A DNA stretch of 64,000 nucleotides from an uncultured Alphaproteobacteria bacterium (GTDB lineage Bacteria; Pseudomonadota; Alphaproteobacteria; RF32; CAG-239). Below are positions 1-64,000 of this stretch, one piece after another (position 1 is the first letter of the stretch; every line of letters begins with the position of its first letter). The translations under genes were made by a program, and so were the position numbers. The stretch is taken from positions 5,041 to 69,040 of the forward strand of contig CALXTU010000004.1 of assembly GCA_944391495.1 (NCBI GenBank), in the 5' to 3' direction. The notes beneath the pieces were generated by a model, which saw only the letters and a program-made list of their open reading frames with translations, was not told the origin of the DNA and searched no databases.

Positions 1-100
1 CAGAGAATTCGTTCCGGTCATAAATATCAAAGAACAGTTTATTATTGTTGAGATGATGCACTTTGCCGCAGACGAAGAGGGCGAAGGGAATGAGGGTTAA
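1..100 (+). CDS. 3' end of upstream gene, probably rimM (partial)
   Basis: Open frame from the window edge to TAA at 98-100. It overlaps the trmD start, as in rpsP-rimM-trmD-rplS operons. Confidence 0.3.
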
Positions 101-779
101 GGTCTTAACCATATTTCCCGAACTCTTTCCCGGATTTTTGGGAGCTTCGCTGACCGGCAGGGCTTTAGATGAAGGCAAGTGGTCTTTAGAGGCGGTCAAC
201 ATCCGCGATTATGCGTTTGACAAGCATGCCTCGGTAGACGATACCCCATCGGGCGGCGGCGCCGGCATGGTTATGCGGGCCGATGTTCTGGGGGCGGCGC
301 TCAAAGACAACTATCGCGGCGGAAGGCTTTTGAATATGTCGCCGCGCGGTGTGCCTTTAACTCAGGCCAAAGTTCGCGAACTGGCGGCCGAAGAAGAACT
401 GACAATCATCTGTTCCCGTTTTGAGGGGATAGACGAGAGGGTTCTGGAAGCCTATGGTGCCGAAGATGTCTCGGTCGGCGATTATATCCTGACCGGCGGC
501 GAGCAGGCGGCGATGATTATGCTTGATGCCGTTGTCCGGTTGCTTCCCGGAGTTTTGGGAAATGCGGAATCCGCCGTATCCGAAAGCTTTGAGGATAATT
601 TGCTGGAATATCCGCAGTATACGCGGCCTACCGAATGGCAGGGACGGCAGATACCGGAAATTTTGCTTTCGGGACATCATCAAAAAATAGCCGAGTGGCG
701 TCATCTCCAATCGGAACTTGTAACCGAACAACGCAGGCCGGACCTGTGGAAAAAATATCTTGCATCTAAAAAGATTTAG
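90..779 (+). CDS. trmD: tRNA (guanine37-N1)-methyltransferase TrmD
   Basis: The translation matches TrmD ([13 protein letters not shown]..., SPOUT knot region). ATG at 90 is preferred over the TTG that opens the ORF at 63. rplS follows. Confidence 0.9.
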
Positions 780-819
780 GTGTAAAAGCTAACCAACCGT
801 AATGAAAAAGGGTAAAACG

Positions 820-1215
820 ATGAACATTATTGAAAACATTGAAAAAGAGCAGATGGAAAAGTTGCTCGAAGGCAAAAATCTTCCCAACTTTAAACCCGGC
901 GATACTCTTAGAGTTCATACCAAAGTAAAAGAGGGTGACAGAGAACGTATCCAGGTTTATGAGGGTGTTTGCATTGCGCGTAAAAACGATGGTTTGAACT
1001 CTTCTTTCACCGTCCGCAAAATTTCTTTCGGCGAGGGTGTAGAAAGAGTATTCCCGCTGTATTCGCCGAATGTTGCGAAGATTGAGGTTTCGCGTATTGG
1101 TAAAGTACGTCGTGCCAAATTGTACTTCCTGCGTGCTTTGCGCGGTCGTTCGGCTCGTATTGCCGACGATTTGTCCGCAACGGCTAAGGCTAAAGACGAA
1201 GAAAAAAGCGAATAA
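820..1215 (+). CDS. rplS: 50S ribosomal protein L19
   Basis: The [11 protein letters not shown]...RVHTKVKEG... sequence is L19. An AAGGG ribosome-binding site precedes ATG 820. Confidence 0.9.
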
Positions 1216-1246
1216 TTTGCAAATAAGGCATTTGCCGAACTAAAAA

Positions 1247-1273
1247 AGCGGGTTCTGTGCACCCGCTTTTTTA
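1247..1273 (+). terminator. Rho-independent terminator after rplS
   Basis: agcgggt-tctgtgc-acccgct hairpin followed by a T-tract. Confidence 0.6.
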
Positions 1274-1348
1274 GTACAATTTGAATCAACCAAAGGTTTG
1301 ATTTTAAGATTAAGACAAAATAAAGTTGTTGATAAACCGGAGCCGGTC

Positions 1349-1378
1349 TTGACTTTAGTTCGATTTTCGTTCTATGAA
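1349..1378 (+). promoter_or_regulatory. Candidate sigma70-type promoter for toxin cassette A
   Basis: TTGACT, an 18-nt spacer, then TATGAA, about 55 bp upstream of ATG 1432. Confidence 0.3.
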
Positions 1379-1392
1379 TATAAGCGGGGAAT

Positions 1393-1717
1393 AATTTTGT
1401 CCTCTTTTTAGAACAGAAAGGAATATCAAGGATGATAGGGGAAAAAACAACATTCCGGCAACAGCTGGAAAAATTACAAAGAGCGGGCGAGGAAAAGAGG
1501 CTTAAAGCATTGCAGGCCAAATATCCGAACCCGAATAATATTGATTACGGCAATATGAGCCTGCGCGACGAGTTGCAAACACGTTTTGATTTAGACGAGA
1601 TGAACAATCTCTCAACCAAGCTCGGCGCACCGAGCGGTTTGGCGGTCGGCAATGATAACGGCGCGCCGGTTCAAGACTTGAGCCAACGCCTGTCCGGCAA
1701 CGATACAGAGGCACAAA
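1393..1717. repeat. Repeat Z copy 1, covering the 5' leader and conserved toxin N-terminal domain
   Basis: Near-identical to 2628-2950. The first 33 codons are identical and the next ~60 codons are similar. Confidence 0.8.
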
Positions 1718-2214
1718 ACAGCTTTTATAAGCCTTTATCCAGACCAAATAAAGATAATGCCAATTGTTATATGACATTTGATGGACAAAGTTTAAATCTT
1801 GTAGGCGGCAATCCAACACATCAATACACATTAAATGCGATGTCCGGAAATCCTGATTATCAGGCCAGACAATATCAGTCAAAAAAGTATTTGGGTCCGA
1901 TACCGGAAGGAACATATTATGCCGCGCAAAATCAAAGACAAATAATTGATCCGATAAATGCCGCAGCAGGCATTATAAATGAAGGAAATTGGCGTAAATC
2001 TATCCCCGCATGGGGATTAAGACGAGTTTGGCTGCAGCCAGACATAAACACAAATACTTATGGTCGAAGTGGCTTTTCAATTCACGGAGGTTGGAAAAAA
2101 GGATCGGCAGGTTGCATAGATATTCCATGGCAAACCGGAAAGCTTAGTCGGTATTTAGATGATTGTCAGGATAACGTTCCGGTTTATGTAAAATATACCA
2201 AGGAGAAATGGTGA
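1432..2214 (+). CDS. Polymorphic toxin A: conserved N-terminal domain plus Tlde1/DUF2778-like C-terminal domain
   Basis: Residues 1-95 are shared with the ORF at 2665. The C-terminus carries GPIPEGTYY and GFSIHGGWKKGSAGCID, a His-x10-Cys arrangement like the LD-transpeptidase-fold effector Tlde1. AAGGA ribosome-binding site. Confidence 0.6.
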   Translation: MIGEKTTFRQQLEKLQRAGEEKRLKALQAKYPNPNNIDYGNMSLRDELQTRFDLDEMNNLSTKLGAPSGLAVGNDNGAPVQDLSQRLSGNDTEAQNSFYKPLSRPNKDNANCYMTFDGQSLNLVGGNPTHQYTLNAMSGNPDYQARQYQSKKYLGPIPEGTYYAAQNQRQIIDPINAAAGIINEGNWRKSIPAWGLRRVWLQPDINTNTYGRSGFSIHGGWKKGSAGCIDIPWQTGKLSRYLDDCQDNVPVYVKYTKEKW

Positions 2215-2564
2215 TGAACAAAGCCAAAGTGTATGAAAGGTTGCAGAAAATAAAAACATTTATCAAGCTTTTCAAGTGGTATATCTGTTTTTATATTTTA
2301 TACTTTTTGATATTAGTAAAAGAATATTTTTATCCGCCGGCCAAAGACGATCAAATTTGGGGTGCCCAAGAAACGATGAGCGATTGGAATTACCAGAATC
2401 AAGAGTTGTATCTTGAGTCAATAAAAATAGATATTGGAATTTCAATTTTAATTTTTTTGTTGGCGCTTAGCAATATGCAAAACTATCCGCGAATAGCCAA
2501 ACTGATTTTGCTATATCCATGGTTTATGGCACTATGGAATATAATTGAGTATGAATATATGTAA
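2214..2564 (+). CDS. Putative immunity protein A (N-terminal TM helix), translationally coupled to toxin A
   Basis: ATG 2214 overlaps the toxin stop (TGATG), 8 nt after AGGAG. It is a predicted membrane protein whose last ~29 codons lie inside repeat X. Confidence 0.5.
   Translation: MNKAKVYERLQKIKTFIKLFKWYICFYILYFLILVKEYFYPPAKDDQIWGAQETMSDWNYQNQELYLESIKIDIGISILIFLLALSNMQNYPRIAKLILLYPWFMALWNIIEYEYM
2472..2558. repeat. Repeat X copy 1
   Basis: 87 bp, ~95% identical to 4308-4396. Confidence 0.8.
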
Positions 2565-2574
2565 ATTAATAATC

Positions 2575-2633
2575 ATCCAGGCGGTAACATAAAATAAAAA
2601 CATATTTTGCAAAACAACCATAGATTTAATTTT
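2575..2633. repeat. Repeat Y copy 1
   Basis: 59 bp, similar to 3908-3966 (atccRRgcggtaacataaaat...agatttaatttt). Confidence 0.75.
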
Positions 2634-2950
2634 CCGTTTTTTAGAACAGAAAGGAATATCAAGGATGATAGGGGAAAAAACAACATTCCGGCAACAGCTG
2701 GAAAAATTACAAAGAGCGGGCGAGGAAAAGAGGCTTAAAGCATTGCAGGCCAAATATCCGAACCCTGATAATATTGACTACGGCAATATGAGCCTGCGCA
2801 ATGAATTGCAGACGCGCTTTGATCTGAACGAGATGAACAACCTATCCGCCAAACTCGGCACATCAAACGGTTTTACTGTTGGTAATGATAACAGCGCACC
2901 GGTTCAAGACTTGAGCCAACGCCTGTCCGGCAATGACAAAGGAACACAAA
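2628..2950. repeat. Repeat Z copy 2
   Basis: See copy 1. Confidence 0.8.
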
Positions 2951-3324
2951 ACGGTTTTTATGCTGCTCTCGGCAAACCGACGCCAAATTACATTCCGAAA
3001 AGCCATATCCTGGAAATAGCTGGTGCCGGCCTGCAAGGTTTCGGTAAAGGAATTGAAAGTGGAATGTTAACGGCGGTTAATGGTGCGACAAACGACTACT
3101 ATAATAAATTAAGTTCAAAATATTTAGGGGATTATTATAACAAGAATCAACGTCAAATTCAGCGGCAAGCGGAGGCGGCAGGCTTAGGTCAAGCCAACCA
3201 GATAGCTAATGATGTCATAGAATACGGTGCAAGTGCCTGGGCAGATACCAAAACCGCCGGTCTTTTATCAAGTAATTTATTTAATCAACCATGGGCGACA
3301 AATTGGTTGAAGAAGTTAAAATAA
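2665..3324 (+). CDS. Polymorphic toxin B: same N-terminal domain, Gly/Asn/Tyr-rich glycine-zipper-like C-terminus
   Basis: The N-terminal ~95 aa are near-identical to toxin A. The C-terminus (AGAGLQGFGKGIESG...) is unrelated to toxin A. Confidence 0.55.
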   Translation: MIGEKTTFRQQLEKLQRAGEEKRLKALQAKYPNPDNIDYGNMSLRNELQTRFDLNEMNNLSAKLGTSNGFTVGNDNSAPVQDLSQRLSGNDKGTQNGFYAALGKPTPNYIPKSHILEIAGAGLQGFGKGIESGMLTAVNGATNDYYNKLSSKYLGDYYNKNQRQIQRQAEAAGLGQANQIANDVIEYGASAWADTKTAGLLSSNLFNQPWATNWLKKLK

Positions 3325-3391
3325 TTTAGTAAACAAATAAGAGGCAGATATTGATTAACGATGTCTGCCTCAACAAATAAAGGAAACACTA

Positions 3392-3925
3392 ATGCCCTAT
3401 CCAGATAAACAAGCAATATTCAGCCGCATAAAAGAACTTTTGTTGCACTATGTTTTTTCATTCAAGGGTTTTGCAAACGGCTTGCAATTTGGTATAGCCA
3501 CTTCAATAGCATTTATATCTAATGATATTTTAAGCAAGTTGGATGTTTCTTTAACAATACGCAATTTTATTTATGGCTATATAATGCTGGTCGCATTTCA
3601 AAAAAGATGTCGGGATATCAACATCAAAGGGACATTAATAATAATTTTTATAACACTTGCTTTCTTTTATGTGGCAATATTTGAAGCACTTAAGCTTGAT
3701 ATGTATGGTTATTTGGATACAATATCAAAATTTTTCCTTCACGCATATGCATTTCTTGTTCTGACCATGATGATTTTACCATCATCACAAATCAAAAATG
3801 CCGAATTGACCAGCCCGTTGTTAAAATACCCGTATTTATACGTGTTAGTGTGTATTGGCATATGCCTTTGGGGTATATCCGTGGTATCAGAACATCAAGA
3901 TGAAATTATCCGAGCGGTAACATAA
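3392..3925 (+). CDS. Putative immunity protein B (polytopic membrane protein)
   Basis: 177 aa with 4-5 hydrophobic helices and an AAAGGA ribosome-binding site. It lies directly downstream of toxin B, and its 3' end runs into repeat Y. Confidence 0.45.
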   Translation: MPYPDKQAIFSRIKELLLHYVFSFKGFANGLQFGIATSIAFISNDILSKLDVSLTIRNFIYGYIMLVAFQKRCRDINIKGTLIIIFITLAFFYVAIFEALKLDMYGYLDTISKFFLHAYAFLVLTMMILPSSQIKNAELTSPLLKYPYLYVLVCIGICLWGISVVSEHQDEIIRAVT

Positions 3926-3966
3926 AATGAAAACATATTTTACGAGGCAACCAAAGATTTAATTTT
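3908..3966. repeat. Repeat Y copy 2
   Basis: See copy 1. Confidence 0.75.
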
Positions 3967-4018
3967 AATAAGTCTAATTCTCGAGACGCTTGTAATTCAT
4001 ATAGAGTTAATGGAATAA

Positions 4019-4294
4019 ATGATAAGTATTAACCCCCAAAAAATAACACAATATCTGCGGAAGGCAATTAAAATGGCAAGCCTTGTTATCGGACTGACCA
4101 TAATAGCCATAATCTGCTATATTATAGGTTATTTGCTAACAGATAAGGAGGGATGGTGTTTAAGTGAAGGACATGGTGTTTGGGATGCCGACAGACAAGA
4201 ATGCAGGCAAGATTGTCTGACTTGGCGTAAAGATATCGGTTGTGTTCCGATAACTGAAGAGAATATCAGAAAAAAAGAAAAAGGATTATTATAA
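4019..4294 (+). CDS. Small TM plus 4-Cys protein (possible orphan immunity protein)
   Basis: 91 aa with one TM helix and a Cys-rich tail. It sits between repeat Y copy 2 and repeat X copy 2. Confidence 0.3.
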   Translation: MISINPQKITQYLRKAIKMASLVIGLTIIAIICYIIGYLLTDKEGWCLSEGHGVWDADRQECRQDCLTWRKDIGCVPITEENIRKKEKGLL

Positions 4295-4307
4295 AGCCCG
4301 ATAGTAT

Positions 4308-4396
4308 AATATGCAAAACTATCCGCGATTGGCCAAACTGATTTTGCTATATCCATGGTTTATGGCGCTATGGAATATAATTGAGTATGAATATTT
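4308..4396. repeat. Repeat X copy 2 (terminal copy next to hisS)
   Basis: See copy 1. Confidence 0.8.
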
Positions 4397-4432
4397 GCGA
4401 AAGCAGAATGTTAACGGCAGGAAAGGGGCAAA

Positions 4433-5743
4433 TCAGTTTAACAGAACCTCGGCCAGCGCGGCGGCATCAAGGCTTTTTTGCTCTCCGGATGCCATATCTT
4501 TGAGGCTGTAAAGCTTGGTCTTGGCTTCCTCTTCGCCGATGATAATCAGATACGGCACGCCGATTTTGTTGGCATATTCCATTTTCTTTTTGAACTTGCA
4601 TTGCCGATACATAACGTCAACCGGAATATTCTTTTGCCGCAGTTTGCCGGCCAGGCTGACGGCCTCATCGGTGAAAGCGGCGTCTTGCGTGATAATCAGC
4701 GCCTTGTCGGGCGTCAGAACCTTAATTGGCAGCAGATTATTGGCGCGCAACTGGTCAAACAACCGTGTCAGGCCGATAGATATGCCGACGCCGGGAAATT
4801 TCTTGTCCATAAACACCGAAGACAAATTATCATAGCGGCCGCCGGAACAAACCGAGCCGAACTGCGGATATTCGTCAAAAAAGGTCTCATAAACCGTGCC
4901 GGTATAATAGTCCAACCCGCGGGTGATACTCAGATCAATCTGCATATTAGTCGCCGGCAGTCCGAGGTTTTGCGCCTGCGAAACAACCGTCTTGAGCTCG
5001 TTCAGGCCTTCGGCAAACACACCGTCTTTAATGTCAAAACCTTCAAGTTTTGCTATAATTTGCTCGTTTGAACCGTTGATTTTGATAAAATCAAGCAATC
5101 TTTGCCGTTGCGCTTCTTCCAGTCCCAAATCATTGAGCTCGCCCAAAAAGGCCTCTTCGGGAATTTTTTTGATTTTATCAACCAGCCGCAAGACGTCGAC
5201 CGTTTTGTCGGCAATGCCGAGATATTCCAAAAAGCCGCTCAAAAGCTTACGGTTGTTGATATAGATTTTAAAAGCCGGCAGCTCCAGCTTGCTGAATACC
5301 GTATAAATCACCGCCAGAACTTCCGCGTCATAAATAATATTCAGCTCGTCGCGGTCGATAATGTCGATATCGCATTGATAAAATTCGCGGAACCGGCCTT
5401 TTTGCGGGCGTTCGCCGCGGTATACCTTGCCGATTTGATAACGTTTGAACGGAAAGGTCAGTTCATTGTTATAGAGCGCGACATATTTGGCCAGCGGCAC
5501 CGTCAGGTCAAAACGCATGGCAATATCGGTGTCACCTTTTTTAAACTCGTAAATTTGTTTTTCCGTCTCGCCGCCGGATTTTGAGAGCAAAACTTCCGCC
5601 AGCTCCAACACCGGCGTATCAAGCGGCGCAAATCCGAATAATTCGTAAGTATGGGCAATGACGGCTTTCATGTGATTAAAAACAAGTTGCTCCTGCGGCA
5701 AAAGTTCCATAAACCCCTGTAACGTACGTGCGGTCATTGTCAT
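4433..5743 (-). CDS. hisS: Histidine--tRNA ligase
   Basis: Class II aaRS motifs are present. The start is taken at the internal Met (MTMTARTLQGF) after GGAGA; the longer ORF upstream has no similarity. Confidence 0.9.
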   Translation of the reverse strand: MTMTARTLQGFMELLPQEQLVFNHMKAVIAHTYELFGFAPLDTPVLELAEVLLSKSGGETEKQIYEFKKGDTDIAMRFDLTVPLAKYVALYNNELTFPFKRYQIGKVYRGERPQKGRFREFYQCDIDIIDRDELNIIYDAEVLAVIYTVFSKLELPAFKIYINNRKLLSGFLEYLGIADKTVDVLRLVDKIKKIPEEAFLGELNDLGLEEAQRQRLLDFIKINGSNEQIIAKLEGFDIKDGVFAEGLNELKTVVSQAQNLGLPATNMQIDLSITRGLDYYTGTVYETFFDEYPQFGSVCSGGRYDNLSSVFMDKKFPGVGISIGLTRLFDQLRANNLLPIKVLTPDKALIITQDAAFTDEAVSLAGKLRQKNIPVDVMYRQCKFKKKMEYANKIGVPYLIIIGEEEAKTKLYSLKDMASGEQKSLDAAALAEVLLN

Positions 5744-5879
5744 ATCTCCGTTAAAATTAAATTCAGACAAACTTAAAATTACAGCCATTTTAACACTTCT
5801 GTCAAGCAGCTTATGCCGAAACTTTAAGTTTTTAAAACAAAAAACTCCCCGGCCTTTCACAAGACGGGGAGAAAAATTT

Positions 5880-7169
5880 TTATTTTTTTCCGTGATATTT
5901 CATTTGCGGCGCCAGATAGGCACAGGGACCGAACAGCAGAGCAGTGTATTGCTTCTGGTTCAGATTGTTTCTGCCGCCCCAGAGAAGTATGGCTTGTTTG
6001 TTTCCGCTGCGCATGAGCTTGATGATATGTGCATCATCATAAAAGCCCTCCGCGGCAAATATCTCGGCCCAGGCAGGGTTTTCCAGCGACATATCCTGAA
6101 CTTTGCCGCCGATTTTTTTGCCGTTGATTTTAATACATTTCAGCAACCCTGCGACATCATTTCTCGGTCCTTGTTCTGCCAGAGGTTTGAACCACTTAGC
6201 CTGAGCATTCTCTTCCATAATGTCAAAGAGTCGTTGTTGCAGTTCCGGTGCCGCCAAATCATACAAGGTTAAAGGCAGTTTGTCTTCTTTGGCCAGATTA
6301 AGCAGCGTTTCCGGCCGGCAAAGCTTGTCCGAGAGTCTGACGGAAATCTCCTTCGGCAAAGCGGTCAGAAGTTGATCTGCTGCTGCTCGATGCCGGTCGT
6401 TGATTAATCGTTCAATCAACCGTTCGACAAGGTCGTATTGCCGGAGCCTCAGCCAGTAATTGGCCATTTTATTGGCAACGGCCAAAGAGTCGGCATCGTC
6501 AGCCCAGACGTTAAAGTCAGGAAGCTGCACCAGCTGTTCTGCCGGTATGTTCGGCCGGTAAGTCTTGTTTTTGAAAAGCAGGGACATTGCCGCTGCAGCT
6601 GTTTTCTGCAGATCGCCGGTAGCAAATAAGGCGTCTTGCCTTAATATTTTGTCCAGACCTTGCAGGATATCAACGCTGTAACCGACAACCAGCCGGCCGA
6701 ACAGCATCGTTCTGGCTTCTCCGCTCAGTCTTGCGACGGTTTTGTCATAGAAGCTTCCCGATTGTTTCTTAAGCAGTACGGGAACCCACTTTTTGTCGCT
6801 GTTGCAGACATGGACAATCTCGTCGTTTGACAGCGTGTAGCCTTTACTGGCAACGGCTCTGTCTTGTGCCGTCTCATTGTTAAAAGCAGCATAAAATTCC
6901 TCGCTGTTGCGGATTTCGTCAACAAACAGCTCCCAGAGTTTCTCGTCTTTCAGGCATTTTAGCCTGGTTGCCGGCCGCCAGAGGTGTTCAGCCATCCGGC
7001 GGAAGCGGTAATTTGGTGTCTTGCTGAGGATTTTCATCTCTCTTTTGTGGGAGAGAAGAAAATACGAGGCATAAAAGTTGCCTTTTTTTGTGTGACGTAA
7101 GGCCCATGCCGGAAATAATTTAACAACCGGAGCGACGGCTGAAACAGCCATTGTTTTAATTGAATACAT
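5880..7169 (-). CDS. Hypothetical protein (429 aa)
   Basis: Long ORF with native-looking codon usage. No recognisable domain. Confidence 0.45.
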   Translation of the reverse strand: MYSIKTMAVSAVAPVVKLFPAWALRHTKKGNFYASYFLLSHKREMKILSKTPNYRFRRMAEHLWRPATRLKCLKDEKLWELFVDEIRNSEEFYAAFNNETAQDRAVASKGYTLSNDEIVHVCNSDKKWVPVLLKKQSGSFYDKTVARLSGEARTMLFGRLVVGYSVDILQGLDKILRQDALFATGDLQKTAAAAMSLLFKNKTYRPNIPAEQLVQLPDFNVWADDADSLAVANKMANYWLRLRQYDLVERLIERLINDRHRAAADQLLTALPKEISVRLSDKLCRPETLLNLAKEDKLPLTLYDLAAPELQQRLFDIMEENAQAKWFKPLAEQGPRNDVAGLLKCIKINGKKIGGKVQDMSLENPAWAEIFAAEGFYDDAHIIKLMRSGNKQAILLWGGRNNLNQKQYTALLFGPCAYLAPQMKYHGKK

Positions 7170-7467
7170 AAAATAAAAAATTTAAGTTTTTAACAATCTT
7201 GTACGCGTTTCGCACAAGAGCCTCAAAACAACCGTAACCCTCGCTCGGCAAATACCCGGACGCTTTCCGCAAAATGCAAAAAACAGCCAAATATCCGGTC
7301 AAACTAATAGTCACAATAATCTTGAAACGATAGCAATATACCATTTTTGTCTAAATATGTCAACATATAAGCAGCGGATTTTTTGCAAAAACATCTTGGT
7401 CTGATTAAAAAAAGTGTTATAACTGGTACGGGTAGGTTTTTAAGTAAATAAGTAAAGAAGATGCAAA

Positions 7468-8472
7468 ATGCTCAAATACGCGCTTATCGGTTATCAAAAT
7501 ACTTTGGCTCATAATATTCTCGATTTGCTGGCAGCAAGGGGAGTTGCCGCGGCGGACGTCGGCGTCTTTGCCGCGAAGTTTACCGGCCGGCCCAAAGTTT
7601 CGTTCGGTGATAATGAGCTTGAGGTGCAGTCTTTACATGACTTGAAACCCGAAGAATTTGCCGCGGTTATTTTTACTGCCGACGAAAATGCCGCCGCGCA
7701 ATATGCGCCGAAATTTGCCGCTGCCGGTGCCAAAGTCATTAATGCAACGATGGCTTTGGAAGGGGAGGCGGAAATCCCGATGATTGTCGGCGGGGTTAAC
7801 GACGCGTCGCTTGCCGCCGCCCGCAAAGGCATTATCAATGTGCCGCAGCCGCCGGTGGTGCAGCTTTTGGGTGCTTTGGCCGGTCTGACGACCAAATACC
7901 GGATTAAAAGCATCCGCCTGACGGCTTTTATGGCTGCCGATACGGAAGGTCAGGACGGTATGAGCGAGCTTTATAACGCCACCCGTCGTATTTTGATGAA
8001 TGATACGGCCTCGTCAACCGGCGGGCTGTTTCATAAAACACTGGCCTTTAACATTATTCCGCAGGCCGGTTCTTTTATCGGCGAAGAAACACTGGCCGAA
8101 TGGCTCTACAATTCGCACGGCAAACAAGTTTTGGGCGACGGTGTCAAAATTCACGCCAACTGCGCCGTTGTTCCGGTGTTTGTCGGCACGGGCCAATATG
8201 TTAACGTCGAAACGTTTGATGAAATCGACGCCGACCTGGCGCGTGAGGATATCAAAAAAGCCAAAGGCGTCTTGGTGGTAGACCGCCAGGAAGACGGCGG
8301 CTGTGCGTCGTTGACGGATGTTCAGGGCGAGAGCAGCATTTTTGTCAGCCGCATCCGTCAGGACATGACGGTCGAAAACGGCATCAGCCTGTGGGTTGCC
8401 GGCGATGCCGGCCGGATTGCCGCACAAAATATTCTGGCATTGTTAAAACAATTTCTGAAAAAGGATAAATAA
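7468..8472 (+). CDS. Aspartate-semialdehyde dehydrogenase-fold protein lacking the catalytic residues (pseudoenzyme)
   Basis: Aligns along its length with short-form Asd, but GATGAVG is GYQNTLA, NPNCST is NVPQPPV, STYQAVSGAG is TAFMAADTEG and the GHS histidine is GTG. The Asd C-terminal dimerisation motif (LWVAGD...) is retained. Confidence 0.6.
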   Translation: MLKYALIGYQNTLAHNILDLLAARGVAAADVGVFAAKFTGRPKVSFGDNELEVQSLHDLKPEEFAAVIFTADENAAAQYAPKFAAAGAKVINATMALEGEAEIPMIVGGVNDASLAAARKGIINVPQPPVVQLLGALAGLTTKYRIKSIRLTAFMAADTEGQDGMSELYNATRRILMNDTASSTGGLFHKTLAFNIIPQAGSFIGEETLAEWLYNSHGKQVLGDGVKIHANCAVVPVFVGTGQYVNVETFDEIDADLAREDIKKAKGVLVVDRQEDGGCASLTDVQGESSIFVSRIRQDMTVENGISLWVAGDAGRIAAQNILALLKQFLKKDK

Positions 8473-10901
8473 TGAAAAAATGGCTTGCGTTTTTGTTATG
8501 TTTTCTGCTGGCATCACCGTTATGTCTGGCGGCATCGTCCCGGCTTGATGACCTGGGCAACGATTTAAGTTACAGCAGGATATCGTCCCGCCTCGGGAAA
8601 ATAGAAAAGCTGACGCAGGCCGAAAAGCCGGATATTGACGCCATGGTCGACGAGTTGTCGTATCTGAACGAAACCGCCGCCGCACTTGATACCAGCCGCC
8701 GGAGCACCTCCGAAGCCATCGCCCGTACGGAAAAGCGGATTGAGGCTTTGGGCGAAGTCAACGATGATTTGCCCGAGGCAAGGGTTATTTCGCAAAAACG
8801 CCGGGAATATAACCAAGAGCTTGCTGATGAAAAAGCCCGCCTGTCCGAGATAGAAATATTGACGGCCAAAATAGATGAAATAAGTTTGAAAATTTTTGAT
8901 ATCCGCAACCAGGAGCTTTGGGGTAATCTGCTCAATTCCGAAGGCGCGTTGATTAATCCGGGTGTGTTCTGGCGGGCCGGCAGCGAGTTGGTCGCGTTCG
9001 GAATGGATATCGTCAAGTCGCCGTTTGTCCGTTATGCCGAACTGACGGCAGACCAGAAAGTATCTCTGCGCAACAATATTATCCTGATGGTTGTGGTCAT
9101 CACCTTTATCAGTCTGCTCGGTCTTTGGCTGCGGCGTTTTGTCATTCGCCGTTGGGGATATCGCGTTGATATCGAGGCGCCGCGTCTGGGGCGTAAAATC
9201 ATAGCCGCTTTTGCCGTCTGGTGTGCCTACGGCATCATTCCGACGGCCATCATCGGGTTCTGCCTTTACTGGATTTTAACCGCCGGTATTTTAAGCAGCG
9301 GCTTTTTCGGCGTGGTTTTGTCAAGCGCATTGTATTATCTGCTCTATATCATCATCGGCCGGGCCACCTGTCGGGTTGTCTTTACGCCGTATAATGAAAA
9401 ATGGCGTCTGATTAATATGCCGACTGACAAAGCCCGCAGGTTAACCAGAGTTATTTACCTGACCATCGCTCTGGTCGGTATCATGGCATTCCTGCAGCAT
9501 ATTGTCGCGGTCGGCAAATATTCGCTGGAGCTTTTGTCTTGCCTGCTGGCCATATCCTCCGTGATTAAGGCATTTTGCGTGGTATGGATTGCGCATATTT
9601 ACTTTGCGCCGCTTTCGACCGAGCTTGAGGAAGATGACGACAACGGCACTGAAGATACCGAGGAAGACGAGAAAGAAGGCAGGGCTTTCCGTATCGGAAT
9701 GTTAATCAGCCTTTTTGCACTGGGTATTATCGGGCTGTCGATGTTCGGCTATCCGCGTCTGGCATCGTTTATTATCAACAATTCGATTTTGTCGGCGATT
9801 GTTATAGCGGTGTTCAGCATTTTGCGCCGGTTGATATACGATGTCGTTCAGCATGTTTTGCTGATGGGGCTTTGGGTCAAAACTTTCCGGATGCGCCGGC
9901 GCTTTTTGCGCAAGCTTGATTTTTGGTTTGGTATTATCGCCGAACCCGTATTGATATTGCTGCTGCTCGGTGCTTTGTTGCTGTTGTGGGGTGTACCGTT
10001 TGACGTGCTTAAAGGGGCGGTTTATAAAGCCGTTTCTGGTTTTATGGTCGGCGGAATTGAAATCTCGCTGATATCCATTTTCTGGGGCGTTGTGATTTTT
10101 GTCCTCTGCTTATGGATTATCAGATTCGTACGCTACCGCATTGAGTTCCGGCTCCTGGAAAAAACCAATATCGACGCCGGCACCAAACATTCGCTGGCCT
10201 CAGGCTTTGCCTATATTGCCTATGTCCTGGCGGGTATCCTGTCCATCGCCGTTATGGGCGGCAACTTAACCAACATTGCCCTGATTGCCGGTGCGTTGTC
10301 GGTTGGTGTCGGCTTGGGCTTGCAGGATATCGTCAACAACTTCATGTCGGGTATCGTTATGCTGTTTGAGCGCCCGATTAAAGTCGGCGACTGGGTTGTC
10401 ATCAACGGCGAGGAAGGCAAGGTAAAGCAGATTAACATTCGCTCGACCGAGGTTGAAACCTTTAACCGCCACAGCGTCATTATTCCGAACTCGACGGTTC
10501 TGTCCAATTCGGTGACCAACCTGACGCACGAAAACAACTGGGTTCGCTATTCGGTCAAAGTCGGCGTTGCTTACGGTACCGATGTCGAAAAGGTTAAAAA
10601 CATTTTGTTGGAATGTGCCGCTTCACACCCCAAAGTATCCAAAAAGCAGGCTCCCTATGTTTTGTTCCAGGATTTCGGCGAGAGCAGTCTTGATTTTGAG
10701 CTGCGCTTTTACGTCACCGATATCTGGAACGGCTGGACGGCGCCGAGTGATGTCCGCTATACAATCAACCGCCGGTTTATTGAAGAAGGCATAGAAATAC
10801 CGTTCCGCCAGATGGTTATCCACCACGGTAGTTCGGTTGCCGTTGAAACCGACAGTCAGTTCTATGCCAGAAAAGGAGCTAAGAAAAAAAATGCTGATTA
10901 A
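8472..10901 (+). CDS. MscS-family mechanosensitive channel (MscK/KefA-like) with signal peptide
   Basis: The C-terminal MscS core is present (GLGLQDIVNNFMSGIVMLFERPIKVGDWV). It has a large N-terminal periplasmic/coiled-coil domain, and the start overlaps the previous stop. Confidence 0.8.
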   Translation: MKKWLAFLLCFLLASPLCLAASSRLDDLGNDLSYSRISSRLGKIEKLTQAEKPDIDAMVDELSYLNETAAALDTSRRSTSEAIARTEKRIEALGEVNDDLPEARVISQKRREYNQELADEKARLSEIEILTAKIDEISLKIFDIRNQELWGNLLNSEGALINPGVFWRAGSELVAFGMDIVKSPFVRYAELTADQKVSLRNNIILMVVVITFISLLGLWLRRFVIRRWGYRVDIEAPRLGRKIIAAFAVWCAYGIIPTAIIGFCLYWILTAGILSSGFFGVVLSSALYYLLYIIIGRATCRVVFTPYNEKWRLINMPTDKARRLTRVIYLTIALVGIMAFLQHIVAVGKYSLELLSCLLAISSVIKAFCVVWIAHIYFAPLSTELEEDDDNGTEDTEEDEKEGRAFRIGMLISLFALGIIGLSMFGYPRLASFIINNSILSAIVIAVFSILRRLIYDVVQHVLLMGLWVKTFRMRRRFLRKLDFWFGIIAEPVLILLLLGALLLLWGVPFDVLKGAVYKAVSGFMVGGIEISLISIFWGVVIFVLCLWIIRFVRYRIEFRLLEKTNIDAGTKHSLASGFAYIAYVLAGILSIAVMGGNLTNIALIAGALSVGVGLGLQDIVNNFMSGIVMLFERPIKVGDWVVINGEEGKVKQINIRSTEVETFNRHSVIIPNSTVLSNSVTNLTHENNWVRYSVKVGVAYGTDVEKVKNILLECAASHPKVSKKQAPYVLFQDFGESSLDFELRFYVTDIWNGWTAPSDVRYTINRRFIEEGIEIPFRQMVIHHGSSVAVETDSQFYARKGAKKKNAD

Positions 10902-12207
10902 AGATTTGGCCGATAAAAACATCATCATCTGGGGGCTCGGCACTGAGGGCCGTGCCGTTAAAGACTACCTCGAAAAACATCGGCTCGGCCGCAATATATG
11001 GATTTATAATGATGCCGACGGCGTTGAGCGTCTGAACGAACTGGCCTCCCGGGCCGATGTTCTGGTGCGTTCTCCCGGGGTGAGTATTTATAAGCCGGAG
11101 TTTCTGCGCTTAAAGGAGCAGGGGCTTGCCATAACCTCCAGCACCAACCTGTTTTTGGCCGAGATGAAAGCCAACCGTCCGCACACCAGAGTTATCGGTG
11201 TCACCGGTTCCAAGGGTAAATCAACCAGTGTCAGCATGATGTATCATATGATGCAAGGGCTGGGGTTGAAAGTAGCCCTCGGCGGCAACATCGGTAAAGC
11301 GCTGATAGAACTGGTCGACGAGGATAACGATTACGTTATCGGCGAATTTTCGAGTTATCAGGCGTCGGATTTGGAAAATTCGCCCGATGTGGTAATGTTT
11401 ACCAACCTGTTTTCAGTGCATACCGACTGGCACGGCGGGCATGAGGGCTATTGCCGCGACAAAGTGCATCTGGCCGCCAAGGCCGGTATGGCGGTGGTTA
11501 ACGCCGAAAACGCCGAGCTGATGCACTACACGTCGGATTTGCCGCACCGTATGTTTTACCAAAAAGAGGAGGGCTTTCACGCCGTCGGCAAAGAGCTCTA
11601 TTATCAGAACGAGCCGGTCTGCAATATAGATTCGCTGCGGATAAGCGGCAATCACAACATGGCCAATCTGGCCGGCGTTATGACGGTTTTGGACTATCTG
11701 GGACTGGACTGGCGGCGGGCGTTGAGCTTTTTGCCGTCGTTTGAGCCGCTGCCGCACCGCCTGCAAAAAATCGGCCGCGTTGGCAATATCCTGTTCATCA
11801 ACGACAGCATTTCCACCGCGCCGGAAGCGGCTATCGGCGGTATGCAGAGTTTTGACGACACTATGGCGATAATATCCGGCGGAATTGAAAACAAACAGGA
11901 CTATACCGACTACGCCAAATTTATCGAGGCCAACCCCAAGGTTAAGGTGGCGGTAACGCTGTTCCAATGCGGTCATCAGATTGCCGAAAGTATCAGAAAA
12001 TATGTCCGCCGGCCGGATTTTAAATTGATTGAGGCCGAGAGCTTGCAAGAAGCTGTCAACGCCGCCTATAAAGAATTGCAAAAAGTCGGCGGCACGCTGG
12101 TTTTGTTCTCGCCGACAGCGCCGAGTTTCGGCTATTACAAAAACTTTATGGAGCGCGGCGAAGACTTTATTAATTGTGTTAAAAAGCTTGCCGCCGGTGT
12201 CAAATAA
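10891..12207 (+). CDS. murD: Mur ligase family protein, MurD-like
   Basis: GLGTEG, the GVTGSKGKST P-loop, EFSSYQ and NDSISTAP motifs are present. The AGGAG ribosome-binding site and start overlap the 3' end of the channel gene by 11 nt. Confidence 0.65.
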   Translation: MLIKDLADKNIIIWGLGTEGRAVKDYLEKHRLGRNIWIYNDADGVERLNELASRADVLVRSPGVSIYKPEFLRLKEQGLAITSSTNLFLAEMKANRPHTRVIGVTGSKGKSTSVSMMYHMMQGLGLKVALGGNIGKALIELVDEDNDYVIGEFSSYQASDLENSPDVVMFTNLFSVHTDWHGGHEGYCRDKVHLAAKAGMAVVNAENAELMHYTSDLPHRMFYQKEEGFHAVGKELYYQNEPVCNIDSLRISGNHNMANLAGVMTVLDYLGLDWRRALSFLPSFEPLPHRLQKIGRVGNILFINDSISTAPEAAIGGMQSFDDTMAIISGGIENKQDYTDYAKFIEANPKVKVAVTLFQCGHQIAESIRKYVRRPDFKLIEAESLQEAVNAAYKELQKVGGTLVLFSPTAPSFGYYKNFMERGEDFINCVKKLAAGVK

Positions 12208-12209
12208 AA

Positions 12210-12233
12210 AAACACCCGTACGGGTGTTTTTTT
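12210..12233 (+). terminator. Rho-independent terminator
   Basis: acacccg-ta-cgggtgt hairpin followed by a T-tract. Confidence 0.7.
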
Positions 12234-12257
12234 ATAAAAATGGTGCGAGATACTATG

Positions 12258-12290
12258 CAATTATCGGACTAATTTTTATAATGATTTTAA
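12258..12290. repeat. Direct repeat flanking fic (left)
   Basis: gcaattatcggactaatttttat recurs, 23 nt perfect, at 13026-13059. Confidence 0.7.
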
Positions 12291-12392
12291 ACAGCTTTAC
12301 CATAAAATTGAACTTATTAATTGTTAGATTTCTAATAATCATCATTAAAACTTAATTGCTTTTTAGTTTTTTATGTTTAAAATTAAATAAAC

Positions 12393-13019
12393 GTGAAAAA
12401 GAGGGAAATAATGGTTTTAGAAAATAAGTTAAATATCACCAATCAATTAGAGTTGAATAAAATAGAAGAAAAGCTTAGTAAAGAAAAAGCTAAAAAACTT
12501 TTTGACAGTGGTAAAATAAATACTCTTAGAGTCGGTACTTTTGCCGGATTGAAGCAGATTCACAAATTTTTATTTGAAGATATTTATGATTTTGCCGGAA
12601 AAATACGGACTGTTAATCTTTCTAAAGGAAATTTTAGATTTGCGCCGGTTATGTACTTAGAGCAAGCCTTAAAACATATAGATAAAATGCCCCAATCAAC
12701 CTTTGATGAAATTGTTGAAAAATATGTTGAAATGAATATAGCTCATCCTTTTAGAGAAGGAAATGGTCGCGCTACCCGAATTTGGCTGGATTTAATCTTC
12801 AAAAAAGAACTAAAAATGGTGGTTGATTGGAATAAAATTGATAAATCCGACTATCTGTCCGCTATGGAAAGAAGCCCAATTAAAGATATTGAAATAAAAC
12901 ATCTCTTAAAAAATGCCCTTACTGATAGAATTAATGAAAGAGAAGTATTCATGAAAGGAATTGATGTTAGTTATTATTACGAAGGCTATGATGAATACGA
13001 CATCCATAAGCTGATGTAA
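12393..13019 (+). CDS. fic: Fic/Doc family protein (AMPylator-type)
   Basis: Canonical HPFREGNGR Fic motif. Size and layout resemble E. coli Fic. An alternative start exists at 12411. Confidence 0.85.
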
Positions 13020-13025
13020 GATTAA

Positions 13026-13059
13026 GCAATTATCGGACTAATTTTTATGATAATTTTAA
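13026..13059. repeat. Direct repeat flanking fic (right)
   Basis: See left copy. Confidence 0.7.
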
Positions 13060-13412
13060 GCTTTTGAGTAAGAAAATTGAAAATTGTATGCGATGATTGG
13101 CTTACCTTGAGGATATATATTTCTTTTTATCTCTTTTGAATTTTTATAAATTATTTCTTGTAACAAAGTTCCATCAGGCCTGTAACCTCGACTAATGCCA
13201 TCCATTTTGCCGTTTTTATACTGAGCCTCCAAAAGAACTTTTCCATTCGGATAATAGACATACACAATACCATTTATAGGTTCTTTATTAACATTATAGC
13301 GTATTCCATCTATTAGTTTTGTATTTTCCATAGTATACCTATCTTGAGCTAAACAATTACAGCTCAAGATAGATATAAAAAAAATGATTTTCAAAATATT
13401 ATTCATCTTCAA
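13056..13412 (-). CDS. YwqK-family (MORN-variant repeat) secreted protein, immunity-like
   Basis: Signal peptide followed by repeated YxNGK...G..Y units (YYPNGKVLLEAQYKNGKMDG...). Confidence 0.55.
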   Translation of the reverse strand: MKMNNILKIIFFISILSCNCLAQDRYTMENTKLIDGIRYNVNKEPINGIVYVYYPNGKVLLEAQYKNGKMDGISRGYRPDGTLLQEIIYKNSKEIKRNIYPQGKPIIAYNFQFSYSKA

Positions 13413-14337
13413 CTAAATGTTTACATTTTTTCCATTCTTTATGAATATTATCATAAAAATACCAGTTTTCTTTAACATTTTCTGCATATCCTAAAATGTC
13501 AGTACTGGCAGCATTGATACTAGGATAGCTTTTGCCGTTTTTGGGGCAAATGATTTTATCTCCTTCTTTTTTTAATTCGTAGATATTTCCTTTTTGATTA
13601 CCCCTTTTCATACTTCTTTTAATAATGGTCCCTTCGGGAATTTTTTTAGTATCAATTTGACCTTTATATGTTCTGAATATCGGAGAAACAAACTCGGAAA
13701 TAACATCTTTATTATCAGTTTTAAGCTCAGGAGTATTTTCAAATTTTTTAGCATCAAAATTGAAATCTATAGGTGTTTGTAACAAATTCTCATATTTTTC
13801 GGAGAATGTGACACCATCTTGAATATAGTGTATTAAATCAATTAAATTATTAAGATCTGTTCTATATGGAAGTATTAAAGAGTCTTCATATCCATTTGAT
13901 TCTCGAGTTTCTAATTCTGTAGATATAAAATCCCTACATACATTTAATATATTATAAACTTTTTGAATCTCTTTGATTGTTCTTGCAAGTTTTGGATTTG
14001 TTGTTGTTGCTAATAATTCATATTCTCCATTTTCTAAAGCAGAATAAATTTCATAAGTATCTTGTTTTTTTACAATAATATTAGATTGAGGAATGTTATT
14101 ATATGTTTGTATTAAATCAAGCATCAATTGGCAAGCTAATGCTTGTTTTCCTAATTTTGATATATCGGTTCTTCCTGATAGCCAATTATTTGCGGTAGAT
14201 TCGGAAACATCTAATAAATTAGAAATTTCTTCAGCATCACTATGTTTGTTTAAGTCAAAATTATCAACATCAATAGCTTTATTTTTTGCTATTTCTTTTA
14301 AAAATTTTTCAGCTTCATAATATGTAAAGTTTTTCAT
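13399..14337 (-). CDS. HTH (XRE-like) domain protein with unknown C-terminal domain
   Basis: A helix-turn-helix at about residues 30-65. The 3' end overlaps the ywqK-like gene. Confidence 0.45.
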   Translation of the reverse strand: MKNFTYYEAEKFLKEIAKNKAIDVDNFDLNKHSDAEEISNLLDVSESTANNWLSGRTDISKLGKQALACQLMLDLIQTYNNIPQSNIIVKKQDTYEIYSALENGEYELLATTTNPKLARTIKEIQKVYNILNVCRDFISTELETRESNGYEDSLILPYRTDLNNLIDLIHYIQDGVTFSEKYENLLQTPIDFNFDAKKFENTPELKTDNKDVISEFVSPIFRTYKGQIDTKKIPEGTIIKRSMKRGNQKGNIYELKKEGDKIICPKNGKSYPSINAASTDILGYAENVKENWYFYDNIHKEWKKCKHLVEDE

Positions 14338-14649
14338 GTTTTTCTCCTAAAAAATATTAAATATGCAAAACATATGCATTATTTTTTATAAAATGTCAAT
14401 AGCAATTTTATTACTTTTTAATAAATGCTACAATTCATTAATGAAAAAATAAAACTATTAGCGCTGTTTTATTTATTTTTTCATTATACTTATAAAAAAT
14501 ATCACATTTTATATGATTGGAATTTGAAATGGTAAATTATAAAAGCTTTATTTTCTTAGTTTTCGCTTAAAAAGTCCGATAAGTTTATAAAAATCGTCAA
14601 ATTAAAAACATCTAAAATCGGACTGATTGAAATCCTTGGAATACATACA

Positions 14650-14676
14650 AAAAAAGCACCTCAAAGGGTGCATTAT
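14650..14676 (-). terminator. Terminator downstream of tRNA-Thr
   Basis: gcaccctttgaggtgc hairpin followed by a T-tract on the minus strand. Confidence 0.5.
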
Positions 14677-14682
14677 CAAAAA

Positions 14683-14758
14683 TGGTGCCGCAGAGTGGAC
14701 TCGAACCACCGACCTATTGATTACGAATCAATTGCTCTACCAGCTGAGCTACTACGGC
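14683..14758 (-). tRNA. tRNA-Thr (anticodon CGU)
   Basis: A cloverleaf can be drawn by hand: a 7-bp acceptor stem, anticodon loop TTCGTAA, a GGTTCGAGTCC T-arm and an encoded CCA. Confidence 0.9.
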
Positions 14759-14903
14759 ATCAGGCAAATTCGGAAACCCTTTTATTATACTTTTTTTCTT
14801 TTTGCAAGTCTTTTTATGCGGTTTGTGATTTTTGCAGTAATTTAATTCTCTTGAAAAATTGTTTTTACGAACTTTCGCCGATAGGTTACGGAACTTTGTT
14901 GTA

Positions 14904-14934
14904 GAAAAGACCCCCTGAGTTTTTGCTCAGGGTT
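14904..14934 (-). terminator. Terminator after dut
   Basis: ccctgagcaaaaactcaggg hairpin followed by a T-rich tail on the minus strand. Confidence 0.5.
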
Positions 14935-14940
14935 TCTTTT

Positions 14941-15390
14941 TCATCTGATGCCGCTGGAGCCGAAACCTTTGCCGCCGCGCTCGGTTTCGCTCAAAATTTC
15001 CGCCGCGCAAACCTCCGGCTTAAAAACCGGACACACCACAATCTGCGCGATTCTGTCCAGCGGTTTTATTTCAAAATCAAAATCGTTAAAGTTCATGATA
15101 TTGACCTTTATTTCGCCGCGATAAGCGGCGTCAACCGTACCGAACTGGGCGATAACGCCGTTTTTGGTCAGTCCGGAACGCGGCCGGATCTGAATTTCGG
15201 CCGACCAGCCGTCCGCGGCCGGATACCCCGTCAGCTCCAGACATATTCCGGCCGGAATGGTGGCGATTCCCTTGGCCGGAATAATCCACGATTCGTCAAT
15301 TGCGGCACGAATGTCATAACCGCTGTCGCCGTCTTTGGATGCAAGCGGCGGCAGGCTTGAGTTTAAGTATTTCACTTTTAGTTGCATCAA
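14941..15390 (-). CDS. dut: dUTP diphosphatase
   Basis: dUTPase motifs are present (AGxDLR-like, GLT/VxG, RSGxG, the C-terminal motif V). Confidence 0.9.
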   Translation of the reverse strand: MMQLKVKYLNSSLPPLASKDGDSGYDIRAAIDESWIIPAKGIATIPAGICLELTGYPAADGWSAEIQIRPRSGLTKNGVIAQFGTVDAAYRGEIKVNIMNFNDFDFEIKPLDRIAQIVVCPVFKPEVCAAEILSETERGGKGFGSSGIR

Positions 15391-15558
15391 TTCGTCTCCT
15401 GATTGAAATTAACTTTATATTAACCGGATATTACTAATCTGACAATGCCAAACATAAACATACCAAAATATACTTTATTAGTATTTTGAAATATTTTGTG
15501 ACTTGGCAACGACTAAAAATTGCAATAGTCTGTTTTGCGTAGTCAGAAAAAGGCTACG

Positions 15559-15574
15559 TTGTTAAATTTAACAA
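15559..15574. promoter_or_regulatory. Perfect 16-bp palindrome TTGTTAAATTTAACAA just upstream of the OMP gene's ribosome-binding site
   Basis: Perfect inverted repeat 16 nt upstream of ATG 15590. Confidence 0.4.
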
Positions 15575-15589
15575 ACAAGGAGACTTTTT

Positions 15590-16387
15590 ATGAAATTTAG
15601 AACTATGTTGCTTGCTTCTGCAGCAGTTATGTTTACTTCTTCCGCTTTTGCGGCGGATATTACCAATCCGTTCTTCCTGCCGACACAGGGCAAATTCCTG
15701 TCCGACACATCTGTAGAGTTCTCTCGTGTTAAATGGGAAGGCGAAGACGGCGGTGCTTCTAAAGATTTGTATGCCAATGAGAGATTGTCTTTTGGTTTGA
15801 CCGATAATTTGGCTGTATTTGCTAGCATTGGTAATACTTTTGATTATGATAAGAGTGAAACTTTGAACAACGACCACAACTTCGATTATGAGTTGGGTGT
15901 TGCTTATAACCACAACTTTGGCAAAGTTTTGACTCAGGTTGGTGCTTCTTATTGGACATATGATCCGCAGAGCTGGTATGGACAGAATTACAGCGATGAT
16001 GAGATGGGCGACCGTTGGGAAAAAGAAATCAACGCTCACGTAATGTTGGGTTATGCGATGGATTGCGGTTTCACGCCGTACACCTCTTTCTCGGTTAATG
16101 CCGATATTGACAGAGACAACAACGAGCAGAGATATGCTTGGTTTGTCGGCGCTCACAAAGCCTGGAGCAAAGCTTCGGTTGACGGCGGTTTCCGTTATGA
16201 ATTCGGTGACGAAGAGGAAGATAGAGGCGACGGCCACAACGAGGATCTGTACCTCCAGTTGGCGGCTAACTACTTCGTAACCGACAACTTCACCGTTGGT
16301 GTATATGGCGACTACAATTTGATGCCTGAAGACAAAGATACAAAATATGACTACACCATTGGTTTGAATGCCAAAGTATTGTTCTAA
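15590..16387 (+). CDS. Outer-membrane beta-barrel protein (porin/surface antigen-like)
   Basis: Signal peptide, alternating amphipathic strands rich in Y/G/D/N, and a C-terminal Phe. Confidence 0.65.
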   Translation: MKFRTMLLASAAVMFTSSAFAADITNPFFLPTQGKFLSDTSVEFSRVKWEGEDGGASKDLYANERLSFGLTDNLAVFASIGNTFDYDKSETLNNDHNFDYELGVAYNHNFGKVLTQVGASYWTYDPQSWYGQNYSDDEMGDRWEKEINAHVMLGYAMDCGFTPYTSFSVNADIDRDNNEQRYAWFVGAHKAWSKASVDGGFRYEFGDEEEDRGDGHNEDLYLQLAANYFVTDNFTVGVYGDYNLMPEDKDTKYDYTIGLNAKVLF

Positions 16388-16420
16388 ATTTCATACTGAT
16401 TCAGAATAATATTTTGAATA

Positions 16421-16460
16421 AAAGGCACTCTTTTTTATCTGAAAAGGGTGCCTTTTTTCT
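16421..16460 (+). terminator. Rho-independent terminator
   Basis: aggcac...gtgcct hairpin followed by a T-tract. Confidence 0.55.
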
Positions 16461-26590: not shown

Positions 26591-28160
26591 ATCGGGATTT
26601 TTCTTTCTTCTGAAACATTTTAGCAAAACCTTTCTTGGCTTTAGATGTCTTTTCGGAGGAAACATTAGAAGCTTTTTCTTGTTTGTTTTCCTTCTGCACA
26701 ACTTGTTGTGCCGAGGGATCGGCAACTTCTACCCAAGTTTTAGTATCTTTATTTGTTGTAGTATCTTTATTTATAGATTCTTCTATCTCCTGAATTTTTT
26801 TATCTTTAATCGTCTGACGACGTTTTTTCAAATCCTGCTGTGCCTGTTCCAAGGTTATATTTTGATAATCATTTCTGATTTTCTGCACTTTCTTGTCACT
26901 CATATCCAAATCCAAATTCGACAAGTCAAGTCCGTTGACAAAAGTCTGGAAGGTTTGAAAATCTTTTTTCGTTACGGATGTTTTGCCGTCAATGGAATTC
27001 CATAACTCATTTAAATAAGTCTGATAGTTTTGTTGAGCCTTGGTATATGAATATCCCTGAACCTTGTTCTTGGTATTAGGTATTCCGCCCAAAACATGTT
27101 TGTCGCCATCGCCGGCCCATGACGAGTAGGACGTATGAACCTTTTGACCGTCCGACGATAAAACGGCCGAACCGTCAGCATTGTAAAGAACACCGATTTC
27201 TACGGGGCTCTTAGCCAAAATATCAGGAGATACAACCGGTTCATCACCGGCAGTTTTGTGCAAAACAGAAGTTTTATATTTTCCGTCTTCACTGGCATAT
27301 TGCCAAATACAATAACTGGTGCTGTCAATAGAAACATTTTGCCAGTCGTTGCCGGAGCGTTCAAAAATTTCATAAGTGGTTTCGGGAATGATTTCTTCCA
27401 CCGATTTTGCCAAAACAATGGAGCCCCAGTTTGTATTATAGTTGCGTGTATAACCGTCCAAATGTTTTCCCTTAAAATATTCTGTAGTTTCTTTGGCCGA
27501 TTTTTTATCTCCTTCCTTAAAACAAATTAATTCGGCGAGTATTTCGGCACGTGCTCGGTCCGAAACTTTCATAAATAACGTGCCGTCATACAATTTATCG
27601 CGAACATCAGCCATAAGCGCATGTGTCTTTTCATGGTCGGCAACGGATGCGGAATAATTGTTTTTATTAATGTTATCTATCAGCTGCTGTTCTGCATCGG
27701 TCGGGTTATTTATCCGATATTGGTTATAAACAATGCCGACTCCGTCAATATATTTTCCGGCCGGACGGTGAGAATTATATATGGCATCCAGAGAAGGAAA
27801 TTCTTCTATATGAAGATAATGTTTTATTTGTTTAGATGTCGAAGTCGTATCTTCTTTTATTTGGGATTCGGAATGATCATCTGCCGACGATTCCAGGCCA
27901 TCTACATAATAGGTTGAGTCATCTTTCTCTGCTTGAGAAGATGGCGTATTGACGACAAAAGTTGTTTTTCCTTTTAATTCATTATCTTGAGGTGTCTGGT
28001 CCGTGATGTTTGCTCCCGAGGCAAAAGGTGCCAATCCCAAAAAGAAACCCGCCACAGATGATGCAAACTTATTTATGGAAACATTAGAATTTTGCATTTC
28101 GTCATTTTTTTGCTTCTTTGCTTTAATATTTTTAATACGTTCTAGATAATCAGCATCCAT
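26589..28160 (-). CDS. AT-rich gene for a 523-aa predicted secreted protein with an HExxH motif and a Lys-rich coiled-coil tail
   Basis: A hydrophobic signal-like segment near the N-terminus, an HEKTH motif mid-protein and a K/Q/E-rich C-terminus. Composition is visibly AT-richer than the neighbours. Confidence 0.55.
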   Translation of the reverse strand: MDADYLERIKNIKAKKQKNDEMQNSNVSINKFASSVAGFFLGLAPFASGANITDQTPQDNELKGKTTFVVNTPSSQAEKDDSTYYVDGLESSADDHSESQIKEDTTSTSKQIKHYLHIEEFPSLDAIYNSHRPAGKYIDGVGIVYNQYRINNPTDAEQQLIDNINKNNYSASVADHEKTHALMADVRDKLYDGTLFMKVSDRARAEILAELICFKEGDKKSAKETTEYFKGKHLDGYTRNYNTNWGSIVLAKSVEEIIPETTYEIFERSGNDWQNVSIDSTSYCIWQYASEDGKYKTSVLHKTAGDEPVVSPDILAKSPVEIGVLYNADGSAVLSSDGQKVHTSYSSWAGDGDKHVLGGIPNTKNKVQGYSYTKAQQNYQTYLNELWNSIDGKTSVTKKDFQTFQTFVNGLDLSNLDLDMSDKKVQKIRNDYQNITLEQAQQDLKKRRQTIKDKKIQEIEESINKDTTTNKDTKTWVEVADPSAQQVVQKENKQEKASNVSSEKTSKAKKGFAKMFQKKEKSR

Positions 28161-28538
28161 TTTGACATCTCCCTATCAACTTATAACCCAATATATCACG
28201 TTTTGGAAATTTTGTCTATAAAATATTAGAAAATAAAAGTTAATTTGGCGTTAAAAATATGCCGGATAGGCCATATAAAACATGACGGATTCGTCCGATT
28301 CCGACAGCGATATGAGGATTCGTATTTTAGAAAGAATATTATAAAATCCGCGGATATCCGCCGTTTTAAGCAAAAAGAGGCCGGTTTCTGGGGATAAAAA
28401 GGCCTATTTTGCTAAAAATGTTGATAATTAAGCGGTTTTTGTTTGACAGGGCCTTTTTTTAATGTTCAAATTTTGTTGTGAGCAAGGGAAATCCCTTGGT
28501 TCATTTGTTTATAACTTATATTAGAGGGAGTCCTCACC

Positions 28539-28811
28539 GTGAATAAAAATGAATTGATTTCTAGCATTGCTAGCTCAACCGGCCTTACCAAAACTGATTC
28601 GGCTAAGGCTTTGGATGCGTTTGTTTCTTCAATCACCAACGCTCTGAAAAAAGGTGATGAAGTTCGTCTGGTTGGTTTCGGTACTTTTGCCGTTTCCAAG
28701 AGAGCTGCGACAACCGGCCGCAATCCGCGCACCGGTGCCACCATCAAAATTCCGGCTCGCAAACAGGCTAAATTCAAAGCTGGTAAGGCTTTGCAAGACT
28801 CTGTAAACTAA
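28539..28811 (+). CDS. hup: DNA-binding protein HU
   Basis: 90 aa with the HU signature (GFGTF...R.GRNP.TG). Confidence 0.9.
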   Translation: MNKNELISSIASSTGLTKTDSAKALDAFVSSITNALKKGDEVRLVGFGTFAVSKRAATTGRNPRTGATIKIPARKQAKFKAGKALQDSVN

Positions 28812-28818
28812 TATACTC

Positions 28819-28846
28819 AGAACCGGCTCTTTAGCCGGTTCTTTGC
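28819..28846 (+). terminator. Terminator after hup
   Basis: gaaccggctctttagccggttc hairpin followed by TTTG. Confidence 0.6.
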
Positions 28847-28909
28847 AAAAAGTTTATAAGCGGAACGGGGCGTCCATATTAAAGCGCTCCGTTTTTTTAC
28901 GGGTATGAT

Positions 28910-29506
28910 ATGCAATATCTTGAAAAAATAGTCCGGCTGGTAGAAAAAGGCAGAATAAAAACCAAGTATTCGCATCATAATTTGATTTACCGTCGGCAAA
29001 ACCATTTTATTTTCAGTGTTGATTGTTCAGGGCTGATTGAATTTTGGCTTTCCAAGCGCGCACCCTTGGCTCTGGCGGAAATTTATGATTTCGTCTACCG
29101 CGTTCGTCCCGTCGGCAAAGAACAAATTAAACGTTTATATTCTTTTGATTTTTACGATTATTTTGGTTCAATAGCGGAAAAAGGCGGGCAGCATTGGCAA
29201 GTTGTTGATACAATGCAGGTCTTGCGGCAGGGAGATATCATTGCCTTTATTAACCAGAACCATCGCGGAAGGTTTGGGCATATTGCTGTTGTTGATAAAG
29301 AAATCGAACGTAATTCGGAGCGGATAGTTGTCAGGATAATTGATTCCAGTACGGTTGAACACATTGATGACTGCCGGCCGTCTGTCAAAAAAGGCATCGG
29401 CAAGGGGAGTATAGAGCTTCATTTAACGAACGGAAAAATAACCTCGGTTTGTTATACGCCCAGTTGTTACAAATCCAGACAAGTTATGATAGGCAGATTA
29501 AAATGA
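28910..29506 (+). CDS. NlpC/P60-family cysteine peptidase-like protein (no signal peptide)
   Basis: A DCSGL Cys motif and a GHIAVV His motif spaced as in NlpC/P60. Confidence 0.55.
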   Translation: MQYLEKIVRLVEKGRIKTKYSHHNLIYRRQNHFIFSVDCSGLIEFWLSKRAPLALAEIYDFVYRVRPVGKEQIKRLYSFDFYDYFGSIAEKGGQHWQVVDTMQVLRQGDIIAFINQNHRGRFGHIAVVDKEIERNSERIVVRIIDSSTVEHIDDCRPSVKKGIGKGSIELHLTNGKITSVCYTPSCYKSRQVMIGRLK

Positions 29507-29574
29507 AAAAATTATAAAAAAGTACTTGATTATTTTTTTTGAGGAGTGTATAAGACATCACAGATAAACGATGA

Positions 29575-29650
29575 GGGCGCTTAGCTCAGCTGGAAGAGCA
29601 TCTCGTTTACACCGAGAGGGTCGGGAGTTCGAACCTCTCAGCGCCCACCA
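29575..29650 (+). tRNA. tRNA-Val (anticodon UAC)
   Basis: A cloverleaf can be drawn by hand: GGGCGCT acceptor stem, anticodon loop TTTACAC, T-arm GGGAGTTCGAACCTCTC and an encoded CCA. Confidence 0.9.
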
Positions 29651-29662
29651 ATTGCTAAGCAA

Positions 29663-29690
29663 AAACGACCGTTGCTCCGGTCGTTTTTGT
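29663..29690 (+). terminator. Terminator after tRNA-Val
   Basis: aacgaccg...cggtcgtt hairpin followed by a T-tract. Confidence 0.6.
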
Positions 29691-29765
29691 CTGTAAAATC
29701 TTTGGAACATCTTATTGAGCGAGGAAGCGTAAGCCTGCCGCAGCGAAATTAGATGCCTAAGCTAA

Positions 29766-29791
29766 AGCCACCCGGAAGGGTGGTTTTTTTA
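29766..29791 (+). terminator. Second hairpin/T-tract terminator
   Basis: ccaccc-ggaa-gggtgg followed by T7. Confidence 0.6.
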
Positions 29792-29835
29792 TTGGTATGG
29801 GTGGTTAAGGTTTGAACTCCCGAGAGGGCGCAAAG

Positions 29836-29866
29836 TGCAAAAAAGATCCAGTGAATCTTTTTTGCC
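29836..29866. repeat. Perfect 11-bp-stem hairpin
   Basis: GCAAAAAAGAT-ccagtga-ATCTTTTTTGC, immediately 5' of the tandem repeats. Confidence 0.6.
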
Positions 29867-30141
29867 TTTGCGGTGCAGAGTTGTTAACGAGCGATGAGCG
29901 TAAGCGAGAGGAGCGAGTGTTACAACTCAAACTGGCTGCCGCAGCAAGGGAAAGGCCTTTGCGGTGCAGAGTTGTTAACGAGCGATGAGCGTAAGCGAGA
30001 GGAGCGAGTGTTACAACTCAAACTGGCTGCCGCAGCAAGGGAAAGGCCTTTGCGGTGCAGAGTTGTTAACGAGCGATGAGCGTAAGCGGTTACAACTCAA
30101 ACTGGCTGCCGCAGCAAGGGAAAGACCTTTGCGGTGCTTGG
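29865..30141. repeat. Tandem direct repeat, 91-bp unit, about 3.2 copies
   Basis: Unit starts at 29865, 29956 and 30047 (third copy 79 bp, internal 12-bp deletion), plus a truncated start at 30126. Each unit holds an imperfect inverted repeat (gagttgttaac / gttacaactc). Confidence 0.85.
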
Positions 30142-30201
30142 CCGTCTGCCTGTCGGCCTAAATATTTCTTGCGGCTTTTGTATCTGCCATTATATCAAGC
30201 G

Positions 30202-31158
30202 CTAGTTGCAGCGCAGTTTGATCGTAAACCCGAACAGGGTAATATATCTGTGTTTGCGGTCGGTTGACGTCTCAATCCAAAACAGACGTTTCCACAACGG
30301 CAGTCTGGCGCGTCCTTTGCCGGCTTCTTTGACGCCGATTTCCTTTTGCAGGGCATCAAACGCCGGAACCAGTTTGGCATATTCTTTAAACTCGTCGGTA
30401 AAGGTGTTGCGGCACGCCGGATGATTCGGTTTTTTGCCGGTGAAGTGAACAATAACCGGATTAGCTTCGGCTTTGGCAAATTCGGCGGCATATTTTTCGT
30501 CATATTCCGGTTCGTTTTTGCGCCACCAAACCTGCATATAATCATATTTGGGCGACAGACGGCATTTCAGACCGTCGCAGGTTTTGTTCAGGGCGTCTTG
30601 GTCGTTGCTGATTTTGCAGTCGGTCATGACAATGTTTTTCAGTTTGCCGAAGAAGTCCGCCTTGCGCCAGGCCTTAAGATTAATTAACACGACACCGGAA
30701 TTAAAATAAAAATTATCTTCAAGCGCGATATCTTTTGCTTTTTGCTTTGAGGCGGAAACATCTTCAATGACGCCGACCAGATTATCGCCGAGATCCGTTT
30801 TGAACAATTCATGCAGCGAACCGCGCACAATCGTATCGCAGTCAAGATAGAGAACCATATCTTCTGCCGGCAGCAAATCCGCCAGCAGACAACGGAACCA
30901 GGCCTCAACGGTAACCCAGTTCGGGCAGGGAAAGCCGTCAAAAATCTTTTCGTCGATTTTAATTTTTTTCAGCTCATAATTTTTGATGGACTGCAGATTG
31001 TCAAACGTCTGCAGATACTTGTCTTCCAGCTGCGAATACATGATAATAAACTCGATTTCGTCGCCTTTACGGGCGTTTTTGAGCACCGATGCCATAGACA
31101 CCAATGTCAGCGGCACAAAGTTGGTATCGGGAGCATAAGCAATCGTAATTTTGGTCAT
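30202..31158 (-). CDS. GT8-family glycosyltransferase (RfaJ/LgtC-like)
   Basis: GT8 DxD context (LYLDCDTIV) and NSGVVLINL. Confidence 0.75.
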   Translation of the reverse strand: MTKITIAYAPDTNFVPLTLVSMASVLKNARKGDEIEFIIMYSQLEDKYLQTFDNLQSIKNYELKKIKIDEKIFDGFPCPNWVTVEAWFRCLLADLLPAEDMVLYLDCDTIVRGSLHELFKTDLGDNLVGVIEDVSASKQKAKDIALEDNFYFNSGVVLINLKAWRKADFFGKLKNIVMTDCKISNDQDALNKTCDGLKCRLSPKYDYMQVWWRKNEPEYDEKYAAEFAKAEANPVIVHFTGKKPNHPACRNTFTDEFKEYAKLVPAFDALQKEIGVKEAGKGRARLPLWKRLFWIETSTDRKHRYITLFGFTIKLRCN

Positions 31159-31159
31159 A

Positions 31160-32104
31160 TCAGTCTTCTTTCAGTTTTTCAAGTAGTTGCGGATAATGAG
31201 CAATTACCGCGGCCATTTGTTTGTTGTTGCCGTCCTGCGCGATATTCAGCTGGGTGAGTGTCAGCTGTTCGGTATTGCGCAGTTCGCGTTCGGGGTTGAC
31301 CAGCAGAACTTTGCGCATCCGTCCCCGAAAACTGCGGACTTTAACATTATTTAATACCGTCATCGCCCAAAACCATATATCATCGGCATAGGGAGCAATT
31401 TTTCTGAACAATTCGGCATCGCCGACATCTTTGTACAAACTGTGCTGCGGATAAAGCACGCCGCCGCAGCCGGTCAGAAAATTGCGGAAAGAAGGCTTGG
31501 GCTGAGTGGTGTTTTTTTGCCATTGTTTATAGGGAAGGGGATGCCCGTCGGCGCCCAGACGTATCCGGTGGCTGCGATGTCCGATAACACAACCGGGCGT
31601 CTTCAAATATTGGCGATACATTTTATCCAGCCAGTCGGCAGGGTAATAAACATCATCGTCAACAATGACGATAATATCGTCGGGATATTCCTTCAGCGAC
31701 GGAATAAGCTTTTTATAAGAGCGCAGATCCTCACACCATTTGATGGTCAGGCCGTTTTTCTGCAGCTGCAAAACCGCCGGCGGAATATCCGCTTCACCGT
31801 TCGGGAACTGCTCTTTTGCCAGCCACAAAACAACCTCGTCGGGTTTGAGTGTCTGGGTTAAAAGCGAATACAGCGTATAATGTATCTCATACATCCGCTC
31901 CGGAAACGATGTCAGCGAGACGATAAGTTTGGGCGAACGTTTGTCGGCATTGATACCGATGCCGTCAAAATTGGCAATCAGCGGCAGAATTTTTTGTTTG
32001 TCGATATGCGGCGGCAGCTTGGGCTTTTTGGTATAACAAAATTTAAGTCCGAACAGCGTTATTTCCCGCAGATTTCCGGATTTTGTACGTTTAAAAAATT
32101 CCAT
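31160..32104 (-). CDS. Putative glycosyltransferase
   Basis: A DDD motif and W-rich C-terminus. One nt separates it from the GT8 gene. Confidence 0.5.
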   Translation of the reverse strand: MEFFKRTKSGNLREITLFGLKFCYTKKPKLPPHIDKQKILPLIANFDGIGINADKRSPKLIVSLTSFPERMYEIHYTLYSLLTQTLKPDEVVLWLAKEQFPNGEADIPPAVLQLQKNGLTIKWCEDLRSYKKLIPSLKEYPDDIIVIVDDDVYYPADWLDKMYRQYLKTPGCVIGHRSHRIRLGADGHPLPYKQWQKNTTQPKPSFRNFLTGCGGVLYPQHSLYKDVGDAELFRKIAPYADDIWFWAMTVLNNVKVRSFRGRMRKVLLVNPERELRNTEQLTLTQLNIAQDGNNKQMAAVIAHYPQLLEKLKED

Positions 32105-32221
32105 CGCAAGACCTCAAAAATTTGTTCTCTGCGTTAAGTATGCGCGGAGATTTTGCTTAAATCAATATTTATCTGCAAATTGTAAAGGATTATTTAACAA
32201 GCAGTTGATAAAATAACGCCG

Positions 32222-32629
32222 TTGCCAAAAAGAGGAGGCCTTAAGATGATAGCAGAGAAAAAAACATCTGTGTTGAGCCGGCTTAAAAATATCGTAGCCA
32301 AAACAAAACGCCGTCTTTCGTGGCGCGGCCGGGTAAAAGATGAAAATGTTTCGGCGCTTGATGCCGCCGATATCCAGCGTCAGGCATACAAACACAATCA
32401 GAATGTCCGCCACACGACCTACACGCCGCCGTATCTGGAACTGGCCGCCCAGCTGCTGGTTGACGAGGATCAAATCTTTCGTGCCGCCGCCAGCCATTTG
32501 ACGCTGATAGCCAAGTCGCGCCGCAAATACGCACCGGAAATCAAAGCCGTCTTTGCCGAGGTAATTGCCGGCCGCAAGCTTTCGCCGGAAAAAATCGCCT
32601 ATTTGAGTAAAAAGCTGGAAGAAATTTAA
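32222..32629 (+). CDS. Hypothetical basic protein
   Basis: 135-aa ORF preceded by AAGAGGAGG. Confidence 0.4.
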   Translation: MPKRGGLKMIAEKKTSVLSRLKNIVAKTKRRLSWRGRVKDENVSALDAADIQRQAYKHNQNVRHTTYTPPYLELAAQLLVDEDQIFRAAASHLTLIAKSRRKYAPEIKAVFAEVIAGRKLSPEKIAYLSKKLEEI

Positions 32630-32701
32630 TCAAGAGCAAATGATGTCAAAAGTTTTTCAGTTTTTTTAGCAATCAGCGGCGGCGGATTTATAGTCAGTTT
32701 T

Positions 32702-33073
32702 TTGCCGGGATTATTACATCCGGCATTGGGTTTATTGTTAAGCGCCGTAATAACGGTCATTTGCCTTATATATGTGCTCATAAAACATTCTTCGGTTACA
32801 TCAATTCTGAAGTCCTGGCGGAAACGGGCGCCGGGGCTCGTTTTAATCTGTCAGACATTTGGCAGCTATTGGCTGTTTTTTCTGCTGTTTATATTGATTT
32901 TGATGATGTTGGCAGCCTGTGGTATAAATATTGATAAGTTTGATAAGTCCATATCATCGGTTATTAGTACAACATTCGGCTGTTTATTAATGGTTAGAAA
33001 TCGTTTTAATCTTGTGGCAGAAGAAAATCAGAGCCTTATGGTCGCGATCTCGCCGACCTTGATAGCTAAATAG
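32702..33073 (+). CDS. Small predicted membrane protein
   Basis: 123 aa with 3 hydrophobic helices. Confidence 0.35.
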   Translation: MPGLLHPALGLLLSAVITVICLIYVLIKHSSVTSILKSWRKRAPGLVLICQTFGSYWLFFLLFILILMMLAACGINIDKFDKSISSVISTTFGCLLMVRNRFNLVAEENQSLMVAISPTLIAK

Positions 33074-33159
33074 CGCCGCACTTGACAGCAGTCAAGGTGA
33101 TGACTATGCTAACCGAATAGGACGTCTTTTAGATTCCAAATATCCTCAAGGAGATTGCG

Positions 33160-33372
33160 ATGTTCTCATTCAAAAATACATTAAGAAAAAGTGGTAAATA
33201 TCTGATGTATGCGATATTGTATTTTCTATCCTTGAGTGTTATCGGCATGGCCGCCGGCATATCATTTTTTCTGGCTGCTGAACATAGCTACAAGATTGAA
33301 ACAACCGACATAATTAAGGATTGCATAGCGCAAGGGGTGAGCGAACAAATCTGCAAAGACAGGGTATATTAA
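33160..33372 (+). CDS. Small predicted membrane protein
   Basis: 70 aa with 1 TM and a Cys pair. Preceded by AAGGAG. Confidence 0.35.
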   Translation: MFSFKNTLRKSGKYLMYAILYFLSLSVIGMAAGISFFLAAEHSYKIETTDIIKDCIAQGVSEQICKDRVY

Positions 33373-33387
33373 AACAAAAGAGTCGTT

Positions 33388-33813
33388 ATGATAAAGTTTT
33401 TGGATAATTTGTTGCTGTTTTGCGGACTTTACGGATTGATATTTGGCTGTTTGCTTTATATCAATGAATTGCTGACAATGATTTTTATTGTCCTTTGCGT
33501 TTTGGTTGCTCCTGTGCTGCTGACTATCCGCCGCCGTCAAACAAGTGTTTGGGGACAAAATTTTAGTTCTGGTCATCCGAACACGGCGCCTTTGTTAAAG
33601 ATTATCGGCGCCTATTGTATTTATGTTTTAGTGTCTTTGGTCATAAAAATAACACGCAATCTCAACAACTGGGCCGTTGAACCGGAAACTTCGGCAGAAC
33701 AAACAATAAGCCTGATGCTGGTAGCGGCGGCTTTGTCAATAACAGCACTGTGGCGAATATATAAGACCATATGCGTCGGGCGTATTTGCCAAACAATCAG
33801 TAAAAAACGGTAA
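33388..33813 (+). CDS. Small predicted membrane protein
   Basis: 141 aa with 4 TM helices. Confidence 0.35.
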   Translation: MIKFLDNLLLFCGLYGLIFGCLLYINELLTMIFIVLCVLVAPVLLTIRRRQTSVWGQNFSSGHPNTAPLLKIIGAYCIYVLVSLVIKITRNLNNWAVEPETSAEQTISLMLVAAALSITALWRIYKTICVGRICQTISKKR

Positions 33814-33914
33814 AATACCCTCGTAAATAATTAGAAAAGAGCAGGTTTTGGGGCTTGCTCTTTTTTATCATCTCGGTTAAAATGCAAAGCGCATAATCAC
33901 AAGGAATATCATGT

Positions 33915-34307
33915 ATGTCGGAATCCAAACTTTCTCCTCACATTAAAAATTGTTTATCCAAAGGTTTTAATATCGTCAAAATCATCGGCAATATCTGTGC
34001 TTTTGTGCTGTTATGTTTTTTGAGTGTTCTTTTGGTGTACACAATTTTAGAGGGAATCATCAATTATGATGAGGATTTTGATATCGGCAAAGCAACAATC
34101 GTATCAAAATGGGTTATATTGCCGCTGTACGGTCTCCTTGCACTGATAACTTGCGGCATGCTGGTTAAGACGGCATCGCGACTGTTAAAGCCCTGGAAAC
34201 TGGTTTGGCATATTCTTTATTGGTTGTTGCCTTTTGCTGTTTTGTTACTGATGATATGGTTTATGGGCATATCCCTTAAGCTGTCGACGGCGTTGTCTCT
34301 TTCATAA
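33915..34307 (+). CDS. Small predicted membrane protein
   Basis: 130 aa with 4 TM helices. Confidence 0.35.
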   Translation: MSESKLSPHIKNCLSKGFNIVKIIGNICAFVLLCFLSVLLVYTILEGIINYDEDFDIGKATIVSKWVILPLYGLLALITCGMLVKTASRLLKPWKLVWHILYWLLPFAVLLLMIWFMGISLKLSTALSLS

Positions 34308-34364
34308 AACAACCTCTTCAAAATAGTTTATCTTGCTTTCAAAAGCTTGTTTTGACAGGCCGTC

Positions 34365-36446
34365 TTAAGCCTTATAAGTTCTGACACCGTCGTCTTGCTC
34401 AAACAGATATAAAAGAATTCTCAGCGCCTGTCCGCGCGGGCTCTGCAGATTGGGATCTTTATTAAGGATAAGCTTGGCGTCCTGATTGGCAATAAACAAA
34501 AGATTTTTATGATATTCCATATCCGCCAGCCTGAACTGACAAAAGCCGCTTTGTCTGGTGCCCAGGATTTCACCGCCGCCGCGCAGTTCCAAATCTTTTT
34601 CGGCAATCAAAAAACCGTCTTCGGTCTGTTTCATGATGTTAAGACGCTCATGAGCGGTTTCGCTCAGGGGCTGCCCGTAAAGCAGCAGACAAGTCGCCGC
34701 CTCAAACCCGCGTTTGACTCGTCCGCGCAGCTGGTGCAGCTGCGCCAGTCCGAAACGCTCGGCATGTTCAATCACCATAATGGTGGCTTCCGGCACATTT
34801 ACGCCGACTTCAATCACCGTCGTCGCCACCAGCAGTTTAATCTCACCTCGTTTAAACCGCTCCATAACCGCGTCTTTGTCTTTTTCTTTCATCTTGCCGT
34901 GCACCAGTCCGACATCATTGCCGAATATCTTGCGCAGGTCTTCAAACCGTGCTTCGGCTGCTGCCAGGTCGCTTTTTTCGGATTCTTCCACCAGCGGACA
35001 AACCCAGTAGGCTCTGGTGCCGCTTTCGATTTTGCGCTTTAAGGCCGCCACCGTTTCCGTCAGTTTGCTGAGCGGCAAAACTCGGGTGTCCACCGGCTTG
35101 CGCCCTTCGGGAACCTGGTCGATTTTGGAGTATTCCATATCGCCGTAAGATGTCAAAACCAGCGTCCGCGGAATAGGGGTGGCCGTCATCACCAAAACAT
35201 CGGCCTTATTGCCTTTTTCCGACAATTTAAGCCGCTGGTGCACGCCAAACCGGTGTTGCTCGTCCACGACCACAAAGCCGAGTTCGTGGTAACTGACGTC
35301 TTCTTGAAACAACGCGTGCGTACCGATAAGAATATTAATGCTTCCCTCCGCCAGCCGCGACAATATTTCGGCCCGGGCTTTGCCTTTGGTCTTGCCGGTC
35401 AGAAGCGCCGCCGTAATGCCGATATCCTCGCACATCGGTGCAATCGTTTCAAAATGCTGTTTGGCCAAAATCTCGGTCGGCGCCATAATGGCGGCCTGCA
35501 GTCCGCTTTCAACCGCATTCAGCATTGCCAAAAATGCCACAATCGTTTTGCCGGAGCCGACATCGCCCTGCAACAGCCGCAGCATGCGGAGCGGCTCGGC
35601 CTGGTCGGCATAAATTTCGGCCAACACGTTTTTTTGCGCGCTTGTCAGGGCAAAGGGCAGTTTTTCCAAAATCTTTTTGCGTAAAAGCCCGTTGCCGCGG
35701 ATAATCCGCCCGTTTTGTTTTTTGACGCGTTCGCGGGCAATGGCCAACGTCAGCTGATTAGCCAGAAGTTCGTCATAAGCCAGTCGTGCCCGCTCTTTGG
35801 CATAAGGCTCAAGATCCTGCTGATAATGCGGATGATGAGCTTTGAGCAGCGCCGTGCGGAAATCGTCCCAGCCGTGTTGTTTGACAAAGGCCGCGTCAAG
35901 CCATTCGGGCAGGGCGGGTACCCGTGCCAATGCCTGTTCGGCATATTTGTTAAGCATTTTGTTGCTGATGCCGGCCGTCAGCGGATAAACCGGTTCAAAT
36001 GCCGGAATTTTGTCGCTTTCGGCTTCCGGCACGATGTAGTCCGGGTGTGCCATCTGCAGCATGCCGTTAAAACTTTCAAGTTTGCCGCTGACAATCCGCA
36101 CCGCGCCGACGGGCAGATTCTTGGCAATCGAATCAGCATAAACCTTAAAGAAAACCAGAGTCAGATCTTCGCTGCCGTCGCTGACGACCACCCGGTAGGG
36201 CTGCTGCCGTGTTTTCGGCGCAATATGTTCAACAACCTTAACCCGCACGGTGCAAATCCGGCCCGGCACGGCGTCTTTAAGCCGCGGCCGGTAAGAGCGA
36301 TCGACAATTCCCGCCGGCAGATGAAACGCCAGATCAACAATTTTACTGCCGCCCAAAAGATTTTGCAGCAGTTTAACGGTCTTGCTGCCGATACCTTTCA
36401 GCACCGAAATATCGGCAAACAGGGGAAACAGAATCTCCGGACGCAT
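34365..36446 (-). CDS. recG: ATP-dependent DNA helicase RecG
   Basis: Wedge domain, helicase motifs I-VI (GDVGSGKT, DEQHRFG). Started at the internal MRPEILFPLF. Confidence 0.9.
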   Translation of the reverse strand: MRPEILFPLFADISVLKGIGSKTVKLLQNLLGGSKIVDLAFHLPAGIVDRSYRPRLKDAVPGRICTVRVKVVEHIAPKTRQQPYRVVVSDGSEDLTLVFFKVYADSIAKNLPVGAVRIVSGKLESFNGMLQMAHPDYIVPEAESDKIPAFEPVYPLTAGISNKMLNKYAEQALARVPALPEWLDAAFVKQHGWDDFRTALLKAHHPHYQQDLEPYAKERARLAYDELLANQLTLAIARERVKKQNGRIIRGNGLLRKKILEKLPFALTSAQKNVLAEIYADQAEPLRMLRLLQGDVGSGKTIVAFLAMLNAVESGLQAAIMAPTEILAKQHFETIAPMCEDIGITAALLTGKTKGKARAEILSRLAEGSINILIGTHALFQEDVSYHELGFVVVDEQHRFGVHQRLKLSEKGNKADVLVMTATPIPRTLVLTSYGDMEYSKIDQVPEGRKPVDTRVLPLSKLTETVAALKRKIESGTRAYWVCPLVEESEKSDLAAAEARFEDLRKIFGNDVGLVHGKMKEKDKDAVMERFKRGEIKLLVATTVIEVGVNVPEATIMVIEHAERFGLAQLHQLRGRVKRGFEAATCLLLYGQPLSETAHERLNIMKQTEDGFLIAEKDLELRGGGEILGTRQSGFCQFRLADMEYHKNLLFIANQDAKLILNKDPNLQSPRGQALRILLYLFEQDDGVRTYKA

Positions 36447-36536
36447 AAAACCGTGGCCTTTCGTGAAATAAAACTTGCATAACCAAAGGCTATTGTATAT
36501 ATTTTTTCGCGTTAAGTAAACAACAAGAAACAAATA

Positions 36537-39500
36537 ATGCAGTACAATATCGCGCATTTTAAGGGAGCCGTTTTTTCTTCCGTCGCCAGGGGCTATGACG
36601 CTCTTCTGGCGGGCAATTTTGCGCTCAACTCGCCGGAAGGCGTGGTCTACATTGCCGCCGACGGTGTTGAGCTGGCCAATATGGCCGCTCTTTTGGAATA
36701 TATGTATCCGTCGTTGCAGGTGTTGCGGTTTCCGGCCTGGGATACCGTGCCGTATGACCGTGTTTCGCCCAATCCGTCAATCATTGCGCAGCGGATTGAC
36801 TGCCTGTCGGCTCTGGCGCAAAATCCGTCGCCCGAGCACCCGCGCATTGTGGTAACCTCGGTCGGTGCGGTGCTGCAAAAACTGCCGCCGAAGAAAATTT
36901 TTCTTAATTCAATACGTGAAGTTTCTGTCGGCAGTAAATTGAATTTTGATGATTTTTTGCATTACGCAGCAGTCAACGGCTATAACCGCGTCGCTCAGGT
37001 TTATGAGGCCGGGGAATATGCCGTCCGCGGTGATATCATAGATATTTTTCCGGTCGGCACCGACGAGCCGCTGCGCATAGATTTGTTTGATGACGAGGTT
37101 GAGCGTATCCGCAAATTTGACGTCATGAGCCAGCGAACCACCGGCGAGCTGCGGTCATACCGATTCAAGGTCATGAGCGAGGTCATTCTGGACGCCAACA
37201 CCATAAAGACTTTCCGCTCCAAATACCGCGAAGCCTTCGGCGCCGACTTCAGCGGCGATGAAATTTATGAGGCCGTTTCCGCCGGCCGCAAATATATCGG
37301 TCTGGAAAACTGGCTGCCGTTTTTTTATGAAGATCCGCTGCCGACTTTGTTTGATTATCTGCCGTCCGCCGGAATTCTGGTTTCGGACAAAGTTGCCGAT
37401 GCGGCCGCCGCCAAAGCCGACAGCATTGCCGATTATTATCATGCCCGCCTTGAGGCGCTCAAGATAAAATCGGCCGCCGGCGAAGAGGCCTATCGCCCGG
37501 TAAAACCGGAACTTCTCTATTTGACGGACAAAGAATTTGAAAATATATTAAAGCAAAAACAAAGTATTACAATAACATTTTTAAGCATTCCATCATCGGA
37601 AAATGTTATTGATTGCCGGATTCTGCCGTCCCGCGATTTTGCCTCGGCCAAGAACATTACCGCCGGCGAGGTTTATGTTGAGCTCAAAAATTATCTGAAC
37701 GAGAACAAAAAGCTGAAACGCATCATTGCCTGCTATTCCGAGGGCAGCCGCGAACGTTTGTTTTCGCTGATGAATGAATACGAAATCCCGGACCTGACCT
37801 TTGCCGCAGGCTGGGACGAAGCCCTGGATAAAGCCAAAGACAAAGTGGTTATGGTTATTATGCCGCTGGAACACGGCTTTAAGGGCGATGGCTTGTGTCT
37901 GGTTGCCGAGCAGGACATTCTGGGCGAAAAGCAAAACCGCCGCAAGCAAAAGAAATATTCCTCCAAGGATTTTATCGCCGATGTCGGCTCATTGCAGGTC
38001 GGCGAATTGGTGGTGCATATTGACCACGGCATCGGCCGTTTTATGGGGCTTGAAAACATCACGGCCGGCGGTGCGCCGCATGATTGTCTGAAGATTGTTT
38101 ATGCCAATGATGCCAAGCTGTTTGTACCGGTTGAAAACATTGATGTCTTGTCGCGCTACGGTCTTGACGACGAAAATATTGAGCTTGATACGCTGGGCGG
38201 CGCGGCCTGGTCGGCCAAAAAGGCCAAAGTCAAGGCCAAAATCCGCGATATTGCCGAAAAACTGATTAAAATTGCCGCCGAGCGCCATCTCAAAAAGGCT
38301 GACTGTTATGCGCCGCCGCAGGGAATGTTTGATGATTTCTGCGCCCGTTTTCCTTACAACGAAACCGACGACCAGCTTAATGCCATTGCCGACGTCATGG
38401 CGGATTTGAACGCCGCAATCCCGATGGACCGTCTGGTATGCGGTGATGTCGGTTTCGGCAAGACCGAGGTCGCTCTGCGCGCCGCGTTTGCTGTGGCTGC
38501 TTCCGGCGCTCAGGTGGCGGTTGTGGTGCCGACCACCTTGCTGGCGCGCCAGCATTATCAAAATTTCAAAGCCCGGCTAGAAGGTTTTCCGATAAGGGTT
38601 AAAATGCTCTCGCGTCTGGTAACGCCCAAAGAAGCGCGCGAAACCAAACAGGGGCTGAAAGAAGGTTCGGTTGAAATTGTCATCGGCACCCACGCGCTGT
38701 TGTCGGAGAAAATTGAGTTTTGCAACCTCGGTCTGCTGATAATTGATGAGGAACAGCATTTCGGCGTGGCCCACAAAGAAAAGCTGAAACAAATCAAATC
38801 AGACGTTCACGTCCTGACTTTGACCGCCACGCCGATACCGCGCACGCTGCAGTTATCGCTGACAGGGGTCAAGAGCCTGAGCGTCATTGCCACACCGCCG
38901 GTTGACCGCCTGGCCGCGCGTTCTTTTGTCATGCCGTTTGATAAGGTGATGATTAAAGAGGCCGTCTACCGCGAAAAATACCGCGGCGGCCAAACGTTTT
39001 TTGTCTGTCCGCGGGTTTCGGATATCCGCGAGGTTGAAAAAGAACTGCGCGCATTGCTGCCGGATATCAAAATTCTGGTGGCCCACGGCCAAATGCCGGC
39101 CAAACAGCTTGAAGAGGTTATGAACGATTTTGCCGACGGTCAGGCCGATATGCTGTTGTCGACCACGATTATCGAATCCGGCATTGATATGCCGCGGGTT
39201 AACACGATGATTGTCTACCGTGCCGATATGTTCGGTTTAGCACAGTTGTATCAGCTCAAGGGCAGAATAGGGCGCGGCAAAGTCAGGGGCTATGCCTATT
39301 TCACCATTCCGCCGCGGCGCAAGCTTAATCCGGTGGCCGAGCGGCGTTTAAGCATTTTGCAGGCGCTGGATACGCTGGGCGCCGGCTTTTCACTGGCCAG
39401 TCACGATATGGATATCCGCGGCGCCGGCAATGTTCTGGGTGAGGAGCAGTCCGGCCATATTAAAGATGTCGGTATTTCACTTTACCAGCATATGCTGGAA

Positions 39501-40010
39501 GAAGAAATCCTGCGGCTGCGTTCCGGTGTGATGGCCGACGAGCAGCGCAAACAGATTGAAGACTGGGCCCCGCAGATTTCAACCGGTATCCCGATTATGA
39601 TACCCGAAACCTATGTCCGTGATCTGGGTATTCGTCTGGGGCTTTATAAACGCATCGGCGATATTAAAGATGCCGGAGCTTTGGCCGATATGCGCGAAGA
39701 GCTGATAGACCGTTTCGGCCCGCTGCCGCCGGAGGTTGAAAACCTGTTGACCACGGTTGAGATAAAAATTGCCTGCCGCCGGGCCGGGATTGACCGGATT
39801 GACGCCGGCGCCAAAGGAGTGTTGATCGGGTTTAGGGGCAATATTTTTGCTCATCCCGAAAAACTAATTGATTTGGTGGCCTCGTCATTCGGCGCCATCA
39901 AAGTTCGTCCGGATCAGCGCCTGTTTATTGAAAAAGACCTGTCTTCTTATGACGTCCGCATTAAAACAATCCGGCAGTATATTCACAAAATAGCCGCTTT
40001 GGCGGCATAA
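36537..40010 (+). CDS. mfd: Transcription-repair coupling factor Mfd
   Basis: 1157 aa with a UvrB-homology N-terminus, a RecG-like translocase core (GDVGFGKTE, DEEQHFG) and a TRCF C-terminus. Confidence 0.9.
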   Translation: MQYNIAHFKGAVFSSVARGYDALLAGNFALNSPEGVVYIAADGVELANMAALLEYMYPSLQVLRFPAWDTVPYDRVSPNPSIIAQRIDCLSALAQNPSPEHPRIVVTSVGAVLQKLPPKKIFLNSIREVSVGSKLNFDDFLHYAAVNGYNRVAQVYEAGEYAVRGDIIDIFPVGTDEPLRIDLFDDEVERIRKFDVMSQRTTGELRSYRFKVMSEVILDANTIKTFRSKYREAFGADFSGDEIYEAVSAGRKYIGLENWLPFFYEDPLPTLFDYLPSAGILVSDKVADAAAAKADSIADYYHARLEALKIKSAAGEEAYRPVKPELLYLTDKEFENILKQKQSITITFLSIPSSENVIDCRILPSRDFASAKNITAGEVYVELKNYLNENKKLKRIIACYSEGSRERLFSLMNEYEIPDLTFAAGWDEALDKAKDKVVMVIMPLEHGFKGDGLCLVAEQDILGEKQNRRKQKKYSSKDFIADVGSLQVGELVVHIDHGIGRFMGLENITAGGAPHDCLKIVYANDAKLFVPVENIDVLSRYGLDDENIELDTLGGAAWSAKKAKVKAKIRDIAEKLIKIAAERHLKKADCYAPPQGMFDDFCARFPYNETDDQLNAIADVMADLNAAIPMDRLVCGDVGFGKTEVALRAAFAVAASGAQVAVVVPTTLLARQHYQNFKARLEGFPIRVKMLSRLVTPKEARETKQGLKEGSVEIVIGTHALLSEKIEFCNLGLLIIDEEQHFGVAHKEKLKQIKSDVHVLTLTATPIPRTLQLSLTGVKSLSVIATPPVDRLAARSFVMPFDKVMIKEAVYREKYRGGQTFFVCPRVSDIREVEKELRALLPDIKILVAHGQMPAKQLEEVMNDFADGQADMLLSTTIIESGIDMPRVNTMIVYRADMFGLAQLYQLKGRIGRGKVRGYAYFTIPPRRKLNPVAERRLSILQALDTLGAGFSLASHDMDIRGAGNVLGEEQSGHIKDVGISLYQHMLEEEILRLRSGVMADEQRKQIEDWAPQISTGIPIMIPETYVRDLGIRLGLYKRIGDIKDAGALADMREELIDRFGPLPPEVENLLTTVEIKIACRRAGIDRIDAGAKGVLIGFRGNIFAHPEKLIDLVASSFGAIKVRPDQRLFIEKDLSSYDVRIKTIRQYIHKIAALAA

Positions 40011-40084
40011 CGCCCGTCCAAAAGAAAAAATTTACTTTTGCGCCAAAATGGGATAGAATAAATTTGTTTTGAGGGGACAAACCG

Positions 40085-40750
40085 ATGTATCCGACGGACA
40101 AATTTTATAATATGCGCGTTAATCTGATAAAAAACGGCAAAACATACAGCGAAAAAGCCGCCGTCAGAAATATATGGCAAAAAGAGCGCAGTATTTTGGT
40201 TGATATTTATATCTACCGGCTGCAAAAGGCCTTTGTCTTCGACTCTGTTTTTATTCACGACATCTGGGATTTGAGCCGCGATATTTGTTATAAAGATATG
40301 CGCAAATTTGCCGCAGATTTCGCCGCGGCCGCCGATATTCAAAAAATACCGCCGGCAAAAAATCAGACCGCGGCGGGAGATATCCTGACACCGGTCAAAG
40401 ATGATGTCATACTGTTGTTGTTTATGTCAAAAGTCTGGGATGACAAAAACAACATCAAGCAGAAGATTATTTTTGATTATATCCGCCAAACAATTGCCGC
40501 CGCCGGCAGCTTGAGCGAGCGTTATTTAAGCACCTTTTTGGCGGATTTACAACCCGGCGACGATGATTTTTATGCCGTCTTAAGCCGTCTGAAAGCCAAA
40601 AATCCCGGCCAGGCGCTCCGCCTGTTGGAAGAGGCGGTCAAAGTCTGCCTGGTAGACGGCTATCTGCATTATAACGAGCGTATGTATCTGGCCGACTTTA
40701 TTCAGGCCTTGCGGCAGGAAGGAGTCAGTATACCGCCGGATTTGATATAA
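40085..40750 (+). CDS. Hypothetical protein
   Basis: 221-aa ORF ending at a strong terminator. Confidence 0.45.
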   Translation: MYPTDKFYNMRVNLIKNGKTYSEKAAVRNIWQKERSILVDIYIYRLQKAFVFDSVFIHDIWDLSRDICYKDMRKFAADFAAAADIQKIPPAKNQTAAGDILTPVKDDVILLLFMSKVWDDKNNIKQKIIFDYIRQTIAAAGSLSERYLSTFLADLQPGDDDFYAVLSRLKAKNPGQALRLLEEAVKVCLVDGYLHYNERMYLADFIQALRQEGVSIPPDLI

Positions 40751-40751
40751 A

Positions 40752-40789
40752 AAAGGCTTCTTTTATTTTCATAAAAGAAGCCTTTTTTA
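40752..40789. terminator. Bidirectional Rho-independent terminator
   Basis: A 14-bp stem (aaggcttcttttat/ataaaagaagcctt) flanked by A- and T-tracts. Confidence 0.7.
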
Positions 40790-41314
40790 TCACTTTGACA
40801 TTTCGCGTTGCATCTCCTGAGTGATCAATGAATTTTCCAGATGCCTGAACAAAATCCGTTTGTCCTGCTCCGCCAGATCGGGATGTTCAAAAATGTGCAG
40901 CGCAATGACATCTCGCAGCAAAATTTTTTCACGCTTCAACTGAAACAACATCCGCTTTAAGGCAACCTGTTTTCTGAAAATAGGACCGAGACGCAGGCAG
41001 TCGCGACAATAACGAATCCCCTCCAAAACAAATTTAATCTTATCCCGGACAGGCCTGATACTGTCGTCGGCATGAGCGGCGGCATCTTTCCATAAACGCT
41101 GAACCGCGAGAATGGTATTCTCTTTGTCGATAACGGAGAGAACAGATTCAAACATCAAACAGTCATTATCCTCCAACGCATCTGTAACCGTCTCAACAAT
41201 CGTCTTACGGCGTCGTACATAGTCGGACAAGGCCGTAATCTTTACCTGAATATCTTGTATTTTAGCCATATTGAGAAGATTTAAGAGGTTAATAATATAA
41301 TCATTGTATATCAA
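40790..41314 (-). CDS. Hypothetical protein
   Basis: 174-aa ORF. Confidence 0.4.
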   Translation of the reverse strand: MIYNDYIINLLNLLNMAKIQDIQVKITALSDYVRRRKTIVETVTDALEDNDCLMFESVLSVIDKENTILAVQRLWKDAAAHADDSIRPVRDKIKFVLEGIRYCRDCLRLGPIFRKQVALKRMLFQLKREKILLRDVIALHIFEHPDLAEQDKRILFRHLENSLITQEMQREMSK

Positions 41315-41434
41315 GTGATTACAGCATATAAGTTTTTTTAAAAGCGGTCAATGAAAAAATGATGCGCTGCCCGCGCTCAAAAACACAAAAAAAGCCCGCG
41401 GGGAACTTTAATGTTCCCGGCGGACCGAATTTTC

Positions 41435-41779
41435 TTAATCAATGTACCTCTCCGGCCTGGAGTTGAATTCCAGAAAGGCCAGATAATGTTGCTTGGCCTC
41501 ATAATAACAGATGTTCTGGAACAGAACTGTTAAGGCCTCCGAGAGGTCGAGTTGCTCTTTATCCTCGTAGTCCACTTGATTGGACTTGTTATTGAGCATC
41601 TGCGCCCAAGCTCTGCACCCATCCTCTTGAGAGTAACCTCCCTGACGGGCCTTCACAACAATCTCTCTCAAGTAATCTACCTGTTCACAAGAAAGAAAAT
41701 TCTTTCCGGTTGCCAATTGAGGAGCGAATTCAGGTCTGATGCTTTTAACTTCGTTTGACTGAAAAATTTCTTTTGCCAT
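41435..41779 (-). CDS. Hypothetical protein
   Basis: 114-aa ORF. Confidence 0.4.
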   Translation of the reverse strand: MAKEIFQSNEVKSIRPEFAPQLATGKNFLSCEQVDYLREIVVKARQGGYSQEDGCRAWAQMLNNKSNQVDYEDKEQLDLSEALTVLFQNICYYEAKQHYLAFLEFNSRPERYID

Positions 41780-41883
41780 AATTGTAATTATTTTTAGTTA
41801 ATAATATTTGCTAATGGCAACAACATATCATATTTTGCCGGGGTGGTCAACCATAAAAATGACAAAAATATATTTTTTTGTCA

Positions 41884-41914
41884 AAAAAAGAGGCCTCGCT
41901 TTGCGAAACCTCTT
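41884..41914 (-). terminator. Terminator after the ompA-like gene
   Basis: aagagg...cctctt hairpin followed by a T-tract on the minus strand. Confidence 0.55.
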
Positions 41915-41935
41915 AAAATCAAAGCAAATCAAAGA

Positions 41936-42574
41936 TTATTGCTGATTAATCAGCACAATCTCCACCCGGCGGTTTTGTTCACGCCCGGCCGCCGTCGCAT
42001 TAGAGGCAATCGGGTTGGCCGAGCCGTATCCGGTCGCCATAATCCGGCCGGCCGCCACGCCCTGAAGCTTCAGAAAATCAGCCACGGCGTTGGCGCGGCG
42101 CTGCGATAACGGATTATTGATGGCCGCAGATCCCGTATTATCGGTGTAGCCGTTAACCTGAACCAGCGTTTTGTCATATTCTTTCAAAACCTTGGCAATC
42201 GAAACCACAACCGGCTGGAAAGAAGACTTGATGTAAGCCTCGTTGGTGTCAAAAGTAATATTTCCGGGCATAATCAGATAAATCTGACCGTTAAGTTCCT
42301 TAACCTGTACACCGGTTCCGACCAGTTCCTGCCGCAGCTTGGCTGCCTGATAATCCATATAGCCGCCGGCCGCTGCACCGCTGGCAGCACCGATACCGGC
42401 ACCGATTAACGCGCCTTTTTCACCGCCGGCCAAAGCACCGATACCGGCGCCCAAAGCCGTGCCGATACCTGCACCCCAGGCCGTTTTGGCAACCTTGCTT
42501 TCACCGGTATAAGGGTCGGTGGCACAAGCCGAAATCATGGTAACCATAACCAAAGCGGATAATATTTTTTTCAT
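41936..42574 (-). CDS. OmpA-family lipoprotein with a glycine-zipper segment
   Basis: A lipobox (MISAC), a Gly-rich region and a C-terminal OmpA-like domain (NGYTDNTGSAAINNPLSQRRA). Confidence 0.75.
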   Translation of the reverse strand: MKKILSALVMVTMISACATDPYTGESKVAKTAWGAGIGTALGAGIGALAGGEKGALIGAGIGAASGAAAGGYMDYQAAKLRQELVGTGVQVKELNGQIYLIMPGNITFDTNEAYIKSSFQPVVVSIAKVLKEYDKTLVQVNGYTDNTGSAAINNPLSQRRANAVADFLKLQGVAAGRIMATGYGSANPIASNATAAGREQNRRVEIVLINQQ

Positions 42575-43749
42575 GCACTTTTCTCCTCAGAAATTTTGCC
42601 GTGCAGCAGTCTGGCCGAATCAAGCCCCGATGCAACGGCTTCCACAATTGTTGAACCGCCGGTTTTGCAATCCCCGGCATAAATAATGTTGCTGTGTTCA
42701 ATCGGCTTTTCCGCGCGGCTGCCGATGGCTTTGATAATCAGGTCAAAACCTTCGCGCCGGATAACGGAATCCGGAATATCCTCATAACCGCGTTCTCCCG
42801 GGCGGGTAGAGCAGGTGTAGGCATCAAGCTTGCCATCGTGTTTTACCACCTTGCAGACTCTTGTGGTGGTAACCAGATCAATCTGCCGGTCAATCAGCTC
42901 TTCCATCTCTTTGCGGGTAACCTTCATGTCAAAGATTTTGCGCCTTACAAAGACCGAAACGCTGTCCGCGCCCTGATTCCTGGCCGTAACCGCGCAATCT
43001 GCCGCCACGTTGCCGCCGCCGATGATGCCGACTCTTTTGGCGCCGACAAAGTCCTGCGGCCGCTGCAGATATTCGGTATAAGGAACAACGTTTTCCTCGC
43101 CCTCAACTCCGAGATCTATGCCGTTTTGTTCACCGATTGCCATAATAACGCCGTCAAAACCGCGCTCCAGAAGCTCAACCGGATTATCAACCCGTGTGTT
43201 AAATTCAATTTCGGCATTGCCGATTCGTTTAATATAGTTCCAATCGTCTTCAATCACTTCATAGGGCAGGCGGTAGTCGGGAATCAAGTTCAATGCGCCG
43301 CCGACTTTGTCGCTTTTTTCAAACAATTTAACGCCGTATCCCAGTTTGACCAAAACCCAGGCCGCGGCCATACCGGCCGGTCCCGCGCCGACGATGGCAA
43401 TTTTTTTGCCGTTGTCCGGCTGTTTGTCCGTATCGGTCATGTCCTGGCGGTATTTGCTGATAAGCGTTGCCTGAACCAGCGGAATATTTATCGGAAAATC
43501 AATTTTGCCGCGCAAACAGGCCTTCATGCAAAACTGGTCGGGGCAAATCAACCCGCAGGTGTGTCCCATCGGGTTGTTTTTGCAGATAGAGGCAACGGCC
43601 TCTTTAAATTCGCCTTTTTTGGCATGCTGAATAAATTCCTGCGGCGAACAATTAACCGGACAAGCGCTCATACAGGGCTTGGCGGTACAGTTTAAACATC
43701 TGAACAATTCGGCTTCAAACTGCGGTTTGTTAAGATAGAGCCTGCTCAT
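42571..43749 (-). CDS. GltD/PreT-family NAD(P)H-dependent FAD/[4Fe-4S] oxidoreductase
   Basis: N-terminal Cys clusters, GAGPAG dinucleotide motifs, and a second nucleotide-binding site. Confidence 0.65.
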   Translation of the reverse strand: MSRLYLNKPQFEAELFRCLNCTAKPCMSACPVNCSPQEFIQHAKKGEFKEAVASICKNNPMGHTCGLICPDQFCMKACLRGKIDFPINIPLVQATLISKYRQDMTDTDKQPDNGKKIAIVGAGPAGMAAAWVLVKLGYGVKLFEKSDKVGGALNLIPDYRLPYEVIEDDWNYIKRIGNAEIEFNTRVDNPVELLERGFDGVIMAIGEQNGIDLGVEGEENVVPYTEYLQRPQDFVGAKRVGIIGGGNVAADCAVTARNQGADSVSVFVRRKIFDMKVTRKEMEELIDRQIDLVTTTRVCKVVKHDGKLDAYTCSTRPGERGYEDIPDSVIRREGFDLIIKAIGSRAEKPIEHSNIIYAGDCKTGGSTIVEAVASGLDSARLLHGKISEEKSA

Positions 43750-43761
43750 GGCAAAAGTCCT

Positions 43762-44505
43762 TTAGATCATGGCCATGCCGCCGTTGACGTGAATTGTTTG
43801 CCCGGTGATATAGCCGGCTTCGTCGCTGGCCAGAAAAACCGCGGCATTAGCCACATCGTCCGGCGTGCCCATTTTAGCCATCGGAATATTTTCCAAAACT
43901 TTTTCTTTGGCTTTGTCGGACAAGACATCAGTCATCGGCGTTTTGATAAAACCGGGAGCCAGGCAGTTAATGGTAATCCCGCGCGAGGCAACCTCCAGCG
44001 CCATGGATTTTGACATTCCGATAAGTCCGGCTTTGCTGGCGGCATAATTGCTTTGTCCGACATTGCCGACCACGCCAACCACCGAGGTCATATTGATAAT
44101 CCGGCCGAAGCGGTGCTTCAACATTCCGGGCAAAACCGCCTTTGACAACAAAAAGCTTGATGTCAGATTGGTATCCAGAACCTTATGCCAGGCCTCGCTG
44201 GAAATTTTTAATGACAGGTTGTCTTTGGTAATGCCGGCATTGTTAATCAAAACATCAATTTTACCGCAGTCTTCCTCAACCTGCGCCACCAGTTTGGCGA
44301 TATTGCTTTCTTCGCTCAGGTCGGCGGCATAGGTCCTGACCACACCGTCGGGCAGTTCACTCTGCCGAAAGGCTTCCAGCTTGGCTTTATCGCGGCCGAC
44401 AATCGCCAGTTCGGCGCCTTGCTGTTGGAATAATTTGCATATCCCTCTGCCGATGCCGCCGGTCGCGCCGGTAATCAGAACAATTTTGCCGTGAAAGTCA
44501 AGCAT
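43762..44505 (-). CDS. fabG: 3-oxoacyl-ACP reductase
   Basis: Short-chain dehydrogenase (TGATGGIG, YAASKAG). Confidence 0.9.
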   Translation of the reverse strand: MLDFHGKIVLITGATGGIGRGICKLFQQQGAELAIVGRDKAKLEAFRQSELPDGVVRTYAADLSEESNIAKLVAQVEEDCGKIDVLINNAGITKDNLSLKISSEAWHKVLDTNLTSSFLLSKAVLPGMLKHRFGRIINMTSVVGVVGNVGQSNYAASKAGLIGMSKSMALEVASRGITINCLAPGFIKTPMTDVLSDKAKEKVLENIPMAKMGTPDDVANAAVFLASDEAGYITGQTIHVNGGMAMI

Positions 44506-44526
44506 GGAGCACCTCCGTAACAGTTT

Positions 44527-45456
44527 TTAAATTGCTTCGGCGTAAGATTTCAGCAAATCTTCGGCCAAAACGGTTTCCGCCTCCGGCAGAATCTTTTTGA
44601 CCAGGCCGGTCAAAACATTGCCGAAGCCGGTTTCGATGAATTTGCCGGCGCCGTTTTCCGCCATATAAACAACGCTTTCCTGCCATTTGACGGTGTTGGT
44701 AATCTGTTTGACCAGCAGGTCTTTGATTTCCGTCGTATCGGCATAGGGCAGAGCCGAAAGGTTGCTGATAACCTTAACCGTCGGCTGCGCAAAACGCGTT
44801 TGCGCGATGATTTCGGCCATCTTGTCCGCCGCGCTTTGCATCAGCGGTGAATGAAATGCGCCGGAAACCTGCAGCATAATGGCACGTTTAGCGCCCTGAG
44901 CCTTGGCCAGTTCGCAGCCTTTTTCAACCGTCTGCACGCTGCCGCTCAAAACAATTTGTGCCGGCGAATTGGAGTTGCCGACAAAACATCCGGCCTCATC
45001 GGCGATTGTTTTGACCTGATCATAATTCAGCCCGATAATCGCCGCCATGGCGCCCGGATTATCCAGACAGGCCTGCATCATATAAGCGCCGCGCGCTTTG
45101 AGAAGGGAGGCCGTATCTTCCAGCGAAAGACAACCGGCAGCGCATAAAGCCGAATATTCGCCCAGCGAATGCCCGGCCATAAATTTAACTTCGTCAAGAT
45201 TAATCAGACCCAGACTCTTCAAAACCTCAAAATAAGCCATTGAAACGGTCATGATTGCCGGCTGCGCATTAGAGGTTTTATTAAGCTCTTCCGCATCACC
45301 CGCAAACATCAAAGTGCTCAGCTTGCAGCTCAACGCCTCGTCAACCCGGTCAAAAACATCTTTGGCGGCAGCAAAGTTGTCATACAAATCTTTGCCCATG
45401 CCGATTTTTTGTGAGCCTTGTCCCGGAAAAATCAAAACATTGGATGTAACTTCCAT
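44527..45456 (-). CDS. fabD: Malonyl-CoA:ACP transacylase
   Basis: GQGSQ and GHSLGE motifs. Confidence 0.9.
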   Translation of the reverse strand: MEVTSNVLIFPGQGSQKIGMGKDLYDNFAAAKDVFDRVDEALSCKLSTLMFAGDAEELNKTSNAQPAIMTVSMAYFEVLKSLGLINLDEVKFMAGHSLGEYSALCAAGCLSLEDTASLLKARGAYMMQACLDNPGAMAAIIGLNYDQVKTIADEAGCFVGNSNSPAQIVLSGSVQTVEKGCELAKAQGAKRAIMLQVSGAFHSPLMQSAADKMAEIIAQTRFAQPTVKVISNLSALPYADTTEIKDLLVKQITNTVKWQESVVYMAENGAGKFIETGFGNVLTGLVKKILPEAETVLAEDLLKSYAEAI

Positions 45457-45465
45457 TTCCGCTCC

Positions 45466-46722
45466 TTAAATCTTCTTAAAAATCAGCGAAGCATTGGTTC
45501 CGCCGAAACCAAACGAGTTTGACATCGCAACTTTAACATCACATTTGCGCGCCTGGTGCGGTACCAGATCCATGCCGGCAACCTCGTCGATAGGATCTTC
45601 AAGATTGAGCGTCGGCGGCAGCATACCGGTTTCAATCGCTTTAATGCAGAATACCGCTTCAACCGCGCCGGCCGCACCCAGCAAATGGCCGATGGCCGAT
45701 TTGGTTGACGACATCTTCAAATCCGGACAATCGGTAAACAGCTCTTTAACCGCTTTGGCTTCCATCGCGTCGCCGATCAGGGTGGATGTGCCATGGGCAT
45801 TGATGTAGGTAACTTCCTGCGGTTTGATGTTGGCTTTGCGCAGGGCCTCGCTCATTGCCTTTTTGGCGCCGCTGCCGTCCGGAGCGGGTGAGGTGATGTG
45901 ATAAGCGTCACCCGAAGTACCGTAACCGATAAGCTCGGCATAAATCTTGGCGCCGCGGGCTTTGGCGTGTTCATATTCTTCCAGTACGATAACGCCGGCG
46001 CCTTCGCCCATAACAAAGCCGTCGTGCCCTTTGTCCCATGGACGCGAAGCTTTTTCCGGCGTGTCGTTATAGCTGTGCGACAAGGCCTTGGCCTGCATAA
46101 ATCCGGCAATACCCAGTGCGCAGACGGCCGATTCGGCACCGCCGACAACCATGACGTCGGCATCATCAAGCACAATACTCTGATAAGCGTGAGCAATGGC
46201 GTGCGAACCGGTCGCACAGGCCGTAACGCAGGCCAGATTCGGCCCGGTAAAGCCATGCGCCATTGAAACATGACCGGAAATCATATTGATGATTGTTGCC
46301 GGAATAAAAAACGGACTGATACGCCGCGGTCCGGAATCTGCCAGAATTTTGGCATTGTCGTCGATGGTCTTCAAACCGCCGATACCCGAACCGATCATAA
46401 CGCCGGTACGTCCTTTTTCGCGCGGGTCTTCCGGTGTCCAGCCGGCGTCTTTAATCGCTTCTTCCGCCGCCGCAATACCGAACAAAATAAAATCGTCAAC
46501 CCGTCTTTGCTCTTTCGGGTCCATAAATTCGTCGGCGTTGAATTGTCCCGGCTCACTGCCTTTTATGATTTCGCCGGCCACTTTGACGCTGAAGTTTTCG
46601 GTATTGAATTTGGTAATGTTCCGAATGGCGGATTTGCCGGCAGTAATTGAATCCCAGGCCAAATCAACACCCATTCCGAAAGGAGTTAAAGCTCCAAGTC
46701 CTGTAACAACAACTCTTTTCAT
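45466..46722 (-). CDS. fabF: 3-oxoacyl-ACP synthase II
   Basis: KAS II active-site context (ACATG...HGTST...GH). Confidence 0.9.
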   Translation of the reverse strand: MKRVVVTGLGALTPFGMGVDLAWDSITAGKSAIRNITKFNTENFSVKVAGEIIKGSEPGQFNADEFMDPKEQRRVDDFILFGIAAAEEAIKDAGWTPEDPREKGRTGVMIGSGIGGLKTIDDNAKILADSGPRRISPFFIPATIINMISGHVSMAHGFTGPNLACVTACATGSHAIAHAYQSIVLDDADVMVVGGAESAVCALGIAGFMQAKALSHSYNDTPEKASRPWDKGHDGFVMGEGAGVIVLEEYEHAKARGAKIYAELIGYGTSGDAYHITSPAPDGSGAKKAMSEALRKANIKPQEVTYINAHGTSTLIGDAMEAKAVKELFTDCPDLKMSSTKSAIGHLLGAAGAVEAVFCIKAIETGMLPPTLNLEDPIDEVAGMDLVPHQARKCDVKVAMSNSFGFGGTNASLIFKKI

Positions 46723-46734
46723 TGTCCGTCCTTT

Positions 46735-47760
46735 CTAGTTTTGAAAAATGTTCTCTTGTTTAAAAATACCCTCGCGCAGGCAGATAACACCGCCGCCCCA
46801 GCACATTCCCGCGCCGAAACCGCAAATAATGGCCTTTGACGGAGTTTTAATTTTGCCGTCTTTAATTCCTTCGCCCAAAGCGATGAGAATTGATGAGGCA
46901 GAGGTATTTCCCAGATGTTCGATGTTGGAAATCACCTTATCGTCGCCGTAATTCAGGCGCTCCTGCACGGCTTTGATAATTCTTTGGTTGGCCTGATGCA
47001 GCACCAGATAATCAACACTGTCGGTATCAATACCGTGCTGCGCCAGAATGTCGTCGGTAATGTAAGAAGGAATGACGTTGGCCACGAATTTGTAAACATC
47101 TTGTCCCTTCATGGAGCAAATTTGCTGCGTCGGTGTCTGGTCGACAAAAGGACAATTCCCCTTGGCCGCCGGCATGGTGATATAATCGCCGACATGCCCG
47201 TCCGCCCGGATATCAATGACAGGAATGTCATTTTCGCTGCCGGCGGAAATAACCGCCGCGCCGATACCGTCGCCGAACAAAATCGACGTCCGCCGGTCGG
47301 TCCAGTCAACATAGCGGGAACAGTTGTCAATTGTGACCAGCAAAATATTTTTGCATATGCCCGATTTAATATAGGCCGCCGCAATATCCAGTCCGTAAAC
47401 AAAACCGGAGCAGGCGACCGAGATATCAAAAGCCGGAACATTGCGTTGGATTCCGAGCAGCTTTTGCACCATGCAGGAAGAAGAGGGCATAAACTGCACC
47501 GGCATTGAAGTCGCCGCCACAATCAGATCAATCTCTTCTTTATCAATGCCGGCGTTTTTAACCGCCTGTTCCGCGGCCCGGCGCAGCAGTTCAAAAGCTT
47601 CGTCGTCGCTGGCAAAAACGCGGCGTTCTTTAATACCGGTGCGGGTATAAATCCATTCGTCCGAAGTCTCGTACAAATGAGTAAGGTCATTATTGGTAAC
47701 GACTTTGCCCGGAACGGCATAACCGATACCGGTAATCATCGGCAGATTATTCGTTGTCAT
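46735..47760 (-). CDS. fabH: 3-oxoacyl-ACP synthase III
   Basis: KAS III Cys-His-Asn context. Started at MTTNN after GGAGAAAAG. Overlaps the 3' end of accC. Confidence 0.85.
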   Translation of the reverse strand: MTTNNLPMITGIGYAVPGKVVTNNDLTHLYETSDEWIYTRTGIKERRVFASDDEAFELLRRAAEQAVKNAGIDKEEIDLIVAATSMPVQFMPSSSCMVQKLLGIQRNVPAFDISVACSGFVYGLDIAAAYIKSGICKNILLVTIDNCSRYVDWTDRRTSILFGDGIGAAVISAGSENDIPVIDIRADGHVGDYITMPAAKGNCPFVDQTPTQQICSMKGQDVYKFVANVIPSYITDDILAQHGIDTDSVDYLVLHQANQRIIKAVQERLNYGDDKVISNIEHLGNTSASSILIALGEGIKDGKIKTPSKAIICGFGAGMCWGGGVICLREGIFKQENIFQN

Positions 47761-49102
47761 TGTTTTTTCTTTTCTCCAAAAATTTTTCCAGCCAGTGAAT
47801 GTTGTAAATACCGTCGACAAATTCGGGCGAAGACACAATCTCTTCATGTAGCGGCAGCGTCGTCGTTACGCCGCCGATGACAAATTCGCGCAATGCCCGC
47901 TTAAGACGCAGCAAAGCACCACTGCGCGTTGTCCCGCGTACGATGAGTTTGGCAATCATGCTGTCATAAAAAGGCGGAATTTTATAGCCGGAATAAGCCT
48001 CCGAATCAACTCTGACGCCCAGTCCGCCGGGGACATGCCATTCGGCAATTTTTCCCGGGCAGGGGACAAAGGTAAACGGATCTTCGGCATTAATGCGGCA
48101 CTCGATGGCTGCGCCGTGAAAATGGACGTCGTCCTGCGTATAACCAAGCTTGGCACCGTTGGCAATGCGGATTTGCTCGCGCACGATGTCTATATCGGTA
48201 ACCGCCTCGGTAATCGGATGTTCAACCTGCAGACGGGTATTCATTTCCAGGAAATAAAATTCGCCGTCCTCAAACAGAAATTCCAGCGTTCCGGCACCGT
48301 AATAACCGATTTTTTTAATCGCCGAACAGACAATACCGCAGATTTCATTGCGCTTTTCCTGATTCAGAGCCGGCGAGGGCGTTTCCTCAATCAGCTTTTG
48401 ATGTTTGCGCTGAATGGAGCAGTCGCGTTCGCCCAGATGCACCACGTTGCCGTGCATATCTGCCAGAATCTGGATTTCAATATGCCGCGGCTTTTGCAGG
48501 TATTTTTCCATAAATACGACATCGCTGGTAAACGACGATTTGGCCTCGGCTTTGGCCATGGTGAAAGCGGTTTCGATTTCGTCTTCGTTAAACGCAACCT
48601 TCATACCCTTGCCGCCGCCGCCGTCTTTGGCTTTGATGATAACCGGATAACCGATTTCCTTGGCCCATTTTTTAGCGTCATCAACCGTTTCCAATGCCGG
48701 CGAACCCTTGGTTACCGGCAGTCCGGCTTCAATGGCAACCTTTTTGGAGGCAATTTTATCGCCCATCAGCCGCATTTGCTCCGGAGTAGGTCCGATAAAC
48801 GTCAGGCCGTGTTTTATAACCATTTCGGCAAAATCGGCATTTTCCGACAAAAATCCGTATCCCGGATGAATGGCATTGGCGCCGGTAACAATCGCCGCCG
48901 AAATAATCGCCGTTTTATTGAGATACGAATCTTTGGACTGCGGTCCGCCGATGCAGACGGCCTCATCGGCCAGCCGCACATGCATGGCATCTTTATCCGC
49001 CGTTGAATGTACCGCCACGGTTTTAATGCCCATCTCATGACAGGCGCGGTTAATTCTCAAAGCGACTTCGCCGCGGTTGGCAATCAGTACTTTTTCAAAC
49101 AT
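47747..49102 (-). CDS. accC: Biotin carboxylase
   Basis: ATP-grasp biotin carboxylase. Confidence 0.9.
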   Translation of the reverse strand: MFEKVLIANRGEVALRINRACHEMGIKTVAVHSTADKDAMHVRLADEAVCIGGPQSKDSYLNKTAIISAAIVTGANAIHPGYGFLSENADFAEMVIKHGLTFIGPTPEQMRLMGDKIASKKVAIEAGLPVTKGSPALETVDDAKKWAKEIGYPVIIKAKDGGGGKGMKVAFNEDEIETAFTMAKAEAKSSFTSDVVFMEKYLQKPRHIEIQILADMHGNVVHLGERDCSIQRKHQKLIEETPSPALNQEKRNEICGIVCSAIKKIGYYGAGTLEFLFEDGEFYFLEMNTRLQVEHPITEAVTDIDIVREQIRIANGAKLGYTQDDVHFHGAAIECRINAEDPFTFVPCPGKIAEWHVPGGLGVRVDSEAYSGYKIPPFYDSMIAKLIVRGTTRSGALLRLKRALREFVIGGVTTTLPLHEEIVSSPEFVDGIYNIHWLEKFLEKRKNNDNE

Positions 49103-49120
49103 AATTTTTCGTTTTCTCTT

Positions 49121-49588
49121 TTATTCAATTACAAACAAAGGCTCGTCAAATTCAACTGCCGCACCGGAAGCCGCCAGAATTTCTCTGATAATGCCGCCGC
49201 GGGGCGCCTTAATCTGGTTAAACGTCTTCATCGCCTCAATCAGGCAGAGAACGTCGCCTTCTTTAACCGTATCGCCGACCTTGACATAATCCGGATCATT
49301 CGGGCTGGCCGCCAGATACAAAACACCGACCATCGGCGATTTAATGACATCACCTTTGGGAGCGGCTGCCGGAGCAGGCGCTTCGGGCTGAATGGCCGCT
49401 GCAGGTGCCGCCGGAACGGGCATTGTCGGCAGCGGAGCCGGTACAACCGGCTGTGCGATGATTTCCTTACTCCGGTTGGTAACGATGATATGCAGGCCGT
49501 CTTTGTTATAGTCAACCGATTCCAAATCCAAATCGCTGACAATTTTGGCAATGCTTTCAATACAGGCAATATCTTCTTCTTGTGCCAT
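49121..49588 (-). CDS. accB: Biotin carboxyl carrier protein
   Basis: An Ala/Pro linker and EAMK biotinylation motif. Confidence 0.9.
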   Translation of the reverse strand: MAQEEDIACIESIAKIVSDLDLESVDYNKDGLHIIVTNRSKEIIAQPVVPAPLPTMPVPAAPAAAIQPEAPAPAAAPKGDVIKSPMVGVLYLAASPNDPDYVKVGDTVKEGDVLCLIEAMKTFNQIKAPRGGIIREILAASGAAVEFDEPLFVIE

Positions 49589-49593
49589 CGGTT

Positions 49594-50427
49594 TTATTCC
49601 TTCATCTTGGCAAATTCACCCAGCAGCTCGGAAACTTCCTGCGCCCGGTTGATGTTAACCATACCCTGTTTGTTATAACCGCCGTCAACATGCAATACTT
49701 CGCCGGTAACGCCGCTGGCCAAATCGCTCAGCAGATAAACGGCCGAGTTGCCGATATCGTCAATGCTCATATTGCGGCCCAGAAGCGAGTTGGCTTTGTT
49801 CCAGCCCAGAATATTGCGAAAATCACCGATTCCCGATGCCGCCAGAGTTCTGATCGGCCCGGCCGAGATGGCATTAACGCGGATACCCTGATCTCCCAAA
49901 TCGCGTGCCAGATACATGACCGAGGTTTCCAAAGCAGACTTGGCAACGCCCATGACGTTGTAATTCGGGATAACTCTTTCGGCACCAAGGTAAGACAAGG
50001 TAACAAAGCTTGCGCCTTCATTGGCAATTTTAGCCGCGCGGGCGCAGATATCCGTAAACGAATAGCAGGAAATATGCATGGTATTCAGAAAGTTGGCCAG
50101 TGTGGTATCGCAATATCTGCCTTTAAGCTCATTTTTATCGGAAAAAGCAATCGCATGAACGATAAAATCAATTTTGCCCCATTTCTTTTCGATTTCGGCA
50201 AACAAATTATCAAGCGACGCCGCATCGGTTACGTTACAGGGCAGAATAATGTCGGCACCGAGGCTTTCGGCCAGCGTGCGCACGCGTTTTTCCAGAGCTT
50301 CTCCCTGATAGGTAAAGGCCATTTCGGCGCCTTGTTCATGCAGAGCCTTGGCAATGCCCCAGGCAATCGAATGATCGTTGGCCAGGCCGAGAATAATACC
50401 TCTTTTGTTTTTCATAGCTTCTTTCAC
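49594..50427 (-). CDS. fabI: Enoyl-ACP reductase FabI
   Basis: FabI short-chain dehydrogenase with a Y-x6-K motif. Confidence 0.9.
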   Translation of the reverse strand: MKEAMKNKRGIILGLANDHSIAWGIAKALHEQGAEMAFTYQGEALEKRVRTLAESLGADIILPCNVTDAASLDNLFAEIEKKWGKIDFIVHAIAFSDKNELKGRYCDTTLANFLNTMHISCYSFTDICARAAKIANEGASFVTLSYLGAERVIPNYNVMGVAKSALETSVMYLARDLGDQGIRVNAISAGPIRTLAASGIGDFRNILGWNKANSLLGRNMSIDDIGNSAVYLLSDLASGVTGEVLHVDGGYNKQGMVNINRAQEVSELLGEFAKMKE

Positions 50428-50455
50428 GAAATTTCTCCTTAAGTGTTAGTCCGTT

Positions 50456-51847
50456 TTAACGTCCGCTTTTAATGGCCTCAATCAGCTCTTTGATAGACGG
50501 CCAGTTTCCGCGGTTAAACAACGGATCGGTTTTGAATTTGAACGCATTTTTTCCCGAAAATAAAATATTGTCGAGAATATTGCCTTTGTGTCCGACTTCA
50601 ATTAATGATTTGCGAATGCAGAAAGAACGCAGATCAGGCACTTTGCCGGTTGTTCCGGTATGACTTGACCACGAAGAAAACTTGCAGGCCGACAAACAGC
50701 CGCAGCAGTCTCTGATATCTTCCATATCCTGCATTTTTTCGTCTTTGGTCAAAAAGATCAAAGTATTGTCCGGCGTAACCGACAGACAGGTTTTGCCCTT
50801 TTTGGCCTGTTCGTCCACAATATGCAAATCCTCTTTGCGGACATAATAAGTTGTGTTTTTGGAATAGGTGACAGGTTCCGAAAATTCCGCGTTTTGTTCT
50901 TTACTGAATGGAATTTCACTGTTTTTACGGTCAAACAACTTCATGATAAACGAGTTTTTAATGGCCGAAGACAAAAATCCGGTCGGGCTGAAGTCCTGAA
51001 TAACCACATCTTCCAGATTCAAATGCAGCATCAGTTTCTTCCAGGCCTGACTGATCGGACTTTCTTTGGTAAGCATCGGCCGGGTGCCGAACTGAAACCC
51101 GACATTGCCGATTTCCGGATTATTGATGTAATCCTGCCAGTCGTTAAGCGACCAGACACCGCCGGCAATAATAATCGGCACGTTGTCCAGCCCGTTGGCA
51201 TTCAGCACTTTGCGCAGCTCAACCACTTTGGCATAAGGGCTCTGCGGCTTGCCGACCTCATCGGTGTTGGAAAATCCGCAATGTCCGCCGGCAAACCACG
51301 GATCTTCATAAATAACGCCGCCCATATATTCCTTGTATTTGTCATAGCCGCGTTTAATTAAAATCTGCAAGGCTCTTCCCGACGAAACAATCGGATAATA
51401 GAACACCTTAAACTGCGATGTCAGTTCGGCCAGTTTAATCGGCAGACCGGCACCGGAAACAACGCCGTTAATTAAACCTTTGGCACGTTCCAGAACGTTT
51501 TTAATCAGATATTGGCTGTCGGCCAGTTCCCACAAAACATTCATATTAATCAGACCGTTGCCGCCGGAAATTTCATGCGCGATCTGCGCCTGACTGACAC
51601 AGCCCTCAACCGCCTGATCCATCAGCTGCTGATGCCGTTCCATTCTTGTTTTTGCGGTAATGTTTTCCAGGCAAAGATTACCGTCTTTATCCCGAATATC
51701 CGGAAAAACGGCCGAAAAGGTCCCGACGCAGTTCTCTTTGGCCCATGCGCCGGCGGTTTGTCCGTTGCTGACATTAACGCCGCGACCGCCTTCAAACAGC
51801 GGAAACACCGTTTTGCCGCATAAGTCCAAAAGTTTCAGCTCTTTCAT
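50456..51847 (-). CDS. Nitronate-monooxygenase/FabK/PfaD-family flavoprotein with a Cys-rich C-terminal extension
   Basis: N-terminal PLFEGGRG...AGAWAKENC and IIAGGV TIM-barrel motifs, plus a ~150-aa tail with CCGC. ATG sits 7 nt after AAAGGAG, immediately after the accD stop. Confidence 0.55.
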   Translation of the reverse strand: MKELKLLDLCGKTVFPLFEGGRGVNVSNGQTAGAWAKENCVGTFSAVFPDIRDKDGNLCLENITAKTRMERHQQLMDQAVEGCVSQAQIAHEISGGNGLINMNVLWELADSQYLIKNVLERAKGLINGVVSGAGLPIKLAELTSQFKVFYYPIVSSGRALQILIKRGYDKYKEYMGGVIYEDPWFAGGHCGFSNTDEVGKPQSPYAKVVELRKVLNANGLDNVPIIIAGGVWSLNDWQDYINNPEIGNVGFQFGTRPMLTKESPISQAWKKLMLHLNLEDVVIQDFSPTGFLSSAIKNSFIMKLFDRKNSEIPFSKEQNAEFSEPVTYSKNTTYYVRKEDLHIVDEQAKKGKTCLSVTPDNTLIFLTKDEKMQDMEDIRDCCGCLSACKFSSWSSHTGTTGKVPDLRSFCIRKSLIEVGHKGNILDNILFSGKNAFKFKTDPLFNRGNWPSIKELIEAIKSGR

Positions 51848-51848
51848 A

Positions 51849-52712
51849 TTATTCTCCTTTAACAAAGGTGTTGCCGAGCAAATTAAGCAGACAGATCAGC
51901 TTTTCGCGTAGTTCTTTGCGGTTAACAATCATATCTACCATACCATGTTTTTTCAAATATTCTGCCTTTTGGAAACCGGCCGGCAGATCAGCCTTAATTG
52001 TCTCTTTGATAACCCGCGCACCGGCAAAAGCAATCAACGCGTCCGGTTCGGCAATCGTCACGTCGCCGAGCATGGCAAACGAGGCCGAAACCCCGCCCGT
52101 CGTCGGGTTGGTCAGCACGGCAATATAGGGCAGGTGCTGATCTTTCAAAAGTTTGATAGCCAGAGAAGTGCGCGCCATCTGCATCAAAGAGAGAATTCCT
52201 TCCTGCATTCTGGCACCGCCGGACGCGGTTACCAGAATCAGCGGCATATGATGTTCAATGGCAAAATGCGCCGCCTGAACGATGCCTTCGCCGACGGCAA
52301 TTCCCATTGAACCACCGATAAAGTTAAAGTTCATCACGCCGACAACTACGCCGTGACCGCCCATTTTACCATAGGCAGCGACAAAGGCATCATCAAATTT
52401 TGTTTTTTCGCGAGCCGCTTTCAGTCTGGTGCGGTAATCTTTGGTATCTTTGAAATTAAGCGGATCTTCTTTAACCGCCGGCGTTTCCAGATAAGTATAT
52501 TCGCTGTTGTCAAACAGCATATTAAGCCGTTTACGCGGCCGCAAATACAGATGATAACCGCAATGCGGGCAAACATACAGGTTTTTAGCCAGTTCCTGCC
52601 CGTAAACCATGGCGTCGCACTGCGGGCACTTGTCCCACAGATTATCGGGAACATCTTTTTCCGTTTTCGCAACCGAAAGTTTCGGGCGTACATAATCAAG
52701 CAGCCAGTTCAT
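51849..52712 (-). CDS. accD: Acetyl-CoA carboxylase carboxyltransferase beta
   Basis: A CxxC...CxxC zinc ribbon plus a carboxyltransferase domain. Confidence 0.9.
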   Translation of the reverse strand: MNWLLDYVRPKLSVAKTEKDVPDNLWDKCPQCDAMVYGQELAKNLYVCPHCGYHLYLRPRKRLNMLFDNSEYTYLETPAVKEDPLNFKDTKDYRTRLKAAREKTKFDDAFVAAYGKMGGHGVVVGVMNFNFIGGSMGIAVGEGIVQAAHFAIEHHMPLILVTASGGARMQEGILSLMQMARTSLAIKLLKDQHLPYIAVLTNPTTGGVSASFAMLGDVTIAEPDALIAFAGARVIKETIKADLPAGFQKAEYLKKHGMVDMIVNRKELREKLICLLNLLGNTFVKGE

Positions 52713-52728
52713 ATCGTTTTCACCTCGT

Positions 52729-53691
52729 TTAATTCAGACGCGACATAGCCAAAAACTTGTTTTCGCGGTCTTTGGCCAATTCTTCCGGCGTCATTTTTTT
52801 CAATTCGGCCAGATGTTTCCAGATAACATCTCCGGCACGGTTGATGGTTTCTTCCCTGAAACGGTGTGCACCGCCCAGCGGCTCGGCAATAATTTCGTCA
52901 ACCACGCCGAATTTATATAAATCTTGCGCCGTCAGCCGCAAAGCCGTTGCTGCCTTTTTTACGGCCGCACCGTCGCGCCACAAAATGGAGGCGCAGCCTT
53001 CGGGCGAAATAACCGAATAAATTGAATGTTCAAGCATCAGGATACGGTTGGCCGTCGCAATGGCAATCGCTCCGCCGGAGCCGCCTTCGCCGATGATAAC
53101 CGAAATATAGGGAACCTCCAGCTTAAATCCTTCCATAATACAGGCGGCGATAGCCTCGGCCTGGCCGCGTTCTTCGCCCTCGATTCCGGGAAAAGCACCG
53201 GCCGTGTCCACCAGCGATATAATCGGCAGCCCGAAATGGTTGGCAAGCTCCATTAAACGTTTAGCCTTGCGGTAGCCTTCCGGTTTTGCCATACCGAACC
53301 CGTGGCGGATGCGGCTTTCCAGATCATGGCCTTTTTCATGGCCGATAATCATCACCGATTGCCCCTTAAAAAATCCCAAACCGCCGATAATCGCTTCATC
53401 ATCGCCGAACAGCTTGTCGCCGGCCATCGGCATAAAATTGTCGATCAGCGCGTTAATATAGTCAATGCTGTGCGGCCGGTTTGCATGTCTGGCAACGCAG
53501 ACTTTCTGCCAGGGCGTCAGCTTGGCATAGGTTTCTTCCAAAAGACGCTTGGTCTTTTTTTCCAGATTGGCGATTTCTTTGTTAAAATCCTTGGCCAGTT
53601 TATCGTCACAGCAGGATTTCAACTCCTGAATTTTGGTATCCAGTTTATAAATAGGCTCTTCAAAGTCCAGATAAATTGTTTTATCGGCCAT
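52729..53691 (-). CDS. accA: Acetyl-CoA carboxylase carboxyltransferase alpha
   Basis: AccA family. Confidence 0.9.
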   Translation of the reverse strand: MADKTIYLDFEEPIYKLDTKIQELKSCCDDKLAKDFNKEIANLEKKTKRLLEETYAKLTPWQKVCVARHANRPHSIDYINALIDNFMPMAGDKLFGDDEAIIGGLGFFKGQSVMIIGHEKGHDLESRIRHGFGMAKPEGYRKAKRLMELANHFGLPIISLVDTAGAFPGIEGEERGQAEAIAACIMEGFKLEVPYISVIIGEGGSGGAIAIATANRILMLEHSIYSVISPEGCASILWRDGAAVKKAATALRLTAQDLYKFGVVDEIIAEPLGGAHRFREETINRAGDVIWKHLAELKKMTPEELAKDRENKFLAMSRLN

Positions 53692-53710
53692 TGTAATTTC
53701 CTCAACAGAA

Positions 53711-54169
53711 TTATCTGCCCATCATAGCCGTCAGCAAAGCTTCGGCATGCAAAACACCGTTGCAGGTTGCCCGGCATCTGAACCGGTATACGCCGCGGCA
53801 TTCTTTTTCTTTGACAACGTGCATTTCCATAACATCTCCCGGCAGGAAAGGTTTGCGGAATTTTGCCTCGTCAATTCCCATAAATAAAACAACACCCGAA
53901 TTATCCGTCTCGGCAAAAGAAGACTTAACCACGATACCGCAGGTTTGAGCCATGGCTTCCATAATCAAAACGCCGGGCATAATCGGATTTTCGGGAAAAT
54001 GTCCGGTAAACTGAGGCTCGTTCATCGTAATGTTTTTAAACCCGATACCCTCGCTTCCTTCCTGAATAATCTGTACTTTGTCAACCAGCAAAAAGGGGTA
54101 ACGGTGCGGCAGCATTTTAAGAATATCGCCGATTTTAAGTTCTTTAATCACTTGTTGTTCCATTTTCAA
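53711..54169 (-). CDS. fabZ: 3-hydroxyacyl-ACP dehydratase FabZ
   Basis: Hot-dog fold (LPHRYPFLLVD, His/Glu dyad). Confidence 0.9.
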   Translation of the reverse strand: MKMEQQVIKELKIGDILKMLPHRYPFLLVDKVQIIQEGSEGIGFKNITMNEPQFTGHFPENPIMPGVLIMEAMAQTCGIVVKSSFAETDNSGVVLFMGIDEAKFRKPFLPGDVMEMHVVKEKECRGVYRFRCRATCNGVLHAEALLTAMMGR

Positions 54170-54216
54170 ATCCTTTATCTGTGTAACTGTCAGTAAACAG
54201 TATTTTGTTTCGTCTG

Positions 54217-54232
54217 TAAAGTACGTACTTTA
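54217..54232. promoter_or_regulatory. Perfect 16-bp palindrome TAAAGTACGTACTTTA upstream of the fatty-acid synthesis operon
   Basis: Lies 48-63 bp upstream of the fabZ start on the minus strand. A second small inverted repeat (actgtcagtaaacagt) is adjacent. Confidence 0.45.
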
Positions 54233-54515
54233 ACGCGGTATAGTTTCTCTGAAGATACCACTGTAAAAAATAACTGCTTTTGGGATAATACACGTAAAAA
54301 ACAAAAAGTCAATCAGTCGATTGAATTGCCCGTCAGGACAAGTTATAGAGAACATAAATTATAATAAAAAACAATATGTTAAAATGTTTTCAACAGGTGA
54401 TTGCTCCTGTGAATAGCAGAGATTGTTTTCGCTAATTTTGTCTATAAAATATTTGCAATAAATTAATTTTATGCTATTATAATTTATATAAAAGAAATAG
54501 ACAGGGTTAAAACGG

Positions 54516-56138
54516 ATGGATCATAAACAATTTCTTCTGGATGAATACAAAAGAGAACGTCAAGAACCGGCATATTTCTCTTTGCCGGACGGGGAGAGTG
54601 TGCTTATGCCCTGCGTCTACCACGGCGATAAAGACGCATTTGTTGATGACTGGCTGTCTTTTCAGAATGAAGAACTGCAGAAATATGATACTCACAATGC
54701 CGCCAACCCGGACAATCCCATAGAAATTCCCGAGCCGTTGAAATATGACGACCTTTATATTTTCCCGCCGTTAAAAGGAGTCCTTAAAAACTGGTCGGAG
54801 CAAAAGATTATCAACAAAGCACTGCGCACGGCCATGCGTAAATACAAAGCGGCAATAAAACAGACGGCGCAAGTTGCCAAAATATATCCGAAAGATGATT
54901 TTATTACCAGTCTGAACAAGGATGCCGTTTCCAGATTAAAAAAACTGCATAACGACTATAAAAAAGAAAAATTAAAACAAAACCTGGCCAGGACTTTCAA
55001 ATTCACGGCTAAACAAACGGCCAATATTCTGGCCGGTGCAACCGGAGCTCTGCCGGCCGCCGCATATTATCTGTTGGATAAAAAAGTGCGCTTTGCCAAA
55101 AGCAAAACCAAGAGTTTTATTGATAATACAGCTTTGCCGTATATTCGCAGAGGTGTTGCAAAGTTCCTGGTCTTGGTATGTCTTACGGGAGCAGTCAACT
55201 TAACGTCTGTCATCAAAGAAAAGCATCAGGACAAAATTGAGCAGCAAATGCTTCAAGCCCGTGAGCAAGCTGAAAAAGAAGCCTTTTTTGCCAAATATCA
55301 AACCACTAACGAGGCCTTTTATAAAAATTATAAACAGGCCAAAAACTTAGAGCAGGAATTTATCTGTCTGTTGTCCTGTTATGAAGATTATCATGAACAG
55401 GCTTATAAATGCCAGGCCGGCAAATGGACCGTCGGCTACGGATCACGGCAGTTGGCTGATGGTACGCCTGTTGTTAAAGGAACCACCGTCACCCGGAAAG
55501 ACGCCGCGGCGGCCGTTACCAAGCATATGGAAAAATACGTCTATCCTCAGCTTTGTCATATTAATAAAGAACTTTCGCCGGAACAGCTGATGGCTGTCAA
55601 TATGTTTATCTACAACACGGACGAAAACGCTTTCCGAAATTCAAAAGTCTGCCGTGCCATTAACGACAATGCCGATGAAACCAAAATGCGGGAGGCCTTT
55701 TCTTACTATCGCAGCGTTAACGGCAAGCGCAGTTACGGTCTGATCAACCGTCGCGGTTTTGAAGGCTATTTATGGAGCTGCGGCAATCTGGCCGATGTTT
55801 TGCTGATGAGCCCCAATCTGGCCGGCAGTCAGGATATCCGCTATTTCGAATATCCAGATACCGATAGTCGCAATCCGCATGAAAATCCGGACGAAACTTT
55901 TGTCGTGCGGCAAAAAGATGAAGTAAAACGGGATTTGAAAAAATTTAAAGTTTCCAATCTTTCGCAGAGCATCTTAGGCAATACCACACCGGAAATTTGT
56001 GATAATTTGTGTGATAAATACGGAATTTATGAAGAAAACAATCAAATCAAACAACTGCAGGTTATCACGGTCGATAATTCTCAAACCGGCAAGGCCATTA
56101 CTTTTGCTCAGGCTCAAAGGTTAAAGGAAAGTCGTTAA
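54516..56138 (+). CDS. Multidomain protein with an internal T4-lysozyme-like (GH24) domain
   Basis: E-x8-C-x5-T spacing (YEDYHEQAYKCQAGKWTVGYGS) and a downstream GH24-like helix (SPEQLMAVNMFIYN). No signal peptide. The N-terminal ~290 aa have no recognisable similarity. Confidence 0.5.
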   Translation: MDHKQFLLDEYKRERQEPAYFSLPDGESVLMPCVYHGDKDAFVDDWLSFQNEELQKYDTHNAANPDNPIEIPEPLKYDDLYIFPPLKGVLKNWSEQKIINKALRTAMRKYKAAIKQTAQVAKIYPKDDFITSLNKDAVSRLKKLHNDYKKEKLKQNLARTFKFTAKQTANILAGATGALPAAAYYLLDKKVRFAKSKTKSFIDNTALPYIRRGVAKFLVLVCLTGAVNLTSVIKEKHQDKIEQQMLQAREQAEKEAFFAKYQTTNEAFYKNYKQAKNLEQEFICLLSCYEDYHEQAYKCQAGKWTVGYGSRQLADGTPVVKGTTVTRKDAAAAVTKHMEKYVYPQLCHINKELSPEQLMAVNMFIYNTDENAFRNSKVCRAINDNADETKMREAFSYYRSVNGKRSYGLINRRGFEGYLWSCGNLADVLLMSPNLAGSQDIRYFEYPDTDSRNPHENPDETFVVRQKDEVKRDLKKFKVSNLSQSILGNTTPEICDNLCDKYGIYEENNQIKQLQVITVDNSQTGKAITFAQAQRLKESR

Positions 56139-56812
56139 CTCCTGTTATCGGCAGGTTGCTTTTTCCGCCGCCAGTGATTGTACAGATAAATCAGCAGCAA
56201 AACAACATACAAACCGCCCATTCCCCACCAGGTCCAGTATTTAATCTGCTTGTCGCTCCATTCTCTGGAAATGCTGTTAACGTTAAGCGCGCTGCCCTGA
56301 ACTTTAAACTCGGCATTGGGATTCTCGTGCAGAATTGAGGCACCGATTTGGTAATCGGAGTTTAAAAAATCAAATTCAATGACCAGACCGTCGTCAACAG
56401 GCTTCAGGTTAGAGGTGATATCGGGCGTTGTTATCGTCTTATCCAAGGTAAAATGCACCATTTTGGCGTCTTTCGGCACCACGATACGTATCGGATTGTG
56501 GCCGATTTTTGACACGTCTTGTCCCGATAATGCCGAAGCGCCTTTATTCTGCAGCGTCACGCGTGTCAGATATAAGTCTTTGTACTCTTTGCCTTTGACA
56601 TTAACTTTGTAATCATTGTCGTTTTGCGATGAGATAAAAGAAATCGTTTCCGTTTCATATTTCAAAATCGGACGGTTAATGTAAAACTGGTACCAGCCGA
56701 TGACAATGGCCGAAACGGCCAGCAGAAAGGCACCGGTCTTGCTGGTCCAAAAATTCCAGATTGCCGTTATGATCTTTTTTATATCGGTATTATTGCGTTT
56801 AAACAGCTTCAT
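56135..56812 (-). CDS. Bitopic membrane protein convergent with the lysozyme-domain gene
   Basis: N- and C-terminal TM helices. The 3' ends overlap by 4 nt. Confidence 0.4.
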   Translation of the reverse strand: MKLFKRNNTDIKKIITAIWNFWTSKTGAFLLAVSAIVIGWYQFYINRPILKYETETISFISSQNDNDYKVNVKGKEYKDLYLTRVTLQNKGASALSGQDVSKIGHNPIRIVVPKDAKMVHFTLDKTITTPDITSNLKPVDDGLVIEFDFLNSDYQIGASILHENPNAEFKVQGSALNVNSISREWSDKQIKYWTWWGMGGLYVVLLLIYLYNHWRRKKQPADNRS

Positions 56813-56881
56813 TGTTTATCCTCTTTTGTTGAGCTTCTCAGATATAATCCCGAGCGGCAGAATATAAAGAGGAGAATTTTT

Positions 56882-58402
56882 TTACTGCAAATATTCTTCC
56901 AAAACACCGGGTGTAAGTATTTGTGGTAAAATAAGATAATCATCTGATTTCCCGTCATAATAAACATATAACGGCACGCCGGCGCGTCCATACGCCGCCA
57001 GCCCGGCGGCCGCTTCCCGGTTAGGTGTTGTTATATCCGCGCGCAAAAGCAGAAGATTTTTTGCTTTGACCAGTTCCGCCATCAGTTCCGATTGCAACGC
57101 GGCCTTTTTGTTAACCAGACAGGTGATGCACCACTTGGCGGTAAAATCAATAAACACCGGTTGTTTCTTTGCCAAAGCCTGTTCGACCTTGGCCGCCGAA
57201 TATTCTTTCCAGTCCAGATTGCGGCCGCTGTCAAGCCAGCCGATTTGCGAGGCCAGAAGCCAAGCCAGCCAGAAACAGGTCAGGATGACGGGAATGCTCA
57301 AAATTCTTTTTAAACGCACCATCCAGATACCCGGTTTGGGCAGAATTTTACGCAACACTTCGGGATAAAGAGCCAGCAGGGCAAAGGGCAGGGCATAACC
57401 GATTCCCAAAGCCCAAAAGACCGGAAAACCGGCATAAGACGGTATCATCAGAGCATAGCCGACGGCAGCACCCATCAGCGGAGCCGTGCAGGGACTGGCA
57501 ATCAATACCGCCAGCAGCCCGGTCATAAAAGCATTGCTGCGCGGCCCGTTGAATTTTAGACCGGCCAGTTTTCCCAAGAAACCGCCGTTTATCGTAATAA
57601 CCTCCAACATCATCAAGCTCAGAATAATAAAGAGGATAAGCATGGCGCCGACAAACCACGGCGACTGCAGCTGAAATCCCCAGCCGGCCGAAGGATTAAA
57701 TCGCCGGACAAACGCCAGAATAGCGGCAATTACCGTCATGGAAACGACAATGCCCGCGGTATAATAAAAAGCCTCCTGCCGGCGGGTATGTTCCTGCATC
57801 TGTGCCAGAGCAATGATTTTAAAACTCAAAATCGGAAAAACGCACGGCATCAGGTTAAGAATCAATCCGCCGCCGAACGCCGTCAGCAGAATCAATATCC
57901 AGTTCGGCCGCGGCAAATAATCCTTGCCGGCAAAGTGAGGCGCGGCATTTTGCAAAACTTTCTGAAAAGCCGGCGTGTCGGCAACCGGAATATTGAGCGT
58001 TATACTGCCCGGAATACATTCGTCACGACAGGCCTGCCAGCTGATATCGGCCGAAAAGTTTTTATACCCCTGCGTATTTTGCAGGGTCGTTTTGTAAAAA
58101 GCCCGGCTTTCATAGCCGTCAAAGGATATACCTTCCTGGTTGAAAGGCCTGGTGTGGCTGAAACTTTCTTCAATCGCCGCTACGCCTTCCGGCAGCCGCC
58201 ACTCCACACGCAGCGGCGCCCCGAACATTTGTTCGTACGGCGCGAAGATATGCCACCCCGGTTGAATGTCAAACGCCAGCAGAACCTCAAAAAGCCCGTT
58301 GCTGCCGGTTTGACCGTAGGCCTTGACGTCAACAACGTTCTGCGCCAGCACCGGCCGGCAGCATAACCAAAGACACCAGCATATGACCCCGAGGAGCTTC
58401 AT
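56882..58402 (-). CDS. dsbD: Thiol:disulfide interchange protein DsbD
   Basis: An N-terminal domain with CxxxC, a CcdA-like TM core (two Cys) and a C-terminal thioredoxin WCITC. Confidence 0.85.
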   Translation of the reverse strand: MKLLGVICWCLWLCCRPVLAQNVVDVKAYGQTGSNGLFEVLLAFDIQPGWHIFAPYEQMFGAPLRVEWRLPEGVAAIEESFSHTRPFNQEGISFDGYESRAFYKTTLQNTQGYKNFSADISWQACRDECIPGSITLNIPVADTPAFQKVLQNAAPHFAGKDYLPRPNWILILLTAFGGGLILNLMPCVFPILSFKIIALAQMQEHTRRQEAFYYTAGIVVSMTVIAAILAFVRRFNPSAGWGFQLQSPWFVGAMLILFIILSLMMLEVITINGGFLGKLAGLKFNGPRSNAFMTGLLAVLIASPCTAPLMGAAVGYALMIPSYAGFPVFWALGIGYALPFALLALYPEVLRKILPKPGIWMVRLKRILSIPVILTCFWLAWLLASQIGWLDSGRNLDWKEYSAAKVEQALAKKQPVFIDFTAKWCITCLVNKKAALQSELMAELVKAKNLLLLRADITTPNREAAAGLAAYGRAGVPLYVYYDGKSDDYLILPQILTPGVLEEYLQ

Positions 58403-59091
58403 TATTTGCCGTTCTTCTGCTGAATAACCAATTTGTAATAGGCGGAAGAAACGATAACCAACGCTTTAAGCAGACACCAGCAGCCCAAAGCAATGGCAAT
58501 CGGCAGAAAGGCGAAGGGCATAATGCACAACAGCACAAAAGCGGCCAGCGTTTCAAATCCCTGAGCCGCCCCGCCCAGATAAAACGGCGATTCCGACAAA
58601 GAAGCAGGTTTGCCGTTCGGGTTATAAGAAACAAGGCCATAGGCCAGCAGAGCCGAGGCCGACGCCGTGAAACCAAACAACAGAAAACACGCCGCAACGG
58701 CATTTTCATCAGGATTGGCCAGAGCAAACCCGAAAATAACCCCGGCATAAAAAATAAAGTCCAGACAGGCGTCAAGAAATACGCCGAATTTGGTCACACC
58801 CTCGGCGCGGGCAACGGCGCCGTCAAGCACGTCGCAAAAACGATTGACGAGAATACACATCAAAGCTTCAAAATACATATTCATCGCCAAAAAATTAATG
58901 GCCATCATACCGATGACAAAGCCGAAAATACTGACCATATTGGCATTAATGCCGTTTTTGGACAATTCTTTACCCCAGCCGTTGACTTTTTTCTGCCATT
59001 TCTGGCGGGCACACTGAGAGTTTTTGCAAAAATCGGATTGACGATATTCTTCCATCAGACTTTTGATTTTGCTTATAATATTTTCAAGCAT
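58402..59091 (-). CDS. CDP-alcohol phosphatidyltransferase family protein
   Basis: D-G-x2-A-R...G-x3-D-x3-D signature (DVLDGAVARAEG...FLDACLD). Confidence 0.7.
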   Translation of the reverse strand: MLENIISKIKSLMEEYRQSDFCKNSQCARQKWQKKVNGWGKELSKNGINANMVSIFGFVIGMMAINFLAMNMYFEALMCILVNRFCDVLDGAVARAEGVTKFGVFLDACLDFIFYAGVIFGFALANPDENAVAACFLLFGFTASASALLAYGLVSYNPNGKPASLSESPFYLGGAAQGFETLAAFVLLCIMPFAFLPIAIALGCWCLLKALVIVSSAYYKLVIQQKNGK

Positions 59092-59204
59092 AATATTTAA
59101 TCCTTTTAAGGTGCAAAATGAAGAAGGTTGACTTTAACCAGGGTTGACTATAAAACATTTTTCAGGATTTGTAAAAAACAACTTCATAATTATACAGGTA
59201 TAAT

Positions 59205-60200
59205 ATGCGCCTTCTTACCGTTGTTTCAATATTGTTATGCCTTGTTGCCGCCGGCTGGTATATTCTGAGCGGCAGCTCATCGCATCAGGTAATCGAAGGC
59301 CAAATCTTCGGCACCTATTATAAAGTTAAAATCAATGCGCCGCGGGTTGAACCGGCGTTGGCCGGCAAAATTGCGGCAAGACTTGAGGAAGTAGACCGGA
59401 TTATGTCCGTGTTCAGGGAGGACAGCGAGCTTTCGGCCATCAATCGCGCACCTGCCGACACCGAAATCAGCCTCTCTCCGGATATGCAGGCAGTTATGCG
59501 GGCAGCCGATGAAATATATCGCCGGAGCCATGGTGCTTTTGATCCGACTTTGGGACGTCTGATTGATATGTGGGGATTCGGCCGTGGCCGAGAATCAAAT
59601 CCGTCAACTGCCGAAATCAATGCTGCTTTGGCGTCGGTTGGGTTTGACAAACTGCGGTTTTCGGACAATTTCTCCAAATTACGCAAAACGACTGCCGCCG
59701 AGATAAATTTATCGGCCATAGCCAAAGGTTTCGGTGTTGATGCCGTTGCCGAAATCCTGAATAATGCCGGATATAAGGATTATATCGTTGAAATCGGCGG
59801 TGAATTAAAAGCTCGGGGAACGCGGGATGGCACGTCGCCGTGGAATATAGGTATTAACAGACCGGCGGCCGGCGCAACCGACAACATACTGATTTTGTCT
59901 TTGAGCAATATGGCCGCGGCCACCTCCGGCAACTACCGTAATTTTTACCGGCAGGACGGTCGGATTTTTGGCCACACGATTTCATCGCAAACCGGCCGCC
60001 CGGCACAAACCGATGTTTTGTCAGCCAGCGTTTTTGATGCTTCCTGTATGTATGCCGACGCTTATGCAACCGCCATTGTCGCTATGGGACTTGAAGCCGG
60101 AAAAAACTTTGCCGAAGAAAATAATTTGCCGGTGATTATTTTTGATAATAATTTTCAGCCGCATTTTTCAACCGCCGCCGTCAAAGCTTTTAAGGAATAA
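59205..60200 (+). CDS. apbE: FAD:protein FMN transferase ApbE
   Basis: ApbE family with a lipoprotein-like N-terminus. Confidence 0.85.
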   Translation: MRLLTVVSILLCLVAAGWYILSGSSSHQVIEGQIFGTYYKVKINAPRVEPALAGKIAARLEEVDRIMSVFREDSELSAINRAPADTEISLSPDMQAVMRAADEIYRRSHGAFDPTLGRLIDMWGFGRGRESNPSTAEINAALASVGFDKLRFSDNFSKLRKTTAAEINLSAIAKGFGVDAVAEILNNAGYKDYIVEIGGELKARGTRDGTSPWNIGINRPAAGATDNILILSLSNMAAATSGNYRNFYRQDGRIFGHTISSQTGRPAQTDVLSASVFDASCMYADAYATAIVAMGLEAGKNFAEENNLPVIIFDNNFQPHFSTAAVKAFKE

Positions 60201-60204
60201 TGCC

Positions 60205-60648
60205 ATGGAAGAAATAACCCGTCCGGCCGTCATTACCGCCATCAACGGCGATGAGGTCAAACTACGTGTCAAATGTCGTTCGGCCTGCAGCAGTTGTGCC
60301 GCCAAAAGCTTTTGCGGCATGAGCGAGGCACAGGATAAAGAGATAACGGCTCTTCTGCCGCCGGCGGAAAAATTTGCGGTCGGTGAGGAAGCCGAAGTCG
60401 TCATACCGTCGGGGCAGGGCTTGCAAGCCGTTTTTTACGCTTATGTCCTGCCGCTGGTGTTGCTTGTTGCCGTTATTGTTTTGCTCAAAGCTTTAGGCTT
60501 TGGTGATTTTAGCAGCGGCATATCTGGCATAATTGTCTTGATTCCATATTATTTTGGGCTATTCTTAGTGCAGAGAAAATTAAAAAACAACTTTCGTTTA
60601 ACGATTGTGAAAATAAGCAGCGAAAGGAAAGATACGGCAGATGAATGA
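60205..60648 (+). CDS. RseC/MucC-family protein (SoxR-reducing system-like), found beside rnf genes
   Basis: A CxxC...C cluster and two C-terminal TM helices. AAGGA precedes ATG 60205. Confidence 0.65.
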   Translation: MEEITRPAVITAINGDEVKLRVKCRSACSSCAAKSFCGMSEAQDKEITALLPPAEKFAVGEEAEVVIPSGQGLQAVFYAYVLPLVLLVAVIVLLKALGFGDFSSGISGIIVLIPYYFGLFLVQRKLKNNFRLTIVKISSERKDTADE

Positions 60649-61471
60649 TCTGATAATCATCAATATGCTCGTTCTCGGCGGAACGGCATTGGCGGCGGCA
60701 ATGATTTTGTATTTTGTCTCCAAAAAATTTGCGGTCCGCACGGATGAAATGGTTATCAGAATAGCCGAATCTCTTCCTCAGGCCAACTGCGGCGCCTGCG
60801 GTAAAGCTGGCTGTGCCGATTTTGCCACGGCCTGTGCCCGGGCGGACGAACCGACATTTGCCAATTTATATTGTCCGGTCGGCGGTCAGGCGGTCATGCA
60901 GAAGATAGCCTCTCTCAAAGGTTTTGCCGCAACGGATAAGCCGGCAACGGTTGCCGTACTGCGCTGCCAGGGAACCTGCCGCAATGCGCCGGCAAAAATT
61001 GTTTATGACGCCGTCAGTTCCTGTCGTATTGCCAACCGGATTTCCAGCGGCGAAAGCGGCTGCCCGGACGGATGTCTCCATTTGGGCGACTGCGTCAAAG
61101 CTTGTAAATTCGGTGCTCTGTCTTTAGATCAAACAACGGGAATGCCTGTTGTGAACGCTGCCAAATGCGTATCCTGCGGCGCCTGTGTCAAAATCTGTCC
61201 GCGGGGTTTGTTTGAAATCCGGCCGCAAAGCCCTGCCGGCGGCATGGTTTACGTAGCCTGCCGCAACCGGCAGAAAGGTGCCGTCGCCCGCAAAAACTGC
61301 TCAGCCGCCTGCATTGCCTGCCAGAAATGCACCAAAATAAACGATTTGATTAAGGTTGAAGACAATTTATCCTATATTCCGCCGACGGTTGATGCCCGCG
61401 AGTTCGGGGCAGAATTGCGGGATTCCTGCCCGACCGGGGCCATTATTTACAAGGAGAGAGTCCGTGGTTAA
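60641..61471 (+). CDS. rnfB: Rnf complex subunit B
   Basis: N-terminal TM, a Cys-rich RnfB domain and two 4Fe-4S ferredoxin motifs. Confidence 0.85.
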   Translation: MNDLIIINMLVLGGTALAAAMILYFVSKKFAVRTDEMVIRIAESLPQANCGACGKAGCADFATACARADEPTFANLYCPVGGQAVMQKIASLKGFAATDKPATVAVLRCQGTCRNAPAKIVYDAVSSCRIANRISSGESGCPDGCLHLGDCVKACKFGALSLDQTTGMPVVNAAKCVSCGACVKICPRGLFEIRPQSPAGGMVYVACRNRQKGAVARKNCSAACIACQKCTKINDLIKVEDNLSYIPPTVDAREFGAELRDSCPTGAIIYKERVRG

Positions 61472-62786
61472 AAAATATACGTTTCCGATGGGCGGCATTC
61501 ATCCTGACAAACACAAGATAACCTCGGCTTGTCCGATTACGGCCGCTGCTTTGCCGGAGGTTGTAACAATTCCGGTCAAACAGCATATCGGAGCACCAGC
61601 TAAAATCATGGTGGCCAAAGGCGATAAAGTTAAGGTCGGAACCTTGATTGCCGATGCCGACGGCATTGTTTCGGCCGATGTTCATTCCTCTGTTTCCGGT
61701 GAGGTCGTTAAGGTTGAAGATATCCCCGGAGCTTCGGGATACGGCGAAAAAATGATTAGCATCAAAACAGAGGGTGACGAATGGGAACCCTCTATTGACC
61801 GTAGTCCGGAAATTATAAGAGATATTAATCTGACCCCTGAAGAAATCGTCACCAAAATAAGGGAAGGCGGCATCGTCGGAATGGGCGGCGCCGGGTATCC
61901 GACTCCGATAAAAACCGCTTTACCTGCCGACAAAAAAGTTGATGTTTTGATTGTTAATGGCATTGAGTGCGAACCCTTTTTAACGGCTGATGAACGTCTG
62001 ATGATTGAAAAAGCCGAACAAATCATCATGGGTGCCAGAGTGATTAATCGGGCTTTAGGGATTCAAAACGCCGTCATCGCTGTTGATGAAAACAAACCCG
62101 AAGCCGTCGAAAAGCTGACGGCCTTAAGCAAATTGTATGTCGGTGTCAACGTAAAAGTCTGCAAAACCAAATATCCTCAGGGCGGTGAACGTCAGTTGAT
62201 AAATGCCATTACCGGCCGGGAGCTGCCGTCGGGAAAACTTCCGGTTGATATCGGCTGCATCGTGCAGAATGTGGGAACGGTTTTTGCCGTTTATGAGGCG
62301 GTTTTAAAGAATAAACCGTTGTTTGAAAGAGTGGTAACCGTTTCGGGTAATTGCTGCCGGCATCCGGGAAACTATCTGGCGCGTATCGGTACGCCGATTT
62401 CCTCTCTGATAGAACAAAGCGGCGGCCTGAGCGACGATGTTGAAAAAATTGTCATCGGCGGTCCGATGATGGGCAACACCATTGTCAACACGGCGGCGCC
62501 GGTTACCAAATTAACCTCGGGTATTTTGCTCTTGGGCGGCGATGAATTTCGCAAACATGAAGCATCATCGTGTATCCGCTGCGGTAAATGCGCGGTAGTC
62601 TGTCCGGCAGGGCTGCGTCCTTTTGCCATCAGACAGGCGGTGTGTTTCAATGATCCGGCAGAAACGCTGCGCCGCTTGCACGCCGGAGACTGTATCGAAT
62701 GCGGTTGCTGCGCCTATACATGTCCGGCAAATATTCCGCTGCTGGATTACTGCAAAATAGCCAAACAGGAGATCAGAAAGAAATAG
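61465..62786 (+). CDS. rnfC: Rnf complex subunit C
   Basis: RnfC/NqrA-like with a GxGGAG NADH site and two C-terminal ferredoxin motifs. GTG start after GGAGAG. Confidence 0.85.
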
Positions 62787-62788
62787 CC

Positions 62789-63772
62789 ATGCTGAAAATA
62801 TCTGCCAATCCGCATATGCAAACTGCCCGCAACACCGGATCCATTATGCTGGACGTCGTCATAGCCTTAATGCCGGCAGCGGTTGCGGCCGTCCTTTTTT
62901 TCGGCATCGACGCGCTGCGGGTTATTCTGACATCGGTTGCCGGCTGCGTATTGTTTGAATATCTTGCCTGCCGCTACTGGTTGAAGACGGCTAACACGAC
63001 CCGCGATTTTTCCGCAGTCATCACCGGTCTTTTGCTGGCCTATAATCTGCCGTCTTCAATGCCGTGCTGGATGATTTTGATTGGAGCTTTTATGGCGATT
63101 ATTGTTGCTAAAATCTGCTTCGGCGGTCTGGGAAAAAACATCTTCAATCCGGCGCTGGTCGGCCGGGTTTTTCTGTTCATTTCTTTTCCGGTTCAGATGA
63201 CCGTCTGGCCGAAACCGTATTTTTTGCAATGGACAAGTCCCGACGGTCAGACCGGTGCCACGACCTTGAATATTATAAAAAATATTGATGTTTCCTCGGA
63301 ATATCCGATGTATTCGCCGGCCGATATTCCCAATCTTTTGGATATGTTCTTGGGCAACATCGGCGGCTGTATCGGCGAGATTTCAACTTTAGCGCTGTTG
63401 ATAGGCTTGGTATATCTGCTGTGGCGCCGGGTTATCAGTTGGCACATACCGTTTTATTATGTGGCAACGGTTTTTGCTCTGACATCAATTTTATATATGA
63501 CAACCGGCGATTTTAAGTTTCAGCCTTTGTTTCATTTGCTGTCCGGCGGACTGATGCTCGGTGCGTTTTTTATGGCAACGGACTACACCACTTCGCCGAT
63601 GACGGTAAAAGGACAAATCATTTTTGCCATCGGCTGCGGTCTTTTAACCGTTATTATCCGCGCTTTCAGCGCCTATCCGGAGGGCGTGTCTTTTGCCATT
63701 CTGATTATGAACGCGCTTGTACCGTTAATTGATAAGTTTGCGGTTCAGCGCTATTACGGGGAGAGAAAATAA
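62789..63772 (+). CDS. rnfD: Rnf complex subunit D
   Basis: Polytopic RnfD/NqrB-like protein. Confidence 0.85.
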   Translation: MLKISANPHMQTARNTGSIMLDVVIALMPAAVAAVLFFGIDALRVILTSVAGCVLFEYLACRYWLKTANTTRDFSAVITGLLLAYNLPSSMPCWMILIGAFMAIIVAKICFGGLGKNIFNPALVGRVFLFISFPVQMTVWPKPYFLQWTSPDGQTGATTLNIIKNIDVSSEYPMYSPADIPNLLDMFLGNIGGCIGEISTLALLIGLVYLLWRRVISWHIPFYYVATVFALTSILYMTTGDFKFQPLFHLLSGGLMLGAFFMATDYTTSPMTVKGQIIFAIGCGLLTVIIRAFSAYPEGVSFAILIMNALVPLIDKFAVQRYYGERK

Positions 63773-64000
63773 TGGCCCGGAAAAAGCAGGGAATTTTACA
63801 GCCGCTTATAGTGCTTGTCGGGATTGCCGTCATTTCGGCCTTTACGCTCGGTTATGTGCGCCAGATAACCGAAGAACCGATAAAAAGAGCCAAAGACAAT
63901 CAGGAACTGGCCGCAATTGCCGAGGTCGTCAACGAGTTTGACAACAATCCTTTTGCCGAAAAAATGACGATTACGACAGCCAATAAAAAACACAAGCTGA
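63772..64000 (+). CDS. rnfG: Rnf complex subunit G (5' part, runs off the window)
   Basis: ATG overlaps the rnfD stop. An N-terminal TM plus an RnfG/NqrC-like start. Confidence 0.55.
   Translation, partial: MARKKQGILQPLIVLVGIAVISAFTLGYVRQITEEPIKRAKDNQELAAIAEVVNEFDNNPFAEKMTITTANKKHKL

Follow-up and report, generated by a model that had tools for sequence, protein, structure and literature searches.

The gene at 7468..8472 on the plus strand of the window (the whole 64,000-nucleotide stretch of DNA analysed here) encodes a protein related to aspartate-semialdehyde dehydrogenase (Asd) that is, by its sequence, a pseudoenzyme: all residues known to be needed for Asd chemistry and for NADP binding are gone, in this protein and throughout its clade. 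The protein, termed pAsd below, is under purifying selection, and most likely it is the lineage's own Asd orthologue, which has degenerated in place. The gene directly downstream codes for an MscK-like mechanosensitive channel, and this operon-like pairing is invariant wherever downstream sequence exists. The constancy of the pairing suggests that the dead Asd now serves the channel. Our preferred reading, to which we assign a probability of roughly 0.5, is that the product of the lineage's own dead asd has been kept as a non-enzymatic protein that acts with the channel. The critical step in this reading, from a dead enzyme under selection to a protein acting with the channel, has about an even chance of being right, with gene order as its basis.

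The Asd-like gene and its product

The pAsd reading frame starts with the ATG at 7468 and encodes 334 aa. A purine-rich, Shine-Dalgarno-like element, AAGAAG (7455..7460, plus strand), is located 7 nt upstream of the start codon. The initial annotation had pointed to a good context upstream of the gene. The ATG at 7461-7463 within AAGAAGATG is out of frame with the true start codon at 7468. At the other end of the gene, the stop codon (8470-8472) overlaps the start codon of the channel gene (8472-8474) by 1 nt in the sequence TAATG (8470..8474, plus strand), as had been reported. Promoter and terminator scans of the region 7100-12500 gave hits at chance level (7 against 7.1 expected, and 9 against 7.8 expected, respectively).

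Pfam assigns two domains to pAsd, PF02774 (Semialdhyde_dhC, 78.5 bits) and PF01118 (Semialdhyde_dh, 29.3 bits). In a comparison with solved Asd structures, HMMER aligns the protein over its full length (residues 4-325) with V. cholerae Asd2 (2qz9, E=1.4e-29). Both results are in agreement with the block-by-block alignment to short-form Asd in the initial annotation. An AlphaFold2 model of the monomer, calculated from an alignment of 29 clade sequences, has a pLDDT of 84 and a pTM of 0.84. Among PDB structures, the top 50 Foldseek matches of this model belong without exception to Asd or USG-1, with a TM of 0.85 to 2qz9 and of 0.84 to the USG-1 homologue 2hjs. The two-domain Asd fold, consisting of a Rossmann domain and an alpha/beta dimerisation/catalytic domain, can be predicted with confidence from the model. 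pAsd stays under the curated cut-off in all eight NCBIfam Asd equivalog models, the highest scores being 194 for PRK14874 (cut-off 223) and 167 for asd_B (cut-off 324). The identity of pAsd is 31-36% to the nearest canonical alphaproteobacterial Asd, and 22-26% to Asd proteins of solved structure.

The NADP loop GATGAVG is replaced by GYQNTLA in pAsd, and in the clade only the first glycine of the GxxGxxG motif is conserved. The block around the catalytic cysteine, NPNCST, has turned into VPQPPV, and the cysteine position is occupied by Pro128, a proline in 82% of the clade. QSVSGAG has become MAADTEG, with the glutamine replaced by Met155, which varies within the clade, and the serine of SGAG replaced by Asp158, which is present in 100% of the clade. 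The histidine that serves as general acid/base is lost by the change of GH to GT (Thr241), and the phosphate-binding arginine by the change of FR to LE (Glu98), both at positions that are variable within the clade. Of the Glu/Lys pair, the glutamate is substituted by a variable residue at position 217, and the lysine by Gln220 in 88% of the clade. A further loss in pAsd is the replacement of Asp92 by asparagine. The replacement of the Cys, His, Gln, Arg, Glu, Lys and GxxGxxG elements extends throughout 65 sequences of the pAsd clade.

The substitutions to GYQNTLA, NVPQPPV, MAADTEG and GTG had led to the initial description of the protein as a pseudoenzyme. Each of them is confirmed by the HMMER alignment to 2qz9, and the description itself holds up by sequence, with the motifs lost clade-wide and the equivalog scores under the cut-offs. 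The accompanying statement that every catalytic motif is replaced is correct for the listed catalytic and NADP-binding motifs, but it goes too far in that SRIR (R295, R297), AFN..IP (193-198), E211, W309 and D313 are kept and are common to pAsd and canonical Asd. R295 and R297, the arginines of the R-I-R motif (8350..8358, plus strand) that in Asd is associated with the substrate carboxylate, are shared by at least 85% of the sequences in the pAsd clade and likewise in canonical Asd, and are invariant in the alignment of 29 sequences. We take the SRIR arginine to be the substrate-carboxylate arginine, R267 in E. coli numbering. The possibility that the catalytic Cys and His are present at shifted positions had also been raised. 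No shifted cysteine is found in pAsd, which has C232 and C279 as its only cysteines; C232 is located in the CxxVP strand, where canonical Asd likewise carries a non-catalytic cysteine. A shifted catalytic cysteine can also be rejected for the two groups of channel-linked proteins introduced below (clusters 1 and 3), which contain no cysteine within the loop. In the alignment of pAsd to Asd, there is no shifted catalytic histidine either.

Position in the asd slot and graded erosion

Canonical alphaproteobacterial asd is found 3' of rimM-trmD-rplS, sometimes with leuC-leuD-leuB in between (loci L085, L087 and L175). In the window, this ancestral asd neighbourhood is marked by trmD-rplS (90..1215, plus strand; gene calls of locus L081, mapped onto the window with an offset of 2533), which is the end of an ffh-rpsP-rimM-trmD-rplS cluster. 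The gene order in the window's species is ffh-rpsP-rimM-trmD-rplS, variable small genes, hisS and an unknown gene on the minus strand, and then pAsd, the channel gene and murD. According to gene calls and Pfam, the stretch between rplS and pAsd contains hisS and the gene for a 423-429-aa protein without family match (4433..7169, minus strand), both of which are variable and outside the conserved core. The rplS gene is present upstream of pAsd, on the same strand, in 13 of the 14 cluster-1 loci with enough flanking sequence, and in six cluster-3 loci just some 290 nt separate it from the Asd-like gene downstream. Cys-less Asd-like genes outside the clade are also found in the asd slot, as in the case of P0126, which follows leuB, and P0151, which follows rplS. 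The location of pAsd in the canonical slot (rimM-trmD-rplS, optionally leuCDB, then asd) is the reason for regarding it as most likely the asd gene of the lineage itself.

By clustering, the Asd-like partners of the channel fall into two groups. Cluster 1, which consists of the window's protein and those of loci L001-L017, is the most eroded, with the consensus motifs GynNaLa, vINAT, NVPhP, aDfEGQDGMSELYN and KQV. Its larger sister, cluster 3, comprises 90 sequences of the P0121 type and is less eroded: GRE, VIDCS and AETKK are kept, and Cys, His, Gln and Arg are lost. P0126, the Asd-like protein encoded downstream of leuB, keeps more, namely GATESMG, VIDTSSAFR and YQSVS, and is without the canonical Cys and His. 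In an exhaustive profile search, about 70 of the 141 best full-length representatives have no Cys at the aligned position. The Cys-less forms appear as one long-branched assemblage together with scattered independent losses in a neighbour-joining tree, which is crude (BLOSUM distances, long branches) and supports only the grouping of the pAsd clade with P0121. Canonical Asd, P0126, P0121 and the window type can be arranged as a graded in-place series, which makes them a model for the origin of a pseudoenzyme.

Genuine Asd, DapB, LeuB and LeuC were all absent from 1.69 Mb of locus neighbourhoods from these lineages, and no aspartate-pathway genes were found within the 64-kb window. At least one annotation pipeline (JGI) names proteins of the pAsd type 'aspartate-semialdehyde dehydrogenase'. 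As a result, metabolic reconstructions could wrongly credit common gut Alphaproteobacteria with the Asd step, which is the entry to lysine, DAP, threonine and methionine synthesis.

Conservation of pAsd and its pairing with the channel

A search of 5.8 billion proteins identified about 68 clusters of pAsd relatives with 43-98% identity. The next matches, at about 36%, are canonical alphaproteobacterial Asd sequences, for example the one from Sphingomonas, with a gap in between. All members of the pAsd clade are without the Cys, the His and the nucleotide loop. One genome was scanned for each GTDB species, and intact relatives turned up in uncultured gut Alphaproteobacteria of at least 139 species. 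The 80 retrieved loci all originate from uncultured gut Alphaproteobacteria (human, ruminant, deer, rabbit, mouse and chicken), among them 'Candidatus Scatocola faecipullorum' and 'uncultured Azospirillum sp. UMGS'. The lineage is presumably the GTDB order RF32. Measured against 85%-identical relatives, the dN/dS ratio is 0.14 for pAsd, 0.13 for hisS, 0.09 for murD and 0.08 for the channel gene, and 40 columns are invariant among 29 pAsd sequences that are 42-85% identical to the query. The number of species with intact homologues and the dN/dS ratio of pAsd bear out the earlier impression of a conserved protein.

Within the pAsd clade, the alignments indicate that constraint is redistributed from the Rossmann half to aa 161-320. 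The degenerate N-terminal Rossmann domain (aa 1-130; 7468..7857, plus strand), with GYQNTLA in place of GxxGxxG in the alignments, belongs to the least conserved half of the protein, with per-block values of 0.48-0.70 compared to 0.75-0.90 in the C-terminal half. It is modelled with a pLDDT of mostly 88-94, and of 84 at aa 111-120. The invariant alignment columns define a hyper-conserved segment, aa 158-212 (7939..8103, plus strand), which is a candidate interaction surface. The invariant residues in this segment are D158, G164, ELYN167-170, T172, R173, F188, K190, AFN193-195, PQ198-199, FIGEET203-208, E211 and W212. The conservation of block 161-180 is 0.90 in the pAsd clade versus 0.47 in canonical Asd, and that of block 261-280 is 0.81 versus 0.36. 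Residues 160-193, with a pLDDT below 50, are the sole poorly modelled part of the monomer. The overlap of low model confidence and high conservation in aa 158-212 would be expected for a surface that becomes ordered upon partner binding. However, the same segment may also be flexible in genuine Asd, as two chains of 2r00 appear in the Foldseek listing with about 30 residues fewer than the full-length protein.

The 809-aa product of the channel gene (8472..10901, plus strand; assigned by Pfam, NCBIfam and hydropathy) combines a signal peptide with a coiled-coil periplasmic region (about 180 aa), some 10 to 11 transmembrane helices and, at aa 619-776, the MscS core (PF00924 and PF21082). Its score in the NCBIfam MscK model is 211 bits, short of the cut-off of 991, and the match is confined to the C-terminal core. 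Judging from these matches, the channel is MscK-like in architecture, and is not an MscK orthologue. MscS-family channels act as solute-release valves. The cytoplasmic C-terminal tail contains the sequence QFYA (aa 796-799; 10857..10868, plus strand), which is invariant in the channel alignment and is a candidate docking motif. The QFYA tail is found in 14 of 14 cluster-1 channels, in 56 of 67 cluster-3 channels, and in 1 of 46 relatives with no Asd-like gene found upstream. The single partnerless case may be a truncated contig of the same clade, L129 or L139, in which the channel (68-69% identity) is truncated by the start of the contig. The 11 of 67 cluster-3 channels that are without the tail nevertheless retain the Asd-like partner. 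The murD gene (10891..12207, plus strand; L081 gene call), which scores 272.9 bits in TIGR01087 (cut-off 211.95), overlaps the 3' end of the channel gene by 11 nt and follows as the third gene in what appears to be an operon in the window's species.

The initial annotation had also asked whether the variant always neighbours an MscS-family gene. The channel gene is located 3' of the Asd-like gene and on the same strand in 78 of the 80 genome loci, and the other two end at a contig edge, so that the channel is next in every locus with downstream sequence. Across the 80 sources measured, the two genes are separated by -4 to +82 nt (median about 17 nt). The hisS gene is present in about half of the loci and murD in about two thirds, and the channel pairing survives their loss. 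Pairing at 82 nt or less is even kept across sequences that are only about 40% identical, with the other neighbours shuffled. In a metagenome scan anchored on the channel, all full-length channel orthologues (at least 39% identity) with upstream sequence have a Cys-less Asd-like gene directly 5'. In the same scan, matches to the MscS core alone have no Asd-like partner. L124, a full-length channel relative with 36% identity, has an aminopeptidase-like gene instead of an Asd-like gene upstream, from which it follows that this type of channel does not intrinsically need a partner. At P0126 (locus L090), the product of the next gene resembles the N-terminal region of the channel (E=1e-9). An MscS-family neighbour is missing from all four canonical asd loci examined, and there are Cys-less Asd-like genes without a channel, namely P0151 (L094, in the asd slot) and P0123 (L089, beside dapB). 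The mirror-tree correlation is 0.84 for pAsd and the channel and 0.90 for the channel and MurD, values that are dominated by shared phylogeny. Since the pairing is limited to one phylogenetic neighbourhood, inherited synteny is not fully separable from function.

Proposed role, alternatives and related systems

According to the preferred reading, the lineage's own asd, in the ancestral slot 3' of trmD-rplS, would have lost catalysis completely, and its product would persist as a folded, probably dimeric, non-enzymatic protein. pAsd would be co-transcribed with the channel, and in the window's species the two genes are predicted to be translationally coupled as well. The protein would then most likely be a cytoplasmic accessory or regulatory protein of the channel. 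Its C-terminal surface (aa 158-212 and 261-299) may contact the cytoplasmic vestibule or the QFYA tail of the channel, and the contact could tune channel gating or assembly, by analogy to the action of KefF on KefC. We count both the KefF/KefC precedent (PMC2920069) and the tracking of the QFYA tail with the partner as support for such a coupling. If it is real, pAsd would be the first soluble regulatory partner for MscS-family channels, with a candidate interface formed by the QFYA tail and pAsd residues 158-212. The most specific version of this proposal, a dead Asd descendant that would be the first soluble accessory subunit known for any MscS-family channel, docking on the vestibule or the QFYA tail and gating solute release in a widespread group of uncultured gut Alphaproteobacteria, is tentative and on balance doubtful.

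The dead orthologue could also have been kept for a role that is unrelated to the channel, for example an older moonlighting or structural function of Asd, or the regulation of a genuine Asd encoded elsewhere by formation of heterodimers. The adjacency of the two genes would then be inherited operon structure. This would fit the existence of P0151 and P0123 without a channel, the retention of the dimer-domain motifs AFN, W309 and D313 in pAsd, and a mirror tree that is not channel-specific. Moreover, about half of the 141 top profile matches are Cys-less, so that the loss must be frequent and heterogeneous. We nevertheless consider a channel-unrelated role unlikely, in view of the tight pairing across highly diverged sequences with otherwise shuffled neighbours, the presence of a partner for every full-length channel orthologue with upstream sequence, and the absence of a second Asd homologue from the 1.69 Mb of locus-neighbourhood DNA. 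Alternatively, pAsd might be a neo-enzyme or a small-molecule sensor with a rebuilt pocket, which could have a new, cofactor-independent activity or bind a carboxylate-bearing ligand, for instance an amino acid, and possibly report it to the channel. The invariant residues D158, Q162, R173, K190, H229, N231, R295 and R297 would be candidates for lining this pocket. The two invariant arginines, the presence of D158 in 100% of the clade, the many newly fixed polar residues in the C-terminal domain and the general role of MscS-family channels as solute-release valves can be cited in its favour. However, the nucleotide loop is gone, and the variability of the former pocket positions 127, 128, 155, 217 and 241 within the clade argues against a conserved active site there. 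No family, PDB or literature match to another chemistry was found, and altogether new chemistry or sensing appears improbable.

An ordinary member of the USG-1 family would be expected to resemble pAsd in several respects. The USG-1 homologue 2hjs is likewise without NPNC, QSVSGAG and GH and is almost as close in structure as 2qz9, and a 2025 review terms the sequences of the Asd2/USG branch 'non-functional', with no further information (PMC12041015). Nonetheless, membership of pAsd in this family is very improbable and was rejected, since its scores are under the USG-type cut-offs (119.6 versus 273 for PRK08040 and 113.7 versus 284 for PRK05671) and the GxxGxxG loop, kept as GATGSVG in USG-1, is lost. 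The corresponding motifs are GATGSVG, SPCAV, LSVSSLG and GD in 2hjs, and GYQNTLA and VPQPP in pAsd. Typical contexts of usg genes are usg-truA and asd-usg-fimV. Neither was seen within about 10 kb of pAsd, which is instead located in the asd slot. The nearest canonical relatives of pAsd are alphaproteobacterial short-form Asd proteins. The concern that pAsd might belong to another dehydrogenase family that naturally lacks the motifs was thus addressed by alignment to Asd and USG-1, with short-form Asd coming out as nearest and the USG-1 cut-offs missed. Finally, the loss of all catalytic residues could be taken as the sign of a decaying pseudogene, or the gene could be a gene-calling artefact. 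Either is hardly credible and is refuted by the intact full-length reading frame in more than 100 species, the dN/dS ratio of 0.14, the 40 invariant columns in 29 sequences and the confident fold prediction.

In the literature, nothing was found on aspartate-semialdehyde dehydrogenase as a pseudoenzyme, nor on USG-1, and a search on RF32 yielded community surveys only. The existence of dead Asd-like proteins is already known, as they have been noticed in passing. The apparent in-place origin from the orthologue, the graded erosion, and the invariant operon with an MscK-like channel appear to be new.

Compared to short-form Asd (Asd2/asd_B; 2qz9 and the Sphingomonas protein P0081), pAsd has the same two-domain fold, with a TM of 0.85, the same length and the same chromosomal slot 3' of trmD-rplS. 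The SRIR arginines, AFN..IP and LW..D are common to both. In contrast to short-form Asd, pAsd is without GxxGxxG, Cys, His, Gln, the phosphate Arg and the Glu/Lys pair, and its constraint has moved to new C-terminal surfaces. With the USG-1 proteins (Asd paralogues such as E. coli Usg and P. aeruginosa PA3116; PDB 2hjs), pAsd shares an Asd fold in which other sequences stand in place of the Cys, His and Gln motifs. However, the nucleotide loop is retained in USG-1, which also has a Cys shifted by one position towards the N-terminus (SPCAV), and pAsd has neither. Moreover, pAsd apparently derives from the asd orthologue and not from a paralogue beside asd, and it is tied to a channel gene.

The channel resembles E. 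coli MscK (KefA) and MscM in having a signal peptide, a periplasmic coiled coil, many transmembrane helices and a C-terminal MscS core. It differs from MscK in its length (809 aa versus about 1,100), in that the core alone aligns, and in its clade-specific QFYA tail. We know of no soluble partner of MscK. A soluble partner is established for the K+ efflux system KefC, where the ancillary subunit KefF has an oxidoreductase fold, is co-expressed with KefC, binds its cytoplasmic domain and is required for full activation (PMC2920069). As in KefF-KefC and KefG-KefB, a gene for a soluble protein with an enzyme fold is directly 5' of the gene for an ion-flux membrane protein, and in the window the accessory-type gene is immediately upstream, with co-transcription predicted from the 1-nt overlap. 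The interaction is proven for KefF, whereas the connection of pAsd to the channel is proposed here from gene order. KefF keeps FMN and a conserved active site, whereas pAsd is without catalytic residues, and KefC is a KTN-regulated antiporter, whereas the partner here is an MscS-type channel. For the loss of catalytic residues, a parallel is provided by vertebrate ALDH16 and other pseudoenzymes derived from dehydrogenases, which are thought to act via protein-protein interaction (PMC12041015). Although ALDH16 belongs to another superfamily and has no channel link, both proteins are dehydrogenase scaffolds that have been stripped of their catalytic residues.

Cys-less proteins of the Asd family

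The Asd-fold protein of the window, pAsd, which is devoid of catalytic and NADP-binding residues, is not the only Asd-like protein without the catalytic cysteine. Among the 141 full-length representatives nearest to the family profile, which were drawn from the 150 best matches (P0121-P0264), the cysteine is absent in about half, and many of these Cys-less representatives also lack the histidine or the P-loop. Asd homologues without the cysteine are therefore a large and varied population, on which there has been practically no study. An example of a different kind is P0123, which carries the motifs AVPSPQA and FIGEGM, and retains an intact GAAGMMG loop. In locus L089 (380-1839), the end of its gene runs into the beginning of a dapB-like one, recognisable by the motif HHRWKKDAPSG, and this "dead" Asd is found within a diaminopimelate-pathway context.

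Strain-variable surroundings of pAsd

Two stretches around pAsd differ in content among strains. The first is the interval between rplS and hisS (window 1432-4400; compared coordinates 3965-6827 in locus L081 versus 6278-6830 in L082). In the window and L081, it contains a Tlde1-domain protein (PF10908) and several small proteins without a family match, whereas in L082 and L083 all of these are missing, and a different small gene is present in their place. The second is an island downstream of murD (window 12393-14337; 14944-16870 in L081 versus 14911-17287 in L082), which in the window and L081 comprises genes for a Fic-domain protein, MORN-like genes and unknown genes. At this position, L082 and L083 carry an HI1420-downstream/HTH pair, which looks toxin-antitoxin-like, and a 420-aa unknown protein.

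Divergently from pAsd, a protein of 423-429 aa is encoded on the reverse strand (window 5880-7169), for which neither Pfam nor NCBIfam provides a match. In tblastn searches, it was detected in no more than eight of the loci of cluster 1, the most eroded pAsd group, with 33-47% identity, and the protein is therefore fast-evolving.

Lysozyme-domain and repeat proteins

Elsewhere in the window, a gene surrounded by housekeeping genes (54516-56138) encodes a 540-aa protein whose phage-lysozyme domain (PF00959) occupies aa 289-414; the long N-terminal part of the protein matches no family. The ORF at the start of the contig of a relative, L124 (3-821), which consists of many tandem copies of the 9-aa unit MTGVKGIGD, is unconnected with the pAsd finding.

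The channel gene and murD

The MscK-like channel contains a strongly acidic stretch between transmembrane helices (aa 386-403, window 9630-9700), EEDDDNGTEDTEEDEKE. In two MAG contigs, L080 (about 5500-5650) and L077, the channel reading frames have in-frame stops near the 3' end, which could reflect either faulty assembly or genuine truncation. The channel gene adjoins murD (window 10891-12207), which overlaps its 3' end by 11 nt. The 64-kb window contains neither a further Mur ligase gene nor a division gene besides murD; the usual home of murD in bacteria is the dcw cluster.

Follow-up and report, generated by a model that had tools for sequence, protein, structure and literature searches.

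A small AT-rich islet at the 3' end of a tRNA-Thr gene, probably a member of a family of large serine recombinase-associated cassettes in uncultured gut Alphaproteobacteria

Genomic islands at tRNA genes are regarded as tyrosine-integrase territory, and a serine integrase targeting a tRNA gene was stated to be unknown by the Islander authors in 2015 (PMC4383910). Among described systems, the ssrA islands of Dehalococcoides, which carry the DsiB serine recombinase (McMurdie et al. 2011, PMC3146451), resemble the elements reported here in having a CcrB-like large serine recombinase (LSR), a low GC content, and a location at the 3' end of a tRNA-like gene, as well as in their tandem arrays with short direct-repeat borders (PMC3146451). 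In both systems, many elements are without an integration module, which in Dehalococcoides was interpreted as cis-mobilisable status, and the 3' end of the recombinase open reading frame (ORF) always overlaps attL, the C-terminus being set by the neighbour (PMC3146451). In contrast to Dehalococcoides, where the target is tmRNA, the elements here are found at tRNA-Thr; the family has one recombinase gene and neither a DsiA partner nor the 6-gene integration module; the units are far smaller, at 0.7 to 2.5 kb per cassette; integrase-less units keep a defined end module of ~135 nt; and the cargo consists of defence and toxin genes rather than dehalogenases, in hosts that are gut Alphaproteobacteria.

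CIMEs and the satellites of Prochlorococcus tycheposons are similar in being integrase-less, in having functional-looking att flanks, and in their tandem arrangement with autonomous elements at one tRNA gene, but they depend on tyrosine integrases and duplicate tens of nucleotides of the tRNA, whereas here the enzyme is a serine recombinase and the duplication is 6 nt. The SCCmec and pseudo-SCC elements of staphylococci (CcrAB/CcrC), which together with the Dehalococcoides islands are the nearest described counterparts, use LSRs and one chromosomal target, the 3' end of a conserved gene; they are stacked with short direct repeats in between, and their recombinase-less members can be moved by Ccr in trans. 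SCCmec differs in that its target is a protein gene, rlmH, its elements measure 20 to 60 kb, and its att site lies outside the recombinase gene; SCC-type composite islands have also been discussed alongside the Dehalococcoides islands (PMC3146451). Integron cassettes, too, are small and promoter-poor, mostly hold a single gene, and are stacked at one chromosomal site, each bounded by a conserved recombination-site-like repeat, with a recombinase that is usually encoded elsewhere, but the elements described here have no IntI, folded attC, attI, or Pc platform, and their repeats are relics of a recombinase gene.

The locus under study is an islet of ~2.4 kb (positions 12247 to 14677, ~27% GC, with flanks of ~50% GC) in a stretch of 64 kb, hereafter the window, from an uncultured alphaproteobacterium. 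Each 300-nt interval from 12200 to 14600 has a GC fraction of 0.19 to 0.33, compared with 0.49 to 0.56 in murD and 0.50 to 0.54 in dut, which bears out the switch to AT-rich DNA that a first-pass annotation of the sequence had placed in the interval from the murD terminator to the 3' end of tRNA-Thr. The features of the islet and its borders are as follows.

12204..12235, no strand: terminator after murD, a perfect 16+16-nt palindrome (inverted repeat I8; L001 alignment), host-side arm of the left junction
12236..12246, plus strand: left copy of the 11-bp direct repeat AAAAATGGTGC, putative attL core (direct repeat D8; L001 alignment)
12241..12327, plus strand: putative P' arm, relic of the last 28 recombinase codons (WCEILCNYRTNFYNDFKQLYHKIELINC, then stop), whose in-frame translation matches 72 metagenomic loci (tblastn)
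12411..13019, plus strand: fic, class III Fic AMP-transferase, 202 aa (NCBIfam NF046029, PDB 5NV5 match, PADLOC)
13022..13093, plus strand: further relic of the recombinase tail (..CNYRTNFYDNFKLLSKKIENCMR, then stop), without the core, motif copy 2 (37-nt repeat D1; tblastn)
13056..13406, minus strand: MORN_2-repeat protein, 116 aa from ATG (Pfam PF07661; alignment A5)
13399..14337, minus strand: orf312, 312 aa (homologue search; alignment A3)
14560..14677, plus strand: right-end module, non-coding relic of the 3' body of the recombinase gene (alignment A2 to intact integrase genes)
14569-14582, in the right-end module: motif C, AAAAGTCCGATAA, from codons KSPII
14615-14628, in the right-end module: motif B, AAAATCGGACT, from LSDC
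14656-14671, in the right-end module: hairpin, read on the minus strand as the tRNA terminator (terminator scan)
14678..14688, plus strand: right copy of AAAAATGGTGC, putative attR core, its last 6 nt being the tRNA gene 3' end (D8; tRNA coordinates)
14683..14758, minus strand: tRNA-Thr(CGT), putative integration target and B' arm (ARAGORN; Rfam RF00005, 71.4 bits)

The tRNA-Thr(CGT) gene, encoded on the minus strand, has its 3' end toward the islet; in the Rfam scan it was the only match above the gathering score, all remaining matches being below. Both ends of the insert are formed by the exact direct repeat AAAAATGGTGC, a feature missed in the first-pass annotation, and TGGTGC in the left copy duplicates the 3' end of the tRNA at a distance from the gene. 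Since the identical arrangement is spanned by at least seven independent contigs from several samples, it is not an assembly artefact. A promoter scan found fewer consensus sites than in shuffled sequences and was uninformative.

An empty site was found in L001, the nearest relative at species level whose junction is intact (murD 92% identical in amino acids and about 82% in nucleotides). In this genome, murD, the terminator, and tRNA-Thr are contiguous, the terminator directly abuts the tRNA 3' end, and the junction bears no scar of a deletion; the alignment matches up to window position 12246, breaks off, and picks up again at 14650. The islet is an insertion relative to this empty site. A second relative, L002, contains a different insert at the same point, and fic, the MORN gene, and orf312 occurred in none of 38 related loci.

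No integrase gene was detected by tblastn in the islet or elsewhere in the 64-kb window, only relics, in agreement with the earlier statement that no integrase remains. The origin of these relics was found in metagenomes, in which a scan with TGGTGCGMGATACTRTGC yielded 72 loci that were kept because the full repeat was present; about 48 of 120 matches to the 18-mer did not extend into the remainder of the repeat and were set aside as chance matches, and viral contigs contained no match to the repeat. Read in frame, the repeat encodes ..KPFDKLLKTPEINK followed immediately by WCAILCxYRTxNYEDFKxLxRKIE.., and its upstream continuation forms ORFs of 551 to 588 aa that carry Resolvase, Recombinase, and Zn_ribbon_recom domains. 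In the 551-aa ORF of L130, a related locus rather than the window itself, all three Pfam domains are above cutoff and the last codons are the repeat. The islet is linked to this recombinase by a relic of 25 to 28 codons (L130 integrase against the window by tblastn, E = 3e-5) and by DNA alignment of the ends, in which the right end of the islet aligns with the 3' body of intact integrase genes. Both islet ends are homologous to an LSR gene, and we infer that an LSR catalysed the insertion. The recombinase has at least 416 relatives, and a phmmer search against PDB sequences found no related solved structure.

Of 34 tRNA genes neighbouring family loci, 30 are tRNA-Thr; tRNA-Thr(CGT) accounts for only 5 of these 30 targets, and 4 of the 5 belong to the species of the window. 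Three kinds of junction were distinguished, namely, an integrase body fused to the tRNA (L074, L115, L158, and L159), a satellite end, and a host flank. A full integrase is present in some loci, in two forms, one a fusion with the tRNA and one that the tail of the next cassette completes; most cassettes have no integrase and yet retain the conserved end module of ~135 nt.

The islet is probably a fusion of two cargo modules and an integrase-less representative of a family of small integrative elements whose LSR inserts at tRNA-Thr 3' ends in uncultured gut Alphaproteobacteria. The first-pass annotation had called the site a classic island attachment point; an island at a tRNA 3' end is indeed supported by the empty site and the AAAAATGGTGC repeat, but the tyrosine integrase that the phrase implies is contradicted by the LSR ends. 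A classic tRNA island that has lost its tyrosine integrase would account for the position at a tRNA 3' end and for a flanking direct repeat with tRNA bases, and 49-nt duplicates of the tRNA 3' half, typical tyrosine-integrase scars, occur in more distant relatives. However, just 6 nt of the tRNA are duplicated at the islet, the two ends share homology with the 3' end of a serine recombinase gene, the four loci named above show a direct fusion between this gene and the tRNA, and no tyrosine integrase or other tyrosine recombinase is consistently linked to the family ends, so that such an origin is very improbable.

The sequence common to the host flank and tRNA, the integrase 3' end, and both hybrid junctions is AATGGTGC alone; the central identity of attP and attB in this LSR family is short, as expected for LSR elements. 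In all 60 distinct tails (P'), the motif ATCGGACT lies 16 nt past TGGTGC; in all 7 tRNA-Thr(GGT) variants, it lies 11 nt past TGGTGC. For a Listeria LSR, the zinc-ribbon motif occupies positions 16 to 24 in attP and 11 to 19 in attB (PMC3783163), and the 5-bp shift of ATCGGACT between the right half-sites agrees with this. The tRNA-Thr(CGT) of the window is without ATCGGACT at the tRNA-Thr(GGT) position. An inverted counterpart of ATCGGACT was not found in the left half-sites. We infer that the zinc-ribbon domain uses ATCGGACT as its recognition motif, both in the tail and in the T-arm of the tRNA.

The four copies of a short motif reported in the first-pass annotation were recovered in the islet, at 12261-12274 and 13030-13043 (both exact), 14615-14628 (one mismatch), and, inverted, 14569-14582 (two mismatches), and the motif is concentrated at the boundaries. 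The whole window contains 8 matches compared with 1.79 expected, a number reached in 0 of 100 shuffles, and 4 of the 6 occurrences of the exact 8-mer ATCGGACT on both strands of the 64 kb lie inside the 2.4-kb islet. Copies 12261 and 13030 are part of a 37-nt direct repeat (D1, 92% identical) that flanks fic on both sides, and they are relics of the last ~28 integrase codons (WC(A/E)ILCxYRT...), TAT CGG ACT in copy 12261 encoding YRT; copies 14569 and 14615 are relics of the codons KSPII and LSDC, farther upstream in the recombinase gene. The motif is a conserved part of the 3' end of the large serine recombinase gene and a relic of the att site.

It had been proposed that the copies might be att or regulator sites. 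The former holds, as att and recombinase-gene relics; the latter does not, because the motif is also present in cassettes that contain no HTH gene. If the motif were the operator of the HTH-like orf312, controlling fic and orf312 itself, its copies about 130 nt upstream of fic and the inverted pair about 230 to 290 nt upstream of orf312 would be suitably placed, and an HTH in orf312 is probable. We nevertheless consider this explanation improbable: the same copies are found in dozens of cassettes without orf312, they correspond to codons (KSPII, LSDC, and YRT) of intact recombinase genes, one copy lies within the tRNA-Thr(GGT) T-arm, and copy 13030 lies between two convergent gene ends. An Xer/dif-type module or an integron-like cassette with the core palindrome AATTA-TCGGAC-TAATT is suggested by the 5-6-5 palindromic look of positions 12259-12274 and by cassette-like arrays with one repeat per intergenic region, but across the family only ATCGGACT is conserved and the palindromic arms are not, the repeat is LSR coding sequence, and neither IntI, an attC-like structure, nor a dif-like 11-6-11 consensus was found; this alternative is extremely unlikely. 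The motif was accordingly rejected as a dif/Xer-like 11-6-11 site, its palindromic arms not being conserved; it was also rejected as a tRNA-like fragment, the sequence being unable to form a T-arm.

The 55 distinct integrase-less right ends have a mean identity of only 52%, and yet they retain motifs C and B, the hairpin, and AAAAATGGTGC, at 80% or more; the stem sequence of the hairpin varies between copies, with base pairing preserved. Matched against the consensus of these 55 satellite ends, the islet keeps both att-type ends, with the core and tail relic on the left and motifs C and B, the hairpin, and the core on the right. The description of the islet in the first-pass annotation as decayed was therefore half right: it is integrase-less, but integrase-less cassettes with conserved ends (55 right ends) are the commonest form of the family. 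A census of the cargo identified restriction-modification systems, AbiLi, HNH, NERD, HD, Fic, and PsyrT/ShosT-like proteins. The fic and orf312-MORN modules recur in other arrays with other neighbours, and identical module types are found at tRNA-Thr(GGT) and tRNA-Thr(CGT) loci in different species. These small LSR-associated toxin and anti-phage cassettes of uncultured gut Alphaproteobacteria seemingly constitute an undescribed family.

In the autonomous form of such an element, the attP crossover would lie within AATGGTGC (codons K-W-C), inside the 3' end of the integrase gene, in the context ...CCTGAAATTGACAAATGGTGCGCGATACTGTGCAGTTATCGGACT... Because attP would be inside the gene, integration would split the gene between both element ends: the last ~28 to 40 integrase codons would end up at the far end of the element (copy 12261), and the integrase body, or in stripped-down elements its non-coding relic of ~135 nt, would stay against the tRNA (copies 14569 and 14615), with the tRNA terminated by a hairpin that the inserted DNA carries. 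Relics of the integrase tail divide the cargo modules, hence the copy at 13030, and the modules have probably been reshuffled between arrays. Integrase-less cassettes may be movable in trans, for which the recurrence of modules in different arrays and species is indirect evidence. Arrays contain internal attP-like junctions, which are unexpected from a strictly unidirectional attP x attB reaction, and they may have been built by homologous recombination between shared ends of ~100 to 200 nt.

In its own species, the islet appears to be fixed. Samples containing this species include ERZ28614173, ERZ24773279, ERZ24773498, and ERR4096572. Exact MurD and Dut look-ups showed the site to be occupied in every same-species contig that spans it, and neither the predicted circle junction (GGGTGCATTATCAAAAATGGTGCGAGATACTATGCAATTATCGG) nor the predicted empty-site junction (GTGTTTTTTTATAAAAATGGTGCCGCAGAGTGGACTCG) was found among these contigs; present-day mobility is thus unsupported. 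Contigs ending at 12233 and 14710 were rejected as polymorphism, as their ends fall in the perfect palindrome and in the tRNA and are most simply explained as an assembler effect. Strain L046, which has an islet ~100% identical to that of the window, is mosaic in parts of murD (85 to 93% identity) and of the porin-like gene (78 to 85%); it was rejected as evidence of transfer because the rest of its backbone is 98 to 100% identical, which indicates the same species with local recombination.

The fixed state of the islet is also what would be expected if it were the immobile wreck of an autonomous element, its ends being slowly decaying relics and the arrays products of in-place homologous recombination and deletion, with no mobilisation in trans. 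The internal relic at 13022..13093, where the fic module meets the MORN/orf312 module, no longer has a crossover core; the same fic-plus-relic junction, inherited across several loci, is present in L068, L077, and L134; and chimeric ORFs that join integrase fragments to cargo domains point to much in-place decay. Against this, the 55 integrase-less right ends keep short motifs and a paired hairpin amid intervening sequence that is ~50% identical, which argues for constraint, and identical module types occupy GGT and CGT tRNA-Thr loci in different species. Immobility of this kind is a real possibility, if short of an even chance. A working capture platform reminiscent of integrons, in which a serine integrase docks mini-cassettes at tRNA-Thr and moves them in and out in trans, is somewhat doubtful; each mini-cassette would comprise one to three defence or toxin genes, the ~135-nt end module, and a ~90-nt tail, and the 28 to 40 C-terminal residues of the integrase would be swapped in each recombination event because attP lies inside the gene.

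The islet contains two cargo modules, a class III Fic protein and a conserved pair in which an HTH-like protein is joined by a MORN protein with a predicted export signal. The Fic gene named in the first-pass annotation is borne out by its score to the NmFic equivalog NCBIfam NF046029 (320 bits, cutoff 230, 3.5e-96); it also matches Pfam Fic (51 bits) and PADLOC PDC-S04 (5e-107) and is, over 199 aa, 75% identical to Enterococcus faecalis Fic (EfFic, PDB 5NV5). In the translation, the active-site motif HxFx(D/E)GNGRxxR is intact, as is the C-terminal inhibitory motif (S/T)xxxE(G/N), present as SYYYEG and aligned with the same residues in PDB 5NV5. The product is predicted to be an auto-inhibited, toxin-like enzyme with the same catalytic motif and C-terminal auto-inhibitory SxxxEG helix as the class III NmFic of Neisseria meningitidis and EfFic, and it may act as a toxin, in defence, or in regulation; here, in an alphaproteobacterium, the gene is borne by a putatively mobile cassette. 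The NmFic match prompted a search for the DNA-uptake sequences known from Neisseriaceae and Pasteurellaceae, and none was found.

The second module begins with orf312, which belongs to a very small family (25 homologues among 5.8 billion proteins) with no Pfam family. Alignment A3 shows a conserved middle domain flanked by a probable HTH at the N-terminus and by a variable domain at the C-terminus; HTH_3/HTH_23 match residues 36 to 60 in 12 to 15 of 24 members, all below the gathering score (best, 4.5e-4), and in the AF2 model (pLDDT, 69.7; pTM, 0.37) the same residues are helical at low confidence. A Foldseek search of the orf312 structure against the PDB gave no fold match at E<0.1, and neither orf312 nor the MORN protein has a PADLOC or NCBIfam match. 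The MORN gene, whose start overlaps the orf312 stop by 8 nt, is invariably downstream of the closest orf312 homologues. Its product contains two MORN_2 repeats (PF07661; 42.5 bits, cutoff 29.6, 3.3e-11) and a conserved N-terminal signal peptide with a lipobox-like LLSCNC.AQ (alignment A5) and is predicted to be exported. Of the earlier label, a YwqK/MORN immunity-type secreted protein, the repeats and the signal peptide stand and the immunity role is unsupported: a YwqK-type immunity protein would be expected to be cytoplasmic and to be encoded beside a cognate toxin, YwqJ-like or another polymorphic toxin, and the partner here, orf312, has no toxin domain.

For the window itself the message is modest: the islet is a fixed, integrase-less remnant that now behaves as a chromosomal piece with a predicted auto-inhibited Fic and a two-gene module. 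The family probably adds to the tRNA-gene islands a lineage of serine integrases that targets tRNA-Thr, and its putative natural attP/attB pair, defined within 8 bp, is of interest for serine integrases as genome-engineering tools. A hotspot of very small restriction-modification, abortive-infection, and Fic cassettes is a cheap marker for new defence genes, including the orf312-MORN pair. As in the Dehalococcoides ssrA islands, the location of attP inside the recombinase gene makes it testable whether the change of the C-terminus upon integration regulates directionality. If the capture platform is real, it would be a clear case of a serine integrase targeting a tRNA gene, and the swapped C-terminus would serve as an inherent switch that sets the integrated apart from the excised state.

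The first-pass annotation had read this AT-rich islet as an island at the 3' end of a tRNA-Thr gene, and an empty site in a relative together with a bounding direct repeat shows this reading to be essentially right. The composition flips, as had been described, between the murD terminator and the tRNA-Thr 3' end, with a GC content of 0.19 to 0.33 between them versus 0.49 to 0.56 outside. Two repeats had gone unrecorded: the exact 11-bp direct repeat AAAAATGGTGC at the islet boundaries, whose last six bases are the 3' end of tRNA-Thr(CGT), and a 37-nt direct repeat bracketing fic.

Features of the islet and its flanks (window coordinates)
ends 12207, murD
12204-12235, perfect 32-nt palindromic terminator after murD
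12236-12246, first copy of AAAAATGGTGC (core of attL, which comprises host terminator, core, and a recombinase tail relic to 12327)
12411-13019, fic, 202 aa, with a good Shine-Dalgarno sequence
13022-13093, core-less tail relic
13056-13406, minus, MORN_2 protein gene, 116 aa, strand opposite fic
13399-14337, minus, orf312, strand opposite fic
14560-14677, right-end module
14678-14688, second copy of AAAAATGGTGC (attR core)
14683-14758, minus, tRNA-Thr(CGT)
14941-15387, dut, beyond tRNA-Thr(CGT)

The window derives from an uncultured alphaproteobacterium of the gut, and its closest database relatives are MAGs that bear the label "uncultured Alphaproteobacteria" or "Proteobacteria bacterium CAG:495." Among 38 loci encoding MurD relatives that were retrieved for comparison, L001 (MurD, 92%) has murD, the terminator, and tRNA-Thr (minus strand) contiguous, and its alignment to the window runs to 12246 and restarts at 14650; this is the empty site by which the first-pass annotation proposed to recognize an island. 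Genes for Fic, the MORN protein, and orf312 are missing from all 38 loci, so that the same genes beside tRNA-Thr in all relatives, the arrangement it took as contrary evidence, is not what is found. At the same junction, L002 (MurD, 93%) carries an unrelated insert of ~1 kb (L002 11364-12369) encoding a RelE/HigB-like fragment and a HigA-like antitoxin, with a host-like GC content of 0.44 and none of the motifs of the cassette family described below, which makes the site a hotspot used by insertions of more than one kind.

Other rearrangements were observed nearby. Between the tRNA 5' side and dut, L001 (10658-11824) and L002 (12649-13959) contain an ORF of 388 or 436 aa with repeated RGNHEEI, RGDHNEI, or RGNPDEI units; its lack in the window (gap at 14865-14916) marks a second indel at this locus. 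In more distant relatives (L004, L006 to L010, and L036), tRNA-Thr(CGT) and ~60 nt upstream are inverted directly after murD (compare window 14680-14816), and the tRNA-to-dut distance ranges from 0.2 to 8.7 kb. The 3' 49 nt of the tRNA are duplicated ~240 nt downstream in L004 and L007, a scar of the tyrosine integrase type.

Every site-spanning contig of the window's species (at least 7, from several samples) carries the islet, which is thus real and apparently fixed in that species. Several short-read contigs of the same species (L179, L180, L184, L185, and L188) end at window 12233, 26 nt past murD inside the perfect palindrome, or at 14710, 231 nt past dut inside the tRNA. These ends are probably an assembler effect; coexisting alleles are the weaker explanation. 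The conspecific strain L046 is 98 to 100% identical to the window over 13 kb, and ~100% within the islet, except in the 3' half of murD (85 to 93%) and a porin-like gene at 15590-16387 (78 to 85%). These divergent stretches (11000-12200 and 15500-16400) are tracts of recombination that flank the islet.

The recurrent motif noted in the first pass lies where it was placed and is strongly overrepresented: with up to two mismatches there are 8 matches versus 1.79 expected, a number reached in 0 of 100 shuffles, and 4 of the 6 exact copies of ATCGGACT in the 64 kb fall inside the islet. Homologues of orf312 occur in AT-rich islands of other hosts (~35 to 50% GC) with the same motif around them, and alignment of those copies brought out a far longer conserved repeat starting with TGGTGC. 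When metagenomes were scanned with TGGTGCGMGATACTRTGC, 120 loci were recovered, 72 of which hold the full repeat; the others were treated as chance 18-mer matches. In the TGG frame the repeat reads WCAILCxYRTxNYEDFKxLxRKIE..., and in at least 8 loci the ORF extends upstream as ...KPFDKLLKTPEINK into a protein of 551 to 588 aa, whose Resolvase, Recombinase, and Zn_ribbon_recom domains identify it as a large serine recombinase. Since the repeat reads as part of this ORF, the motif copies are recombinase codons or their relics.

Motif copies in the islet and their reading
12261 and 13030 (both within the 37-nt repeat), TAT CGG ACT, YRT of the tail
14569, inverted, AAA AGT CCG ATA A, KSPI
14615, TTA TCG GAC TG, LSDC

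Alignment shows homology between window 14560-14690 and the final ~170 nt of the integrase body, with ~22 nt replaced by a hairpin. The 64-kb window contains no recombinase gene, only two tail relics (12238-12312, E = 3e-5, and 13022-13093), in agreement with the earlier remark that no integrase remains.

In the motif-bearing loci, 30 of the 34 tRNA genes are tRNA-Thr (25 GGT and 5 CGT). Three kinds of sequence adjoin the tRNA 3' end: integrase body, which in L074, L115, L158, and L159 reads K-W-C directly into the tRNA; the integrase-less right-end module; and plain host flank. The distal junction consists of host terminator, AATGGTGC, and tail, and units within arrays are joined as right-end module, core, and tail; an integrase body that adjoins another cassette is completed by the tail of that cassette (L130). 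All four junction types have only AATGGTGC in common, which places the crossover within those 8 bp. The 55 distinct integrase-less right ends are only 52% identical overall, and four elements are each at least 80% conserved: AAAAGTCCGATAA (motif C), AAAATCGGACT (motif B) at a distance of ~45 nt beyond it, a hairpin, and AAAAATGGTGC. The hairpin stem varies (GCACC/GGTGC, TCCGC/GCGGA, CCTCC/GGAGG, and others) with base pairing kept, and a T run follows it on the strand of the tRNA, so that each cassette supplies a new tRNA terminator.

Motifs C and B are codons in the intact integrase, yet they are conserved in noncoding ends (e.g., window 14569-14628); at 60 to 110 nt from the crossover, they lie too far away for a minimal attP of a large serine recombinase. 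In several hosts, a GC-richer segment of ~240 nt bounded by 13- to 18-nt copies of the tRNA 3' end lies beside tRNA-Thr(GGT) (L042 4763-4960, L057 598-830, L124 1201-1441 and 2713-2953, and L140). It seems to offer a further docking site; in L124 it stands on both sides of a cassette, in copies 96.7% identical.

ATCGGACT begins 16 nt after TGGTGC in 60 of 60 distinct tails and 11 nt after it in 7 of 7 tRNA-Thr(GGT) 3'-end variants. For an integrase of the Listeria A118 type, the motif bound by the zinc-ribbon domain lies at half-site positions 16 to 24 in attP and 11 to 19 in attB, and this 5-bp shift underlies directionality (PMC3783163). The equal shift, at almost equal distances, suggests by analogy that ATCGGACT may be the zinc-ribbon motif of the family's integrase in P' and B' and that crossover would occur at the right end of AATGGTGC. 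No matching inverted motif was found in the left half-sites, and the window's tRNA-Thr(CGT) has only ..GTGGACT.., ~6 nt nearer the core.

The modules of the islet recur separately elsewhere. L068, L077, and L134 have the same junction of fic with the core-less relic, with another gene behind it; L158 instead has terminator, core, and tail after fic; and in L041 to L044 the orf312-MORN module stands alone between complete ends. It follows that the islet is mosaic, with a tail relic as the seam between its two cargo modules. This internal relic has no crossover core, so excision could remove only the entire 2.44-kb unit.

The first-pass assignment of fic holds at equivalog level (NmFic, 320 bits against a cutoff of 230). 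A candidate defence family of PADLOC, PDC-S04, is matched as well (5e-107), and the protein's catalytic motif and C-terminal inhibitory SYYYEG motif are both intact. Its identity to Enterococcus faecalis Fic (PDB 5NV5) is 75%, and it is nearer to that protein than to the Neisseria NmFic structures, a similarity that points to exchange across phyla. The orf312 family comprises only 25 clusters among 5.8 billion proteins and has no Pfam domain; members share a conserved N-terminal stretch of ~180 residues, followed by a C-terminal domain that takes three forms. The helix-turn-helix label given earlier is partly borne out, in that such models match residues 36 to 60 in most members, but below threshold. 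The AF2 model was mediocre and matched no known fold. In every context examined for the closest relatives, the overlapping MORN gene follows orf312, and the two form one module. The MORN repeats score above the Pfam cutoff, and the protein has a conserved signal peptide (LLSCNC.AQ); since it is predicted to be exported and has no toxin neighbour, its designation as a YwqK-type immunity protein is unsupported. Compared with its homologues, the window ORF has 10 extra codons (..YNFQFSYSKA, 13056-13093), an extension read antisense through the core-less relic and a by-product of module fusion.

ORFs from inside the arrays formed 94 clusters, some of which, at array edges, may be host genes. The cargo includes C5 and N6 DNA methylases; DpnII, IceA, NgoFVII, Mrr, GmrSD, and type I/IIG restriction enzymes; and NERD, HNH, HD, AbiLi, PsyrT/ShosT-like phosphoribosyltransferase, RhuM-Fic, and Fic proteins. 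No conjugation or virion genes were seen among these clusters; a rolling-circle Rep-like gene occurs in two loci. Some ORFs were called as in-frame fusions of recombinase fragments to Fic, DpnII, NERD, N6_N4 methylase, C5 methylase, or NgoFVII domains (P0070, P0074, P0084, P0085, P0088, and P0109), which suggests frequent deletions joining integrase to downstream cargo.

The nearest described system is the ssrA genomic islands of Dehalococcoides, in which a CcrB-like serine recombinase integrates at the 3' end of the tmRNA gene, islands form tandem arrays, many lack integration genes and are interpreted as cis-mobilizable, and the recombinase ORF always overlaps the att site, with its stop codon in neighbouring DNA (PMC3146451). 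The cassette family shares the serine recombinase, 3'-end integration, tandem arrays, integrase-less members, and ORF overlapping att; a second close analogue is the SCCmec and pseudo-SCC arrays. Unlike these systems, the family targets a true tRNA gene, has a single recombinase gene and very small units, includes integrase-less units with a defined conserved end module, and carries other cargo in another host group. According to the authors of Islander, tRNA genes were not among the known targets of serine integrases (PMC4383910), and a literature search of incomplete coverage found no later paper describing the family. What the analysis adds to the island first proposed is an identification of the element family together with its recombinase and att anatomy. 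Membership of the islet in this serine recombinase family is likely; movement of the integrase-less cassettes in trans is possible but somewhat less likely than not. The islet itself is an ordinary integrase-less remnant, apparently fixed in its species.

Follow-up and report, generated by a model that had tools for sequence, protein, structure and literature searches.

Several described repeat systems come close to the locus reported here. The MIRUs of Mycobacterium tuberculosis form a family over about 40 loci, often overlapping gene ends within operons, and the BOX elements of Streptococcus pneumoniae, built from boxA, repeated boxB and boxC, are dispersed in more than 100 copies. BrickBuilt of Porphyromonas gingivalis is a minisatellite in a MITE, with 23-nt units, 19 genomic copies, small inverted-repeat ends and demonstrated promoter activity (PMC4596501), and REPs are GC-rich palindromes of 20–40 bp with an unpaired GTAG or CGTC tag that occur in high copy number (PMC3733652).

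Within the window, by which we mean the whole 64,000-nucleotide stretch of alphaproteobacterial DNA analysed here, a 91-bp unit is repeated head to tail between a tRNA-Val gene and a convergent family-8 glycosyltransferase gene, 3′ of the stop codon of the latter. Like MIRU-VNTR loci, the array consists of intergenic head-to-tail repeats whose near-identical units vary in copy number between strains and occasionally carry internal deletions, but its unit was found at one locus and is made of two hairpins. It shares with BOX an intergenic position and a fixed leader (here the module B0) followed by a variable number of tandem stem-loop modules, but no dispersal was found for the unit. BrickBuilt is likewise species-specific and intergenic, with tandem repeats that abut without spacers, leader and tail segments and strain-variable copies, whereas the unit here is 91 nt long and sits at one locus, where neither inverted ends nor a target duplication was found. 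With REP and BIME elements the units have in common that they are extragenic palindromes between convergent genes, 3′ of coding regions, which may be transcribed as 3′-end hairpins, but they carry no tag, have AT-rich stems around a 30-nt loop and follow one another in direct rather than alternating orientation. Finally, as in the intergenic mosaic elements of Neisseria and the att scars at tRNA genes, the spacer is a patchwork whose short modules have been reshuffled from strain to strain; in contrast to the Neisseria mosaics, its modules are unrelated to dRS3/RS repeats, DNA uptake sequences are absent and no integrase was found in the window allele. We read the array as a locus-specific minisatellite (VNTR) and not as a dedicated genetic device, a reading to which we give a probability of about 60%: the units are contiguous and head to tail, and their copy number is polymorphic among strains at one locus. 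The first-pass annotation of this DNA had described the array and offered a regulatory or structural RNA array, a protein-binding array or an integration scar; its observation is confirmed and its interpretation is partly supported by the data below.

TRF places the array at 29864–30137, with a period of 91, 3.1 copies, a score of 457 and 93% matches (Table 1). The third unit has lost 12 nt, AGAGGAGCGAGT, from within the loop of hairpin A and carries a single G>A substitution (GGCC to GACC). What there is of a fourth unit is the 13-mer GCCTTTGCGGTGC only, stopping at 30137, and the same 13-mer stands at the start of the array, where this first copy is the 3′ arm of the B0 hairpin. The three contiguous 91-bp units and the 12-nt deletion in the third are as first described, with the end of the array now set by TRF and the repeat search at 30137 instead of 30141. 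Sub-patterns of 29 and 36 nt are each present three times, where shuffled sequences give an expectation of 0. Since the period of 91 is not a multiple of 3, the reading frame is shifted at each unit; the array is noncoding. Nor is it an assembly artefact, as the three-unit structure with the same deleted unit is found in the independent assemblies L002, L003 and L004.

Each unit contributes to two hairpins. In hairpin A, GAGTTGT[T]AAC pairs with GTTACAACTC through 10 pairs and one bulged T, which bears out the inverted repeat that had been noticed in every unit at the outset; its arms in unit 1 lie at 29878–29888 and 29919–29928. The stem is AT-rich, and the 30-nt loop that it encloses is GAGCG-rich and contains an apical GC-GUAA-GC mini-hairpin. 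Hairpin B, CTGCCGCAGCAAGGGAAAGGCCTTTGCGGTGCAG, bridges each unit junction and in unit 1 runs from 29936 into unit 2.

The modules that separate tRNA-Val from the array are themselves rich in hairpins and in partial copies. T1m is preceded by ...CAGCGCCCACCAAT in every allele and contains a perfect 12-bp stem (29660–29671 / 29678–29689) with a T run at its end. Of the two terminators proposed by the first-pass annotation, the one at 29764–29787 (T2) was flagged by our terminator scan on both strands, whereas the one at 29660–29689 is read as a terminator by inspection only, the scan having passed it over. T2 is conserved in related species (L011, L013 and L015), where it lies directly 3′ of the tRNA. 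Module Dg, first noticed as a degenerate upstream copy of the unit, resembles the unit weakly when taken alone (p about 0.005 by local alignment; 7.2 bits and E 9.6 with the covariance model; not detected by nhmmer), but solo units (L025, L029) and a hybrid (L030) occupy the same position in other alleles, and on the strength of these intermediates we regard Dg as a true homologue of the unit. The inverted match to tRNA-Val is real as well (its alignment scores 30, and the highest of 3000 shuffles 27) and recurs in L015, L011 and L021; its coordinates had been slightly off, and its 16-nt core, 94% complementary, is at 29808–29823 within a copy that spans 29791–29823. The perfect 11-bp hairpin reported before the array also stands, at 29837–29865 (stem arms 29837–29847 and 29855–29865) and nested in the outer CGCAAAG/CTTTGCG stem of B0. 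RNAfold gives this composite hairpin –22.8 kcal/mol with a z of –4.8 for the plus strand and –25.0 kcal/mol with a z of –7.6 for the minus strand, and the module is identical in L023, L024 and L033.

Table 1. Features of the interval between tRNA-Val and the glycosyltransferase gene, in positions of the window
Feature	Position	Strand	Description and basis
tRNA-Val, anticodon TAC	29575–29650	+	ARAGORN; Rfam tRNA, 64.9 bits
Module T1m	29651–29714	+	Terminator-like hairpin, then conserved tail; inverted repeat I5, module map
Module Dg	29715–29763	+	Degenerate partial unit copy; contains GAGCGAGGAAGCGTAAGC and CTGCCGCAGC
Hairpin T2	29764–29787	both	Terminator-like, CCACCC GGAA GGGTGG then T7; terminator scan, both strands
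Inverted copy of tRNA-Val 3′ half	29791–29823	-	About 33 nt, T-arm to ACCAAT; inverted repeat I3
Module B0, composite hairpin	29829–29872	+	Outer stem CGCAAAG/CTTTGCG, inner perfect 11-bp stem
Repeat unit 1	29864–29954	+	91 nt; TRF, repeat families D1–D3, folds, covariance model 95.6 bits
Repeat unit 2	29955–30045	+	100% identical to unit 1; TRF, covariance model
Repeat unit 3	30046–30124	+	79 nt; covariance model 72.9 bits
Terminal 13-mer, GACCTTTGCGGTGC-type partial unit	30125–30137	+	Second boundary copy of the direct repeat defining the 91-nt period
Right flank R	30138–30201	+	Extends to glycosyltransferase stop codon
Family-8 glycosyltransferase gene	30202–31158	-	Pfam Glyco_transf_8, E 2.7e-41

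Alleles of the locus were retrieved via their flanking proteins, identical or homologous, and their modules were mapped with a library in which U denotes the 91-nt unit, T1m and T2m the terminator modules, R the right flank, and GT8 and GT2 the family-8 and family-2 glycosyltransferase genes. The window, L002 and L003 read tRNA, T1m, Dg, T2m, B0, U, U, U′, R, GT8, and L023 reads ..., T1m, Dg, T2m, B0, U, U (0.7), followed by an unrelated plus-strand gene. In L033 the order is tRNA, T2m, B0, U, U, U′′ (diverged), X fragment, GT2, GT8, and L024 has the same order minus one U. L021 goes from tRNA, T1m, Dg′ and T2m straight to R′ and GT8 and is without a unit. L032 has 0 units: a first block (tRNA, T1m, Dg, T2m, X and 13 nt of the tRNA 3′ end) is followed there by T1m, Dg′, T2m, R′ and GT8. 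Lastly, L025, L029 and L030 read tRNA, T2m, X, 13 nt of the tRNA 3′ end, T1m, solo U, R, GT8, where the solo unit comprises positions 20–91 only and is without the 5′ stem arm; its position is occupied by a hybrid in L030 and by a nearly full unit in L025 and L029. Element X, about 103 nt long and linked to tRNA-Val, is conserved between species, shows a compensatory hairpin change of its own, ends in the tRNA-like ...GCGCCCACCA and is positioned between two terminators.

By their flanks, which are 96–100% identical, L002, L004, L021, L025 and L032 are of the same species, and L024 and L033, at about 90% identity, represent a sister lineage. On these flank identities the copy number is 0 (L021, L032), solo, 1.7 (L023) or 3.1 (window, L002 and L003) within the species and 2 (L024) or 3 (L033) in the sister lineage, so that the comparison between strains suggested by the first-pass annotation returns a range of 0 to 3.1 units within one species. 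Over 8.7 kb the window and L002 differ by a sole mismatch, which falls inside the array at 29954. Assemblies are affected too: short-read contigs end within the array in L003, L007 and L009, and the copy number of L004 is not readable since a 100-N scaffold gap lies exactly inside one unit. Hairpin A is missing in 5 of the roughly 10 distinct alleles, in which the unit is truncated or absent.

Beyond this locus the unit was not encountered in the sequence that we scanned. In the 64-kb window no further copy came up with patterns or with a covariance model of hairpin A run with filters off, for which E is 2e-18 or better at each of the three units and 0.4 at the next match, and nhmmer found none in 217 kb comprising the window and related loci. 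Exact-pattern searches of genome, metagenome and viral collections returned zero matches, with two patterns used for the metagenome and viral collections and one for the genome collection; as the first genome-collection pattern demanded GCGTAAGC, variants with GCGCAAGC would escape it. When the array's 61-aa open frame was used to search a protein database, it retrieved two further contigs only, both of them this locus, and a six-frame concatenate of the array used as a peptide query added nothing to those contigs. Low-copy dispersal elsewhere in the genome, beyond the sequence scanned, is possible. Hundreds of scattered copies, which the first-pass annotation had named as the outcome that would overturn its reading, were not seen.

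The genes around the array fall into a conserved left side (Lon, a 523-aa protein, HU, a 198-aa protein and tRNA-Val) and a right side of strain-variable glycosyltransferase genes followed by RecG and Mfd. Scanning of the genes around the locus against Pfam and NCBIfam gave the family-8 glycosyltransferase a weak NCBIfam match to LPS 3-alpha-galactosyltransferase, and we take the glycosyltransferases at the locus to act on LPS or LOS. Members of the 90%-identity cluster to which the HU protein belongs bear the name 'Alphaproteobacteria bacterium' and are MAGs. Queried with the 198-aa protein, the genome collection yielded no relative. In relatives and other strains the interval between tRNA-Val and GT8 holds a Cys-rich repeat protein, family-2 glycosyltransferases or a 398-aa protein.

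Integration of a genomic island at a tRNA gene typically leaves direct repeats of the tRNA 3′ end flanking the foreign DNA. tRNA-Val is an island integration site in other strains: in L005 and L006 a genomic island begins directly after the tRNA 3′ end (...CCACCAATT), and in L025 and L032 a 13-nt direct repeat of the tRNA 3′ end, CAGCGCCCACCA, brackets spacer modules. In the window the 3′ half of the tRNA is present only as the inverted copy, and the array itself is not bracketed. The integration scar proposed at first sight has support in the context of the array, with its islands (L005/L006) and bracketed modules (L025/L032); the array itself is better read as a local tandem amplification of one spacer module than as a scar. 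The other two roles proposed there, a regulatory or structural RNA array and a protein-binding array, are candidates that the data do not establish.

Several other known classes were compared with the array. CRISPR loci combine short repeats with unique spacers of similar length and usually with cas genes; here the units abut without spacers and no cas family is found among the flanking genes, in agreement with the initial call that this is not a CRISPR. A decayed coding sequence is not in evidence, as tblastn of the Cys-rich repeat protein, the family-2 glycosyltransferase and the 398-aa protein against the array returned nothing. A tRNA-derived unit was rejected, as the similarity to tRNA-Val is not significant (score 14, against a shuffle mean of 14.7), and a dif-like pattern, as expected of Xer recombination, had no match in the window.

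In the minisatellite reading, a 91-nt spacer module 3′ of tRNA-Val, forming two hairpins, would have been amplified head to tail, with replication slippage or unequal homologous exchange between the 13-mers, which lie exactly one period of 91 nt apart and are a classic substrate for such events, probably adding and removing whole units. That units 1 and 2 are identical points to recent events. The spacer as a whole is a recombination-prone mosaic in which the tRNA doubles as an integration site: the reshuffling of modules fits homologous exchange among alleles with common short modules, as do the repeated tRNA 3′ ends, in direct orientation, on either side of T2m and X, and integrase activity at the tRNA may contribute. 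On the best reading the array copies are dispensable, and what effect the array has is most probably incidental, namely a longer stretch of DNA 3′ of the glycosyltransferase operon. If the operon is transcribed through to T2, the array would add length and stem-loops to the 3′ untranslated region.

The foremost alternative, which we think unlikely, is that the units are cis elements at the RNA level, either selected 3′-UTR stem-loops of the glycosyltransferase operon or an insulator between tRNA and operon, pausing or terminating transcription or blocking 3′–5′ exonucleases as REP and BIME elements do. The location of the array between convergent genes and 3′ of the glycosyltransferase stop codon suits this role, and no intrinsic terminator was found on the way from the stop codon to the array; the first terminator-like site on the minus strand is T2, past the array. 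Two hairpins are present in every unit, yet the units fold less stably on the minus strand than on the plus strand (–9.3 and –11.2 kcal/mol, z about –1, for the minus strand). The arrays of L024 and L033 are likewise at the 3′ end of a minus-strand glycosyltransferase gene, but that of L023 precedes a plus-strand gene, and the same glycosyltransferase gene occurs without any array in L021 and L032 and with a solo unit lacking the hairpin A stem in L025, L029 and L030. The identity of the units, too, points to recent amplification and not to long-term maintenance.

Read on the other strand, the unit could be a structured RNA module, a GNRA-capped hairpin plus a second hairpin derived from element X, serving as a small RNA or decoy; we consider this somewhat less probable still. 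Plus-strand unit folds are 5–6 kcal/mol more stable than those of the minus strand on account of GU pairs, and internally the unit is similar to the 3′ portion of the conserved element X. The diverged unit of L024 and L033 retains hairpin A despite a heavily altered loop: one G-C pair has become C-G by compensatory change, one A-U pair has become G-U, and all 60 pair cells are still paired. In addition, the apical mini-hairpin keeps a GNRA-type loop closed by GC/GC in all three variants (GUAA, GCAA and GAGA). Moreover, B0 and unit 1 together are about 98% identical between the lineages, against 91% for the glycosyltransferase gene. We take these observations as weak hints of some selection on the fold. 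In the covariation analysis of hairpin A, however, 93 of 500 shuffles reached the observed value, the signal coming from one diverged sequence, and paired changes in DNA palindromes can arise without selection, by template switching or quasi-palindrome correction. The 5′ arm of hairpin A is present only in alleles with B0 and resembles an inverted copy of the 3′ arm, which a template-switch origin would fit.

In the stretch from T2 to the array the promoter scan found no promoter-like site on the plus strand, and the array has two terminator-like hairpins upstream of it. By inspection, a GC hairpin with a U-rich tail follows the array on the plus strand (30140–30170), but this right-flank hairpin (GGCCG-N9-CGGCC, 30140–30158) is not conserved in L021 or L025. 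The covariance search of Rfam that the first-pass annotation had called for came back without a family for the array: in Rfam 15 only two tRNAs pass the gathering threshold, and a permissive search yields two chance matches on the array (13.5 and 7.1 bits, against gathering thresholds of 97 and 70) and, outside it, terminator look-alikes only. Csr/Rsm sponges carry dense GGA motifs in hairpin loops and have their own promoter and terminator. We do not count the array as a sponge of this type, because GGA occurs, by inspection, about twice per 91 nt, which is the chance level, and no promoter was found. The element is, furthermore, absent or truncated in half of the alleles. What the compensatory stem change and the GNRA-type loops leave is a small chance that the array is a structured plus-strand RNA. 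A more specific proposal, a long shot in our estimation, would make the unit a functional plus-strand folded module, of RNA or single-stranded DNA and derived from element X, whose tandem amplification tunes a dosage-dependent activity on the border of the variable glycosyltransferase locus; such an activity might be that of a protein or RNA decoy, or of a recombination site in the exchange of glycosyltransferase cassettes.

Recombination also figures in the proposal, in our view very improbable, that the array consists of sites acting at the DNA level, be they attC-like folded sites, integrase arm-type sites or a sopC-like centromere array. The array adjoins the tRNA integration site, and strains differ in their right flank exactly at the array, yet the island of L005 and L006 enters at the tRNA end and not at the array, and neither integrase nor partition genes are among the called genes within about 4 kb on each side. 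Integron attC sites have R′′/R′ boxes of the form RYYYAAC...GTTRRRY, with cassette genes between them and an IntI or CALIN context. The stem of hairpin A does end on its inner side in AAC...GTT and has one extrahelical T, but its TGTTAAC / GTTACAA, while keeping AAC/GTT, fails two of the four degenerate positions on each side; sites follow one another at 91 nt, neither open reading frames nor cassette genes lie between them, and no recombinase is found in the flanking genes.

Least likely of all is that the array belongs, as one cluster among others, to a REP-, BOX- or MITE-type family scattered over the genome. MITEs have terminal inverted repeats, a target-site duplication and multiple genomic copies, whereas the window compared with the array-free L021 (junctions CCCG/AGAGGG and CTGGC/TGCCG, the slash marking the junction, against CCCGGATGCCG in L021) shows no duplication and no matching ends. 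The extragenic, palindromic and modular character of the units, the breaks of assemblies at the repeat and a GTAG just 5′ of the stem in the diverged unit (L024, L033) would suit such a family, but window units have GCAG at that place and none of GTAG, CTAC, CGTC or GACG anywhere, their stem is AT-rich, of 10 bp, with a 30-nt loop, against the 20–40 bp GC-rich palindromes of REPs (PMC3733652), and no second copy was found in the 64-kb window, the 217 kb of loci or the public collections.

The minisatellite reading has practical consequences for work on this uncultured, gut-type alphaproteobacterium, as the array is usable as a VNTR strain marker and, at the same time, is a warning that short-read assemblies break or collapse at it. 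If selection on the hairpins is true, the unit would represent a small, previously undescribed cis element or RNA, though the present evidence requires none. What the locus shows is a tRNA-linked spacer, beside variable surface-glycan genes, that is reshuffled and amplified among close strains.

In the spacer between tRNA-Val and the family-8 glycosyltransferase gene, the 3′ half of tRNA-Val is present a second time, in inverted orientation, just past the terminator-like hairpin T2 (window 29791-29823); the related loci L015, L011 and L021 have equivalent copies. This inverted copy and the tRNA gene together form an imperfect palindrome of roughly 100 bp centred at T2. The copy is kept even between species with flank identities of only 70-80%, indicating that it is old and may be functional, as an att core or as a structural element.

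A second element of the spacer, the conserved element X of ~103 nt, starts with a direct T-arm-like sequence (GGAGTTCGA), finishes with CAGCGCCCACCA and is flanked by two terminators in every case. One of its hairpins carries a compensatory change between species (TCGGC/GCCGA to TCAGC/GCTGA), and with its flanks the element is predicted to fold into a closed structure of four hairpins (-58 kcal/mol, z -2.25) in which the MFE and centroid structures are the same. Element X may represent an att remnant, or else a small RNA resembling a tRNA.

Across the spacer modules a GC-GNRA-GC mini-hairpin is seen again and again, as GCGTAAGC, GCGCAAGC, GCGAGAGC and GCGAAAGC, and it is the most conserved portion of the loop of hairpin A, the inverted repeat inside each 91-bp unit of the tandem array.

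Coordinates of features at the tRNA-Val spacer and in related loci
Feature	Coordinates	Remark
Element X	L025 4677-4792; L032 about 4784-4898; L015 about 5816-5931	
GC-GNRA-GC mini-hairpin	window 29899-29906, 29728-29735	also in units of L023, L024, L033 and in element X of L025
Genomic island, portion covered	L005 3644-7499; L006 3553-7408	insertion point equivalent to window 29653
Cys-rich repeat protein slot	L011 6074-8224; L012 6074-8134	also L026, L028, L031, L034
~22-bp repeat	L011 8344-8500; L012 8253-8332	

In two strains a genomic island sits directly 3′ of the tRNA-Val end (...CCACCAATT), and the portion covered encodes DUF2958, HTH_3, metallo-beta-lactamase-fold and WYL-domain proteins. 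The syntenic slot of a related species holds a secreted Cys-rich protein made of 31-aa repeats (93-bp coding repeats), whose length depends on the strain (491, 686, 716 or 749 aa). There, 3′ of the family-8 glycosyltransferase gene, we also found a distinct short repeat of ~22 bp (GTCATCCTGAGCG...) containing GAGCGAAGCGA, a motif similar to the GAGCG-rich loop in each 91-bp unit.

Elsewhere in the window, a 523-aa protein without known domain (26589-28160, minus strand) diverges between strains far more than its surroundings, with 78% identity to its counterpart in L021, a locus of the same species, against 96-98% for the flanks; its length ranges from 483 to 523 aa among strains, and within its gene lies a tandem repeat of 18 bp (26737-26772). 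The low-GC stretch at 12001-16000 (30-37% vs about 47%), which adjoins tRNA-Thr (14683-14758) and includes a Fic/DOC-family protein at 12393-13019, is probably another tRNA-linked island. Cumulative GC skew reaches its maximum at about 34000-40000, and to the right of this peak a gene cluster for division and cell-wall functions is encoded on the minus strand, a pattern expected near a replication terminus; the E. coli-type dif pattern had no match in the window with up to 3 mismatches allowed.

Finally, the module boundaries of the spacer are recurrent break points of metagenome contigs, one of which ends at window-equivalent 29716 (L008) and three within the array (L003, L007 and L009). Because contigs break repeatedly at these boundaries, our data suggest that strains differing in module order co-occur within single samples.

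Follow-up and report, generated by a model that had tools for sequence, protein, structure and literature searches.

The gene and its operon

The window, meaning the whole 64,000-nucleotide stretch of DNA that was analyzed, carries on its minus strand a gene for a long-form FabX-like flavoprotein at positions 50456 to 51847. The reading frame (ATG at 51847-51845, stop codon at 50458-50456) encodes 463 amino acids. A preliminary description had placed an ORF at these positions between accD and fabI, and the frame, its translation and its homologs all agree with that placement. A full-length protein of 463 residues with 100% identity was found on 29 contigs of a public collection, and relatives at 44% to 94% identity also retain the full length, so the ORF is a real gene under selection and not a chance occurrence. 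A longer version of the frame beginning at TTG 51865 was considered and dropped, because ATG 51847 has a well-placed GGAG and fits the 463-residue homologs in the databases.

Directly upstream lies accD (51849 to 52712, minus strand), which was identified with TIGR00515 (354.7 bits versus a cut-off of 317). The tight coupling of the two genes noted earlier is evident in the sequence, as the reverse complement of 51845-51857 is GGAGAATAATATG. This coupling signal on the minus strand consists of a Shine-Dalgarno GGAG, the accD stop codon TAA (51851-51849), one base and the ATG. The gene 28 nucleotides downstream (49594 to 50427, minus strand) is a canonical fabI of the SDR-type enoyl-ACP reductases. 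Its best FabI model in NCBIfam, NF006019, gave 420.8 bits, slightly below the model cut-off of 452, and no comparable score was obtained from any non-FabI model in that collection.

These genes belong to a predicted 13-gene operon on the minus strand (41888 to 54312), delimited by a promoter-like site at 54312-54285 and a terminator-like hairpin at 41914-41888, both of which are consensus matches only. The gene order is fabZ, accA, accD, the fabX-like gene, fabI, accB, accC, fabH, fabF, fabD, fabG, an NfnB/GltD-like gene and an ompA-like gene, with intergenic gaps of at most 28 nucleotides. Assignments for fabZ, accA, accD, fabI, fabH, fabF and the NfnB/GltD-like and ompA-like genes were made by family-model searches, while those for accB, accC, fabD and fabG were taken from the precomputed Pfam domains of an identical locus (L001). 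The same cluster is also present in loci L001 to L003 and in a sister species (L012). The operon encodes FabZ and a single FabF, and no FabA-like sequence was found in the 64-kb window. The neighbors of the FabX-like gene are type II fab and acc genes, with no pfa or PKS genes nearby.

Comparison with characterized relatives

Residues 1-306 (50930 to 51847, minus strand) correspond to an FMN-binding TIM barrel of the NMO fold, as judged from Pfam PF03060 and from alignment with Helicobacter pylori FabX. The Pfam model matches residues 14-309 with an E value of 2.7e-10 (40.6 bits versus a cut-off of 28). Thus the NMO/FabK-type barrel proposed earlier for the N-terminal region is upheld as a member of the NMO/FabK/PfaD superfamily, and the motifs quoted for the protein were all located: PLFEGGRG at residues 16-23, IIAGGVWS at residues 225-232 and DIRDCCGCLSACKF at residues 377-390.

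A search of PDB sequences gave the FabX entries 7e1q and 9lt5 at an E value of 2e-29 over residues 9-306. The next family was FabK (E 0.0079), and neither PfaD-type proteins nor characterized nitronate monooxygenases were found at E values of 1 or below. The full-length AF2 model (pLDDT 90.2, pTM 0.88) was compared with known structures using Foldseek, where the top five matches are all FabX (E 8e-21 to 5e-18, target-normalized TM scores of 0.76 to 0.78). FabK followed at E values of about 1e-13 to 1e-10 and 14% to 16% structural identity. Below FabX and FabK were PfaD and the trans-AT enoyl reductases (about 1e-9 to 1e-7, 10% to 12% identity) and the nitronate monooxygenases 5lsm, 4q4k and 3bw4 (about 3e-9 to 2e-7, 13% to 16% identity). 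On both sequence and predicted structure, the closest characterized relative is H. pylori FabX. True nitronate monooxygenases, named earlier as the matches that would speak against an enoyl-reductase reading, are not the best matches either.

FabX, a decanoyl-ACP dehydrogenase/isomerase with FMN and a [4Fe-4S] cluster, opens the pathway to unsaturated fatty acids (PMC8626469). It converts decanoyl-ACP to trans-2-decenoyl-ACP and then to cis-3-decenoyl-ACP, thereby running the enoyl-reductase step in reverse (PMC8626469). The protein had previously been described as a putative second enoyl reductase of the FabK/PfaD type, which is not what the comparisons indicate: FabX ranks first in both searches, and the FabK equivalog model TIGR03151 gave 25.8 bits versus a cut-off of 453.1. 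FabK (PDB 2Z6I, 7L00, 9PL0) shares the FMN TIM-barrel superfamily, the catalytic histidine and the acyl-ACP substrate, but has an NAD(P)H-binding part where the protein described here has a Cys subdomain, and works in the opposite direction. PfaD and the trans-AT polyketide enoyl reductases (PDB 4Z9R, 4YX6, 4Z38) have an NMO-type barrel, extra C-terminal elements and a comparable length. Most likely, then, the FabX-like protein is not a second enoyl reductase. The pairing of FabI with such a reductase in one operon had been called unusual; because the nearest relative runs the reverse of that step, FabI beside a FabX-type gene is expected and not redundant. The operon backs the suggested link to fatty acid synthesis; what lacks support is the enoyl-reductase part of that proposal.

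UfaA of Neisseria gonorrhoeae (NGO1024) and the short homologs of FabX in Fusobacterium and Bacteroidales belong to the same FabX-type family. Reported identities run from 36% to 51%: about 36% for NGO1024 to Bacteroidales FabX, about 40% for Bacteroidales FabX to HP0773, and 50.8% for the F. nucleatum homolog to H. pylori FabX. By this indirect comparison, UfaA and the Fusobacterium and Bacteroidales homologs look like short-form relatives.

Conserved residues of the barrel

The barrel aligns with residues 10-291 of FabX at 31% to 34% identity. All ten FMN contacts that were checked (G22, G23, G25, N99, E175, G180, G220, G221, Q240 and T243 of FabX) are identical. In the numbering of the protein described here, alignment A1 shows no variation at G20, G21, N103, E181 and Q252, the same holds for E181 in alignments A3 and A5, and every long form in A3 and A5 has G23, G187, G229 and T255. 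The catalytic H182 of FabX maps to H189 (codon 51283-51281), which is present in every sequence of the three alignments (16 in A1, 11 in A3 and 13 in A5). M24 of FabX is R22 here, and all aligned long forms have K or R at this position.

The residues of FabX that contact phosphopantetheine (I147, S149, G184 and G127) are identical here. Docking of ACP to FabX involves a surface comprising basic helix α7 (K152, I156, K159, R160 and R164) together with T130 and N131, of which T130 has been described as relevant to docking (PMC8626469). The helix residues are retained or conservatively replaced, with K152 corresponding to R158, I156 to I162, K159 to K165, R160 to R166 and R164 to K170. T130 and N131 are replaced by I137 and K138.

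The L-shaped acyl tunnel of FabX is lined by G25, V26, V49, G50, F74, Y75, L101, V305, I321, L325 and F339 (PMC8626469). Four of these (G25, V26, V49 and L101) are kept as G23, V24, V47 and L105, and I411 and L415 follow C410 at the same distances (one and five residues) at which I321 and L325 follow C320 in FabX. Changes were found at G50 (F48), F74 (Q74) and Y75 (L75), although the alignment is uncertain at 74-75, and F339 could not be mapped.

The C-terminal region

The Cys-containing C-terminal extension of the preliminary description stands in part. A four-Cys region is present at residues 381-463, but the final ~157 residues are not a single Cys-rich tail, since a Cys-free domain (about residues 307-380) precedes the cysteines. 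This domain (50708 to 50929, minus strand) is an insertion of ~74 residues with a predicted β-β-α-β-β-α topology. It is present in long forms and is a gap in the ten short FabX-type representatives of alignment A1. Conserved positions within it are R307, D340, G351, T358-P359-D360, T362 and F365 (A3 and A5). The AF2 pLDDT of the insertion is 90 to 96 within the full model and 82 to 93 when it is modeled alone, and a Foldseek search of the PDB gave no fold match for it (best E 0.85). The insertion might shield the cluster described below or dock a partner.

Residues 381-463 (50459 to 50707, minus strand) form a predicted [4Fe-4S]-binding subdomain with the motif C-x-G-C-L-x2-C...x21...C-I. The four cysteines (minus-strand codons 50707-50705 for C381, 50698-50696 for C384, 50686-50684 for C388 and 50620-50618 for C410) are invariant in all long forms, including those of Acetobacteraceae (A3 and A5), and in A1 they line up with the Cys motif that the short FabX-type proteins carry. 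In that alignment, conservation over long and short forms taken together is at least 90% for C384, C388 and C410, and the C-L and C-I signatures are shared as well. In FabX the cluster ligands are C300, C304, C308 and C320, and the tunnel wall includes I321 and L325 (PMC8626469); we predict from the conservation pattern that the four cysteines here hold a [4Fe-4S] cluster. When residues 300-463 alone were compared with PDB sequences, FabX was not matched and a ferredoxin-like match was at chance level (E 3.7). Divergence has put the tail beyond the reach of pairwise detection, and the link to the FabX Cys motif comes from the family alignment. The other two cysteines of the tail, C354 and C382, are not conserved, and on this ground a second Fe-S cluster or ferredoxin domain, suggested by a weak HgcB-ferredoxin match (E 0.011), was ruled out.

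H. pylori FabX (HP0773; PDB 7E1Q) likewise consists of an NMO-fold FMN barrel followed by a four-Cys [4Fe-4S] subdomain. The two proteins differ in length (363 versus 463 amino acids) and in Cys spacing (CX3CX3CX11C versus CX2CX3CX21C here), and FabX is without the 74-residue α/β insertion that is placed here between the barrel and the Cys motif. They differ also in that the gene described here lies inside a fab/acc operon.

A four-Cys subdomain has been reported absent from all other characterized NMO-family members (PMC8626469). This bears on whether the protein could be a generic nitronate monooxygenase or NAD(P)H-dependent flavin oxidoreductase whose position in the operon is incidental. 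Pfam NMO is the only curated family match above threshold, all source names are of this type and the gene is alone in most species. Nevertheless, the absence of such enzymes from the PDB matches, their Foldseek rank, the conservation of the FabX ACP-docking helix and phosphopantetheine contacts, the Cys subdomain, and the inclusion of the gene in two fab operon architectures (see below) all argue against this assignment, to which we give only a very slim chance.

Proposed reaction

The gene probably encodes a long-form FabX/UfaA-type acyl-ACP dehydrogenase/isomerase, a reading held with moderate confidence from sequence comparison, modeling and analogy. It is based on homology, the predicted fold, conserved residues of the cofactor site, the catalytic site and the ACP-docking helix, the fab operon and the wide distribution of the protein. 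The reaction, the chain-length specificity and a role in unsaturated fatty acid synthesis we infer by analogy with FabX.

In the proposed mechanism, a medium-chain saturated acyl-ACP (decanoyl-ACP in FabX) would dock with helix α2 of its ACP against the basic helix spanning R158 to K170. The acyl chain would enter a tunnel between FMN and His189 that ends at the [4Fe-4S] cluster held by C381, C384, C388 and C410. His189 would then take the C2 proton while FMN accepts a hydride equivalent from C3. The resulting trans-2-enoyl-ACP would be isomerized by the same enzyme to cis-3-enoyl-ACP. FabF of the same operon would elongate this product toward unsaturated fatty acids of the cis-vaccenate type. 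The cluster would take single electrons from reduced FMN and hand them to an external acceptor.

Several observations count against a FabX-type assignment. Identity in the barrel is 31% to 34%, the tail has no sequence match to FabX, the long forms constitute a separate clade and some ACP-docking and tunnel residues are changed. In addition, the insertion and the longer spacer between the third and fourth cysteines alter the geometry around the cluster, the gene is alone in most loci and the host looks anaerobic.

Electron transfer and the NfnB/GltD-type protein

H. pylori FabX needs O2, which is its electron acceptor, whereas the host here is probably anaerobic. The organism carries Rnf and ApbE genes, and its source is gut or rumen metagenomes. 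One putative redox partner for the FabX-like protein is the 392-residue NfnB/GltD-type protein encoded 12 nucleotides after fabG (42571 to 43749, minus strand). It contains Fer4_20 and Pyr_redox_2 domains and is predicted to bind FAD, NAD(P)H and two [4Fe-4S] clusters. A PDB search (4ylf_B, E 5.5e-38) placed it closest to subunits of the NfnB type and to the portion of dihydropyrimidine dehydrogenase that carries FAD and NADPH, and NCBIfam gave weak matches to a FadH/OYE-family oxidoreductase, to BaiCD and to bilirubin reductase in its long form.

E. coli FadH, dihydropyrimidine dehydrogenase and PreT/PreA combine FAD/NAD(P)H, [4Fe-4S] clusters and an FMN TIM barrel. If the NfnB/GltD-like protein were the partner, the cofactor set here would be similar, but with the parts encoded by separate genes and with a barrel of the NMO type, not of an OYE or DHOD kind. 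The FabX-like protein and this partner could then make up a split chain (NAD(P)(H)/FAD, two [4Fe-4S], [4Fe-4S], FMN) for which the insertion serves as docking site. We consider this arrangement very doubtful. It was demoted because, among the loci compared, no species beyond that of the window and its sister keeps the NfnB/GltD-like gene. Were it true, it would provide an oxygen-independent electron outlet for FabX-type desaturation, the acceptor that is missing for FabX/UfaA of anaerobes, or else a new two-component enoyl-ACP reductase.

The same partner could be read as feeding an Fe-S-dependent enoyl-ACP reductase running in the direction of FabK. The reductase would itself lack an NAD(P)H site, and electrons would flow from NAD(P)H through FAD, two [4Fe-4S] clusters and the reductase's [4Fe-4S] cluster to FMN and enoyl-ACP, in a split version of the cofactor chain of FadH or dihydropyrimidine dehydrogenase. 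By established redox potentials, NAD(P)H would reduce enoyl-ACP in a downhill reaction, whereas the oxidation of acyl-ACP with NAD(P)+ is not downhill, and this direction would favor a reductase. The presence of the Fer4_20 and Pyr_redox_2 gene in the operons of both the window and the sister species, together with the PDB relatives and weak BaiCD/FadH/OYE matches of its product, is consistent with such a chain. A proteomics table also lists an A. pasteurianus "2-nitropropane dioxygenase", which may be the long form, with fabI as its gene name (PMC10742644). However, the canonical FabI encoded 28 nucleotides downstream already covers reductase activity, the nearest characterized enzyme runs in the dehydrogenase direction, and the NfnB-like gene is missing from the operons of relatives at 76% to 78% identity and from nearly all other loci. 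A reductase of this kind is thus quite unlikely.

Conservation of the NfnB/GltD-like gene was assessed by tblastn in 91 loci. The gene is retained in the sister species (82% identity) and was not found in the smaller operons of the two relatives at 76% to 78% identity (L092 and L093). There was no match within 10 kb on either side in 77 of 78 other species loci, the sole exception being an NfnB-like match of 28% identity on the opposite strand. With occurrence confined to the window species and its sister, the NfnB/GltD-like protein was rejected as a conserved partner.

Distribution and genomic context

The long form is present in at least 597 species genomes, mostly of Alphaproteobacteria, with proteins of 450 to 513 amino acids. 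It is conserved at ~70% identity across acetic acid bacteria, in many genera and including Acetobacter species other than A. pasteurianus, and occurs also in many Rhodospirillales-type and gut Alphaproteobacteria. Names given to the relatives in databases are "nitronate monooxygenase", "2-nitropropane dioxygenase" and "NAD(P)H-dependent flavin oxidoreductase". The short FabX-type architecture (~350 to 410 amino acids, with the Fe-S subdomain directly behind the barrel) does not fit the protein described here. A neighbor-joining tree computed from the barrel columns puts the long forms into a clade apart and H. pylori FabX inside the short forms; FabX has 41% to 44% identity to most of these versus 26% to 32% to the long forms. 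The function of the long forms may therefore have diverged from that of FabX.

Such divergence might mean that FabX-type chemistry on acyl-ACP serves a purpose other than bulk unsaturated fatty acid synthesis, for example at a different chain length, in supplying a trans-2 or cis-3 intermediate for a specialized lipid, or as a back-up pathway. The separate clade, the altered Cys spacing and the tunnel changes (G50 to F48, Y75 to L75 and F74 to Q74) would be in keeping with this, as would the extra domain, which adjoins the cluster that closes the tunnel, and the isolation of the gene in most genomes. A core housekeeping role nonetheless fits better with ~70% identity across genera of acetic acid bacteria and full-length retention in at least 597 species, and the partners in the operon are core fab and acc genes only. 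We judge a separate purpose unlikely.

Of 80 loci from other species, 78 have the gene alone among unrelated genes, without any fab gene within 10 kb on either side, and a fab context was therefore rejected as a family-wide trait. Note that this count leaves aside two incidental weak matches, one accC-like and one fabG-like. In L092 and L093 the operon is a different one, composed of the FabX-like gene, fabH, fabF and fabD. Taken with the accD-coupled 13-gene operon, this means that the link to fab genes exists in two operon architectures. Only the lineage of the window places the gene among fab genes, and it is from there that the functional link is drawn.

Implications

Thousands of database entries for this family bear only names of the nitronate monooxygenase type, where the evidence points instead to FabX-type chemistry. 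In the acetic acid bacterium Acetobacter pasteurianus 386B, FabA and FabB were not found and cis-vaccenate is the main fatty acid (PMC6915089). Its synthesis was called unclear by the authors, whose metabolic model added the reactions without gene evidence (PMC6915089). In a literature search that took in only a minority of subscription journals, no paper was found that ties a nitronate monooxygenase or 2-nitropropane dioxygenase of Alphaproteobacteria or acetic acid bacteria to unsaturated fatty acids. The gene of the window, being inside a fab operon, supplies the missing context clue for the long form of these bacteria, which becomes a candidate for cis-vaccenate synthesis without FabA or FabB in strain 386B, and the question is now testable.

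A long form encoded by a probable anaerobe, with an extra domain by the cluster, would be a good system in which to seek the electron acceptor that FabX-type enzymes use when oxygen is absent. FabX is also pursued as an H. pylori-specific drug target, and a widespread, distant subfamily in gut Alphaproteobacteria bears on such claims of specificity.

Gene, start codon and family assignment

The preliminary description had placed a flavoprotein gene between accD and fabI. A minus-strand ORF of 463 aa is present at 50456–51847 with its ATG at 51847, and all three quoted peptide motifs were found in its translation. The described coupling to accD was confirmed: the reverse complement of 51845–51857 reads GGAGAATAATATG, so that one base separates the accD stop TAA (51851–51849) from the ATG. 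A TTG start at 51865, giving a longer protein and an overlap with accD, was considered unlikely because a well-spaced GGAG precedes the ATG and database homologs are 462–465 aa long. The identical protein (100% over all 463 residues) is carried by 29 public contigs, one of them a 357-kb contig of MAG GCA_949292345.1, and full-length relatives were found at each identity level down to ∼37%. This is a genuine gene kept by selection.

Pfam matched the NMO superfamily domain alone (residues 14–309), and the curated FabK model scored 25.8 bits versus a cut-off of 453. The only strong matches in a PDB sequence search were H. pylori entries 7e1q and 9lt5–9lt8 (E 2e-29, residues 9–306), which carry the PDB label “2-nitropropane dioxygenase” and are named dehydrogenase/isomerase FabX in Foldseek descriptions. 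The next match was F. nucleatum FabK (E 0.0079). AlphaFold2, run with 31 homologs, gave a confident model (pLDDT 90.2, pTM 0.88), which was compared with known structures using Foldseek. The top five matches were FabX (E 8e-21 to 5e-18, 23–24% identity, TM 0.76–0.78 to target), followed by FabK (E about 1e-13 to 1e-10, 14–16%), PfaD and trans-AT enoyl reductases (E about 1e-9 to 1e-7, 10–12%), and nitronate and nitroalkane oxidases (E about 3e-9 to 3e-7, 13–16%). The generic reading, nitronate monooxygenase or flavin reductase, is highly improbable, and PfaD or a trans-AT enoyl reductase is rejected given the low similarity and the gene context. The FabK/PfaD-like second enoyl reductase proposed earlier holds as to NMO/FabK superfamily and link to fatty acid synthesis, but the protein is most likely of the FabX type, opposing FabI.

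Comparison with H. pylori FabX

FabX uses FMN and carries a [4Fe-4S] subdomain at its C-terminus (ligands C300, C304, C308 and C320). Using H182 as catalytic base, it oxidizes decanoyl-ACP to trans-2-decenoyl-ACP, which is then isomerized to cis-3-decenoyl-ACP and elongated by FabF; in this bacterium, which has neither FabA nor FabB, the pathway to unsaturated fatty acids branches off at this step. The cluster takes electrons singly from reduced FMN, and the sole known acceptor is O2 (PMC8626469).

FabX residues were placed on the 463-aa protein through a HMMER alignment. All ten FMN contacts are identical (FabX G22, G23, G25, N99, E175, G180, G220, G221, Q240 and T243), and H182 corresponds to H189. 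Phosphopantetheine contacts G127, I147, S149 and G184 are identical, with Y277 replaced by F291. In the ACP-docking helix, K152, I156, K159, R160 and R164 correspond to R158, I162, K165, R166 and K170; outside it, T130 and N131 are changed to I137 and K138. Tunnel residues V26, V49 and L101 are kept (V24, V47, L105) and G50, F74 and Y75 are changed (F48, Q74, L75). FMN-adjacent M24 is R22 here, and K or R in all long forms (family members of 450–513 aa that share the insertion described below). The Cys motif is CX2CX3CX21C versus CX3CX3CX11C in FabX, and both CX2C and CX3C occur as the first pair in the compact short forms of a 16-sequence alignment. Across the long and short forms of that alignment, conservation is at least 90% for C384, C388 and C410; C381, G383, C384, L385, C388, S391, C410 and I411 are invariant within long forms, Acetobacteraceae included. 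I411 and L415 after C410 match I321 and L325 after C320 of FabX.

We consider the protein to be, with somewhat better than even probability, a long-form FabX-type acyl-ACP dehydrogenase/isomerase. It would make cis-3-enoyl-ACP from acyl-ACP, and FabF would receive this product for unsaturated fatty acid synthesis. Note that we infer this reaction, as well as its chain-length specificity, physiological role and electron acceptor.

Long-form architecture and phylogeny

Compared with FabX-type proteins of 352–410 aa, the long-form protein has ∼74 extra residues (307–380) that follow the last barrel-associated helix and precede the first Cys, a third-to-fourth Cys spacer ∼13 residues longer, and a short C-terminal insert. 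Residues 307–380 were modelled confidently as β-β-α-β-β-α, with R307, D340, G351, TPDxT (358–362) and F365 conserved. No conserved Cys was seen in this insertion in long-form alignments, and when modelled alone it had no fold relative in the PDB (best Foldseek E 0.85). In a neighbor-joining tree built on barrel columns, all long forms make up one clade and H. pylori FabX falls within the short forms, being 41–44% identical to most of these versus 26–32% to long forms. This separate clade and the altered region around the cluster are among the main weaknesses of the FabX-type explanation. FabX-type chemistry leading to another product or serving another role is unlikely.

Operon, surroundings and gene context in relatives

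The long-form gene comes fourth in a compact run of 13 genes on the minus strand (41888–54312; gaps of at most 28 nt, two overlapping pairs), ordered fabZ, accA, accD, the long-form gene, fabI, accB, accC, fabH, fabF, fabD, fabG, then genes for an NfnB/GltD-type protein of 392 aa and an OmpA-like lipoprotein. The sigma-70-like site upstream of fabZ (best match, 54312–54285, minus strand) and the terminator-like hairpin after the OmpA-like gene (12-bp stem, 41914–41888, minus strand) are consensus matches only. The longest fabH ORF (46735–47847, minus strand, ATG at 47847, 370 aa) would run about 100 nt into accC; public calls use 341 aa with an overlap of 14 nt (14088–15113 of L001, a locus of the same species), which makes the internal start the more probable one. 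The operon lacks acpP, the ACP-like motif [LIVM]G[ALIVM]DS[LIM][DETS] was not found anywhere in the 64 kb, and neither was any FabA-like sequence.

An unusual member for a fab operon is the NfnB/GltD-type protein (42571–43749, minus strand; Fer4_20 and Pyr_redox_2). A 12-nt gap separates its gene from the preceding fabG, and its end shares 4 nt with the ompA-like gene; in the PDB, the protein is matched best by NfnB-type subunits and by the FAD/NADPH portion of dihydropyrimidine dehydrogenase.

On one side of the operon are ApbE, an RseC-like gene, RnfB and RnfC (59205–63772, plus strand), and on the other DsbD (56882–58402, minus strand); this setting points to an anaerobic, ferredoxin-based energy metabolism. 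The closest relatives among the matches listed were obtained from metagenomes of human gut, yak and rumen and are labelled Alphaproteobacteria. The host is probably an anaerobic alphaproteobacterium of the gut, which is at odds with the need of H. pylori FabX for O2 and is a further main weakness of the FabX-type explanation. Divergent from fabZ is a 540-aa protein (54516–56138, plus strand) whose only Pfam match is Phage_lysozyme (residues 289–414); its position is the same in all three loci of the species, and its version in L093, a relative at 76–78% identity, has 606 aa. Window positions 12001–16000 have a GC content of 0.33 versus 0.41–0.52 elsewhere, contain a Fic-domain ORF (12393–13019), two ORFs without Pfam match (13399–14337 and 15590–16387) and tRNA-Thr(cgt) (14683–14758), and may be a horizontally acquired island.

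To compare gene context, 91 loci were searched by tblastn with the window's fab proteins. Only in the window species (L001–L003) and its sister L012 (94% identity) is the long-form gene embedded in the full fab/acc cluster. In L092 and L093 (76–78% identity), a smaller operon of the long-form gene, fabH, fabF, fabD and an OmpA-like gene adjoins the same Rnf, ApbE and DsbD genes. The fab association is therefore seen twice within this lineage, in two architectures, which speaks for a functional link and against one chance insertion. None of the other 78 species loci had fab neighbors within ±10 kb, apart from two incidental weak matches to accC- and fabG-like genes. An Fe-S-dependent enoyl-ACP reductase supplied with electrons by the NfnB-like protein would have thermodynamics and the analogy to FadH and dihydropyrimidine dehydrogenase in its favor, but FabI already adjoins the long-form gene and the partner gene is not conserved, being kept in L012 and missing from the smaller operon; we regard this reading as quite unlikely, a little more so than FabX-type chemistry with another product or role.

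Distribution and implications

Scanning one genome per GTDB species, we found relatives in at least 597 species genomes. The best 80 of these loci all have essentially full-length coverage and are nearly all from Alphaproteobacteria: gut and rumen MAGs at 52–58% identity and, at 44–49%, the cultured genera Caldovatus, Roseomonas, Belnapia, Siccirubricoccus, Acidocella, Saccharibacter and Virgifigura, MAGs named to family or order only (Dongiaceae, Stellaceae and Rhodospirillales), and MAGs labelled Holosporales or Rickettsiales. Bins labelled Eubacteriales, [Ruminococcus] gnavus or Verrucomicrobiales (L027, L031, L049) carry long forms 47–54% identical; the closest relatives of these are all gut Alphaproteobacteria, so the labels probably reflect mis-binning or mislabelling and not true hosts. 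The family shrinks to a small set when clustered at 50% (71 clusters at E ≤1e-30, many being fragments). One 476-aa homolog (P0164) has W where the family Gly is invariant (e.g. EGGKWVW, AWWH), likely due to translation with UGA as Trp of an organism in which UGA encodes Gly (genetic code 25). In that case, the long form would not be confined to Alphaproteobacteria.

A search seeded with the Saccharibacter floricola protein recovered, at ∼70% identity, long forms from Acetobacter, Gluconobacter, Gluconacetobacter, Komagataeibacter, Novacetimonas, Bombella, Kozakia, Acidomonas and others, every one under a generic name. Although the enzyme class is already known, the long-form clade is uncharacterized, widespread and misnamed. 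[quoted passage not shown] Its close relatives A. pomorum and A. oryzifermentans have the long form, as do many other genera of acetic acid bacteria. In the literature searched, largely that outside subscription journals, we found no paper tying the protein to unsaturated fatty acids in these bacteria. The long-form clade makes it testable how A. pasteurianus builds its unsaturated fatty acids, and the route may be testable likewise in other Alphaproteobacteria with the long form.
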